A DNA stretch of 64,000 bases from Eledone cirrhosa. Lineage: Eukaryota. The stretch is taken from the NCBI GenBank assembly GCA_964016885.1, contig OZ024741.1:14508001-14572000 (forward strand). The letters are read 5' to 3'. A program made the position numbers and the translations under genes. Below the pieces are notes generated by a model. That model saw only the letters and a list, made by a program, of their open reading frames with translations. It did no database searches and had not been told where the DNA came from. This document shows positions 1 to 64,000 of this stretch, in pieces; within the stretch, counting starts at the first letter, position 1, and every line of letters starts with the position of its first letter.

Positions 1-12274: not shown

Positions 12275-15200
12275 TTGAGAGTTGGCTGTTTGAACGCGCG
12301 TGGCCTGGGCTCAGCTTGGAAGCAAGCAAAGCTTCTAAGTGACCTCAGGTCACAAAGTATAGATGTGATGGTTGTTTGCGAGAGTCGGATCAGCAGCGTG
12401 AGACAGCTGGCGCCCGCCTTCGATGACTTTGAGATGCACGCATCTCTCTGTCAACCCGGAGGCGGGGGGGGGGGGGGAGTTGCCGTACTGCTGGATAAAC
12501 GTCTGACTCTCGACGTACAGATTGTTCACTCGGACCCAGGGGGTCGATTACTGGTGCTGGACGTCGGAGGCGGTGAAGGCGGGCTTTCAGACTGGTCGGT
12601 CTTTATGCTCCCTTCGGGGCGGAAAGAGCCGACTTCTTCCAGCGTCTGGAGACTTTTCTAGGAACGTCGCGTTCCCTGCTTTTAGTGGGGGACTGGAATG
12701 GAATCCTAGATGCGCGTTGGGACTATGCAGGGGCATGTCCCGATAGAGGGGGGTGTAGCAGCCTCAAGGGGTTACTCGATCGATTCGACCTGGTCGATAG
12801 ATTTCGACTAGATTGTCCAACTGCGCCAACCTGGACCTGGGCAAACCGCAGTGGACAATCTAGATCGTACCTAGATAGGTTTTTGGTTAGGAGTAAGGAT
12901 AGGGACGTATTTAGTTGTCCAGAACTGATCATGGTTGGCTATTCAGATCACAAATTAGTGACCTGCGTGGTCAACCTTGATAGAACGCATAGACAGGGTC
13001 CCGGTTACTGGAAGATGAACTTGTCCTTGCCGACAAAGAAAGATTACAGAAACCGGATTAGTAGCTTAGTTAAGATGCGGTTGACGGGAGCGATCGTCAA
13101 CAGTAGGTGGTGGGTATCTCTAAAGAGAGAGATTAGAGTAAGTTCGATAGGTTACAGTAAGGAACTAGCGGCGAATAGAAATAGGAAGGAAAGGGAGTTA
13201 ACAGATAAACTAGAAGAGGCGATTAGGAGCGGAGACGTAGCCAGAGTGTTAGCGGCGAGAACGGCGTTGAGCCAGTTCTTTGACGCGAAGCACGAAGGCT
13301 GCGTTGTCCGAAGTAAAATACGTGCTTTAGGAAACGAGGGGACCAAAGCTGTTAGCTAGGCCCGCGTGACAGAAGCCAAGAGTGGGATTAAATCCACCAT
13401 TCGGTCTTTGCGAGACCAGGATGGACGGGTGATCCTTGAACCTGAGCGAATGTGCGAGGCCTTTCAAAGGCACTTTGCTCGACTGTTCGGAGGTGGCGGG
13501 GGGCCGGACGGGGATGTGGACTTCGGTCCATACCTCGACGGTCTACCGCGTCTTTCGAGCGGCGAAGCGGAGTGCGGCGAAAGGCCAATCACAGCCACTG
13601 AAATCGGGGAAGCGCTCAGCCAATGCAGCAGACGCAAATCCCCGGGTCGCGATGGTCTACCATACGAACTTTATTTAGCTATGCCGGTCTTGTTCTCCGA
13701 ACTCCTCGAGGCTGTCTATTGCAACTGGCAACAGAACGGGAGAATTCCCTGTTCTGTGACCAAGGGCGTGGTCACGCTAGTGAGGAAGGACGAGAGCAAG
13801 GGGGACGACTTAAGTAACTTTAGGCCCATAACTCTGCTGAATGCAGAGTTACAGATTTTGGCCAAGGTGTTGGCGAAGAGGTTGGCGCTTGTGGTGGGTG
13901 GTTTGGTGGGAGACGCGCAGACATGCGCTATCCCGTCCAGGTCCATTCACGACAACCTCCGCCTCATGCGATACATCATAGAGAGGGTTGGCTACGAACC
14001 CGGCTTTGGTGGGGCCCTGATCAACTTGGATCAATCTAAGGCGTTCGATAGGGTCGACCATGGTTACCTGGATGCGGTGCTAGCGGCGGCGGGCTTCGGA
14101 CCCGTTTTCAGGGGCTGGATTTCTGCCATGCACAGTGGCAACATCTACTCTAGGATTAAAGTAAACGGCTACCTCTCGGAGCCGTTTCAAATCACCCAAT
14201 CCATCAGACAGGGGTGCCCCCTCTCCTCCCTTCTGTATGTATTGACTCTCGAGTCACTGCTGCGGAAGTTGGAGTTGCTGCGGGGCATACCCCTGGAACC
14301 GGGATTACACAAAGCGGTCTCGGCCTATGCCGACGACGTAACAGTAATGGTGGCGGACGCCTCGGAAATCGGGGCGATCGCCACCCTACTGGAGGAATAC
14401 GAAAGGCTGACGGGGGCTAAGCTGAACCAGGACAAGTCAGTCGGTTTGCAACTCGGAACGTGGAGGGGCAAACCGATGCCGTTAGACGGTGTCGTCGGGC
14501 GGTGGACGGAGGGCCCGGTGAAGCTGCTCGGGGTCTGGTTCGGACCGGACCTCCAGGTGGAGAAGAATTGGGGCGAGGTGACGAGTAGGGTGTTTGCGCT
14601 GACCCAGAAGTGGGCCAAGTGCAAACTATCACTGAAAGGTCGGGCGGAGGTGACGAACGCTTACATAGCGTCCGTCATCTACTACCGCCTGACCGTCGTG
14701 CCTTGCCCCAAGGAAAAGCTCACCATCATGGAACGCATGCTCTTCCAGTTCCTCTGGAAGAAGCGGCCTCCCATGGTGAGGAGATCCATCTGCTGCCAGC
14801 ACCCTTCGAAAGGAGGGCTGGGTATGCCGTGGCTGTTGATGCGTAGGCACGCATTGAGGCTACGGCATCTACAGGTATTACTCAACGGTCAGCCGGTGTG
14901 GGCCCCGTTTGTGAGGCGAGCCTTCCCACAGCTCGTCTCGCTCACCGAACTGCAATCCTGGGTGAAGCAAAGACCGAGAAAACTGGGCAACTGGCACACC
15001 GAGTGTGCCCAGGCGCTCACGGCTATCTGGCAAGCGGACCCGACTGTCAGTGGAGAATCCACCTCGACATTCTATAGAGGGTTGGTGGCTAGCAGGGGCG
15101 ACGACACCCTTGGAGAGTCGCTAGGCATGGAGGAGGACGAACTGGCCAGCCTGTTCGGTAGAACTTTCGGCCCGGGACCCATGGACAACTTCCAGAGGTC

Positions 15201-15708
15201 CCTAGCCTGGCAGTGTTACCGGGGTGCTCTGCCCGTTCGAGAAAAGCTCTACAGACACGGGCGCCCGGGCAGGGATCCCGCGAAAAAGATCTGTCCCAGA
15301 TGCGTGCGCGACGAGGAAACCGTTGCGCATGCACTGGTACACTACCCGGGCGTTGCCGATCTGTGGGGTTACGTCGAACGACAGCTGTCGCGTGTGGCGC
15401 CGATTCGATTAACCGCCGAGTCTGTGGTGAACATCAAGCCGCCTCCTCCCTTCAGAAATGAAGCAGAGGCGGTCTTTCTGTGCGTAATAGCCATGATGAA
15501 AGAGGTTGTGTGGTGGACGCGCCTGAAAGGTCTGAGGTCGGGTGACTTTCTCTCCGGCCATCACCTGGTTTACTTCTTCCGATACCACTTCGGAAGAAGG
15601 ATCAGGATGGAGAGAGAAGTGCTTGGTCCCAGACAGTTTTATGAAAGGTGGGTGAAAGAAGCGAGAATGGCCCGTGTAAATGGGCCTTCTCTCTACATTG
15701 TTCTGTAG
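12275..15708 (+). pseudogene. Tx1-like ORF2: AP endonuclease + reverse transcriptase; frameshift near 12590 and stop at 13357
   Basis: LNARGL, GDWN, YLDRFLV, SDHKLV; FRPITLLN, LDQSKAFDRVDH, RQGCPLS, AYADD; C-terminal CPRC...H. Confidence 0.9.
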
Positions 15709-15938
15709 GTGAAGAAGTGAAGAGGAAAGGGGGAGCGCCTCCTCTCTGGGCTTCCCCCGCGAAAAGAGTTGCACACTTTTCGGGGGTATGTGCAATCCCC
15801 AACACGCCCCCTCCCTTTTGAGGACATTTATTGTTATATTATTATTGTTATTCCTTTTTTCTTTACTCGATTTATGTAAACTCCCCCACTGTGTAAATGT
15901 CCCCTTCTTTTGTGCCCTCGTGGCAAATAAATAGAAAT

Positions 15939-16025
<87 letters not shown>

Positions 16026-16190
16026 GTTCTCTATCCCCCTCTCTCTCCACACACACACATATGTACGTACTACACGCACGCTCATATATGTGAAAGTGTA
16101 CTCTTTGATTAGGGAACAGCTGATGACCAGGATCTTGGTTTCTTCTTTTTGTTCCCGTTCCTTCATTGTCTGTATATATATATATATATA

Positions 16191-16889
16191 TTAGAAAGAT
16201 CGAGTATCGAAAAATCGGCGCACGAGTTCACGATAAACGAGATTCGACATGAGCGGCAGAGGGCTCAATAATTCAGATGAATCAGAGCTATAACTATCGT
16301 TAAAATACCGTCACATATAGAACAAGTCTACAATCAACCATACGATTTAAAATCGATAGAGGAAGATTCGGGACAAACAGATAAAAAATATCAATAAAAC
16401 AATACGTCAATAATTTAAATGAATGTAAAATCATACCCGGACCCACTAGACAGGTGTTAAATCTAGCTTCATGGGTTTCTGTAAATCCTTAGACTGTACT
16501 CTATCAGCTCACATATAAATATAAAAGCCTACTAGAGTAAGCGGAACGGAGTTTTACTTTCTCAACGAGTTTTTTCCTGGCGGTAGAGGAGCCAACTACC
16601 AGTGAAAAACGCACATAGCATTAGACAAGGGAGATAACCCCTATATCCGCGAAAACAATTCGAGTGAATGTGGAAATACACATATCGAATTAGAGTGCTC
16701 AATAGACATGTTAAAATAAAACAAAAGCTATTCATCACTCAATAGAATCGACAAAAAATGAGCAATAAAATTAACTGGTGGATAGCTATGTCCAGAGCTA
16801 AATATATTAGAAAGATCGAGTATCGAAAAATCGGCGCACGAGTTCACGATAAACGAGATTCGACATGAGCGGCAGAGGGCTCAATAATT
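16191..16889. mobile_element. Non-coding element with ~82-bp terminal direct repeat, flanked by (TA)n
   Basis: ttagaaagatcg...ctcaataatt at 16191-16272 and ~16807-16889. Confidence 0.75.
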
Positions 16890-17026
16890 ATATATATATA
16901 TGAAAAATATGGGGAGAAGAATACTGCATGGTTGCACATGGATAACATGTTATAAAATGAGTCCCTCATCAGTGATTTGCCAACGGTTATTGGTATTTCA
17001 TTGCATACAAAATATATATATATATA

Positions 17027-18382
17027 GGATAACAATATATCGTTAAAGGTAATCCGATTAGAGGTTGTGAAAGTTTCTCATCCTGGATAGTTTAAGCGTA
17101 CGGCGTTGTGTGCTTCAACAAGAGGTTTACGTGGATGACGAGTTTTTGACTTCACTTGTATTCCTATGTAAGTATATCTTGGAGTAATATAATTGAAAAA
17201 GTGAAGAATAACATCGTCAACAGTACAAACAAGGAAATTTATTTACAGTCTAACAATTGTTTCTACGATAAAGTTGTCTAAAAATTGCTAAACACTGAAG
17301 GCACTGCCACTCAATTTAAAACACATGTTATTTTCCATCATTTCGTCAGAGACTGAGAGAAAATGAAAAAATATATGCGTAACGGTAAATTTATAAATTC
17401 AAATTACCACATCAATAATAATATTAATAATAAAGATGTAGAGAGAAACAAAGGAAGGGGGACAGATGGAAAGGAGGGGGTGGAGGGAGAAAGACGAAAG
17501 AGAAAAAGAAAATACAAATATATGCATAACCAGCAAAATTACGAATTCAAACTATCACATCAAAATAATATTAATAATAAAGATACAGATAGAAAGAAAA
17601 GAGGGGGGATAGACATCATGTGAAAGATAGAGAGTTAAGACGTGCCACCGATGAGTAGTTTGTTGATAAATACAGGCAGAAATAGGATGGAGAGAAGAAG
17701 GAAGATGAACAGACAGACGAAAATACGTTAATACAAGAATAAAAGCAAGTAAAAATAGAGATTTAAGCATAGAAACAAATAAATAAATAAATAAATAAAT
17801 AAAAATATAAATAAATAAATAAATTGATAGATGAGTAAATAAATAAGTTTACAGTCTTCTTCCTTCTCTACTGTTTTTTCTTTTCTCTTTTTCCTTCTTC
17901 ATCTTTCTCTGTCTCTTTCTCTTTTTCTTCTTCATCCTTCTTTTTCTACTTTACCTTTACTACATCTATTCTTTTCTTTCTATCTGTATCTTTATTATTA
18001 ATATTATTTTGATGTGATAGTTTGAATTCGTAATTTTTGCCGGTTATGCATATATTTGTATTTTTTTTTCTCTTTCGCCCCCCCCCCTCCCCCCCCCCTC
18101 CACCAGTCACCCTTCCTTTGTTTCTCTCTATATCTTTATTATTAATATTATTATTATTGATGTGGTAATTTGAATTTATAAATTTACCGTTACGCATATA
18201 TTTTTTTTATTTTCTCTCAGTCTCTGACGAAATGATAGAAATAGCATGTATTTTAAATTGAGTGGCACTGCCTTCAGTGTTTAGCAATTTTTAGACAACT
18301 CTATCGTAGAAACAATTGTTAGACTGTAAATAAATTTCCTTGTTTGTACTGTTGACCCATGTTATTCTTCACTTTTTCAATT
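17027..18382. mobile_element. Foldback non-autonomous PLE-like element with an HHR in each arm (17246-17355 -, 18218-18326 +)
   Basis: Inverted arms ~17190-17620 / ~17955-18382; cagtct CTGACGA ...78 nt... GAAA CAATTG TT agactg; (TA)n flanks. Confidence 0.8.
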
Positions 18383-18403
18383 TATATATATATATATATA
18401 TAT

Positions 18404-20034
18404 AATTAATACAATAACAGAGATAGTTTAAAGCTAATCTCTGACTGGTAACCATCTCACTCAACAAACATTAGGTTATATTTTAATATAAACCCAATTT
18501 AAGTGTTTGGGGTGCTAACAATATGTATTATGTGGAAAAGCCAGTTGTATTATTTTATGAGATATAATTAAAGTTAAATATATCTCTCTTTGCAAACAAT
18601 TGTTTCATTATAAGTTTTCTACAAATTCGGAGAATATTTCCAGTTTATGTAGAAGCCTAATATACATTCATGTAAGAATATATTTAGGTGGGCGCTTATA
18701 AATCATCAGTGGAAGCCCATTAAACTTTGATATAAGAAAAACAAATTTCTTACGGCAGTTAAAAATCGTGTCTGTTAAGTTGCTCCCTCCCGCATCGAAT
18801 GACCGGCAAATTTGAAATTCCAGCAGTTTTTGACTGAGGAAGTATTATAGCGTCACTAAGCGGGAAGGAGAGATAACTACGATCCACGATAGAGGAAAAA
18901 AATAATATACACGCAGGTTAATCAGTTTTTTTCGAAAACATTATCAATCCAACGTGTTAAGAACTCAATTGAAATAAAAAAAATAAATATATGCGTGTAT
19001 AAATTACACACGCATATAGATATTTTCTTAGGCTAAAATCAGAGGTTGTACCTGAATAAGAAACCGCATCTCGTAACCGTAGTAAATAACGGAAAGTTAT
19101 GCTTTAAAGGGCAAATGGGAATGTAAATCTCCGGCCGAATTAAGAGTAAAATATAAAACACACGCGGGTTAATTAGTTATTTCAAAACTAATATCAATTC
19201 CTCGTGTAAAGAACTCAATTAATTTAAAAAAATAAATGTATGCATGTAATTATATACATAGGCATATATATATTTTCTTAGGCTAAAAAACAGAGAAGTT
19301 ACAACCAATAAAAACCACAATATCGCACAACAGTAATAAATACGGAAAGTCAAATTTATAAGGTACCTGGAAATAAACACCTCTGGCCAATCAAGAGTAA
19401 AAATATTAATACAATAACAGAGATAGTTTAAAGCTAATCTCTGACTGGTAACCATCTCACTCAACAAACATTAGGTTATATTTTAATATAAACCCAATTT
19501 AAGTGTTTGGTGTGCTAACAATATGTATTATGTGGAAAAGCCAGTTGTATTATTTTATGAGATATAATTAAAGTTAAATATATCACTCTTTGCAAACAAT
19601 TGTTTCATTATAAGTTTTCTACAAATTCGGAGAATATTTCCAGTTATGTAGAAGCCTAATATACATTCATGTAAGAAATATATTTAGGTGGGCGCTTATA
19701 AATCATCAGTGGAAGCCCATTAAACTTTGATATAAGAAAAACAAATTTCTTACGGCAGTTAAAAATCGTGTCTGTTAAGTTGCTCCCTCCCCGCATCGAA
19801 TGACCGGCAAATTTGAAATTCCAGCAGTTTTTGAGGAAGTAATATAGCGTCACTAAGCGGGAAGGGGAGATAACTACGATCCACGATAGGAAGAGAAAAA
19901 AAATAATATACACGCGGGTTAATCAGTTTTTTCGAAAACATTGTCAATCCAACGTGTTAAGAACTCAATTGAAATAAAAAAAATAAATATATGCGTGTAT
20001 AAATTACACACCGCATATAGATATTTTCTTAGGC

Positions 20035-20038
<4 letters not shown>
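18404..20038 (-). mobile_element. 1000-bp partial tandem (1.6 units) with one HHR per unit (18590-18714, 19590-19714)
   Basis: Period 1000; minus strand CTGATGA t TTATAAG...CTTATAA t GAAA CAATTG TT; (TA)n flanks. Confidence 0.8.
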
Positions 20039-20117
<79 letters not shown>

Positions 20118-20120
20118 TAT

Positions 20121-20580
20121 AGTTAAAAGAATGGAGGTGTAACACACAAGTTATTATATATTGGTAAACGGAATAGAAAATGCTGACAAATTGTTCACAG
20201 TTGAAAAATGGTTTAATTAGGAATAAAAGAGTATTAGTGATTGTATTGGTTAGTATTCAGTTGTGGTTTTAAGTTTTTAAGTTTTTACCGGTTGCGCATT
20301 TCTAAATGCTTTTCAAAAATAATTTTGAGATAGAGTGTCGCGTGCTGTTTGCTCTGATCTCAGCAAACAGCACGGACACTGATCAGAGCAAACAGCACGG
20401 ACACTCTATCTCAAAATTATTTTTGAAAAGCATTTAGAAATGCGCAACCGGTAAAAACTTAAAAACTTAAAACCACAACTGAATACTAACCCATACAATC
20501 ACTAATACTCTTTTATTCCTAATTAAACCATTTTTCAACCTGTGAACAATTTGTCAACATTTTCTATTCCGTTTACCAAT
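20121..20580. mobile_element. Foldback element with U3-A8 HHR-like motif (20282-20320 -, 20419-20457 +); duplicate at ~22399-22855
   Basis: ~200-bp inverted arms, ~35-nt tail on the left, (TA)n flanks; TTGAAAA gcattt-ag-aaatgc GCAA CCGG TA. Confidence 0.75.
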
Positions 20581-20648
20581 ATATATATATATATATATAA
20601 AAATATATATATATAAAAATATATAAAAATATATATATATATATAGAG

Positions 20649-20759
<111 letters not shown>

Positions 20760-20990
20760 AATCATGTTTTACTGAAAACATAATTTTAATTCTTCATATG
20801 TTTCAATGTAGATGGGCGGGCATACCACGTTTCATACAAGGTACTTGTCACCTCACTCTACATATCTACATATCTATCTATATCTATCTATATAGAAAAT
20901 ATAGAAATGGTTTCTGCAAGACTAGAACTATTTCATTCGTATGAAAACATCAGGAATATCTTGCTGATTTCATATGATTGAAACAGTTTC

Positions 20991-21190
20991 NNNNNNNNNN
21001 NNNNNNNNNNNNNNNNNNNNNNNNNNNNNNNNNNNNNNNNNNNNNNNNNNNNNNNNNNNNNNNNNNNNNNNNNNNNNNNNNNNNNNNNNNNNNNNNNNNN
21101 NNNNNNNNNNNNNNNNNNNNNNNNNNNNNNNNNNNNNNNNNNNNNNNNNNNNNNNNNNNNNNNNNNNNNNNNNNNNNNNNNNNNNNNNNN
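20991..21190. other. 200-N assembly gap flanked by a ~2-kb direct duplication (18967-20990 vs 21191-23243)
   Basis: Near-identical blocks abut the gap on either side. Confidence 0.9.
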
Positions 21191-22262
21191 AATTGAAATA
21201 AAAAAAATAAATATATGCGTGTATAAATTACACACGCATATAGATATTTTCTTAGGCTAAAATCAGAGGTTGTACCTGAATAAGAAACCGCATCTCGTAA
21301 CCGTAGTAAATACGGAAAGTTATGCTTTAAAGGGCAAATGGGAATGTAAATCTCCGGCCGAATTAAGAGTAAAATATAAAACACACGCGGGTTAATTAGT
21401 TATTTCAAAACTAATATCAATTCCTCGTGCTCGTGTAAAGAACTCAATTAATTTAAAAAAATAAATGTATGCATGTAATTATATACATAGGCATATATAT
21501 ATTTTCTTAGGCTAAAAAACAGAGAAGTTACAACCAATAAAAACCACAATATCGCACAACAGTAATAAATACGGAAAGTCAAATTTATAAGGTACCTGGA
21601 AATAAACACCTCTGGCCAATCAAGAGTAAAATATTAATACAATAACAGAGATAGATTAAAGCTAATCTCTGACTGGTAACCATCTCACTCAACAAACATT
21701 AGGTTATATTTTAATATAAACCCAATTTAAGTGTTTGGTGTGCTAACAATATGTATTATGTGGAAAAGCCAGTTGTATTATTTTATGAGATATAATTAAA
21801 GTTAATATATATCACTCTTTGCAAACAATTGTTTCATTATAAGTTTTCTACAAATTCGGAGAATATTTCCAGTTTATGTAGAAGCCTAATATACATTCAT
21901 GTAAGAATATATTTAGGTGGGCGCTTATAAATCATCAGTGGAAGCCCATTAAACTTTGATATAAGAAAAACAAATTTCTTACGGCAGTTAAAAATCGTGT
22001 CTGTTAAGTTGCTCCCTCCCGCATCGAATGACCGGCAAATTTGAAATTCCAGCAGTTTTTGAGGAAGTATTATAGCGTCACTAAGCGGGAAGGGGAGATA
22101 ACTACGATCCACGATAGGAGGAAAAAAATATATATACACGCGGGTTAATCAGTTTTTTCGAAAACATTGTCAATCCAACGTGTTAAGAACTCAATTGAAA
22201 TAAAAAAAATAAATATATGCGTGTATAAATTACACACGCATATAGATATTTTCTTAGGCTAA

Positions 22263-22403
<141 letters not shown>

Positions 22404-22903
22404 AAAGAATAGAGGTGTAACACACAAGTTATTATATATTGGTAAACGGAATAGAAAATGCTGACAAATTGTTCACAGTTGAAAAATGGTTTAATTAGGA
22501 ATAAAAGAGTATTAGTGATTGTATTGGTTAGTATTCAGTTGTGGTTTTAAGTTTTTAAGTTTTTACCGGTTGCGCATTTCTAAATGCTTTTCAAAAATAA
22601 TTTTGAGATAGAGTGTCCGTGCTGTTTGCTCTGATCTCAGCAAACAGCACGGACACTGATCAGAGCAAACAGCACGGACACTCTATCTCAAAATTATTTT
22701 TGAAAAGCATTTAGAAATGCGCAACCGGTAAAAACTTAAAAACTTAAAACCACAACTGAATACTAACCCATACAATCACTAATACTCTTTTATTCCTAAT
22801 TAAACCATTTTTCAACTGTGAACAATTTGTCAACATTTTCTATTCCGTTTACCAATATATATATATATATATAAAAAATATATATATATAAAAATATATA
22901 AAA

Positions 22904-22940
<37 letters not shown>

Positions 22941-22943
22941 AGA

Positions 22944-23013
<70 letters not shown>

Positions 23014-23356
23014 AATCATGTTTTACTGAAAACATAATTTTAATTCTTCATATGTTTCAATGTAGATGGGCGGGCCATACCACGTTTCATACAAGGTACT
23101 TGTCACTCACTCTACATATCTACATATCTATCTATATCTATCTATATAGAAATATAGAAATGGTTTCTGCAAGACTAGAACTATTTCATTCGTATGAAAC
23201 ACATCAGGAATATCTTGCTGATTTCATATGATTGAAACAGTTCTATCACTGTAGAAGCCATTTTTATATACGAAATAAAGATGCCTACAATCTATCAATG
23301 TATTGAGTACCTTTTCTAACTGTGCTTCCCCCTCGAAACAACTCGGGAATCTACAC

Positions 23357-23452
<96 letters not shown>

Positions 23453-23471
23453 TATATAATATAATATTAAC

Positions 23472-23520
<49 letters not shown>

Positions 23521-23545
23521 AGAAAAACCACCTTTTGAAAACTCA

Positions 23546-23583
23546 CCTTTTGAAAAGCAGAAGAACTGCGAAACCGGTAAAGG
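23546..23583 (+). ncRNA. Minimal type I HHR, U3-A8 core variant, in a ~220-bp element between (TA)n runs
   Basis: cctt TTGAAAA gcag-aagaa-ctgc GAAA CCGG TA aagg. Confidence 0.7.
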
Positions 23584-23730
23584 AACCAAATAAATATATA
23601 TATTTAAAAAAAGAAAAAAAAAAAAAAAAAAATAAGACTTCAGTTGCATTTTCGATTTCATCCTTTTTCTTTATACTTCCACTCGTGTAGGACACCTCGG
23701 TTATTTTTCATTTTGTAAAAAAAACCTCAC

Positions 23731-23781
<51 letters not shown>

Positions 23782-23839
23782 TATATATATATAATACATA
23801 CATATATATATATATAAATAAATAAATATATATATATAT

Positions 23840-23878
<39 letters not shown>

Positions 23879-23957
23879 TATATATATATATATACACGCA
23901 TACATATATATATATATAAATATATATACATACACTAACACACACACACACACACAC

Positions 23958-23999
<42 letters not shown>

Positions 24000-24002
24000 C
24001 AT

Positions 24003-26518
24003 AATGTAGGAGGTGAGTTTAATTGTAGTACAATAAAGCAATGCAGATATCGGATAAGAAGCACTCTACAGTTTGTAGGACTGGAGTATACATAATATAT
24101 AAGATCAAAAGATGGTTAAATGAGTTCCATGTATTTTATTATGCGCATTTCAAAAACAAATATCATCATGCAATAACATTTGTGTTTTCATCAGATAAAA
24201 TAGGAGGACATGATATGAAGGTTAAAAACACTTGTGGATAGTGCAGTTTTAAATCAACATATGAAAAGTAGTTTTAGATTGATGTGTGATATTGGCTAAA
24301 AAAAATTTTTTTTTGAGGGGGGGGGGAAGATGAAAAGAGGAGGAGATGAGAGTAAAAAGTGGAGGGGGAGGAGTATAAGGAGGAAGGATGAGATAGGAGG
24401 AGAGATGGCTGATAGAGAGAGAGAGATAGCTTTTATAACTGAGAAAAATATATTGTTTTACATAGAGAGGTTGAAAAACCGTTGGAAGATAATGTATAAA
24501 TTAAAAGAATTGAAAATTAACGAAGAGAAAAATAATGTAAAGTTAAGGTTTGTATATTGAAGGGTTTAATATGTGCGATGAAAAGAAATTGTTAATATGT
24601 ATTAAGAATAATATTTAAGGGTTTAATAATATGTGCGATGGAAAGAAAATGTTAATATGTATTAAGAATAATTTTAAGGGTTTAATAATATGTGCGATGG
24701 AAAGAAAATTGTTGATATGTATTATTAAAAAAACAGAAGTAATGTAAGTAAGGATATATTGTGAGATGAGCATGAATAAGTTAGATGAAAGTGAGAAAAA
24801 AATAATGAATAGAGGATGAATAATCTAACGTAAAAAAAAATGTTTATGTTTACGAAGGATTTTTTCAAGGTCATATAAAGTTAGAATATAGTGTATTGTG
24901 TAATAATTGTTTCTATGTTAGGCACAGTGAGAAAAGGTACAGATTAGGGGTTAGAAATTAAAAGAAAAAGAAAAGAAAAGGAAAAGGAAGAAAGGGAAGT
25001 GATGAATAGGAATGATATAGAATATGATAAATAACTTTGAAATAAGGTAGAAAGATGGGTATATTTTTAAAGAAGTATATATATATATATATATATATAG
25101 ATAGATATGTGCCTTTGAGAAAAGGATTCTGAATTGATAAAGTTTAGGATATTAGCTGTATACTTTATGGAAAGTTCTGTGGAATTTATGCAAGCAGATA
25201 GAAAACAAGTCAGTGCGTCTATTTATTATAGAATCTATTTACTATCTTAAATTGCAACATAGTTAACCTTAATATTATTAAGAACAATATACGTAATCTC
25301 TTTAACCAACATAACCTAAAAATTGAATTTGATAACAGCATCAAACTAGCTAATCTCTTGGGTGTATCTCTTAATCTTGACACTGGCCTATATTACCCTT
25401 ACCATAAAAACAATGAGAACCTAAATTATGTTAATTTTAAATCTAACCACCCTACTAATATTAAGAATGCTATAGTTAGTAATATTGGAAAAAGAATATC
25501 TAACCTATCTTCTAATAAAAACATCTTCGATGCTAACGCCAATTACTATAATAACGCGCTTTCTAAAGCCGGCTATCCCGATAAAATCAAATATAATAAA
25601 GAAACAAATTCTAGAAAATCTTACAGTAGAATAATTAATCATGATCATTCCAATAACTTTAATAAAAGACCTAGATACAAAACATAATCTGGTATAATGC
25701 TCCTTTCTCCATCTCTATTAATAATAATATTCCTAAATTATTCTTTAGTGCCTTAAATAAATGCTTCCCTCCCTCACATATCTATAGTAAAATATTTAAC
25801 AAACACACTATCAAATTTTACTATTCGACATCCTTCAACATTTCCAACATCATCTCTAAACACAACAATAAAATACTAAATACTAAATCTCTTCCTTCCA
25901 ACACTGAATATCATAATAATAGTAATAGTACTCCCGACGTCATTGTAAACCCTAGGCTAATTTCTGCAAACCCAAATACAACGTCAAACACAACTTCGCT
26001 AAATGTTCTTAATCCCATTCTAAATCAAGAAAATATTATTCCTATCGCAAATAACTTCTCCAATCCAATTCCTTCTATAGATAACACTAGGTCACTCGTT
26101 AATAATCTCTCTAATCGCAATTGCAATTGCCCTGCTAAAAATAAATGTCCTCTCAACAACCATTGTCTTGATAAAAACTTAATTTATGAATGTAAAGTTA
26201 TAACTGACACCAATTCCTTCACCTATTTTGGTTCAACTTCCACCAATCATCATTCGTCTTTTAAATATAAACTTAAAAGAACCAACACGGCTCTCTCAGG
26301 ACTCATATGGTCCTTGAAAGACAAAAATATTAAATATAACATCTCTTGGAAAAATCTCTGTCTGAATGAAAAATTTACCATTATATCTAATTTAGATTCT
26401 ATAATAAATAGAGGCACTGACTTGTTTTCTATCTGCTTGCATAAATTCCACAGAACTTTCCATAAAGTATACAGCTAATATCCTAAACTTTATCAATTCA
26501 GAATCCTTTTCTCAAAGG

Positions 26519-26597
<79 letters not shown>

Positions 26598-27572
26598 TTC
26601 TTTAAACATATACCCATCTTTCTACCTTATTTCAAAGTTATTTATCATATTCTATATCATTCCTATTCATCACTTCCCTTTCTTCCTTTTCCTTTTCTTT
26701 TTTTTTATTTTAATTTCTAACCCCTAATCTGTACCTTTTCTCACTGTGCCTAACATAGAAACACTTATTACACAATACAATATATTCTTACTTTATATCA
26801 CCTTGAAAAAATCCTTCGTAAACATAAACATTGTTTTTGACGTTAGATTATTGATCCTCTATTCATTATTTTTTTCTCACTTTCATCTAACTTATTCATG
26901 CTCATCTCACAATATATCCTTACTTACATTACTTCTGTTTTTTTAATAATACATATCAACATTTTCTTTCCATCGCACATATTATTAAACCCTTAAAATT
27001 ATTATTAACATTTTCTTTCCATCGCACATATTATTAAACCCTTAAATATTATTCTTAATACATATTAACAATTTCTTTTCATCGCACATATTTAAACCCT
27101 TCAATATACAAACCTTAACCTTACATTATTTTTCTCTTCGTTAATTTTCAAATTCTTTTAATTTATACATTATCTTCCAACGGTTTTTCAACCTCTCTAT
27201 GTAAAACAATATATTTTTCTCAGTCATAAAAGCTATCTCTCTCTCTCTATCAGCCATCTCTCCTCCTATCTCATCCTTCCTCCTTATACTCCTCCCTCTC
27301 CACTTTTTACTCTCATCTCCTCATCTTTTTCATCCTTTCCAACCTCCCCACCTAAAAAAAAAATTTTTTCCCCAATATCACACATCAATCTAAAACTACT
27401 TTTCATATGTTGATTTAAAACTGCACTATCCACAAGTGTTTTTAACCTTCATATCATGTCCTCCTATTTTATCTGATGAAAACACAAATGTTATTGCATG
27501 ATGATATTTGTTTTTGAAATGCGCATAATAAAATACATGGAACTCATTTAACCATCTTTTGATCTTATATAT
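24003..27572. mobile_element. 5'-truncated, head-to-head Penelope-like (Hydra-clade-like) insertion, second subfamily
   Basis: Minus arm 24003-25238 (3' UTR + ORF end); plus arm 25239-27572 (decayed ORF from FTILNCN + 3' UTR); homologous to 36491-43610; HHRs 24133-24201 (-) and 27466-27534 (+). Confidence 0.9.
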
Positions 27573-27654
<82 letters not shown>

Positions 27655-28010
27655 GGTGAATAAATAAAAGTAAAAAGTTAATCATGTCATGGGTTGTTGT
27701 TTTCGAAATTTCGTAAAGAAAATATATCTTTAATTTAAGATATAATTTCTTTTGATTTATAAAAGATATGACTAAGTAACGAATCTGGATATATTGAAGA
27801 GATATGATGAATATATATCTATATATGCCGTATAGAGTTAACTCTGACTGCATAAGTGGTTATAAATTTACACATTTGGTATAAAGCCATACAAACTTTT
27901 TTTTTTATATATATATATGGTTTAAATCCTTTCCTCCTTTCAGTTGTTATACGCCCAGCAGTTTCACTTTACCGTTTATCAAAACGTACTCTCTTTTTTT
28001 CCTTATCTCA

Positions 28011-28077
<67 letters not shown>

Positions 28078-28145
28078 CCTCTCTCTCTCTCTCTCTCTCC
28101 CTCTCTCCCTCTCTCTCTTTCTCTCTCACTTTCTCTTTCTGTGTG

Positions 28146-28182
<37 letters not shown>

Positions 28183-28185
<3 letters not shown>

Positions 28186-28393
28186 TGGTTACACAACAGT
28201 TAGTTCACCATACCGAGAACAATTGTACCACCTTAGCGTATCCTCACCTCGTAAGGACTACGAGCTAAGGATCCGCTAATTTGAAACAATTGTTCTCGGT
28301 ATGGTGAACAAACTTTTGTGTAACCACTTCTACCTAACTCGTCCTTTGGACTGAGTGCTCTACCACAACGGATATTACCTTCCAGTGTTCTAC

Positions 28394-28398
<5 letters not shown>
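28183..28398. mobile_element. Short foldback element with degenerate HHRs and a right-hand tail, (TA)n flanks
   Basis: aagtggttacac...ccgagaacaattg / caattgttctcgg...gtgtaaccactt; related to 7888-7950. Confidence 0.7.
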
Positions 28399-28482
<84 letters not shown>

Positions 28483-28540
28483 ATATAGAGAATGAGAAAA
28501 TGCGAAGTAGTTTCAGATGTAAAAGCCCTTCATTGGTAAT

Positions 28541-28615
28541 GCTGCGATACATATTTCAATGACGACAGTGGCCACACGATTCCGTGTACCCAGTGCCGTG
28601 ACATCATCAGATAGC
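28541..28615 (-). ncRNA. Type I HHR with long stem II in a ~290-bp element between (TA)n runs
   Basis: gctat CTGATGA tgtcacggca...tgtcgtcatt GAAA TATGTA TC gcagc; imperfect stem I. Confidence 0.6.
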
Positions 28616-28769
28616 TTCTTATATAATAAGGTTACGTTTCCAAGGCAATCCAAACAGAAACAACAAAGGAACGGACAAGGCGTGTGTCCTTGAATCATCT
28701 GCCCCTTCCCCTGTGGAAAAAATGCGTCGAGTCGAGTGCTTGATTTGAATTGCATCAATATTTGCCGTG

Positions 28770-28803
<34 letters not shown>

Positions 28804-29496
28804 TGGCGGACTGGGTCTGAAAATATTGGTTGCCAGGAGATGAAGGGGGCCCACCTACATATAGAATGCTATCGTTTAATTTTTATAATGAAAAAATAAC
28901 ATAAAAATTTTTTTTTTTAAATACGTAAGTGGAAACAAAACAGTGCAATCAAAATTTTACGGAAAAAATATCTTACCTTCTCCAATAAAAAAATAGGTAT
29001 TTTGCGAAATCCAGAGAATTTCAATAATGACCAAAACCGACCCTAAATATTACTAATAGCTCTAGTAGCTATCTCGGTGGACTAGTTGGAGGAATCATAG
29101 ACGGTGCTGATCCTGGTCTAAAGTTCAATCCTCGTCGGGAGTAGGGTTCCCAGTAAACCTTTTCAGCTTTTTTCTATGGGTTGTAAAATAAAAATTGAAA
29201 AAGGTTACATGCATCTCTTGACCAGGATTGAACCCAGGCCAGGCTCTCTGCCGGCTATAGTACATATCGCTAGGCCACAGAGACAACTACGAAAATCTCA
29301 TGAAAATCTCATGAAAATTCATACTTATAAACCTACTTTCAAAATTTTCAACACAAAGGGTTTCTTAATGTTATTGCTCCTACTTAAGGTCAACTTCTAC
29401 ATCATTTGGGTGTTCCATAAACTACATCCTCGTTTTCTTTCTCATCTATCTAGATAACATTTTAACCTGTAATCCATGACTCATTTCTGTTGCACC

Positions 29497-29557
<61 letters not shown>

Positions 29558-29688
29558 TTTTCTCTCTCTCTCTCTGTGATATTTGAATCTACTCTGATTT
29601 GCGTTTACCTTATTCCTATATATATGTCTTTGCATGTCAGTTAGATTCAAACTTACAATGATTGGCCTTACATATATATATATATATA

Positions 29689-30010
29689 AATTAATAAAAA
29701 CAATGAATAAAAACAAAGAAACAGTTCCTTATATTTAAAAATTTTAGATGTAAAAATTTTAAATAGATCTATATGATATACATACCAACATACACATATA
29801 TATCCTAGAAACGATCGTAAAATGATTAATTTTTTAATATAAGGAACTGTTTCTTTGTTTTTATTCATTGTTTTTATTAATTTATCTTGACTCTTTTTTC
29901 CTGTGATTTTCATCGAAAGGACTTTTGAATACATCTTCCCTTTTCATGATATTTGGATTACATTGAGTTCTTCATACGGATTGGACACTACCGTATATTT
30001 TGGTAGATTT
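29689..30010. repeat. Foldback (arms 29689-29740 / 29832-29884) with right-hand extension, between (TA)n runs
   Basis: aaattaataaaaacaatgaataaaaacaaagaaacagttccttat and its reverse complement. Confidence 0.75.
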
Positions 30011-30290
30011 ATCTATATATATCTATATATATATATATATATATATCTACAGTGGCGGACTGGGTCTAAAAATATGTGTTGCCAGATGAAAGGGGCCCAC
30101 CTACATATAGAATGCTATCATTTAATTCCTATAATGAATAAATAACATTTTCAAAAATAACATAAGTGGAAACAAAACAGTGCAATCAAAATTTTGCGGA
30201 AAAATATTTTACCTTCTCCAAAAAAATATATGTATTTTGTGAAATCCAAAGACTTTCAATAATGACCTTTGCTCTTAAACACTCACTCTA

Positions 30291-30433
<143 letters not shown>

Positions 30434-30530
30434 ATCACCTTCACCACTAATTGATTTGACAGATGTCTTTAACCCATTGATACCAAATATTATTTGGTCA
30501 GTAGTTCGTGCATATACGTACATATATATA

Positions 30531-31077
<547 letters not shown>

Positions 31078-31603
31078 CTTGTGTGTCTGTGTCTAAATAT
31101 TGCATACATAGATGAATACACTAAGCTTTAGATTCAGTAGAATGTACAACCACTGATTCCAGCTATCTGCCCTAACGTATATTTAGGTTTCTAGTAATTC
31201 CTGGGGAATTGGTTGACCAAATGCTTTGCTTAATTGTTTTACTTATTTTAAAAAAATTTTTATTCTTTCTCTTAGACTTCAGCTATTTTTTTAAAGCAAA
31301 GCATTGGCCCCTAAAATACTACAGTTGACCCTTCAATGCTTCTGTGGGCCCTTGCGATGCTACCATGGGCCCACTGTGGTCCACTTGCCATTGTGCAACC
31401 TGGGAACCTGGCCAGTCCGCCACTGTATATATATATATATTATTACCATAATCTCTGTATATATGTCATTACCATAACGGAAGTCCGATGAGCTTTTGAT
31501 TTCAGAGTCGAGCCAGATCAATATAGATCGCGAATTTTGAGCTGATCAATCGCGAAACGCGCGTCACACCCAAATAAATGTAATGAAAATTTAACACCTC
31601 GTC

Positions 31604-31794
<191 letters not shown>

Positions 31795-31809
31795 CATATA
31801 TATATATGT

Positions 31810-32040
31810 AAGAAAATGAGTTGTTTTTTTTCTAAAGAAAAAAATGAAATGTCCTACACGATTGAAAGTATAAGGAAAAGAAATTGAAAATGCAACTGGA
31901 GTCTTTTACGAATAGTTATTTATTTACTTTACCGGTTTCACAGTTCCTATGATTTTCAAAATTGAGATGGAGGTTTTGTGTTTCTGTTGTGGTTTGTCTC
32001 GCATCAGATACGAGACAAACCACAACAGAAACACAAACCC
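31810..32040 (-). mobile_element. Diverged copy of the 23518-23735 U3-A8 HHR element, ending in a ~32-bp foldback (31972-32040)
   Basis: gtcctacacg..aagtataa..gaaaatgcaactg shared; minus strand TTGAAAA...ctgt GAAA CCGG TA at 31926-31962. Confidence 0.65.
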
Positions 32041-32910
32041 TTAAACATTATTGGAATTCTATTAGAATCCACCTTCTATAATTATCGGCAGAAGCGAAGG
32101 GGTAAGTAGTCTTGATAACCGCTAACGAGCGAGACACAGGACTGTCGATTACTCCCCTTTGTTGTTGCCGAGAATAAGTAAGTGACACAGTCACTACTTT
32201 AAAATTCATAGCGAATGGTCTTTAAAATGTTTTTAATTAAATATACAGTATATTATCAAATGTAATATACATACATTCATATATACATCGCTATTTCAGA
32301 GCACCATACTAATATATATATTCTTCATTCACCTAATTTTTCCCCTCGCGGTGGTTCGTATTTTTTCTGTCACCTTACTGATATCACCTGTTCTCTCCTC
32401 TCCTTCACCTCTTGCCTTTCTCAACTCCCGCTGCTGGTCACTCACTCTCGGCTGGCCCCTTCCTCACACTTTCACTCACTCCCTCTCTGCTTCTCCCCCT
32501 CTCTCACTTCCTCCCGTCTGACCTGCTTGAATTTCTTTCCTCTCTCAATCTTTTCGCGGCTCGGACGTGTCTATTTCTCCTCGTCAATTTGATATGTCGG
32601 ACTTAAGCCCACAGGATTCATTTACTTGTCTCCATTTTACTCTCTTTACGTTGCACTACCATGTGTTTGTTTCTTTCCCTCTGTTTTCCCACTGTCCCGA
32701 TAACTTAATTGAGTTATCTCTCGCACTGATTTTAGGTATCTAGTCTTTAATGCGTCGAAATACCAACGATAATCAGCAGGCTACTGATGAGGACATTTTA
32801 TCTCTTGGTCTATTTTTATATATATATAATAGTTAAAACAGAAAACAAACACAAAGCGAAGAGTGCAGTACAAAGTGTTAGTATTAGGTTCATGCTTGAG
32901 AGTATATATA

Positions 32911-32979
<69 letters not shown>

Positions 32980-33217
32980 CTGTGTATGTGTTTGTGTGCG
33001 TGCGTGCGTGTATGTGTGTGTTTGTGTGTGAAGTGTGATGCCCCAGCATGACCACTTTATAAGTTTTAAATAACTATATTTCATTTCAAGAATTGATTTG
33101 AGATCGAACTTTATAATTAAATAATATTTTACTGGTAGACCCTGAGTGTAATTCTCAGGAAGATTCAGCGTGACACAGTGTATGACAAACCTGGACCTTT
33201 GAATGAAAGGTACAGGC

Positions 33218-33557
33218 CAGGGGTGGCGGAACTTTTCATGTTGAAAGGCCATATTGAAAGGTTATTTGTAATATAATATGGACGCATTCAAGAAACCCTA
33301 ATTATATAAAATCTACATTATTTTGGAAAAATCTAATTACTATGCACTAATTATCTAAACAACGAAAACAAACTTAATTTTCAACCTTTTAATGATTTTG
33401 TTGTGACTGCTGTAGGATAGTATTTTGATATTTGGTTGCAACATGGAGGGACCTTTGATCTGCTAATATTTTAATTCTGGTGTCTGTCAGTGTGGATTAT
33501 TACGTTGAATTTTATTTTACCCTTTCGTATTTAGAATATGTTTATCTTATGGTTTGT

Positions 33558-33592
<35 letters not shown>

Positions 33593-34041
33593 TTCAATTT
33601 AAACGTCCGTATAGAGCTAATAAGCCGTGACAGACTCGGGGAAGTATCGAGTACTCATTATAGTTGGTAATCAAACAGAGCTAGTAAGATAAGTAAGAGA
33701 AAATAAGATAAAAAATAAATAAAATGATAATAAATAAGAGAAAAGGGAAAAAACTAAAATAACAAAAATAACATTTCAAATATTGAAGGAGGCCAATGGT
33801 GTTGGTGGGGGGCAGGTTCTACCCAAATAAACAGAAGTTTCTATTGTTGAATCTTTTCTTGCCTTCCATGTACTCAAAGGTTTTGTTGATATTTGGTAGA
33901 CCTGCAATGAAATATTGAACTATAAGAGATAGACAAAAACAGATTAATGGAAATTAAAAAAATGTTGGAAATGTCAAAAGGTCGCACAGAATAGCATAGA
34001 AGGCCACACGAGGCGTTAAGGCCATAGGTTCTCCATCTTTG
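33218..34041. mobile_element. Old non-autonomous hAT element
   Basis: Imperfect TIR caggggtggcggaact / ggttctccatctttg; 8-bp TSD gtacaggc / gtacagtc. Confidence 0.7.
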
Positions 34042-34049
34042 GTACAGTC

Positions 34050-34688
34050 CATCTGACAAACACTATATATCAATATAGCGCCACAACGGCTCGCTTGGGA
34101 GTTACGGGTTGATAAATTCAAGGGTAACAGGGGAGCATACTCTGAAGTGCAAGGCGAGTGCTTCCACCATGACTTTGAACGTCGCTACCATCTGACAAAC
34201 ACCGTATATCAATATAGCACTATTACGGCTCCCTCGGGAGTTACGGGTTGATAAATTCAAGGGTAACAAGGAAGCATACTCTGAAGTGCAAGGCGAGTGC
34301 TTCCATTTGGATATATTTGACTTTGAACGTCGCTACCAAGAATCATATAATGGAAACATGATGGGAGACTATATATGGTGGCTGATTCGTGAAAGCAATT
34401 TGAAGCTTAAACGTAAATCCCGAAAACCCACTCACGTCTAAGTTTTTGTAAAATCCTAGAATAAATAAATGTTACTTTTTGAATCATATGTCATTTTATT
34501 CCAGCTTTGCTTGAATGACAATGTTCATATTTGGCAGTTTTCCCAATAGGATTAAGCAAATCTAGAAATATTATCATGTCGAAAAAGCAAAGTGTTAAGG
34601 AAATATTAGCCATTTTTCATACTTTCTAGGCATACGCAAATAGAAAATAATAGTCACTACCTAAGGACAAAAATAGTGTAACACGGTG
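34050..34688 (+). mobile_element. 3' remnant of a DDE transposon, probably CMC/Chapaev3-like, with a local ~140-bp duplication
   Basis: DKFKGNKEAYSEVQGECFHLDIFDFERRYQ...MMGDYIWWLIRES; ends GTG followed by TAA. Confidence 0.5.
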
Positions 34689-35119
34689 TAATGACTGACA
34701 GATAGTGTGGTTGCTTGGAAAATCTATCATGAGTACTATTAAGAAATACTATGTATGAAAAATAAGCGACAGGATGAAGATTCGGCTTCGAATAAAAAAA
34801 TAACCGTTAATATATTTATTAAGCACTTAATAAATATAGTATGTGGTTGAGAGCTGAGAGAAAAGCGTGCTCAATACCGAAGTAGAGTTTTAATATTCAT
34901 TTTAAGGCTAAATAGAGAGACTTGTTACTCTGGAGCTCTGATAGTTGGCAGGGGAACAGTGAGTTGTTCCGATGAAGGGTGATACCCAGAAATATTAGTG
35001 TCTGCAGTTTACATGCCAACACAAGAGCAAGAATGAACGGTTCATTCTACTGACACGGCAATAAAAATGAGGCCTCGGGACGGTGTCTACATTTTGTGCT
35101 TATAAAAAAATTCGTCGCA

Positions 35120-36295
35120 GATTACCAGGGATTTTTTCCGTGCGAAGAAAATCAACACTTTATCGTGAAATTAATACTTTTGTTTATATTTTGTTATTGT
35201 GTATGCACAAATATCTGCACACGAATATATAATTATATATATATATATTAAAATAAGAGATTAAAGTTTAAGCAAAGAATTACTGCTTTCACCCTTAACG
35301 GGATCTTCTGAAACTAAAAATATCAATCTGTGAACGCAGAAGTAAATATTTCGAAAAACGTTACACACTATATATATATATAAATACATACACGATACAT
35401 ATATACACACAGCTACGTCATAATGTCGTAATGCAGATAGCCAGGCATACAGACAGATATTATAAGAGCGCGACGTTATATCTATGTATCTATCTAAAAA
35501 GAGAAAGATTAAGAGTTATAGAGTCTTAGTCTTAGTCTTAGATTCTTCCGGAACGTTCGTCGCCAGGTGATCCTTGGGCAACCCCGCCTCCGTTTACCGC
35601 CAGGCGGAGTCCAGTTCATCGCTGTTTTCGAATGCTGTTAATTTGGCAGACGCAGATATGGCCAGTCAGACGGCACCGACGCTCCGTGACCACTCCCTGT
35701 AGCGTGCACGACTCGGCTCTCCGCAGGATCTCCTCGTTTCGCACTCGGTCGCACCAGGACACACGAAGGATCTTTCGCAGGCACCGCTGGTGGAAAGCGT
35801 TCAGCCGTCTCTCTATTTTTGCCGTACTCTTCCAGGTCTCGCTCGCATAAAGCACTGTCGGCAGCACGATGCTCTTGTACAAGGTCATGAGAACGGCCAG
35901 CAACACAGGTCCAGTGATCAGAGTCAACCAACAGGACCTCGAGGAAGTCGATCACTTCACCTATCTGGGCAGCATCCTGACAAGCAGCGGCGACGCGGAG
36001 CTCGACATCAACTGTCGGATCGGCAAAGGAGCCGCAGTTTTCCAGTAGCTGTTCCCAGTCTGGTTATCTTCATGCATTAGCACCAAGACCAAACTCCGCC
36101 TGTACAAGAGTTATATAGAGAGATCGCTAAATCGCCTAATGCGGTCCGTAGAGCATTGAAAATTTGAAATTTCTTCCTCAAAACATTCACAGGACCATAA
36201 GTATTACATGTGTAAAGTTTGAAAACAATCGGTTGGGTGATTCTCTAGTTTTAGTGATCGGACAGACAGACAGACATTCTCTGTTGTAGATATAT
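35120..36295. mobile_element. Helitron-like non-autonomous element, copy 1 (interrupted by an RTE)
   Basis: Collinear with 36296-36440 + 45095-45560; (GACA)n block near one end. Confidence 0.55.
35521..36105. mobile_element. 5'-inverted RTE-clade LINE insertion with TSD
   Basis: Minus part LYKSIVLPTVLYASETW...FHQRCLRKIL with (CTAAGA)3 tail; plus part LEEVDHFTYLGS...TKLRLYK; TSD aagagttata at 35511 and 36106. Confidence 0.85.
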
Positions 36296-36435
36296 ACTAG
36301 CAGAATGGCCCGGCGCTGCTCGAGATTTTCTCTAGGGTTCTTATATATTTGATATATATTTATCCTTCTCGAGCCTCGTGAAATAAATACGTTTGTTTAT
36401 ATTTTGTTATTGTGTATGCAAAAATATCTGTACAC

Positions 36436-36494
<59 letters not shown>

Positions 36495-37662
36495 GGAGGT
36501 GAGTTTTATTGTAGTACAATAAAGCAATGCAGATATCGGATAAGAAGCACTCTACAGTTTGTGGGACTGGAGTATGCATAATATAAGATCAAAAGATGGT
36601 TAAAGGAGTTCCATATATTTTATTATGCGCATTTCAAAAACAAACATCATCAAGCAATAATATTTGTGTTTTCATCAGATAAAACAGGAGAACATGATAT
36701 GAAGGCTAAAAAAACACTTGTTGATAGTGCAGTTTTTAATCAACATATGAAAAGTGGTTTTAGATTGATGTGTGATATTGGGAAAAATATTTTATTTAGA
36801 GAGGGGGGGGGAGGATGAAAAGGGAAGGAGATGAGAGGGAGAGATGGGTGATAGAGAGAAAGAGATAGTTTTTATAACTGAGAGGAGATATATTTTTTAC
36901 ATAGAGGGGTTGAAAACCGTTGGAAGATACTGTATAAATTAAAAATTTTGAAAATTAACGAAGGGAGGATATGTGCGAGGAAAAAATATTTTATTTAGGG
37001 AGCGGGGGGGGATGAAAAAAAGGGGGGAGGAGATGAGAGTGAAGGTGGAGAGGGAGAGATGGGTGATAGAGAGAAAGAGATAGTTTTTATAACTGAGAAA
37101 AAGATATATTGTTTTAATATAGAGAGGTTGGGAACCGTTGGAAGATAATGTATAAATTAAAGGAATTTGAAAATTAACGAAGGGAAATTATGTATGAAGA
37201 TAGAGAGAAAAAAATAATAATTGTGGGTGAATATTCTAACGTCAAAAGAAGAAATGTATGTATTGTGGCAATTTCAAAATTAGCGAAGAGAAAAAAAAAT
37301 GTTAAGGTTTGTGTGTAGAAGGATTTGAGAAAAATAATGTGAAGTTAAAGTTTGTATATTGAATTGATATGTATTAATAATGAGTTCGTTGATGGGGAGA
37401 AAAAAATAATAATAAATTAAGGATGAAATTGAGATTAAAAAGATTTATGATAGAGAGAAAAAATAATAATGATTGCGGATGAATATTCAAAATGTCAAAA
37501 ACAAATGTTATTATTTTACGAGAAGATAGAATGAGGGTAATGAGTAAACGAGTATTATAGAGTGTATAATGCCCTTTAAAGTAAGGTAGATGGGTATATT
37601 TTAAAGAGGTGTATGTATATGTGCCTTTGAGAAAAGATTCTAAATTGATAAAGAATTGAATA

Positions 37663-40065
37663 TTAACTGTATACTTTGTGAAAAGTTCTATGGAATTTAT
37701 GCAGGCAGATAGAAAACAAATCTGAGCGTCTATTTATTATAGATTCTAGGTTAGAGATAATGGTAAATTTTTCATTTAGGCAAATATTACAGATTTTAGA
37801 TAGAGAGCTGTTCAAGTATGAGGATGCAGAAGAAATCTTTTTCCAAAAGATGTTATATTTAATGTTTTTGTCTTTTAAGGACCATATGAGTTCTGAGAGA
37901 GCAGTGTTAGTTCTTTTAAGTTTGTATTTGAAAGATGAATGATGATTATAGAGACGAGCTTTAAAAGAGGTGGAAGTGGAGCCAAAATAGGTGAAGGAAT
38001 TGGTGCTAGTTATAATTTTACATTCATAAATTAAGTTTTTATCGAGGCAATGGTTGTTGAGAGGACATTTATTTTTAATGCGGCAGTTGCAATTAGAGAG
38101 ATTATTAATGAGTGATCTAGTGTTATCTATAGAAGGAATTGGATTGGAGAAGTTGTTTGCGATAGGAATAATAGGAATAATAGTTTCTTGATTTAGAGTT
38201 GGATTATGAACATTTAGCGAAGTTGTGTTTGACGTTGTATTTGGGTTTACAGAAGTTTGCCTAGGGTTTACAATGACGTCGGGAGTACTATTACTGTTAT
38301 TATGAAATTCAATATTGGAAGGAAGAGATTTAGTATTTAATATTTTGTTGTTGTGTTTAGAGATGATGTTGGAAATATTGGAGGATGTAGAATACGAAAA
38401 TTTGATGGTGTGTTTGTTAAATATTTTACTATAGATATGTGAGGGAGGGAAGCATTTATTTAAGGCATTAAAAAATAATTTAGGAATATTGTTATTAATA
38501 GAGATGGAGAAAGGAGCATTATACCAGATTATGTTTTTGTATCTAGGTCTTTTATTAAAATTATTGGAATGGTCATGATTAATTATTCTACTGTAAGTTT
38601 TCCTAGAATTTGTTTCTTTATTATATTTGATTTTATCTGGATAGCCGGCTTTAGAAAGTGCGTTATTATAGTAATTGGCGTTAGCATCAAAGATGTTTTT
38701 ATTAGAAGATATGTTAGATATTCTATTTCCAATATTATTAACTATAGCATTCTTGATATTGGTAGGATGGTTAGATTTAAAGTTAACATAATTAAGATTC
38801 TCATTGTTTTTATGGTAAGGGTAATATAGGCCAGTGTCAAGATTAAGAGATACATCCAAGAAATTAGCTAGTTTGATACTATTATCAAATTCAATTTTTA
38901 GGTTATGTTGGTTAAAGAGATTACGTATATTGTTCTTAATAATATTAAGTTTAACTATATTGCAATTTAGGATAGTAAAGAGTCCATCGTCACGATAAAT
39001 TCCACCGCGAAGTTGAGGAATTTTCCGACTCAAAGAGTTCAAAATGAAGATACCAATTAAATCAGTCAATTGGGATGAATCGGATGCTCCCATTGTGATG
39101 TCGAAGTTGTTAGAGGTATCGGCTCTGGTCCAATATTCGTTGTTGAACTCTAGGATGGTTTTACGTGCGGTGAGGATAATGTGAAGTTCATCTGTGGTGA
39201 TGTCAGAATATTTAAGTGCGAAAGATAGAGCATTATTGAGAAGTGAAGGCGAAATGGAGGAATAGTAGCTGGCAATATCGAATTGAATAAATTTTAGTTT
39301 GTTTTTATTATCCAATTTGTTGAACCAGCCAATCACTTCAGAAGTACCAAACCATAAATTTAGGTTTAAAGAAGAGCAATTAGAACTAACCTGTGGGATA
39401 ATCCTATCCAAGATGGCTTTACTAACAACCCCCAGATCAGATTTAGAGGGGGCGATTAATCTAACAGATAGTTCAGTGCGAAAATTGTTTTTGTGATCCT
39501 TGAGATTTATCCTCGGAGTTCTTGGGAGGAATGGTTCGGTCTTTTTTTCAATGCCAAGTTTTGACATAATCTCATAGGCTTCAAGGTTTATGCATTCTAA
39601 ATTTTCATGGTTGGTTTTACGATACTTTTTCCTAAGTTCCTTTAGGATAAGGTTGTTATAATTATCCTTGGAAATACCATATAGGTTATTGGTTTTGTCA
39701 GAGTGGACTAAAACATTTTTTGAGGAATTTAGGTTAGAGATTGTGTTCTTGAGATTTACAAGGTGCTCTTGTCCTTTGTAAGGGTATCTCTTGAATTTAA
39801 GATGTTTTATTATTTTAGTTAATTCTTCCTCGAATTGTGCTAGATTTTTGTTGGAAGGAGGATTTCGTCTAGAATTAAAAAGATGATCGAGGAAGTTGTG
39901 TTCTTTGGTATGAAAGTTCCCTTTTAGGCGCTGGTCATAGAAATAGGCTGTCCATCTAAGTCTTCTTACGAAGGAGTCAGTTTTTTCAATAAGGAGTTTG
40001 GCGAATTCGGATTTACTAGGTATAGGAATGTCTTTAGTTGAATTGGTTATGTTGTAATAATCCAT
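37663..40065 (-). CDS. Intact ~800-aa PLE protein: RT + CxC/Cys linker + C-terminal GIY-YIG endonuclease (Hydra-clade-like)
   Basis: KDIPIPSK...LRW N-terminus; FIQFDIASYY, ITMGA, IYRDDGL, NFLDV; CNC-x5-CPL-x3-C; LIY..YFG, R..H; CNICLNEK; likely ATG at 40065 (frame open from 40125). Confidence 0.92.
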   Translation of the reverse strand: MDYYNITNSTKDIPIPSKSEFAKLLIEKTDSFVRRLRWTAYFYDQRLKGNFHTKEHNFLDHLFNSRRNPPSNKNLAQFEEELTKIIKHLKFKRYPYKGQEHLVNLKNTISNLNSSKNVLVHSDKTNNLYGISKDNYNNLILKELRKKYRKTNHENLECINLEAYEIMSKLGIEKKTEPFLPRTPRINLKDHKNNFRTELSVRLIAPSKSDLGVVSKAILDRIIPQVSSNCSSLNLNLWFGTSEVIGWFNKLDNKNKLKFIQFDIASYYSSISPSLLNNALSFALKYSDITTDELHIILTARKTILEFNNEYWTRADTSNNFDITMGASDSSQLTDLIGIFILNSLSRKIPQLRGGIYRDDGLFTILNCNIVKLNIIKNNIRNLFNQHNLKIEFDNSIKLANFLDVSLNLDTGLYYPYHKNNENLNYVNFKSNHPTNIKNAIVNNIGNRISNISSNKNIFDANANYYNNALSKAGYPDKIKYNKETNSRKTYSRIINHDHSNNFNKRPRYKNIIWYNAPFSISINNNIPKLFFNALNKCFPPSHIYSKIFNKHTIKFSYSTSSNISNIISKHNNKILNTKSLPSNIEFHNNSNSTPDVIVNPRQTSVNPNTTSNTTSLNVHNPTLNQETIIPIIPIANNFSNPIPSIDNTRSLINNLSNCNCRIKNKCPLNNHCLDKNLIYECKIITSTNSFTYFGSTSTSFKARLYNHHSSFKYKLKRTNTALSELIWSLKDKNIKYNIFWKKISSASSYLNSSLSKICNICLNEKFTIISNLESIINRRSDLFSICLHKFHRTFHKVYS

Positions 40066-40155
40066 GTTGTAGAAGAAGAGGTGAAGGACCATCAAAAGGT
40101 ATCCAATATGAGAGTAAGCGCTCAACCGTTAAGGAGCAAGTTAATGTAGGAGGTG

Positions 40156-42525
40156 AGACATTCCTATACCTAGTAAATCCGAATTCACCAAACTCCTTAT
40201 TGAAAACACTGACTCCTCCGTAAGAAGACTTAGATGGACAGCCTATTTCTATGACCAGCGCCTAAAAGGGAACTTTCATACCAAAGAACACAACTTCCTC
40301 GATCATCTTTTTAATTCTAGACGAAATCCTCCTTCCAACAAAAATCTAGCACAATTCGAGGAAGAATTAACTAAAATAATAAAACATCTTAAATTCAAGA
40401 GATACCCTTACAAAGGACAAGAGCACCTTGTAAATCTCAAGAACACAATCTCTAACCTAAATTCCTCAAAAAATGTTTTAGTCCACTCTGACAAAACCAA
40501 TAACCTATATGGTATTTCCAAGGATAATTATAACAACCTTATCCTAAAGGAACTTAGGAAAAAGTATCGTAAAACCAACCATGAAATTTAGAATGCATAA
40601 ACCTTGAAGCCTATGAGATTATGTCAAAACTTGGCATTGAAAAAAAGACCGAACCATTCCTCCCAAGAACTCCGAGGATAAATCTCAAGGATCACAAAAA
40701 CAATTTTCGCACTGAACTACCTGTTAGATTAATCGCCCCCTCTAAATCTGATCTGGGGGTTGTTAGTAAAGCCATCTTGGATAGGATTATCCCACAGGTT
40801 AGTTCTAATTGCTCTTCTTTAAACCTAAATTTATGGTTTGGTACTTCTGAAGTGATTGGCTGGTTCAACAAATTGGATAATAAAAACAAACTAAAATTTA
40901 TTCAATTCGATATTGCCAGCTACTATTCCTCCATTTCGCCTTCACTTCTCAATAATGCTCTATCTTTCGCACTTAAATATTCTGACATCACCACAGATGA
41001 ACTTCACATTATCCTCACCGCACGTAAAACCATCCTAGAGTTCAACAACGAATATTGGACCAGAGCCGATACCTCTAACAACTTCGACATCACAATGGGA
41101 GCATCCGATTCATCCCAATTGACTGATTTAATTGGTATCTTCATTTTGAACTCTTTGAGTCGGAAAATTCCTCAACTTCGCGGTGGAATTTATCGTGACG
41201 ATGGACTCTTTACTATCCTAAATTGCAATATAGTTAAACTTAATATTATTAAGAACAATATACGTAATCTCTTTAACCAACATAACCTAAAAATTGAATT
41301 TGATAATAGTATCAAACTAGCTAATTTCTTGGATGTATCTCTTAATCTTGACACTGGCCTATATTACCCTTACCATAAAAACAATGAGAATCTTAATTAT
41401 GTTAACTTTAAATCTAACCATCCTACCAATATCAAGAATGCTATAGTTAATAATATTGGAAATAGAATATCTAACATATCTTCTAATAAAAACATCTTTG
41501 ATGCTAACGCCAATTACTATAATAACGCACTTTCTAAAGCCGGCTATCCAGATAAAATCAAATATAATAAAGAAACAAATTCTAGGAAAACTTACAGTAG
41601 AATAATTAATCATGACCATTCCAATAATTTTAATAAAAGACCTAGATACAAAAACATAATCTGGTATAATGCTCCTTTCTCCATCTCTATTAATAACAAT
41701 ATTCCTAAATTATTTTTTAATGCCTTAAATAAATGCTTCCCTCCCTCACATATCTATAGTAAAATATTTAACAAACACACCATCAAATTTTCGTATTCTA
41801 CATCCTCCAATATTTCCAACATCATCTCTAAACACAACAACAAAATATTAAATACTAAATCTCTTCCTTCCAATATTGAATTTCATAATAACAGTAATAG
41901 TACTCCCGACGTCATTGTAAACCCTAGGCAAACTTCTGTAAACCCAAATACAACGTCAAACACAACTTCGCTAAATGTTCATAATCCAACTCTAAATCAA
42001 GAAACTATTATTCCTATTATTCCTATCGCAAACAACTTCTCCAATCCAATTCCTTCTATAGATAACACTAGATCACTCATTAATAATCTCTCTAATTGCA
42101 ACTGCCGCATTAAAAATAAATGTCCTCTCAACAACCATTGCCTCGATAAAAACTTAATTTATGAATGTAAAATTATAACTAGCACCAATTCCTTCACCTA
42201 TTTTGGCTCCACTTCCACCTCTTTTAAAGCTCGTCTCTATAATCATCATTCATCTTTCAAATACAAACTTAAAAGAACTAACACTGCTCTCTCAGAACTC
42301 ATATGGTCCTTAAAAGACAAAAACATTAAATATAACATCTTTTGGAAAAAGATTTCTTCTGCATCCTCATACTTGAACAGCTCTCTATCTAAAATCTGTA
42401 ATATTTGCCTAAATGAAAAATTTACCATTATCTCTAACCTAGAATCTATAATAAATAGACGCTCAGATTTGTTTTCTATCTGCCTGCATAAATTCCATAG
42501 AACTTTTCACAAAGTATACAGTTAA
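40156..42525 (+). pseudogene. Inverted copy of the PLE ORF lacking the first codons, with a 1-nt deletion near 40585
   Basis: Starts at DIPIP; catgaaattt versus catgaaaattt; the 634-aa ORF differs only by S>P. Confidence 0.9.
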
Positions 42526-43503
42526 TATTCAATTCTTTATCAATTTAGAATCTTTTCTCAAAGGCACATATACATACACCTCTTTAAAATATACCCATCT
42601 ACCTTACTTTAAAGGGCATTATACACTCTATAATACTCGTTTACTCATTACCCTCATTCTATCTTCTCGTAAAATAATAACATTTGTTTTTGACATTTTG
42701 AATATTCATCCGCAATCACTATTATTTTTTCTCTCTATCATAAATCTTTTTAATCTCAATTTCATCCTTAATTTATTATTATTTTTTTCTCCCCATCAAC
42801 GAACTCATTATTAATACATATCAATTCAATATACAAACTTTAACTTCACATTATTTTTCTCAAATCCTTCTACACACAAACCTTAACATTTTTTTTTCTC
42901 TTCGCTAATTTTGAAATTGCCACAATACATACATTTCTTCTTTTGACGTTAGAATATTCACCCACAATTATTATTTTTTTCTCTCTATCTTCATACATAA
43001 TTTCCCTTCGTTAATTTTCAAATTCCTTTAATTTATACATTATCTTCCAACGGTTCCCAACCTCTCTATATTAAAACAATATATCTTTTTCTCAGTTATA
43101 AAAACTATCTCTTTCTCTCTATCACCCATCTCTCCCTCTCCACCTTCACTCTCATCTCCTCCCCCCTTTTTTTCACCCCCCCCCCGCTCCCTAAATAAAA
43201 TATTTTTTCCTCGCACATATCCTCCCTTCGTTAATTTTCAAAATTTTTAATTTATACAGTATCTTCCAACGGTTTTCAACCCCTCTATGTAAAAAATATA
43301 TCTCCTCTCAGTTATAAAAACTATCTCTTTCTCTCTATCACCCATCTCTCCCTCTCATCTCCTTCCCTTTTCATCCTCCCCCCCCCTCTCTAAATAAAAT
43401 ATTTTTCCCAATATCACACATCAATCTAAAACCACTTTTCATATGTTGATTAAAAACTGCACTATCAACAAGTGTTTTTTTAGCCTTCATATCATGTTCT
43501 CCT

Positions 43504-43572
43504 GTTTTATCTGATGAAAACACAAATATTATTGCTTGATGATGTTTGTTTTTGAAATGCGCATAATAAAAT
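43504..43572 (+). ncRNA. HHR in the PLE 3' region (mirror copy 36617-36685 -)
   Basis: gttttat CTGATGA [~16-bp stem II] GAAA T-GCGC-A TA ataaaat. Confidence 0.85.
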
Positions 43573-43603
43573 ATATGGAACTCCTTTAACCATCTTTTGA
43601 TCT

Positions 43604-45100
<1,497 letters not shown>

Positions 45101-45569
45101 TAACAGATTAAAGTTTAAGCAAAGAATCGCTGCTTTCACCCTTAACGGGATCTTCTGAAACTAAAATAATAAATCTGTGAACGCAGAAGTAAATATTTCG
45201 CAAAACGTTACACACACTATATATATATATATATATATACATACATATACACACACACACCGCCTCATAATGACGTAATGCAGACAGTCAGGCATACAGA
45301 CAGATATTATACGAGCGCAACGTTATATCTATGTATCTATCTAAAAAGAGAAAGACTAAGAATTATAGAGAGAGATCGCCAAATCGCCTAATGAAGTCCC
45401 TAGGGCATTGAAAAATTTGAAATTCTTTTTGCTCAAAACACTCACGGGACCATAAATATTATATATGTAAAGTTTGAAAAAACTCGGTTGGGTGGTTCTC
45501 GGGTTTTAGTGATTGGACAGACAGACAGACAAAAAGACATTCTCTGTTTTAGTAATATATTATATATAT

Positions 45570-45792
45570 ATTTTAAGGAACGATCGACTTTCGTCAAATC
45601 GGACCGACGAAACAGTGTTTCCGTTGGTCTTGCCAATTGCTAATACTATCTATCGGTCGCAACTCCAGGTAGAAGGAGCAACGTGAAATAAAGTGTCTTG
45701 CTCAAGAACATAACGCATCGCCCGGTCCAGGAATTGAACTCACGACCTTACGATTCTGAATCCAATTCTCTAACAACTCAGCCACACGCCTT
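45570..45792 (-). mobile_element. tRNA-derived SINE
   Basis: A box tggctgagttg, B box gagttcaattcc, then gttcttgagcaagacactt central domain. Confidence 0.7.
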
Positions 45793-45812
45793 CACATATA
45801 TATATATACAAC

Positions 45813-45842
<30 letters not shown>

Positions 45843-45843
<1 letters not shown>

Positions 45844-48327
45844 GACATCTCTATAGCGGACTTAAGGACAGCATTCAATAAATCTCATAAATGGAAATCA
45901 GCTGGTCGAGACAGGGTGCCAAATTTCTGGCTTTCCTCACTCCCGTGCACTCACAATATATTGGTCAAGCTGTTTAATGGAATTATGAAAGATCCAAAAA
46001 ATACACCTGATTGGATAGCAAGTGGCATTACCTACCTTCTACCAAAGAACAACGAAACCAAAGATCCAAAAGAACTATCGGCCCATAACCTGCTTGTCCA
46101 CCACTTATAAACTATTAACCTCTATTTTGGAGGAGAACAGTCTTTTCCCCATTGAACAAAAAGGGTGCCGACGAGGTTCATATGGCTGCAAAGATCAACT
46201 TTTGATTATTAGTATGATCCTTGGAACTGTCATAATAAACACAGAAATCTCAGTTCTGCGTGGATCGATTATAAAAAAGCCTTTGACACCATACCACATT
46301 CATGGATTCTGAAATCACTGGGCATCTTCAAAATCTCACCCGTGATCTCAAATTTCATGAAACACAATATGTCATTATGGAACACAAATCTCCAATTGTC
46401 TCATTCCACTGGGGTACTGTGCTCTAGGAATATAAACATCAACTGTGGTATATTCCAGGGTGACTCACTTTCACCCTTGCTTTTCTGCATAGCTTTAATA
46501 CCCCCTACATCCGAACTTAATAGAACGGGTACAGTTATAGAATTGACAACAAAAAAATAAGCCACCTATTTTATAAGGATGATTTGAAGCTATATTGCAA
46601 AGATATTGACGAACTGGAAGGCCTTTTGCGGACAGTAAAACCGTTTAGCGATGACATCAGGATGGAGTTTGGACTTGACAAGTGTGCAAAAGCCACTTTC
46701 AAGAAGGGGAAGCTTGTCAACTCACTCAGTTGAATTGGATGTTGAAACAATCATAAAGGAACTTGAACAGAAACAAACCTATAAATACTTAGGGATTAAT
46801 GAGGGCTCTGGCATACAGCATGCAAGTATGAAAGAGAGGATAAGGAAAGAATGTTACAGGAGAGTACGTGCAGTTCTGAGATCAGAACTAAACGCTCGTA
46901 ACAAGGTGCTAGCCATAAATTCCTTGGCAGTCCCAGTTGTCACTTATAGCTTCGGTGTGTTGAACTGGAATATGAGTGAAATCAAAAGAATCGACACCAA
47001 AGTCCGAAAGCTACTGACCTGTAATAGGATGCACCACCCAAAAGCAGATGTGGATCGTCTTTACCTTCCTTGAACTCAAGGAGGCCGTGGCCTGATCCAA
47101 TTTGAACTTGCTTACAAGACCACCATCATTGGACTGGCCAAATACCTTGAAACAACTAACGACTGTATGCTGAAACTTGTTGAAAAGTATGAGAGAAGTA
47201 AGAAGCTTCTTTCTATCTTGAAGGAGAACAAAAAATATGCTACTGATCTCATGCTTGATACCCAGGCTGGACAGACTAAAGAAACTGTTGCAACTGATGC
47301 TGCTAGGTACATAAAATCACTGGCAAAAGCAAAAGGGCAAGGACAATTAGCATCTAATTGGGAGCAGAAACCTCTGCATTGAAAATATGTGGCCCGTAGC
47401 AAACAAGCTGTTGTTGACCAAAAGCACACCCATCAGTGGCTACGTAGTTCAGAGTTAAAGGCGGAGAGTGAAGGCTTCATCTTAACTGCCCAAGATCAAA
47501 GCTTATTGACTCGTAATTACCAGGCCAATGTGATGAGAAACGGAATAAACCCAAAGTGCCGATTCTGCAATGCTGAGATTGAAACAGTGGATCACTTAGT
47601 CTCTGGATGTAAAGTTTTGGCACCAGTAGAATACAAATATAGACATGACAGAGTTGGCCAATATCTACACTGGGTAATATGTCGGCATTACAAAATCAAA
47701 GCTGAAGACATGTGGTACAATCATCAGCCTGAGGCTGTAACTGAAGGAGAAAAAGTAACAATTCTCTGGGACTTTTCTGTACATACTGACAAGACCATAA
47801 AAGCAAATAGACCTGACATCATTATAAAAGACCAACATAACAAGGTCTGTCTATTGATAGATATGACCATCCCATGTGATCACAATATCGCGGCAAAAGA
47901 ATTTGACAAGCTACGAAAATATAAAGATCTGCTTATTGAAATTGAGAAAATGTGACACCTCAAGGCCGTTACAATAACAGTGATTGGGGGAGGACTGGGA
48001 ATGATCAAGAAAGGAACAGAACAATATTTGCGAATGATTCCTGGTTTACCCTCTCTGCACGAGGTGCAAAAAATTGTTTTCACTGGTACTGCACACGTAT
48101 TGAGAAGAGCACCATCTCTGTAAGATTGATATCCCTCCTTGTATTTACATATGCATATGCACATGTGTATATATGTATACTGTTTTATTGTTTTTGTTTT
48201 TTTTTAAATTATAATCAATGTGCTGTATTAACTGGCTTACCAATGCACACTGTGAATTTATTTGCCCTAGGTGCCAGGAAGACACTCGGCATATATCTCA
48301 GAAACAATAATGAAGGAAAATAAAAAC
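45843..48327 (+). mobile_element. 5'-truncated, decayed R4/Dong-clade non-LTR element (RT + restriction-like endonuclease) in (TAA)n
   Basis: NYRPITCL, GIFQGDSLSP, YKYLGI, CRFC..ETVDHLVSGC, RHD, RPD..D, K..KY; (AAT)n at 45812-45842 and 48328-48368. Confidence 0.88.
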
Positions 48328-48371
<44 letters not shown>

Positions 48372-48462
48372 GGACGATGTTATGTCTTCAATACGTTTAC
48401 TGAGTAGTGACGTGCGTTTCTCTATTGATCAGCTCAAGGTCCTTTTTATTATTATTATACTA

Positions 48463-48652
48463 TGGGGAGATTAGCAGTATCGGTAGAGGGACGGATGCCA
48501 TGCTTTGCAGCATAGAGTTACGCCCCTTTATAGTCTGAGTTCAAATCCCGCCGAGGTTAACTTTGCCTTTCATCCTTACGGGGTCGATAAAATAAAGTAC
48601 CAGTAATGTACTGGGTAATTGCTGGCCTTGTGCCTAAAGTAGAAACAATTAT
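48463..48652 (+). mobile_element. tRNA-derived SINE with Meta-type core; other copies at 57762-57952 (-) and partial at 51590-51650 (-)
   Basis: B box gagttcaaatccc; gcctttcatccttacggggtcgataaaata.agtaccag. Confidence 0.75.
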
Positions 48653-49689
48653 TACACTCTGCTTTGTTCAACACTTCTATACTTACTGGAAACTACGCGG
48701 CAAGTGTTCACTGTGAGGAACCTACAGTAACTGGACATTGCAATCCCTATATATATATATATACGTCTACACACATACACACACATATATTACCATATTT
48801 TTGGTTGATTAATTACGCATACGCGTGTACAATCTTGTAAATATGAACACATGTATATGTATATGTATATATATATACATACAATTATTTATTTAAGTAT
48901 GTACACATACATATACATATATTCATACATACACGTGTCTATTAGTGTATACAAACCTGACATATGTTATTAAACAGTAACCGCTTTACTGAGTTGTAAA
49001 AGACTTTGAATACATGAAAGAAATGAATCGGAAAAGCATGTGAGATAGAAAAAAGGCGGAATGGGGAATGTAGCAAAGTAGAACGATGAAGAAGTAGTCA
49101 CACTGAACAGATACAGAGATGTAGTCTATACTGTAACCCTTTTGATACTAAACCGCATCGAACTGCCCTCCATTCTACTATACAAAGCTGTTTGTTCTAA
49201 AGGGTTTATATTTATCTTGAAAGCTCACATCATAATTTTAGGAGGGTCGTCTGAAAAGTTTATAACCTCGCCTACAGACAATGTTGTTTTCTTTTTCTGT
49301 CTGTTTAACCAAATAAAAAAAATGATATAACGGAAATTCTGTTTTGGTGTTGTCTATCGAAACTCGACGATAATTTCGATATTTCGCTTTTGAGGATGTT
49401 ATGTGTTCATGAGAAGTGTTCCCTGCTAAATTTAAAAATCCGCATACACAGTCCACGCTGTTTACAATTAGTGTTGCAGCAATTTAAGAAGTTTGAACAG
49501 ATAAAAAGACGTCTCACCAGTAAAGATACAAAAGTACAGGGACCGGGAGAAAATCAATTATAACCAACCCAGAACACATATACTTTATTTTATAAATTTA
49601 TAGCATTTATAGTCCTTTCCTCTACTTTACTTTCCAGTGAGATCTGCCTTTCTTTACACCTTGCCCCCTCAGTTTATTACTTTTTATTC

Positions 49690-51570
49690 ATATTTCCACC
49701 ATTGTATAACTTCTGTAAAATATAGTTGACATAATATGTTTATATATAACAGATAACAACATATTTCTACCATTGTATAACTTCTGTAAAATATAGTTGA
49801 CATATGTTTCTATATAACAGATAACATATTTCTACCATTGTATAACTTCTGTAAAATATAGTTGACATAATATATTTATATATAGCAGATAACAAAATAT
49901 TTCCACCATTGTATAGCTTCTGTAAAATATAGTTGACATAATATATTTATATATAACAAATAACAAACTATTTCCACCATTGTATAACTTCTGTAAAATA
50001 TAGTTGACATAATATGTTTATATATAACAGATAACAAAATATTTCCACCATTGTATAACTTCTGTAAAATATAGTTGACATAATATGTTTATATATAACA
50101 GATAACAAAATATTTCTACCATTGTATAACTTCTGTAAAATATAGTTGACATAATATGTTTATATATAACAGATAACATATTTCTACCATTGTATAACTT
50201 CTGTAAAATATAGTTGACATAATATATTTATATATAACAGATAACAACATATTTCTACCATTGTATAACTTCTGTAAAATATAGTTGACATAATATGTTT
50301 ATATATAACAGATAACATATTTCTACCATTGTATAACTTCTGTAAAATATAGTTGACATAATATGTTTATATATAACAGATAACAACATATTTCTACCAT
50401 TGTATAACTTCTGTAAAATATAGTTGACATAATATATTTATATATAACAGATAACAAAATATTTCCACCATTGTATAACTTCTGTAAAATATAGTTGACA
50501 TAATATATTTATATATAACAGATAACATATTTCTACCATTGTATAACTTCTGTAAAATATAGTTGACATAATATGTTTATATATAACAGATAACATATTT
50601 CTACCATTGTATAACTTCTGTAAAATATAGTTGACATAATATGTTTATATATAACAGATAACAACATATTTCTACCATTGTATAACTTCTGTAAAATATA
50701 GTTGACATAATATATTTATATATAACAGATAACAAAATATTTCCACCATTGTATAACTTCTGTAAAATATAGTTGACATAATATGTTTATATATAACAGA
50801 TAACAAAATATTTCCACCATTGTATAACTTCTGTAAAATATAGTTGACATAATATGTTTATATATAACAGATAACAAAATATTTCCACCATTGTATAACT
50901 TCTGTAAAATATAGTTGACATAATATATTTATATATAACAGATAACATATTTCTACCATTGTATAACTTCTGTAAAATATAGTTGACATAATATGTTTAT
51001 ATATAACAGATAACAACATATTTCTACCATTGTATAACTTCTGTAAAATATAGTTGACATAATATGTTTATATATAACAGATAACAAAATATTTCCACCA
51101 TTGTATAACTTCTGTAAAATATAGTTGACATAATATATTTATATATAACAGATAACATATTTCTACCATTGTATAACTTCTGTAAAATATAGTTGACATA
51201 ATATGTTTATATATAACAGATAACAACATATTTCTACCATTGTATAACTTCTGTAAAATATAGTTGACATAATATATTTATATATAACAGATAACATATT
51301 TCCACCATTGTATAACTTCTGTAAAATATAGTTGACATAATATATTTATATATACCAGATAACAAAATATTTCCACCATTGTATAACTTCTGTAAAATAT
51401 AGTTGACATAATATGTTTATATATAACAGATAACAAAATATTTCCACCATTGTATAACTTCTGTAAAATATAGTTGACATAATATGTTTATATATAACAG
51501 ATAACAACATATTTCCACCATTGTATAACTTCTGTAAAATATAGTTGACATATGTTTATGTCAACTATAA
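49690..51570. repeat. AT-rich 65-71-bp minisatellite, ~27 copies, ending in a short hairpin
   Basis: Unit atatttccaccattgtataacttctgtaaaatatagttgacataatatgtttatatataacagataacaaa. Confidence 0.95.
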
Positions 51571-51969
51571 ATAAATAATTTCTAAAAGGTTTTATCGATT
51601 CCAGGAAGATAAAAAATCAAAGTTGACTTCGTTGGGATTTGAACTCAGGGCTGTAACTAAATATCGTAAAACAAGGGTGTGTCATTAGAACAATAGAGAG
51701 ACAGAGGGTGGGAAGGACTGAAAGCGGGTGAGGGAAAGGGTTGGAGAGGGAGGAATTGGAAAAGGAGAGGAGGGGGAGAGAGGGGATACGAGAGAGGGAG
51801 AGAGAGAGTACGAGTTATAGTCCTGCGTGTCTCTGTGAGTATGTGTGTGTGTGTGTATGTGTGTGTACGCCTATATGTGCCTGTATATGTGTGTATGAGT
51901 ATCTATCTGTCTGTGTATTCATAAAGCTGTATGCGAGGGTATTACAAAGAAGCCGTTACACACACACAC

Positions 51970-52315
51970 ACATATATGTATATATGTATATGTTTGTGTG
52001 TGTTTGTGTGTGTGTGTGTTTGTGTGTGTTCGTGTGTGTGTGTATGTGTGTTTGTGTGTACGTGTGTGTGTGTATGTGTGTGTGTTTGTGTGTGTTTGTG
52101 TGTTTGTGTGTGTGGGTGTTGGTTTGTGTGTGTGTGTTTGTGTGTGTTTGTGTGTGTGTGTGTGTATGTGTGTGCGTTCGTGTGTGTTTGTGTGTGTGTG
52201 TGTGTGTTGTGTGTGTTTGTGTGTGTGTTTGTGTGTGTGTTTGTGTGTGTTTGTGTATGTTTGTGTGTGTGTATGTGTATGTGTTTGTGATTTTGTGTGT
52301 TTGTGTGTGTTTTTG

Positions 52316-52346
<31 letters not shown>

Positions 52347-52463
52347 ATGGGTATGTGTGTTTGTGTGTGTTTTGGTGTGTGTGTATGTGTGTTTGTGTGT
52401 GAGTGTGTTTGTGTGTGTGTGTGTTTGTATGTGTTTGTGTGTGCGTTTGTGTGTGTGTGTGTT

Positions 52464-52495
<32 letters not shown>

Positions 52496-53448
52496 TGTGT
52501 GTCTGTGTGTTAGTGTGTGTTTGTGTGTGTGTGTGTGTTTGTGTGTGTTCGTGTGTGTTTGTGTGTGTGTGTATGTGTGTGTGTGTTTGTGTGTGTTTTT
52601 GTGTGTGTGTTTGTGTGTGTGTATGTGTGTATGTGTGTATGTGTGTGTTTGTGTGTGTGTGTGTGTTCGTGTGTGTCTTTGTGTGTGTGTGTATGTGTGT
52701 GTGTGTGTGTGTGTATATATATGTGTGTGTGTATTTGTGTGTGTATATGTGTGTGTGTTTGTGTGTGTTTGTGTATGTGTGTATGTGTGTGTGTGTTTGT
52801 GTGTATTTGTGTGTATTTGTGTGTATTTGTGTGTATGTGTGTGTGTATGTGTGTGTGTGTTTGTGTGTGTTTGTGTGTGTGTATGTGTATGTGTGTTTGT
52901 TTGTGTTTCTGTGTGTGTATGTGTATGTGTGTTTGTGTGTGTTTTGTGTTTTTGTGTTTTTGTGTGTTTGTGTGTGTGTTTGTGTGTGTTTGTGTGTGTG
53001 TTTGTGTGTGATTGTGTGTGTTTGTGTGTGTGTATGTGTATGTGTGTTTGTTTGTGTTTCTGTGTGTGTATGTGTATGTGTGTTTGTGTGTGTTTTGTGT
53101 GTTTGTGTGTTTGTGTGTGTGTTTGTGTGTGTTTGTGTGTGTGTGTTTGTTTGTCTATGTGTGTGTGTTTGTGTGTGTGTGTGTTTGAGTGTGTTTGTGT
53201 GTGTTTGTGTGTGTGTTTGTGTTTGTGTGTGTTTGTGTGTGTGTGTGTTTGTGTGTTTGTGTGTTTGTGTGTGTGTGTTTGTTTGTCTATGTGTGTGTGT
53301 TTGTGTGTGTGTGTGTGTTTGAGTGTGTTTGTGTGTGTTTGTGTGTGTGTTTGTGTTTGTGTGTGTTTGTGTGTGTGTGTGTTTGTGTGTTTGTGTGTTT
53401 GTGTGTTTGTGTGTGTGTTTATATATGTGTGTGTGTTGTGTGTGTTTG

Positions 53449-53481
<33 letters not shown>

Positions 53482-53515
53482 CTGTGTTTGTGTGTTTGTG
53501 TGTGTGTGTGTGTGT
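51970..53515. repeat. Degenerate (GT)n/(GTTT) microsatellite
   Basis: Direct reading. Confidence 0.95.
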
Positions 53516-53843
53516 ATAACATCTGTGAACCGTGTGGGGGTGTGGTTCCTGTATCAGTACTGACAACAATGAGAATATAGTTGTTAAAAACTAAAACAAA
53601 CGGCAACGGGTTGATGACACAGCTATCTTGTCACGCCTGAAATAATTAATTTATTGAATGAGAAAGGTGTATCTATTGTGATCGTGGGTGTGGAATCATT
53701 TCAACGGTTACAAAACATATTGAAATATTGATTTTGTGTCCATTTCGAGATTGTATTCTCTTACATTCACTGCCTTTCACACATACATGCATACATATAT
53801 ACATACACACACACGCATATATATATATATATATATATATCTA

Positions 53844-55147
53844 CAGAGTGGGGCATAAAATCTGTTACAAAATAAAATGCAAATAGTTCTTGAATAAAAC
53901 ATTTATTTCCAGATCTGACTCCAACAAATACTAAGTAATATACTATTAAACAACTGCACAAAAATCTATTCGAAATGCTTTTCTCTAGCTCTCACTACCG
54001 CTCGAAGTCTTCTAGGAAAGTCTTCGATGGCTGCACGAAGAGTTTCCATGGCTATTTTCTCCCATACTTTATTCAGTTTTGATTTTAGAGTTTCAATATT
54101 TTACCTAGGAGTAGAGCAGGCTTCACTCTCAAGGATTGACCATAAAGAAAAATCGAGAGGGTTGAGATCAGGTGATGTGGGAGGCCACTCTTCCTTACTG
54201 ATCCATGCAGGACAATGGTCTCAACACCACTGTTGTGTTACGCGAGCAGTGTGGCTTGTCGCTCCATCTTGTTGGAGAGTCAAAATGTCATCGCCATAAA
54301 CAGATATGCATCATGGCATCATTGCTCCTTCCAAAATATCCTTTATGTAAAATTCTTTGTTAATTTTAACTCCTTCAGGCACAAAAATCAGAGGAGACTT
54401 CCCTCTTTCAGAAATGGCTGCCCAAACCATCACTGATTCTGGTTTCTGAGTTCTGAACACTTTTCCTACACTTGAAGGAATCGATTTGTGACTTTTTGCA
54501 AGTACTCCATAATTTTGATGATTGTGAGACTGCTGCACAGTGAATAACTTCTCATCTGTAAAGATGATGTTTTGCAGCGTGCCATCTTTGATATGGTTCA
54601 ATAACAGTTTACTTCTGGAGAGCCTCTTTTCAATTGTGGCTGCAGAAAGAAGCTGCATCTTTTGGAACTTATAGGGTGACATCCCCAGATCATCTCGACA
54701 TATACTGCGCATAGTTCTCGGCGATGTTTCTGCTTCTTCTGCCATTTTTCTATGGACCTTCTTGGATTACGCCTTATTTTTTCCCTCACACTTTTAACGA
54801 GTTTTGGTGTTCTTGAGGTGCGAGGGCGTCCGGATTCAGATCTGTCTTTGGTCGAGGAAGTTTCCTTAAATCGATCGATTGTCCTTTTGATCAACATTCT
54901 ATTGATCTTAAGAGTTTTCCCCAGTTTAAATATCTTGGGTGGAGTCAGGCCTTTTTCATGCTTCTCTATTATGAACTTTCTTTTCAATTCTATGGACATT
55001 GCAAATTGTTAATGGTGTAATGTTCTGAAAAATGGTTAATATGGTTATAGTGCATGGATTTGATACAAATATATTAGTTATATTAGCAGCATAATGTATG
55101 TTTAAAATTGATTTAAAACTTTGGAACAGGAATTATGCCCCACCCTG
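53844..55147 (-). mobile_element. Full-length decayed Tc1/mariner, maT (DD37D) family
   Basis: TA TSD, ~28-bp imperfect TIR cag[a/g]gtggggcataa; IIFTDEK, VMVWAAIS, QQDGATSH...SPDLNPLD with 37 residues between the last two Asp; frameshift and stops. Confidence 0.9.
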
Positions 55148-55180
55148 TATAAAGAATCTAGCTAAACAAATTCAAATACG

Positions 55181-55260
<80 letters not shown>

Positions 55261-55353
55261 TAAAACAGAAAACAAAAACAAAGAGAAGAGTGCAGTACAA
55301 AGTGTTAGTATTAGGTTCACGGTTGAGAGTATACACACACACACACACACATA

Positions 55354-55470
<117 letters not shown>

Positions 55471-56353
55471 GTTGTGTATAATGGTAGCTATGGTGCTTCC
55501 ATAGGCAGTATGCCAAAATTAGCACTCGATATTCAGCAGAATAGAGTGGAAATAGTATAAAGAAAACGAAAAATCAGTGATGCATCTGGACTTAATTTAT
55601 TGCGCGTTACAATTGTTTCGCCGGCAGGTAGCTCGAGACATGGTCCTTGTATGGATCTGGCTGATTCTACTTCTGCAGGTTCTTTCAGACACGGGTATTT
55701 CGTTCGGAGCAAATTTTATTACTGGGGTGTTATCATCAAAATACACCCTCAAAATCCCTACTTCCACTCTTGTCATGCCATTGGCTGCTTTTACTCCACG
55801 CCATCACAAGTTCTGGTCCCTATTTACTGCCGCACAGGTCATCAGCCATTTTCCGTCCGACACATTTCAATGGAGTCATGCTGGGTTCAGTACCTCACAC
55901 GTCTGTGCACACTTCAGAGTAAGCACCCACACATACTAATTTACACACACATATACACACACATGCAGACAAAGATACATTCATGCATACACACACGTAC
56001 GCCTACATGCGCAGATACCCCCACCCCCATACATATACATATATGTATATATACACACACACTCTCTCCCTCACTTCCACGGACCCAGTCACACCCACTT
56101 GTAGATACATATCGCCACAAGCCTTATAACGGCTGCTTAGTTCGCGCCATGTAACCGGTGGGATAAGCATGGCCTACTCAAACATACACATATATACATA
56201 CGCGCGCACACATACATACGCACAACCTAATATACATTTATATATATATACACACTCATACACAGACATATATACATACACACATACATACACATACATA
56301 CATATACACACACATATGTATATATATATATATATATATACATACACACACAG

Positions 56354-56397
<44 letters not shown>

Positions 56398-56804
56398 TCA
56401 CACATGCCCACACATACATACAAAATACACATACGTACACAAAATTACTTCCACACGTACATACACACACATATATATATATACATACATCTATATACAC
56501 AAAAAAACAACCTAACATGTATACGCACAGCCACATATATACATACATATACCTACGCATATGCAGACATATATACATCTACATATGCATACGCACGCGT
56601 GCTGCCACATGCATACACCTGCACATATGCATATTTGCCTACACACACATGTGCTTCCAGATATACATATATAAACAAAACCGTAAATTAAAAATTAAAA
56701 ATACATTATATAATAAAAAACACAATAAACCATAAAATAACGGTAAAATACCATAACATAAAATATAAAATATAAGGTATAAAATATCAATATATTAAAA
56801 AATA

Positions 56805-56887
<83 letters not shown>

Positions 56888-59181
56888 CACACACACACAT
56901 GTACACAGATTCATACATACATATACGGATATATACAAAGGATATGTGATAGAGTAATACAAAAAGATTAATAGTAATAATAAAAAGCATATATACTCCA
57001 TACATAATCATCCGTACACATTCCTGTGAGATACACATAAACACATACATGTATGCACAAATATACATACACACATATAGAGGCCCACATATTCATACAC
57101 CCGCACCCACACACACATATATATATATACACATATACATATATATACACACTTACTCACCCACACAGACACACCTACTCATACGTGGCTATACGTACAT
57201 ACGCACACATATATAGACATACTTATATATATTCATATATACACACATATATATACACACATATATATACACACATATATATACACACATATATATACAC
57301 ACATATACACACATTCTGCCACATATGTACATACATGCACATGTCTGCACATACACGCGCTTATAAGCTCATGCACACATGCACCCATGCCCATATACAC
57401 ATATACACCCCCCAGCACCCACCCACGTATATATATATACATCTACACACACACATACATATACCTACGCACAGGTCCACACACAAAACACGCGAATATA
57501 AACACAATATGATAATAAAATAAAATAAATAAATAAATTTACAATATTTTAGAGTACATTAAAATCTGCATGTAACTGCATAAATAGGTACAAGAAAAAA
57601 AGAGGTAAAATAAAAAAAACGGGTAAAATAAAAAAAAACAGGGGGAGGGGAGGTACAGGAGAAGGTGCGTGTATCCATGTTATATACTACACACAGGTAG
57701 TATGAGGTGCAAACTTGTGTCCATATATAGAACAGGTAACAGTAACAGAACAATAATAGAACAATAATTGTTTCTACTATTGGCACAAGGCCAGCAATTA
57801 CCCAGTACATTACTGGTACTTTATTTTATCGACCCCGTAAGGATGAAAGGCAAGTTAACCTGGGCGGGATTTGAACTCAGATCGTAAAGGGATGTAACTA
57901 TGCTGGAAAGCATGGCGTCCGACTGTCTACCTATACTGCCAATCCACCGCCCTACAATAATAGAACAATAATGACAGTAATAATCATTACTCCATTCCAG
58001 GGCGTAGGGAGTGCCTTGGTCTTTCAGGTCCCACACCAGGTCCGCTAACCTAGTGGAGTGCCTTTTGCTACGGTCCCTGAAGGAATTCGTGTGATTATAC
58101 ATCCGCGATTTAAAGGTCGTGGATGTTGCGCCGGTGTAGGTGCGATGTGCGTTTTGGGTTGTAACCACACACTTGTATATTAAGTCTTTCATCAAGCATT
58201 TTCCCTGTAGGGGCACCGGGTGCCCGCTCTACAATTACAAGTTCTGCTGTCAGTTCTTGTGCATCCGATGTCCGGGCCTCGATCTGTTATGGCCCTCTCA
58301 AGGTTCCCAGGGTGTTGTTCCGCCGACACTGTTGTCTCCTCCATGCCACTATTTCCCTCTCGGTGCTGGACCATATCGCCCTCCACGGGCGCTCTGGTCG
58401 CCTCGAGGGCCGGGTTGTCATTTGAGGGTAGGTCCATGGGTGGTTCTCCCCGCTCCGAAAGACGGTCACTCTGTCGCCGCGATTGACGGCCAGTGTGCGC
58501 CATCTTCACCGCGTTAGTTTTAACCATGTAGTCGGCCATATTAGGCGCCGTGGAGAAGGAAAATTTCACCGTATGGCGGTTGAAGATTTTGTGGTACTTG
58601 TTTGTCGTCGGAAAGCACTCATCCAACGCTCGGAAGAAAAGTCCTGGTACGTTGGTGCGTACATGCTTGGAGTAAGGCGCATTGAACCAAGTAATGGCCT
58701 TAGATCTGTTCCTTCGTGTGCGTGGATTCTTGTTGTTGTGTCCAGGACTCGATGTCCGTCCAGTGCTCGGCCCAACCACAATTTCATCCCGTGTGTTGTC
58801 TCTGTCTATTTGCCCGCTATGTGCGTCGGGGTTATGTTCTACAGTTATAAAATTACGTCGTTCTATGGGGTCATCTATACGTCTATTCCCCTTAGGTCAA
58901 TGTGATGCTGCTGTCCGTGTTGTAGCACTACAACCAGACTGGTCGTGCTCCCTGGCGTGTGCCCCGTTCGTATTTGTCGAAGTCCTGTCCGTGGTCCCAG
59001 TTGCCGCGGTGTATTCAGTATGCGTGCCAGGTCCATGCCTCCGCGTACTGGGTGGTCTGGCTCTTATGGGTGCCTTTGTCCTACCTCCGGTCGGCCCTGT
59101 GTCATTAATGCTAGTTGTGTTGTTATTTGTGTTCCTGGATACTGCTACCGGGTCAATTCTTCTACCTATGGTTCTTTTTTT

Positions 59182-59228
<47 letters not shown>

Positions 59229-60110
59229 ATGTACGTGTGTATGTAATGTTGTGTACGTATGTGTAATTTGTATGTATGTGTGGGCATTTGTGAGTGTATG
59301 TATATATATATATGTATGTATGTATGTATATATATATATATATACATATGTGTGTGTATATGTATATATGTGTATGTATGTGTGTATGTATATATGTCTG
59401 TGTATGAGTGTGTATATATATATAAATGTATATTAGGTTGTGCGTATGTATGTGTGCGCGCGTATGTATATATGTGTATGTTTGAGTAGGCCATGCTTAT
59501 CCCACCGGTTACATGGCGCGAACTAAGCATCCGTTATAAGGCTTGTGGCGATATGTATCTACAAGTGGGTGTGACTGGGTCCGTGGAAGTGAGGGAGAGA
59601 GTGTGTGTGTATATATACATATATGTATATGTATGGGGGTGTGTGTGTCTGCGTATGTAGGCGTACGTATGTGTATGCATGAATGTATCTTTGTCTGCAT
59701 GTGTGTGTATATGTGTGTGTAAATTAGTATGTGTGGGTGCTTACTCTGAAGTGTGCACAGACGTGTGAGGTACTGAACCCAGCATGACTCCATTGAAATG
59801 TGTCGGACGGAAAATGGCTGATGACCTGTACGGCAGTAAATAGGGACCAGAACTTGTGATGACGTGGAGTAAAAGCAGCCAATGGCATGACAAGAGTGGA
59901 AGTAGGGTTTTAAGAGGGTGTATTTTGATGATAACACCCCAGTGATAAAATTTGCTCCAAACGAAATACCCGTGTCTGAAAGAACCTGCAGCAGTAGAAT
60001 CAGCCAGATCCATACAAGGACCATGTCTCGAGCTACCTGCCGGCGAAACAATTGTAACGCGCAATAAATTAAGTCCAGATGCATCACTGATTTTTCGTTT
60101 TCTTTATACT
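55471..60110. mobile_element. Head-to-head insertion of a third, GC-richer Hydra-like PLE family
   Basis: Inverted arms ~55553-56490 / ~59185-60110; minus-strand ORF remnant 57985-58800 (ITWFNAPYS, CNCRAGTRCP, LIY..YTG, RMYNH); HHRs 55603-55693 (-) and 59971-60061 (+). Confidence 0.85.
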
Positions 60111-60119
60111 ATATATATA

Positions 60120-60154
<35 letters not shown>

Positions 60155-60156
<2 letters not shown>

Positions 60157-61631
60157 CTTAATTGTTTAAGCGTCAGTCATACAAAAGTGAGTTACAAACG
60201 AAACGAAATTTAATTTCGTTTCGTTATTTGTTTTTATCGTCTCCGTTGAACCGGTACTTACTCACACTCTATGCAAATTAGTCTGCCCACTACTAATTTT
60301 CATAGAAAAAGCATATAACGATATGTGCTTTTACGATTCTCTAGAGAGGCCGGAAGATAGGTAAATATTGCTGATGAGTTGTAACAACAACGAAACTAGT
60401 TCAATATTCCTTGTCTGGCTTTCTGGAGAATAGAGGAGAGGTGTTTCCTCAAAAACCAGTATGACTCTAAAAACCGGTTTGTCTGTGTGTTTACATACAG
60501 AATAGCTGGCCACTCACAGTAAAGTGACCAGTGAAAAAACTTGGTACACCTACATATGTATACGTGTGTGTATTCATATACATACTAGTATTTCAGTATA
60601 CATATATGGATGTACATCTTTAACTTAATTGTTTAAGCGTCAGTCATACAAAAGTGAGTTACAAACGAAACGAAATTTAATTTCGTTTCGTTATTTGTTT
60701 TTATCGTCTCCGTTGAACCGGTACTTACTCACACTCTATGCAAATTAGTCTGCCCACTACTAATTTTCATAGAAAAAGCATATAACGATATGTGCTTTTA
60801 CGATTCTCTAGAGAGGCCGGAAGATAGGTAAATATTGCTGATGAGTTGTAACAACAACGAAACTAGTTCAATATTCCTTGTCTGGCTTTCTGGAGAATAG
60901 AGGAGAGGTGTTTCCTCAAAAACCAGTATGACTCTAAAAACCGGTTTGTCTGTGTGTTTACATACAGAATAGCTGGCCACTCACAGTAAAGTGACCAGTG
61001 AAAAAACTTGGTACACCTACATATGTATACGTGTGTGTATTCATATACATACTAGTATTTCAGTATACATATATGGATGTACATCTTTAACTTAATTGTT
61101 TAAGCGTCAGTCATACAAAAGTGAGTTACAAACGAAACGAAATTTAATTTCGTTTCGTTATTTGTTTTTATCGTCTCCGTTGAACCGGTACTTACTCACA
61201 CTCTATGCAAATTAGTCTGCCCACTACTAATTTTCATAGAAAAAGCATATAACGATATGTGCTTTTACGATTCTCTAGAGAGGCCGGAAGATAGGTAAAT
61301 ATTGCTGATGAGTTGTAACAACAACGAAACTAGTTCAATATTCCTTGTCTGGCTTTCTGGAGAATAGAGGAGAGGTGTTTCCTCAAAAACCAGTATGACT
61401 CTAAAAACCGGTTTGTCTGTGTGTTTACATACAGAATAGCTGGCCACTCACAGTAAAGTGACCAGTGAAAAAACTTGGTACACCTACATATGTATACGTG
61501 TGTGTATTCATATACATACTAGTATTTCAGTATACATATATGGATGTACATCTTTAACTTAATTGTTTAAGCGTCAGTCATACAAAAGTGAGTTACAAAC
61601 GAAACGAAATTTAATTTCGTTTCGTTATTTG

Positions 61632-61637
<6 letters not shown>
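60155..61637 (+). mobile_element. Retrozyme-like array: three apparently identical 467-bp units + ~82 nt, one HHR per unit
   Basis: aatattg CTGATGA gttgt-aaca-acaac GAAA CTAG TT caatatt at 60364-60408, 60831-60875, 61298-61342; (TA)n flanks. Confidence 0.92.
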
Positions 61638-61702
<65 letters not shown>

Positions 61703-62327
61703 TAAAAAATAAAAAATAGAATTATAAAAATTACAACACAACAGGCAAAACATAATAGTACCACTGATGAATTCACATGTGTGTGATGAAAGAGCTTTGA
61801 TAGACTATATATATATATAATTATATCTATATTTTTAGCTGTTGTCAATCAATGGTACACATTGATTGCCAGCTAAATTACCTATAGAGATATAAAATAT
61901 ACAGAAGCGAAAACCAACTCAAACCAAACGGTAAGTGTGTTTTATTATATATTTCTGGCAATACTATAACAATATGACCCTCCCCAACTATAACAATATG
62001 GTCGGATAATTGGCGACGAAACCGAGGCATACAAATCTGAGGGCTGTCGTATTTTCCGTAGCAAACATTTGCACCGAAGATATGTGTCGTCAGTTCCAAA
62101 AAGTGTGGTTGTTCCTACACAAGCCGTCACCACTTAAAACAAAACTTTGTGTGGGTAGTTCAACATCAGTTCACTCCCTGAACTTTTGTTGGACACTCAC
62201 ACGTCGCATACCGACGGAGAGTTATCATATATATAGTAATAATAATAAATTTGAAGACTAAAATCCAAATAGGGCTCTATAAGGATAAATATATATCAGA
62301 TATATAAGAACAATAGAGCAAATATTT

Positions 62328-62466
62328 ATTAAAATAACAGATTAAAGTTTAAGCAAAGAATCGCTGCTTTAACCCTTAACGGGATCTTCTGAAAGAGTTT
62401 CAGAAGATCCCGTTAAGGGTGAAAGCAGCGATTCTTTGCTTAAACTTTAATCTGTTATTTTAATAA
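62328..62466. mobile_element. Mini foldback made of two HHR-like (CAGAAGA) motifs
   Basis: agttt CAGAAGA t ccc-gttaa-ggg t GAAA gcag..ttgc TT aaact at 62396-62446; same motif at 35265-35315 and 45112-45162 (-). Confidence 0.7.
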
Positions 62467-62503
<37 letters not shown>

Positions 62504-62620
62504 AAGGCGGTCACCCGGACTGGCAACAGCTAATTTTTTGGCCGCCTTCTCGTCTTGGGCATGTCTCTACTTTTCAGTCCCTTGGATTGTGTCTATTATA
62601 TTCCTTTGTTAAATTACGGA

Positions 62621-62678
62621 ATACCTGATGATGTCACCGGATTCATACTAAACCCGGTCATTGAAATGTTCATAGTAT
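62621..62678 (+). ncRNA. Type I HHR in a ~375-bp element between (TA)n runs
   Basis: atac CTGATGA tgtcaccgg...ccggtcatt GAAA TGTTCA TA gtat. Confidence 0.7.
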
Positions 62679-62873
62679 AATAAACCTTTAAGGAATTACA
62701 CCAGTCCAGCCTCCTGTTATTTTATAATAATTAACTCCGTACTCGCACCGCCAACAACACAAACGAAGACGGGTAAGTTGCATTACGTCGAGTGCTCTCC
62801 ATAATATTACATCAAGGTTGACTATACGGAATGACCAGTTCTATCCAGTGGTGAAGCAACAAACCTAAATGAC

Positions 62874-62950
<77 letters not shown>

Positions 62951-62955
<5 letters not shown>

Positions 62956-63460
62956 TAAAAGATCGGAGGCCGTATTTAGTTAGTTCTGGTTTATTTAAAA
63001 CTCCGTTATACATATTTCACTGAGGACTATCAGTTTAGATAGCCTGAGCTCTTCAGACGGCAAAACCTAAAATAAGCATTGGCAGTTCCTAATAAACGTT
63101 TAAATTTGGCAAAATAGGTCCGCCTATCGAAGAAACAACACCACACCAACGGCCCCCTGTATCATGAAAAGAAAATCTTTTTCGGTGAGATTATTAGATT
63201 TTTCCAAATTTAAGTGTTTCTTAGGAACTTTTAATGTTTATTTTAGGGTTTGCCGTCTGAATAGCTAAGGCTATCTAAACTGATAGCCCTCAGTGATATT
63301 GTGTAAAATGGAGTGTTAAATAAACCTGAAACAACTGAATGTGGCCTCCGATCTATTATTAATATATAACGCTCCGTCTTGTACCATTTATACAGGTCGT
63401 TGATCACTTCTTTTTATCTGCTTCCGCACAACCCTGTTCTGTTAACCCAATATATATACA
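62951..63460. mobile_element. Older foldback element with HHR (63003-63060 - intact core; right arm decayed) and right-hand tail
   Basis: ccgt CTGAAGA gctcaggctatc..gatagtcctcagt GAAA TATGTA TA acgg. Confidence 0.72.
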
Positions 63461-64000
63461 GATCTTACAGGCTTATGGAATCCCCAAGAAGCTAGTGGAC
63501 CTGATATCACTGCACTACACCAACACTGAAGCCCAATTCATTACACCTGATGGGATGACAGAGTTCTTTGAGATACTGGCTGGAGTGCTCCAGGGAGATA
63601 CATTGGCTCCCTACCTTTTTATCATCGTATTGGACTATTGTATGCGCCTTGCACTGGAGAAACACCAGGACTCTGGCTTTACTGTAGCACCGGCTCGGAA
63701 CAGGAGAGTTAAGGCGAAAAAGATATCAGATGCTCAATTTGCCGACGACATAGTTTTGGTGACAAATACAGTGAAGGAGGCAGAGGATTTGATGCAGGAG
63801 GTTGAGACTGTGTCGATGAGTGTGGGGCTGAGAATGAATGAGACTTATACAAAATATCTGGTAGAGAATGTTGAGAAGCCAGAGGGGATCACTAATGTAG
63901 GCGGGAAGCCGCTAGAATTGGTTGAGGACTTCCTGTATTTGGGAGCAAAGATTGGGAATACGGAATATGATGTGATTTAGAGGAAGAGCAAAGCCTGGGC
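63461..64000 (+). mobile_element. RTE-group LINE reverse transcriptase fragment
   Basis: AYGIP, GVLQGDTLAPYLF, QFADD, EDFLYLG. Confidence 0.85.

Follow-up and report, generated by a model that had tools for sequence, protein, structure and literature searches.

What is the motif at 23546-23583, whose core reads UUGAAAA where a hammerhead ribozyme would have CUGANGA, and what carries it? The window analysed here is a 64,000-nt stretch of Eledone cirrhosa DNA, and a sequence-only reading had described this segment as a hammerhead with a UUGAAAA core, GAAA, CCGG and a 4-bp stem I. The letters match that description. From stem I to stem II they run CCTT (23546-49), TTGAAAA (23550-56) and GCAG-AAGAA-CTGC (23557-69), followed by GAAA, CCGG, TA, with A17 at 23579, and AAGG (23580-83), which places the predicted cut at 23579/23580. 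The relevant features of the window are as follows.

23546-23583, plus strand: minimal type I hammerhead of family A with a U3-A8 core, as read from the letters
23516-23747, plus strand: solo pLTR stub of the family A Penelope-like element, 86% identical to the full element L139
31926-31962, minus strand: degenerate U3-A8 hammerhead (core 31959-31930) of subfamily C, which is older and belongs to A's lineage
31799-32004, minus strand: solo pLTR stub of subfamily C, 74% identical to A and 85% to L078
20420-20456, plus strand: family B hammerhead with U3-A8, C13 (GCAA) and a 3-bp U-A stem I
20283-20319, minus strand: family B hammerhead, inverted partner of 20420-20456
20159-20581: two family B pLTR stubs placed back to back, one on the minus strand (20159-20360) and one on the plus strand (20381-20581)
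22437-22857: second back-to-back family B pair, with hammerheads at 22561-22597 (minus) and 22697-22733 (plus)

Six U3-A8 matches were found in the window, versus one across 300 doublet shuffles of it. A GCAA site proposed at 20419-20457 is present and is one of four family B copies; the pair at 22437-22857 is part of a local duplication of ~2.2-2.3 kb and is hence not independent of that at 20159-20581. The U3-A8 frame proposed at 31926-31962 was likewise found, but on the minus strand, which the earlier reading had left unstated, and in a degenerate copy with U-U at 10.1-11.1, two further pairs in stem II and a 2-bp stem I. All window copies of the U3-A8 Penelope families are short pLTR stubs of ~200 nt; the one around 23546-23583 extends from about -40 to +178 relative to U3 and has (TA)n on either side. 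As had been anticipated, such variants are invisible to searches for CUGANGA: an Rfam search of the window (E up to 1) recovered none of the six U3-A8 copies, but did list the canonical ones at 60353-61358 as HH9, with 37.7 bits where the gathering score is 52.

The search of the entire genome that the same reading had suggested was run on the animal's own 3.0-Gb assembly with the frame TTGAAAA-N10-16-G[AC]AACCGGTH, and its counts cover motifs with the CCGG palindrome and 10-16 nt of stem II. It returned 29,884 matches versus 7 for the reversed pattern, and the same frame with another base at position 7 gave 2,454 versus 21 for its reversed control. Watson-Crick pairs at 3-8 thus account for 32,338 U-A and 21 C-G motifs, as compared with 329 unpaired or wobble states (128 U3-G8, 201 C3-A8). 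U3-A8 is thus the inherited state, and the latter make up ~1%, the level to be expected of post-insertion mutation. Family B (GCAA) contributes 12,215 matches, and a 23-mer downstream of the hammerhead counted 17,716 family A copies. The practical lesson is that CUGANGA and Rfam scans overlook this genome's dominant hammerhead class, which outnumbers C3-G8 by the above 32,338 to 21 in this frame.

Full elements were reached by tracing copies upstream, and the motif is the terminal-repeat (pLTR) hammerhead of an endonuclease-bearing Penelope-like retroelement. The full element L139 has the following order.

4181: hammerhead
4380-5579: ORF1, 400 aa, starting ~200 nt past the hammerhead, with no Pfam match
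5492-7816: ORF2, 775 aa, with Pfam matches to RVT_1 (E 1.3e-6, just under the cut-off) and GIY-YIG (E 2.1e-6)
8870: hammerhead, separated from ORF2 by a microsatellite-rich 3' UTR of ~1 kb and followed by (TA)n

The GIY-YIG motif of L139 ORF2 has two cysteines inside (IYAIKCKGCNEDYIG), as in EN+ Penelope elements, and ORF2 also contains a linker finger, CGRSNCGTC, of the CX2-5CxxC type common to Neptune and Nematis. The lineage may be of Neptune type, a tentative label, given a tree that contained only RTs other than the named reference elements. The overlap of ORF1 and ORF2 is a T-TTT-TTA slippery heptamer (L139:5505-5520; L416) that is kept in families A and B and would suit a -1 frameshift into ORF2. 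In each of families A and B, 27 of 30 endonuclease loci have the motif at most 1.5 kb downstream, and the linked family B motifs comprise 26 with GCAA and one with GTAA. The hammerhead-bearing pLTRs occur as partial tandem or inverted copies with a (TA)n target; the head-to-tail non-coding array of a non-LTR retrozyme was not seen, the window copies being stubs, solo or inverted, that derive from a coding element. Mean divergence of intact ORF2 frames was 0.47% in family A (20 frames) and 0.29% in family B (nine frames), values that describe a young subset and not the age of all copies, since the frames were chosen as best matches. The lineage is very abundant and recently active. The original proposal is supported in that the motif is a natural minimal type I hammerhead with U3-A8, its helix III is palindromic, and mobile elements carry it.

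The window holds further repeats. Another Penelope-like family, arranged back to back and with a C-terminal GIY-YIG-like part, occupies 24132-27535 and 36616-43573, the latter with ORFs at 37663-40128 (minus) and 40157-42525 (plus). At its ends lie hammerheads with the canonical CUGAUGA core, in which stem II is long and the palindrome is UGCGCA, at these positions.

24132-24202, minus strand: CUGAUGA hammerhead
27465-27535, plus strand: CUGAUGA hammerhead
36616-36686, minus strand: CUGAUGA hammerhead
43503-43573, plus strand: CUGAUGA hammerhead

The 821-aa frame of this family had no Pfam match, and a 'Naiad-like' label for its ORFs was withdrawn because the nuclease-like part is C-terminal. 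The HH9 hits correspond to three canonical hammerheads at 60364-61342, spaced by 467 nt in a retrozyme-like tandem. Three canonical-core hammerheads with a U-U stem II start and a CUAG palindrome lie at 43952-44731, two on the minus strand in tandem, 476 nt apart, and one inverted. A non-LTR retrotransposon at 10400-15708, presumably Tx1/L1-like, consists of an upstream ORF and an apurinic-endonuclease/RT frame in pieces, and a tandem array of ~129-nt units at 2998-5586 is open as an 862-aa plus-strand frame.

Conservation of the motif relative to its flanks, which had been named as a check, was evident, with core and helix III kept while the flanks drift. Between the majorities of A and subfamily C, none of 17 sites in core and helix III changed, versus 9/40 and 54/144 in the two flanks; between A and B, the corresponding values were 1/17 versus 15/41 and 69/137. 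Comparisons with family D majorities gave 2-3 changes in 18 core and helix III sites, partly due to N7 and alignment gaps. In stem II, family A has G-C at 10.4-11.4 where family B has U-A, and N7 varies between A, U and C. Further U3-A8 families in the genome (D1, D2, D3 and E) have other stems and U or C at N7; the stems of E differ altogether (GATTG/CAATC and AATAT/ATATT), and stem II starts with U10.1-U11.1 in families C and D. To judge from these alignments, stems I and II are maintained by paired changes. The core bases U4 G5 A6, A9, G12 A13 A14, the pair A15.1-U16.1 and H17 are all present in families A, C, D and E, and family B has C13 instead of A13. In structure prediction, the ACCGGU duplex of helix III reached -8.3 kcal/mol, and stems II and I of the family A copy had pairing probabilities of 0.91 and 0.65, respectively. 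Stem I comprises 1-3 bp in most in-genome families, with a predicted probability near 0 in 8 of 12 U3-A8 examples folded as monomers, and its fourth pair is broken in about half of the family A depth in Logan contigs.

The pair at 3-8 was also followed outside this genome: a scan that left both positions unconstrained was run over 97 Penelope loci taken from public contigs. These relatives were gathered with an alignment query (a single-protein query gave none), motif and ORF were linked by proximity only, and the records with bacterial labels probably stem from binned DNA of animals or other eukaryotes. Penelope RTs filed under bacterial symbiont or MAG names (P0012, P0038, P0042, P0058; L399-L415) are, in the same line, likely host DNA in bins. 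The motif was found at 39 of the 97 loci, and every one of the 39 had a Watson-Crick pair at 3-8: 32 C-G, five U-A, one A-U and one G-C. The last two are single copies of well-formed minimal hammerheads beside a Penelope RT on public contigs, with A3-U8 at L363:1969-1999 (plus strand; ATGAGTA) and G3-C8 at L369:117-151 (plus strand; GTGAACA). All four Watson-Crick pairs at 3-8 therefore appear, from these motifs, to be used by natural Penelope hammerheads. The open literature yielded no natural A3-U8 or G3-C8 but an engineered variant (PMC3884650); figures and most subscription papers lay outside this search.

The sequence-only reading had further suggested that the variant was used repeatedly, in at least two families. 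This was not confirmed. Over 212 nt, the 31926-31962 copy shares 74% identity with family A, and B aligns with A through the pLTR (72% over 125 nt), their ORF2 proteins being 55% identical. In a quick maximum-likelihood tree of 44 RT rows, computed with SH-aLRT support and without bootstrap, the six in-genome U3-A8 rows (A, two of B, two of D1, and D2) form one clade (SH-aLRT 97), so that the swap was inherited once among the families sampled here and not used repeatedly. The labels of in-genome rows L075, L288 and L280 come from their family or from a further scan, not from the strict one; the tree does not include L126, the 58 loci that lack a motif, or, with fewer than 250 aligned residues, L327 and the L080 family, nor D3 and E, whose retrieved copies had no linked ORF. 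The nearest neighbours of the clade are five relatives, of which four have C3-G8 and one has U3-A8. Taken across all its rows, the tree requires six changes for U3-A8, at least five of them forced by well-supported branches, indicating that the swap arose several times among Penelope elements at large. L126, a family copy with C3-G8, was rejected as an ancestral relic, as it is not separable from a double mutant, and the apparent variant loci L130 and L133 were junction artefacts. A related Penelope family (L080:5724, G000:C1), with a nuclease 45% identical, carries a CUGAAGA core and a GUAC palindrome 400 nt behind its ORF.

If the hammerhead cuts, its activity might be visible in where copies end. 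We examined 30 family A copies picked only by the 23-mer downstream of the hammerhead, some of which are two arms of one insertion. The 5' start lay upstream of the core in 23/30 cases, 12 of which fell between -39 and -42, and a single copy started at +31, where the cut is predicted; 28/30 of the 3' ends fell at +109 or at +175 to +179. In public (Logan) contigs, whose variant and end profiles pass over the family A cut site as repeat sequence, the 5' edge was the same and the two 3' ends ran into (TA)n. Genome-wide, 182 family A starts were counted at +29 to +31 (~1% of ~17,700 copies), the neighbouring windows +22 to +24 and +35 to +37 having 119 and 110, respectively. The same junction count in family B gave 99 (~42 of them, by hand count, an extra copy of a 7-nt repeat) versus 29, and in both families these counts mix in point deletions and slippage duplications. 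Given the like excess in family B, the family A excess was not counted as a cut footprint; the start excess in both families points to A-run microhomology. Neither the 30-copy ends nor the genome-wide junction counts contained a clear genomic footprint of cutting. A candidate intron from CCG/GTAAAG within the hammerhead to an AG ~100 nt downstream was rejected, with no spliced copy and only two microhomology deletions elsewhere.

Overall, we assign a probability of roughly 80% to the reading that this is a minimal pLTR hammerhead of an endonuclease-bearing Penelope-like lineage in which U3-A8 became fixed for C3-G8, with self-cleavage that is likely slow, dimeric and probably protein-assisted. 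Judging from DNA ends only, transcription would start near -40, which would leave the hammerhead within 70 nt of the RNA's 5' end. By pairing via the ACCGGU palindrome, two copies could then form helix III and undergo a slow dimer-type cut after A17 that most templates would escape. Reverse transcription may be primed from nicked (TA)n at internal sites of the RNA (+109/+178), so that mostly uncut RNA would be copied, giving stubs and back-to-back pairs such as those in the window; cleavage would then likely not be needed for each insertion.

The competing explanation that survives best is that of a former ribozyme that cuts in none of these families, its fold being kept as a protein-binding site or as part of an internal promoter just past the start. 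Family B lends it some weight, lacking A13, having a 3-bp U-A stem I and preferring another hairpin, yet reaching over twelve thousand matches (the 12,215 above) with intact ORFs 0.29% apart, and so do the missing cut footprint in copy ends and junction counts and the Anolis element, whose hammerhead mutants, in the accessible part of the report, leave in vitro insertion unaffected (PMC11167929). We nevertheless consider this explanation unlikely: a DNA promoter would need neither paired changes in stems I and II, nor a free N7, nor strict 3-8 pairing (39/39), the 3-8 pair forms in the active fold, and every catalytic-core base is kept in families A, C, D and E. That the back-to-back copies are instead terminal inverted repeats of a small DNA transposon, resembling hammerheads by chance, draws on the divergent inverted pairs common among copies but is scarcely credible, as the sequence runs collinear with an RT/GIY-YIG reading frame at 54/60 loci and flanks that frame in direct tandem on both sides, inverted pairs vary in spacing between ~20 bp and several kb, their two arms stop unevenly, at +109 or +178, the stems covary, and the linked ORFs already refute it.

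Returning to the pLTR hammerhead with inherited U3-A8, family B departs furthest from the consensus. Changes of A13 strongly lower hammerhead activity. The base belongs to the hammerhead consensus core (PMC3088659, in the portion available), and its replacement by C13 is likely derived, given that B groups with D and D has A13. The 31-nt motif of family B shows no substitution of at least 2% in four public runs, as opposed to about two dozen flank positions that do; these runs are labelled as three organisms, two being under other organisms' names and maybe representing close kin or mixed DNA. Between the B1 and B2 majorities, 4/40 and 31/135 flank sites differ, compared with only a loop indel and an A-run gap in the motif. 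Its best predicted fold is a competing hairpin, and the 3-bp U-A stem I is weak. Neither a natural C13 variant nor a report of A13C cleavage was found in the open literature (figures and most subscription papers were outside the search), and the passages available from PMC6155905 and PMC11014351 contain nothing on A13 substitutions. C13 is the only part of this case that a specialist might find new. Tentatively, and with more doubt than trust, we read B as a spreading Penelope family that lost A13 beyond U3-A8 while its motif stayed constrained, so that C13 either still cuts, probably with protein assistance, or serves a non-cutting role, and we extend the same caution to the set of four Watson-Crick pairs at 3-8. 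If true, families A (GAAA) and B (GCAA), both intact in one genome, offer a natural pair for asking what Penelope hammerheads do, a question that their coexistence makes cheap to address at the bench.

Our literature search on octopus Penelope hammerheads found nothing on this family. The view that U3-A8 is unusual in mobile families has to be given up, as natural U3-A8 is described in PMC3088659, 5/39 outside Penelope hammerheads carry it, and it has been in print for Penelope hammerheads since 2014, making the present case a further example. In the parts available, Cervera and De la Pena (2014) report U3-A8 covariation in Cercyon Penelope-like elements of Schistosoma mansoni, with a descriptor, ~1,300 matches and low dimer activity (PMC4209133); cores in the supplement include UUGAUAAA and UUGAAAAA. 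Shared with the present lineage are the U3-A8 core in pLTRs, mostly solo copies, a palindromic helix III for dimer folding, and opposite-strand pairs, 100-700 bp apart in Cercyon, that are like the inverted pairs here. In contrast to Cercyon, there are ~32,000 matches here, helix III has a 4-nt CCGG insert, families A and B have no unpaired base before stem II, and family B has GCAA where the extracted column of their figure S3 holds only GAAA. The natural variants of Perreault et al. (2011) include, besides U3-A8, the U10.1-U11.1 stem II start also seen in families C and D, as well as C6, insertions after 6 and 13, and U15.1-A16.1, with no substitution at 13 in the text portion at hand (PMC3088659).

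Poseidon PAc of Anolis carolinensis (Frangieh et al. 2024), as far as the accessible text goes, has a hammerhead that cuts only with protein in vitro, an AT-rich target, and an RT that starts at two internal sites, so that the tail is optional, the latter two as here (PMC11167929). Uncut RNA is its main template, with no reads at the cut site in the passages available, which matches the copy ends described above. PAc differs in its C3-G8 core, its single ORF and RT starts that are not homologous to the target, whereas both 3' ends here lie on TATA inside the element and continue into (TA)n. Animal non-LTR retrozymes (Li et al. 2026, bioRxiv 10.64898/2026.07.22.740005, in part) likewise use a type I hammerhead derived from Penelope pLTRs, in their case within a short non-coding unit and in head-to-tail arrays, unlike the dispersed or inverted stubs of a coding element found here. 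The overall organization agrees with that of Neptune/Nematis-type EN+ elements as outlined by Craig et al. (2021; PMC8557442, available portion), which likewise combine an RT with a C-terminal GIY-YIG, a CCHH motif and a CX2-5CxxC finger with a (TA)n target, a frameshift-separated ORF1, and tandem and inverted pLTRs.

Follow-up and report, generated by a model that had tools for sequence, protein, structure and literature searches.

Hydra elements are Penelope-like elements (PLEs) with a published diagnosis: just one ORF (open reading frame), a C-terminal GIY-YIG endonuclease, a DKG-to-DKT change, an RWK motif, a CxCX5C linker and no CCHH motif (PMC8557442). A (TA)n target and a hammerhead near the 3' end are further traits, as is a length generally <3 kb, which is typical rather than strict, and octopuses are already known to carry such elements, for example Hydra-1_Obim of Octopus bimaculoides (PMC8557442). 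Descriptions of PLEs include tails and inverted copies with 5' truncation (PMC8557442), and PLE promoters are thought to reside in an upstream pseudo-LTR (pLTR) (PMC11167929). How the inverted copy and the tail form is unsettled: in vitro, the Poseidon element PAc has both strands cut and extended, with reverse transcription starting at two sites between which the tail lies, and the later steps are unvalidated (PMC11167929). In an open-access search on Penelope palindromes, inverted copies and tails, only PMC3846280 was on topic.

We analysed a window of Eledone cirrhosa DNA (the whole stretch of 64 kb) containing what is very probably a Hydra-type Penelope-like retrotransposon at a genuine locus. 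It is a new family within the already known Hydra kind and not a new kind of system; its palindromic layout is already published for PLEs, and only the arm length is extreme. The locus is a very clean, nearly full-length example that lets one read its two ends and its junction as well as an empty-site paralogue, and it carries an intact ORF of a clade whose unusual endonuclease is described from sequence only in the cited PLE literature. It can serve as test material and also provide a substrate for assays.

The Hydra-type element

The left copy (36491..40157, minus strand; 3,667 nt) has the sequence layout of a full-length Hydra-type PLE, consisting of a 13-nt pLTR remnant, a 79-nt 5' UTR, an ORF and a 1,172-nt 3' UTR including the tail. 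An intact ORF with reverse transcriptase (RT) and GIY-YIG motifs had been claimed by the initial annotation, and this copy has one, of 800 aa (37663..40065, minus strand), running from an ATG at 40065 to a stop at 37663. RT motifs lie at residues 34 (RRLRWTA), 122 (SDKT), 189 (KDHK), 262 (FDI) and 357 (YRDDG), and the catalytic-aspartate motifs FDI and YRDDG are invariant among 20 aligned proteins. The linker and a GIY-YIG-type endonuclease, identified from motifs and model order, occupy the C terminus (37663..38091, minus strand; residues 659-800), with CNCRIKNKC at 659, LIY at 678, YFG at 693, CNIC at 759, INRR at 777 and CLH at 787; LIY..YFG, R, E and N are conserved across homologues.

By the published motif diagnosis (PMC8557442), the element would belong to the Hydra clade, in agreement with the Hydra-like identity proposed by the initial annotation. 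DKT is present as SDKT, within an SDKTNNLY shared with Hydra-1_Obim. RRLRWTA retains RW with K replaced by T, and we counted it as the RWK motif: homologues have K, R, M, E, F or A at this position, and Hydra-1_Crog DNA reads RWR by eye. CNCRIKNKC is the CxCX5C linker, CxxC and CxH (CNIC and CLH) stand beside the conserved E (EK at 765) and N (INRR), and CCHH is absent from the endonuclease as judged by eye in the alignment with homologues. The layout is that of a PLE, with a pLTR remnant, an inverted 5'-truncated copy and a one-sided 87-nt tail. The unit exceeds the usual 3 kb because of a long 3' UTR and an Asn-rich insert; listed Hydra consensi span 1,080-3,045 nt. We rejected Naiad/Chlamys, which need an N-terminal endonuclease and a CxC linker before the RT, as the endonuclease here is C-terminal, and Neptune/Nematis, which need CCHH and a CX2-5CxxC linker, for which a regex finds no match anywhere in the protein.

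An AlphaFold model of the 800-aa protein has a mean pLDDT of 82.6, and its endonuclease shows the strand-strand-helix-helix-strand-helix order expected of GIY-YIG (pLDDT about 88-95). The Asn-rich insert, in frame between thumb and linker (38098..38325, minus strand; about 76 aa, 17 N/76), is modelled with low confidence (pLDDT <50 at residues 582-657) and is missing from most homologues. Foldseek with this model placed telomerase RTs at ranks 1, 2, 4 and 5; a telomerase RT also leads in VIA (Z 16.1, rmsd 5.5, 296 aligned), though a DGR RT, yeast TERT and DRT2 come within 1 Z of it. Pfam matched neither RT nor GIY-YIG in the 800-aa protein, and among the 20 aligned members it matched RT in 2 and GIY-YIG in 1, the single homologue matching PF01541 at E 0.0012. 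A PDB sequence search with the 20-protein profile gave no real match, 0 of 301 candidates passed in a search with the endonuclease region alone, and the endonuclease folded alone from a single sequence reached a pLDDT of 36.8. Between the two subfamilies in the window (this element and the one at 24 kb), pN was 0.023 and pS 0.208 over 407 codons, 5 multi-change codons being excluded.

As in the Hydra clade, a canonical hammerhead is predicted near the 3' end. A motif scan found a minimal type I fold in the left 3' UTR (36616..36686, minus strand; predicted cut after 36624) and a hammerhead fold in the right 3' UTR (43503..43573, plus strand; predicted cut after 43565), with CUGAUGA, GAAA, a 3-bp palindromic stem III, an 8-bp stem I and a stem II of 15 pairs. 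All 26 of 26 pairs form in both subfamilies, and three one-sided changes, between two distinct sequences only, preserve pairing. Rfam returned no match in the whole 64-kb window at the gathering threshold and, over 43300-45100 with E relaxed to 5, 119 weak matches, none on this element's hammerhead; the minimum free energy fold of the hammerhead region was non-significant (z -1.51 and -0.37). Weak HH9 matches in the permissive Rfam search fall on the neighbouring element. The long 3' UTR also holds two diverged direct repeats of ~215 nt (36780..37200, minus strand; 87.6% over 169 nt).

Palindrome, ends and related copies

The 7.1-kb near-perfect palindrome is a genuine sequence feature. Its arms (36578-40033 and 40156-43611; 3,456 bp each by global and BLAST alignment) are 99.77% identical over 3,457 alignment columns, with 6 substitutions and 2 one-base indels, both in homopolymers, and the BLAST match (3.45 kb at 99.8%, E = 0.0) is far beyond chance. 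The near-perfect ~3.45-kb arms with few differences of the initial annotation are thus confirmed; its spacer of ~130 bp measures 122 nt (40034..40155) and represents the left copy's 5' end, comprising the first 11 codons, the 5' UTR and the pLTR remnant. This remnant is a 13-nt direct repeat (40145..40157, minus strand) of the tail end (36491-36503), left from an upstream tandem copy, and its last 2 nt (AG) form a microhomology at the junction. The inverted right copy (40156..43611, plus strand) is 5'-truncated at codon 12, has no tail and carries a 1-nt deletion near 40583 that splits its ORF into frames of 144 and 646 aa.

Each arm differs privately from the other: the right arm has the allele of the read runs at 39468 and 40002, and the left arm has the homologue-conserved residue at 39971 and 39982. 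Three of the six substitutions cluster near the palindrome centre. A-to-I editing was considered as the source of the arm differences and dropped, there being six changes, one of wrong polarity. Of 16 listed ORF alleles lacking in >85% of X1 depth, 14 are common to both arms, which points to one source locus. The insertion is likely recent, in keeping with the youth initially ascribed to it.

The element lies in a (TA)n microsatellite, with a TA tract of about 54 nt on the left (36438..36490, ending at 36491) and one of 32 nt on the right (43609..43640); insertion into (TA)n is also seen at 24003-27572 and at loose ends in read run X17. The 87-nt 3' tail (36491..36577, minus strand) is confined to the left end, and the same tail recurs at 24005-24091, so that the two insertions do follow the same tail rule, as proposed initially. 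The tail-less end is family-wide: 255 reads of X17 at 36578 and 191 at 36581 continue into (TA)n. An uninterrupted host-repeat paralogue 1.2 kb upstream (35163..35523, plus strand) matches the left flank 36376-36444 (65/69 identical) and the right flank 45085-45370 (263/290). The joined flanks are colinear with this repeat, and they lack mirror symmetry (25% identity over 300 nt).

The related insertion at 24003..27572 is older and has the same layout, with a tail-bearing arm of about 1.23 kb and a tail-less arm of about 2.33 kb. It differs from this element by 65 substitutions in 1,107 aligned ORF bases and thus represents a different subfamily, not a daughter of this copy. The centre of an adjacent ORF-less element (43641-44991) is a hairpin loop of 4 nt (44578-44581), and its inverted arm is closer to the adjacent unit (2 versus 3 differences), an arrangement resembling a fold-back product. 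Reads of related genomes hold many more family 5' ends, complete tandems, other inverted joints and the same tail-less end. The 14 joints listed in four read runs include 1 whole-unit tandem and 4 opposite-strand joints. Joints of the latter type can be chimeras in short-read libraries, and 3 of the 4 come from a single RAD run (2 to 5 starts). In X17, a head-to-tail joint links 40144 to 36491 (4 reads, 2 starts), and the short side of an opposite-strand joint (36529/40079; 10 reads, 2 starts) is 39 nt of tail alone. Records 7 and 8 of X1 end at 40157. The centre of this copy is crossed by no listed contig or read, and its private alleles are absent from the four runs examined, so that these runs do not bear on the locus itself.

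Origin and activity

On balance, we favour a head-to-head, two-copy insertion into (TA)n in which both strands were nicked and primed at two RT start sites; granted the Hydra-type identity and a genuine locus, this two-priming mechanism is fairly probable. The element's own endonuclease would nick both target strands and its RT would prime once from each nick, both cDNAs deriving from the same source locus. The first cDNA would start at the tail end, run through the whole unit and enter the upstream unit of a tandem transcript by 13 nt; the second would start 87 nt upstream, from the inner site, and break off 11 codons before reaching the ATG. Their 3' ends would join via the 2-nt microhomology, and host repair would then fill the second strands. 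Both this insertion and that at 24003-27572 end at two kinds of site matching the RT starts of PAc in vitro, and the shorter tail-bearing arm at 24 kb argues that neither arm is a plain copy of the other. However, that short arm may reflect a later central deletion, the private changes on both arms may be post-insertion mutations, the junction sequence is equally compatible with fold-back, and the hairpin centre of the adjacent element looks fold-back-like.

An unlikely version would place both primings on one head-to-tail dimer RNA, in a twin priming by an RT dimer, giving palindrome, tail and tiny pLTR in one step. One cDNA would begin at the downstream unit's tail end and the other at the upstream unit's inner start. 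Having copied 13 nt of the upstream tail, the first would stall at the position occupied by the second complex. A search of an open-access library gave no account of PLE insertion by twin priming, as judged by title or abstract start, and the idea may have been published. If this version is true, the abundance of the family, its discrete ends and its many young copies would make the PLE inverted-copy question solvable from genome data.

More tentatively than two primings, a single target-primed cDNA could have reached the template 5' end, folded at the microhomology and used its own strand as template for further extension, with the second arm finally being severed or joined where the TA-rich tail begins. 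The nascent end (AG) is able to pair 122 nt back, the 14 rare alleles are common to both arms, and the adjacent element has a 4-nt hairpin centre; self-priming has been proposed for head-to-head Penelope palindromes (PMC3846280), and endonuclease resolution has been proposed for the tail (PMC8557442). Such copying sits less easily with a tail arm shorter than the tail-less arm at 24 kb, with two left-arm changes missing from the right arm, or with a tail-less end that is discrete, family-wide and matches the second RT start in vitro. 

Very unlikely is a whole copy made from read-through hairpin RNA of a palindromic master, or an old pair homogenized by arm-to-arm gene conversion. Half of the substitutions do lie near the centre, and 4 of the 6 would be A-to-G on the minus-strand transcript if the right-arm bases at 42719 and 43177 are the derived ones; yet the polarity at 39468 is wrong, the centres of other copies differ, and the ORF remains intact while rare alleles are common to the arms. 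Heavy editing or dicing would be the expected fate of a perfect 3.4-kb duplex whose minus-strand transcript has 2,390 adenosines, and there are only 6 substitutions. The near-identity of the arms, the lack of any record across the centre and the homopolymer position of both indels would also suit a foldback or assembly artefact, with one copy mirrored by a chimeric long read or two loci misjoined. This is highly improbable, as the initial annotation had judged: the flanks rebuild an uninterrupted host repeat, the mirror ends exactly at the family's tail-less end and excludes tail and flank, and the right arm holds real family alleles where the left differs.

For the role of autonomous driver, suggested at first, this copy is no more than a candidate. 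Only 13 nt of the upstream pLTR, the presumed promoter site, remain; the 24-kb element is of the other subfamily and so not its daughter; and many more 5' ends, as well as complete tandems, occur in related genomes. Kilobase dsRNA from read-through was also anticipated: transcription from outside could indeed give a hairpin, but the arms are head-to-head, so transcripts started at the centre would be identical in sense rather than complementary, and dsRNA would need outside read-through.

Comparison with known systems

The locus shares with the Hydra clade a single ORF for RT and C-terminal GIY-YIG endonuclease, DKT, CxCX5C, CxxC/CxH and the lack of CCHH, together with the (TA)n target and the hammerhead near the 3' end. 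Hydra-1_Obim matches this protein at 20 positions of the first 45 residues (by eye), and the listing for Penelope-13_HM gives, at the 5' end of that element (nt 1-966), an inverted copy with 5' truncation. The unit is longer, at 3.67 kb versus generally <3 kb in Hydra and 2,507 for Hydra-1_Obim, and the 87-nt tail exceeds the 30-40 bp given for PLEs (PMC8557442). This element also differs in having a 1.17-kb repeat-bearing 3' UTR, an Asn-rich insert and RWT in place of RWK; its inverted arm is almost full length and its hammerhead stem II has 15 pairs.

L1 twin priming likewise involves two primings at opposite-strand nicks and microhomology joining, as proposed here, and it inverts part of one RNA with no duplication. 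At this locus, by contrast, the two arms are copies of one and the same sequence, so that a palindrome results. PAc of Anolis carolinensis belongs to another PLE clade and is the basis of the two-start-site, both-strand-nicking model used here; it shares the AT-rich target, one-sided tail and hammerhead (PMC11167929), but its pLTR, hammerhead and tail extend over the start of the ORF, whereas here they lie wholly within the 3' UTR. Penelope elements of Adineta vaga (PMC3846280) form head-to-head inverted repeats with a one-sided tail, as here, and Pen2a has an in-frame Asn-rich insert (N1) between RT and endonuclease. The A. vaga elements described there have direct pLTRs of about 200 bp and target duplications of 8-10 bp, whereas the direct pLTR here is only 13 nt and the target is a microsatellite without a readable duplication.

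Structure and authenticity of the palindrome

The insertion comprises two head-to-head copies of a Hydra-type Penelope-like element (PLE) whose 5′ ends adjoin at the centre. As the initial annotation had it, the palindrome is near-perfect: its arms (36578-40033 and 40156-43611) differ by 6 substitutions and 2 one-base indels over 3,457 aligned columns, and the spacer, put at ~130 bp, measures 122 nt and is nothing but the left copy's own 5′ terminus. The left copy (36491-40157, minus strand) carries the one intact ORF expected, with an 800-aa open frame from the ATG at 40065 to the stop at 37663; the right copy (40156-43611, plus strand) begins at codon 12 and is frameshifted near 40583. (TA)n borders both outer ends. 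A tail of 87 bases (36491-36577) extends the left end and is missing from the right, and the one-sided tail recurs, as claimed, in a related older insertion of a different subfamily at 24003-27572 (the 24-kb element).

The flanks of the palindrome are unmirrored (25% identity over 300 nt). A host repeat that is uninterrupted at 35163-35523 has halves matching 36376-36444 (65/69) and 45085-45370 (263/290), so the palindrome and an ORF-less neighbour at 43641-44991 occupy the TA tract of a second repeat copy. A foldback read would not rebuild a host repeat in this way, and we consider an artefact of read foldback or assembly highly improbable, in line with the initial annotation on foldback, although none of the listed records from the public runs, which are mostly without the window's alleles, spans the palindrome centre. 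Two contigs of run X1, from a related genome, end at 40157.

Reads of four public runs were placed on 36491-40230. In each of them depth dropped steeply from 3′ to 5′, the pattern that 5′ truncation predicts. Reads of raw run X17 enter (TA)n at 36578 (255 reads) and 36581 (191 reads), which shows that the tail-less end is shared across the family. Among the 14 joints listed, which as short-read joints are possibly chimeras, 4 switch strand at places other than the palindrome centre and 1 is a head-to-tail tandem, 40144 to 36491 (4 reads, 2 starts). Because of this X17 joint, we explain a 13-nt repeat at 40145-40157 in the left copy as what is left of a preceding copy, upstream in a head-to-tail tandem.

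Origin of the inverted copy and other repeats

Frangieh et al. 2024 (PMC11167929) showed that an anole PLE protein, given AT-rich DNA, cuts both strands and extends them, with reverse transcription starting at two sites bounding the tail; they also predicted a dimer. We lean towards two primings as the source of the palindrome: each (TA)n strand would be nicked, the first cDNA would start at the tail end and the second at the inner start, and the two would meet at a 2-nt AG microhomology. Two primings would account for the discrete site at each outer end and for a tail arm that can be the shorter one in the 24-kb element. A single cDNA folding back on itself, proposed in another form in passages of Arkhipova et al. 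2013 (PMC3846280), suits the palindrome junction equally well and accounts better for the 4-nt hairpin of the neighbour, but requires a later deletion in the 24-kb element; we hold it to be a tentative alternative. Copying of a palindromic RNA, or conversion between arms, seems improbable.

The neighbour consists of an ORF-less unit of 472-476 nt with a hammerhead motif, in two direct units and an inverted copy whose 4-nt hairpin centre lies at 44578-44581. It has a ~55-nt tail at its left end only, shares the (TA)n tract of the palindrome and resembles a retrozyme or a non-autonomous PLE that follows the same tail rule. Further short palindromes or inverted pairs (85-97% identity) occur at 8070-8281, 17187-18387, 20152-20589, 22368-22924, 30529-30820, 62323-62469 and 62946-63368; some of these terminate in (TA)n and could be small insertions formed by fold-back. 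A degenerate fragment of another Hydra-type family (57992-58896, minus strand; protein 31-47% identical to the 800-aa ORF) is enclosed by inverted 946-nt repeats (55552-56497 and 59194-60112, 93.8%).

Judging by motifs, we take 10400-15708 to be LINE-like (gag-like ORF, 10400-11770; endonuclease-like and RT frames, stop-broken, 12203-15708), and 54311-54766 (minus strand), 47383-47955, 63363-63980 and 35616-35951 (minus strand) to be fragments of Tc1/mariner transposase and RTE-type LINE RT. Tandem arrays have units of ~123 nt (2907-5503, with an open frame of 862 codons), ~70 nt (49689-51552), ~52 nt (1-637) and ~48 nt (1764-2366). Duplicated blocks (18967-20121 and 21191-22351, 97.9%) on either side of a 200-N assembly gap (20991-21190) are a possible assembly overlap.

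Age, coding capacity and RNA

Arm divergence is 0.17% (six substitutions in 3.45 kb), which bears out the young age proposed, unless gene conversion conceals the true one. At two of the six substitutions the right arm carries the allele of the public runs, at two the left arm carries the conserved residue, and two are unpolarised. Both arms come from one source, because 14 of the 16 listed ORF alleles rare in X1 are common to both (9 silent, 5 not). Three of the six substitutions are no more than 63 nt from the centre (40187-40218 and 39971-40002), a clustering with a chance probability of ~1e-4 for that 63-nt stretch, picked post hoc, and 0.005 for any three within 32 nt; it may stem from error-prone repair where the copies were joined.

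Between the subfamilies of the palindrome and the 24-kb element, pN is 0.023 versus a pS of 0.208, so the family has been under selection for function, and the left copy may encode a working protein. Its proposed role as autonomous driver gained no support: it keeps next to nothing of an upstream pseudo-LTR, the region in which PMC11167929 places the presumed PLE promoter, and the 24-kb element does not descend from it. Read-through dsRNA had also been suggested; hairpin RNA is possible only with read-through from a flank, and transcripts started at the centre cannot pair, being of the same sense because the copies point outward.

In each of the four arms that make up the two insertions, a motif scan picked up CUGAUGA...GAAA together with an 8-bp stem I and a palindromic stem III of 3 bp. 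Both subfamilies form the full set of 26 pairs and three one-sided changes preserve pairing, in a set of two distinct sequences for which the shuffle control was uninformative. Rfam gave no match on the element's hammerhead, and the folding energy of the region was not unusual. We regard these 3′ UTR hammerheads as predicted ribozymes. Hammerhead motifs also occur singly at 7893 and in each copy (60371, 60838 and 61305) of a retrozyme-like array at 60130-61638 (467-nt unit, 3.2 tandem copies, 99% identity, (TA)n on its flanks).

Protein and clade

A Pfam search of the 800-aa protein gave no match, and among 20 aligned relatives RVT_1 was matched in 2 and GIY-YIG in 1; identity therefore rests on motifs and fold. 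A homologue search returned 28 proteins (29-43% identity), one of them, with an uninformative label, from the octopod Argonauta hians. In Foldseek, an AlphaFold model built on the 20-protein alignment (mean pLDDT 82.6) ranked telomerase RTs top; in VIA, telomerase RT was best (Z 16.1, rmsd 5.5, 296 aligned), with three other RTs tying within 1 Z. Modelled residues 679-772 run strand-strand-helix-helix-strand-helix. GIY-YIG domains have this order, which suggests a GIY-YIG-type domain.

The protein contains RRLRWTA (34), SDKT (122), CNCRIKNKC (659), CNIC (759) and CLH (787); a CX2-5CxxC motif was absent from it. In passages of Craig et al. 2021 (PMC8557442), the Hydra clade is diagnosed by DKT, RWK, CxCX5C, and CxxC and CxH beside E and N, with CCHH absent, and also by (TA)n targets and a hammerhead. 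The motifs agree, placing the element in that clade by motif; it departs from the clade as described there in its 3.67-kb length, long 3′ UTR and Asn-rich insert. Asn-rich inserts are described for Adineta Penelope elements in parts of PMC3846280. Entries in the supplement of PMC8557442 include a Hydra family from Octopus bimaculoides and one with an inverted copy attached. Recently active Penelope-like families are listed, and the word Hydra is not used, in passages of a paper on octopus repeats (PMC13282606), whose supplements may already contain the palindrome's family. The element represents a new, young family of a clade and layout already known, with an unusually complete inverted arm.

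Follow-up and report, generated by a model that had tools for sequence, protein, structure and literature searches.

A young three-unit retrozyme array in a (TA)n tract of Eledone cirrhosa and its probable insertion by a Penelope-type enzyme

The window, here the whole 64,000-nt stretch of contig OZ024741.1 that was analysed, contains a trimeric array that is a very young insertion of a known element class, so that the gain lies in mechanistic support and not in a new system. The array is best read, with a little more than even confidence, as a recent non-LTR retrozyme copy made by the enzyme of a Penelope-type element (PLE) copying about three times round a predicted 467-nt RNA circle. The parts of this reading differ in strength: retrozyme identity is highly probable from the sequence, PLE-driven insertion is probable, and a circular RNA template is moderately favoured. 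Every sequence-level feature of non-LTR retrozymes that was looked for is present, target duplication being unreadable in TA, and cleavage and circle are predicted.

The insertion, its ends and its relatives

60154..61638, plus strand: whole trimer insertion, an exact repeat of period 467
60154-60620, 60621-61087 and 61088-61554, plus strand: three identical 467-bp units (self-comparison)
61555-61638, plus strand: partial fourth unit of 84 nt (self-comparison)
60111..60155, no strand: left (TA)n target tract, its left part also being the candidate 23-nt target duplication of the PLE-derived element next to it
61636..61704, no strand: right (TA)n target tract, the presumed primer for reverse transcription
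61570..61638 (equivalent 60636-60704), plus strand: 69-nt 'tail' between two fixed 3' ends (loose ends in run X1), with a strong hairpin inside

The trimer spans 1485 nt or 3.18 units, and at a period of 467 none of its 1018 lagged positions is mismatched. The unit has 35.5% GC and is non-coding, with a longest stop-to-stop frame of 62 codons and, read as a circle, a longest ATG frame of 30 codons. Both flanks are pure TA, in which a target duplication is not readable, and no flanking TA is caught between the units. The three identical non-coding units inside (TA)n described in the initial annotation are therefore exact. Its terminal redundancy of about 82 nt measures 84 nt including TA microhomology (2 nt at the 5' junction and 3 nt at the 3' junction, counted within the overhang), the earlier figure lying within this ambiguity. 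The annotation had taken the redundancy as a sign of copying from circular or multimeric RNA; such copying is indeed needed if the trimer was reverse transcribed, but the 84-nt overhang is more plausibly a fourth unit truncated at its 5' end than a terminal repeat by design. The trimer is without an inverted arm, an inverted 5' copy being frequent and not obligatory in PLE-mobilised elements, and no strand-change joint is among those listed for the family contigs of the public runs compared with the unit. The 5' end at 60154 lies 15 nt upstream of the family's short 3'-end site. About 120 nt to the right of the trimer, a degenerate hammerhead-like core (61757-61806) retains catalytic words and stem II with a poor stem I, and ends at a short TA run.

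A sister retrozyme family of 472/476 bp occupies another site in the window:

43642..44990, no strand: sister family, two direct units on the minus strand, fold-back at 44582/44583 and one inverted arm
43989 (minus), 44465 (minus) and 44694 (plus): sister-family hammerheads (motif scan)

The two families align along the whole unit. When they are aligned, their short ends lie no more than about 3 nt apart and so do their long ends, and the homology that had been proposed between the 3' end of the trimer and that of the 472-bp family holds, the former aligning to the sister end at 43642. The sister tail measures 57 nt and is found at the left end only. Unit identity is not universal among the retrozymes here, since the sister direct units differ at 7 sites; measured against the inverted arm these differences are spread over both direct units, a distribution that would fit mutation after insertion. 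The sister family folds back (44582) a few nt from the long-end site, and its inverted arm ends where the inner unit has its short end, the one without a tail. A very small hairpin occurs naturally at the inversion centre (44574-44592), which would fit nascent cDNA folding back and priming itself.

Parts of the 467-bp unit are present in 20 of the 24 listed public runs, none of them on record as RNA, a listing that carries no information on expression. Runs X1, X4 and X5 (two of them at low depth) were compared in detail together with raw-read run X21, which shares a study with another unit-containing run and gave no matching reads in the roughly 1/100 of the run that was sampled. The library kind of run X1 is not on record; its contig volume of 1381 million letters suggests genomic DNA. 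This run holds 1033 family contigs, 531 at 99% identity or more, 335 at 95-99%, 155 at 90-95% and 12 below. Loose ends into TA occur at 60704 in at least 12 contigs and at 60635 in at least 4 (among the best 9 of 43 rows), so that the fixed 3' end of the trimer has 12 contigs entering TA at the identical position. The array is thus short with family-wide fixed ends, and not the long satellite blocks without fixed ends against which the annotation had set it; long arrays may exist elsewhere in the genome. In run X4 the unit forms one head-to-tail contig, and the head-to-tail joint, going back 467, assembles in runs X4 and X5. Summed contig depth in these runs is not equated with copy number.

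One base, G60905, is common to all three trimer units, while A stands at this site in 99.6% of X1 depth and in all X4 and X5 depth. Run X1 may come from another population or species, and G60905 may not be private to the trimer. A-to-I editing is not claimed as its source, this being a single site in a change spectrum that is not clearly skewed. The spread over 20 unit-containing runs with 17 organism or sample labels is not accepted as a sign of horizontal transfer. Only three of these runs were compared, two of them at low depth, and two runs of organism C from the same study are without unit words, so that diet or carry-over explains the spread equally well. Pattern scans found no match with the family pattern in metagenomes and no relatives among viral contigs; six metagenome matches to a looser pattern were set aside, since none had stems that pair, a tandem arrangement or true similarity to the window.

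The hammerhead ribozyme and the predicted circle

60353..60424, plus strand: extended type I hammerhead of unit 1, HH9 E 4.6e-6 (48-kb search), predicted cut 60401/60402 after GUU
60820..60891, plus strand: extended type I hammerhead of unit 2, HH9 E 4.5e-8, predicted cut 60868/60869
61287..61358, plus strand: extended type I hammerhead of unit 3, HH9 profile match and core motif, predicted cut 61335/61336
60402..60868, plus strand: predicted cut-to-cut monomer and candidate 467-nt circle, fold 66% paired and -146.5 kcal/mol as a circle
60271..60278 (also 60738 and 61205), plus strand: octamer ATGCAAAT, in a block conserved with the sister family

All three trimer units carry a hammerhead core with a 7-bp stem I, a 5-bp stem II and CTAG, as annotated, and these type I hammerheads in tandem units support the retrozyme-like, non-LTR identity that had been proposed. 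The description 'textbook minimal' did not survive: the fold is an extended type I, matched by Rfam Hammerhead_HH9 over model positions 1-77 of 77 in an alignment that takes in the stem I internal loop. The match scores 37.7 bits (E 4.5e-8), under the gathering score of 52; at gathering thresholds Rfam returns no match in the window, and HH9 appears only in E-value mode, in which microRNA matches were also returned and dismissed as noise from TA-rich or palindromic sequence. A relaxed type I motif occurs in none of 3000 dinucleotide shuffles of the unit. The minimal PLE hammerhead, which is without helix III and loop 1-loop 2 elements, does not describe the trimer ribozyme.

The cut triplet of the trimer is GUU, not GUC, and GUU is a weaker cleavage triplet than GUC. 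The sister family has GUA, and GUC is found in 7.6% of X1 depth and in all X4 depth. The annotation ranked the array as the best candidate for an active circular RNA, a candidacy against which speak both its GUU, where some relatives carry GUC, and the Xenopus retrozyme dimers, mostly uncleaved in vitro. Within the parts of the literature searched, GUU is listed as an active hammerhead cleavage site and no cleavage-rate data for it were found. A motif scan of the antisense strand of the unit found no hammerhead, and there is therefore no sign of viroid-like symmetric replication.

The trimer and the sister family do not differ in the hammerhead core, the hexamer of loop II or the internal loop of stem I, and a loop I-loop II tertiary contact is inferred from the sequence. 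Six of the 12 core pairs are changed on both sides, a number reached by none of 500 shuffles and compared with 0-1 in slid controls (the four rows being only two lineages). In run X4, where GUC is at full depth, the stem II pair 60846/60857 is swapped on both sides, so that the helices are kept by compensatory change at two divergence depths. RNAalifold on two sequences gave two-sided changes at 18 of 78 pairs, a count given little weight because the method selects pairs that fit both sequences. Helix III of the trimer consists of 2 bp closed by the palindrome; its probability in the predicted monomer is 0, whereas pairing of one copy with another through the palindrome is predicted at -4.8 to -8.2 kcal/mol, and by this modelling helix III would likely need dimers.

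The fold of the predicted circle has a z of -9.9 against 40 shuffles, and stems I and II form in it with probability 0.63-0.99, leaving the ribozyme free. Among 17 variant sites, 12 fall at paired positions of the predicted circle and pairing is kept at 10, against a 54% baseline for transitions, which lends it slight support. One X1 contig carries a hairpin variant at 60976-60996 in which several changes preserve the pairing and make it perfect.

The octamer ATGCAAAT is located within a hairpin stem, in the most conserved non-ribozyme block of both families. It is present in 44 of 3000 shuffles of the unit and lost from one of three sister-family copies; it is possibly a promoter element and is put forward as a lead only. 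The promoter of newt satellite 2 reportedly includes an octamer. That satellite uses an snRNA-type promoter (cited in PMC2220036), at which the trimer only hints through the octamer, and retrozymes seem to be without promoters in the accessible part of a review (PMC7761336).

Penelope-type elements in the window

36492..43608, no strand: young Hydra-clade PLE, an inverted pair in (TA)n, arms 99.8% identical, 89-nt tail on one end, own hammerheads
37663..40128, minus strand: frame of the young Hydra-clade PLE, without a Pfam match
55471..60110, no strand: PLE-derived inverted element, the second of its kind and broken, adjoining the trimer's TA tract on the left, with an 83-nt one-sided tail

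The initial annotation overlooked both the Penelope-type end signature and the intact Hydra-clade PLE. Judged by its sequence, the young intact PLE is a candidate for the type of driver that moves the retrozymes. An older second inverted copy lies at 24003-27575, with hammerheads at 24202 (minus) and 27465 (plus); the Hydra-clade PLE hammerheads have a long stem II region, unlike that of the retrozyme. The broken Hydra-like element at 55471-60110 has 47-48% amino-acid identity in pieces, half a hammerhead core only, and a 23-nt candidate for a target duplication, recognisable by a TT that breaks the TA tract.

A left-end-only extension of 39-89 nt is found in six of the seven fold-back insertions checked in the window, the seventh not being resolved. 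The set includes the young PLE (89 nt), the second copy, the second PLE-derived element and the sister retrozyme (57 nt). In the accessible text of Frangieh 2024 (PMC11167929), in vitro work places the PLE tail between two internal sites of RT initiation, and this signature is called unique to PLEs. Tails of the retrozymes here measure 57-69 nt against the 30-40 nt found in the consulted print sources, and those of the local PLEs 83-89 nt. As to the target, the parts of Craig 2021 (PMC8557442) that were available give (TA)n as that of the Hydra and Naiad clades, with (TA)n insertion in almost all Hydra-clade families. The two fixed internal 3' ends, the one-sided tail and the (TA)n target, as in PLEs, are what argue for a PLE-type insertion of the trimer. 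Compared with both window PLEs, the 467/476 tails and units have no similarity above shuffles except TA-rich sequence (tail p 0.15-0.97). Since no PLE terminal-repeat homology was found with these two, the claim is limited to insertion in the manner of a PLE passenger and does not extend to descent from any given PLE.

Each of the two retrozyme insertions lies in a TA tract that also borders a PLE-derived element, at the end of that element without a tail (43604-43641 and 60111-60155); with n=2, this could be shared targeting or linked insertion. The left arm of the young PLE (about 40144-40157) extends some 14 nt into the tail end of the previous copy. Copying may tend to stop on returning to the start region, other window PLE copies ending elsewhere. 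Five small non-coding fold-back elements (20121-20579, 22400-22855, 28184-28396, 30529-30820 and 8070-8281), are possibly other PLE passengers. No hammerhead was found in them; TA tracts flank the first three, and a tail of 39-40 nt is present on one side of the first two.

Other elements are also present. A LINE-like element at 10400-15708 has reverse transcriptase frames as well as ORF1-like and endonuclease-like ones, interrupted by stops, and Pfam places RVT_1 frames at 13360-15708 and 63363-63980, which we take to belong to L1/Tx1-like or RTE-like LINE clades. Fragments at 54311-55008, with only a weak PAX match in Pfam, resemble a Tc1/mariner transposase in our reading. For two retroelements of the window the closest named proteins come from Argonauta hians (38% and 63%), which makes an octopod cephalopod the likely host. 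Within 18405-23242 about 2 kb are duplicated at 95% identity on either side of an N gap, likely an assembly overlap.

Template, driver and meaning of the trimer

In the course proposed for the trimer, a tandem copy would be transcribed, and its paired hammerheads would cut after GUU, GUC or GUA with the ACUAGU palindrome as a shared helix III, a predicted step for which motif and covariation are observed. A host ligase, judging from other retrozymes, would close the monomer. A PLE endonuclease-RT, presumed from the two observed fixed ends, would then nick (TA)n and start cDNA inside the RNA at either of two sites 69 nt apart, nt 303 and 234 of the monomer. The RT would cross the ligation junction repeatedly, stop after 3.18 rounds and join TA via 2-nt microhomology; the product of this step is observed and the route conjectural. 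The 3' end of the trimer would accordingly mark the start of cDNA synthesis, at nt 303 of the 467-nt monomer. From there a cut linear monomer yields only 303 nt of cDNA, and 1485 nt therefore needs three intact ribozyme junctions, which could be crossed on a ligated circle, on an uncut multimer or by exact template jumps. Of these, the circle and the uncut multimer are the most likely templates. Identical units with the rare G60905 in a heterogeneous family favour one template molecule, hence the circle. A more elaborate version, in which the circle bears its own snRNA-type promoter and two start signals for a Hydra-clade Penelope RT and is inserted as multimers into TA, is put forward only tentatively.

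That the same element was copied by a PLE-type enzyme from an uncut linear multimer of a tandem master, its hammerheads slow or silent, is an unlikely but serious alternative. An anole PLE in vitro has unprocessed RNA as its main template, a preference that favours the uncut multimer over the circle, and its ribozyme mutants still insert, as far as the available text of Frangieh 2024 (PMC11167929) goes; in the portion of the Li 2026 preprint consulted, 8 of 9 Xenopus retrozyme dimers are uncleaved in vitro. The GUU triplet of the trimer, the monomer helix III predicted not to form and the 7 differing sites of the sister direct units point the same way. The master would, however, need four identical units, which merely moves the question back, and the helices have been retained through compensatory change at both divergence depths. 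Retrozymes of coral, mussel and axolotl accumulate as circles in what was seen of Cervera 2020 (PMC7229834), and the sister differences, lying in both direct units relative to the inverted arm, fit post-insertion mutation.

Much less probable is that a single retrotransposed monomer was triplicated in place by unequal crossover or slippage, or that similar units were made uniform by the assembly. The available part of Li 2026 discusses tandem repeats that arise when PLE terminal sequence is amplified locally, and the window does contain a gap and a noisy duplicate near 19-23 kb; against this, no flanking TA is trapped between the units, and the head-to-tail form assembles in runs X4 and X5 as well. 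Wholesale homogenisation by the assembler is unlikely, other arrays keeping their unit differences (25/2461, 8/531 and 33/585 lag mismatches), as does the sister family. Least probable is mobilisation of the unit by a LINE (L1/Tx1-like or RTE-like) rather than a PLE. LINEs prime on AT-rich nicks and can produce 5' inversions, which counts for this explanation, as do the RVT_1 frames in the window, and LINEs are named as the alternative in the passages seen of Cervera 2020 (PMC7229834). The trimer is, however, without poly(A) or a shared LINE 3' end, its two internal fixed ends stand against LINE priming from the RNA 3' end, and the one-sided tail and full overlapping fold-back match the window PLEs and the published PLE signature.

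Like animal non-LTR retrozymes, the trimer is made of non-coding, AT-rich tandem units of a few hundred bases, each with a type I hammerhead; it has a strongly self-paired predicted circle with the ribozyme free, and it co-exists with PLEs. At 467 bp its unit is just over the 150-450 bp range in the accessible text of PMC7229834 and inside the 51-972 bp of the preprint by Li, Clavereau and Pollet 2026 (10.64898/2026.07.22.740005). In those sources cleavage and circles are reported, whereas the trimer is known here from its letters; it has no PLE terminal-repeat homology (two window PLEs compared), and double fixed 3' ends in (TA)n were not found described in the consulted parts of the 2020 and 2026 papers. 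Axolotl HHR_Amex1 and newt satellite 2 resemble it in their weak helix III, a palindromic cap expected to be dimeric, and extended stem I and loop II, as far as their partial descriptions show; axolotl and newt hammerheads cleave as dimers in the available text of PMC7229834. They differ in host and in their shorter unit. HHR_Amex2 shares with the sister family a U-U mismatch at the base of stem II. Hydra-clade PLEs and their passengers, in the sources partly available, share with the retrozymes here the (TA)n target, partial tandem arrangement, optional one-end tail and hammerhead motif, and with the sister family the inverted 5' copy; the retrozymes differ from these PLEs in lacking a protein, in an extended rather than minimal ribozyme, and in having no sequence common with the two local PLEs.

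No paper describing cephalopod retrozymes was found, subscription journals and supplements being largely outside the search, and no description of PLE tails on retrozyme insertions; 'tail' has no occurrence in the text of the Li 2026 preprint, supplements again excepted. Cervera and de la Pena (2020, PMC7229834) put forward PLEs as the agents that mobilise retrozymes, and the preprint by Li, Clavereau and Pollet (2026, 10.64898/2026.07.22.740005) argues for this on the basis of co-occurrence and the phylogeny of terminal repeats, judging from the parts of both that were seen. To that published case of co-occurrence and PLE terminal-repeat similarity the trimer locus adds the evidence of insertion ends, namely a pair of fixed 3' ends inside the unit, a tail on one side and insertion into TA, all in common with a nearby intact PLE. 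The questions addressed are which enzyme drives animal retrozymes and whether the circle is a transposition intermediate. The locus names an RNA, two start sites and a candidate protein, and the driver and template questions become directly testable. If the proposed reading is true, the intact PLE and the two retrozyme families would be the first matched set of driver and passengers for reconstituting retrozyme mobilisation in vitro.
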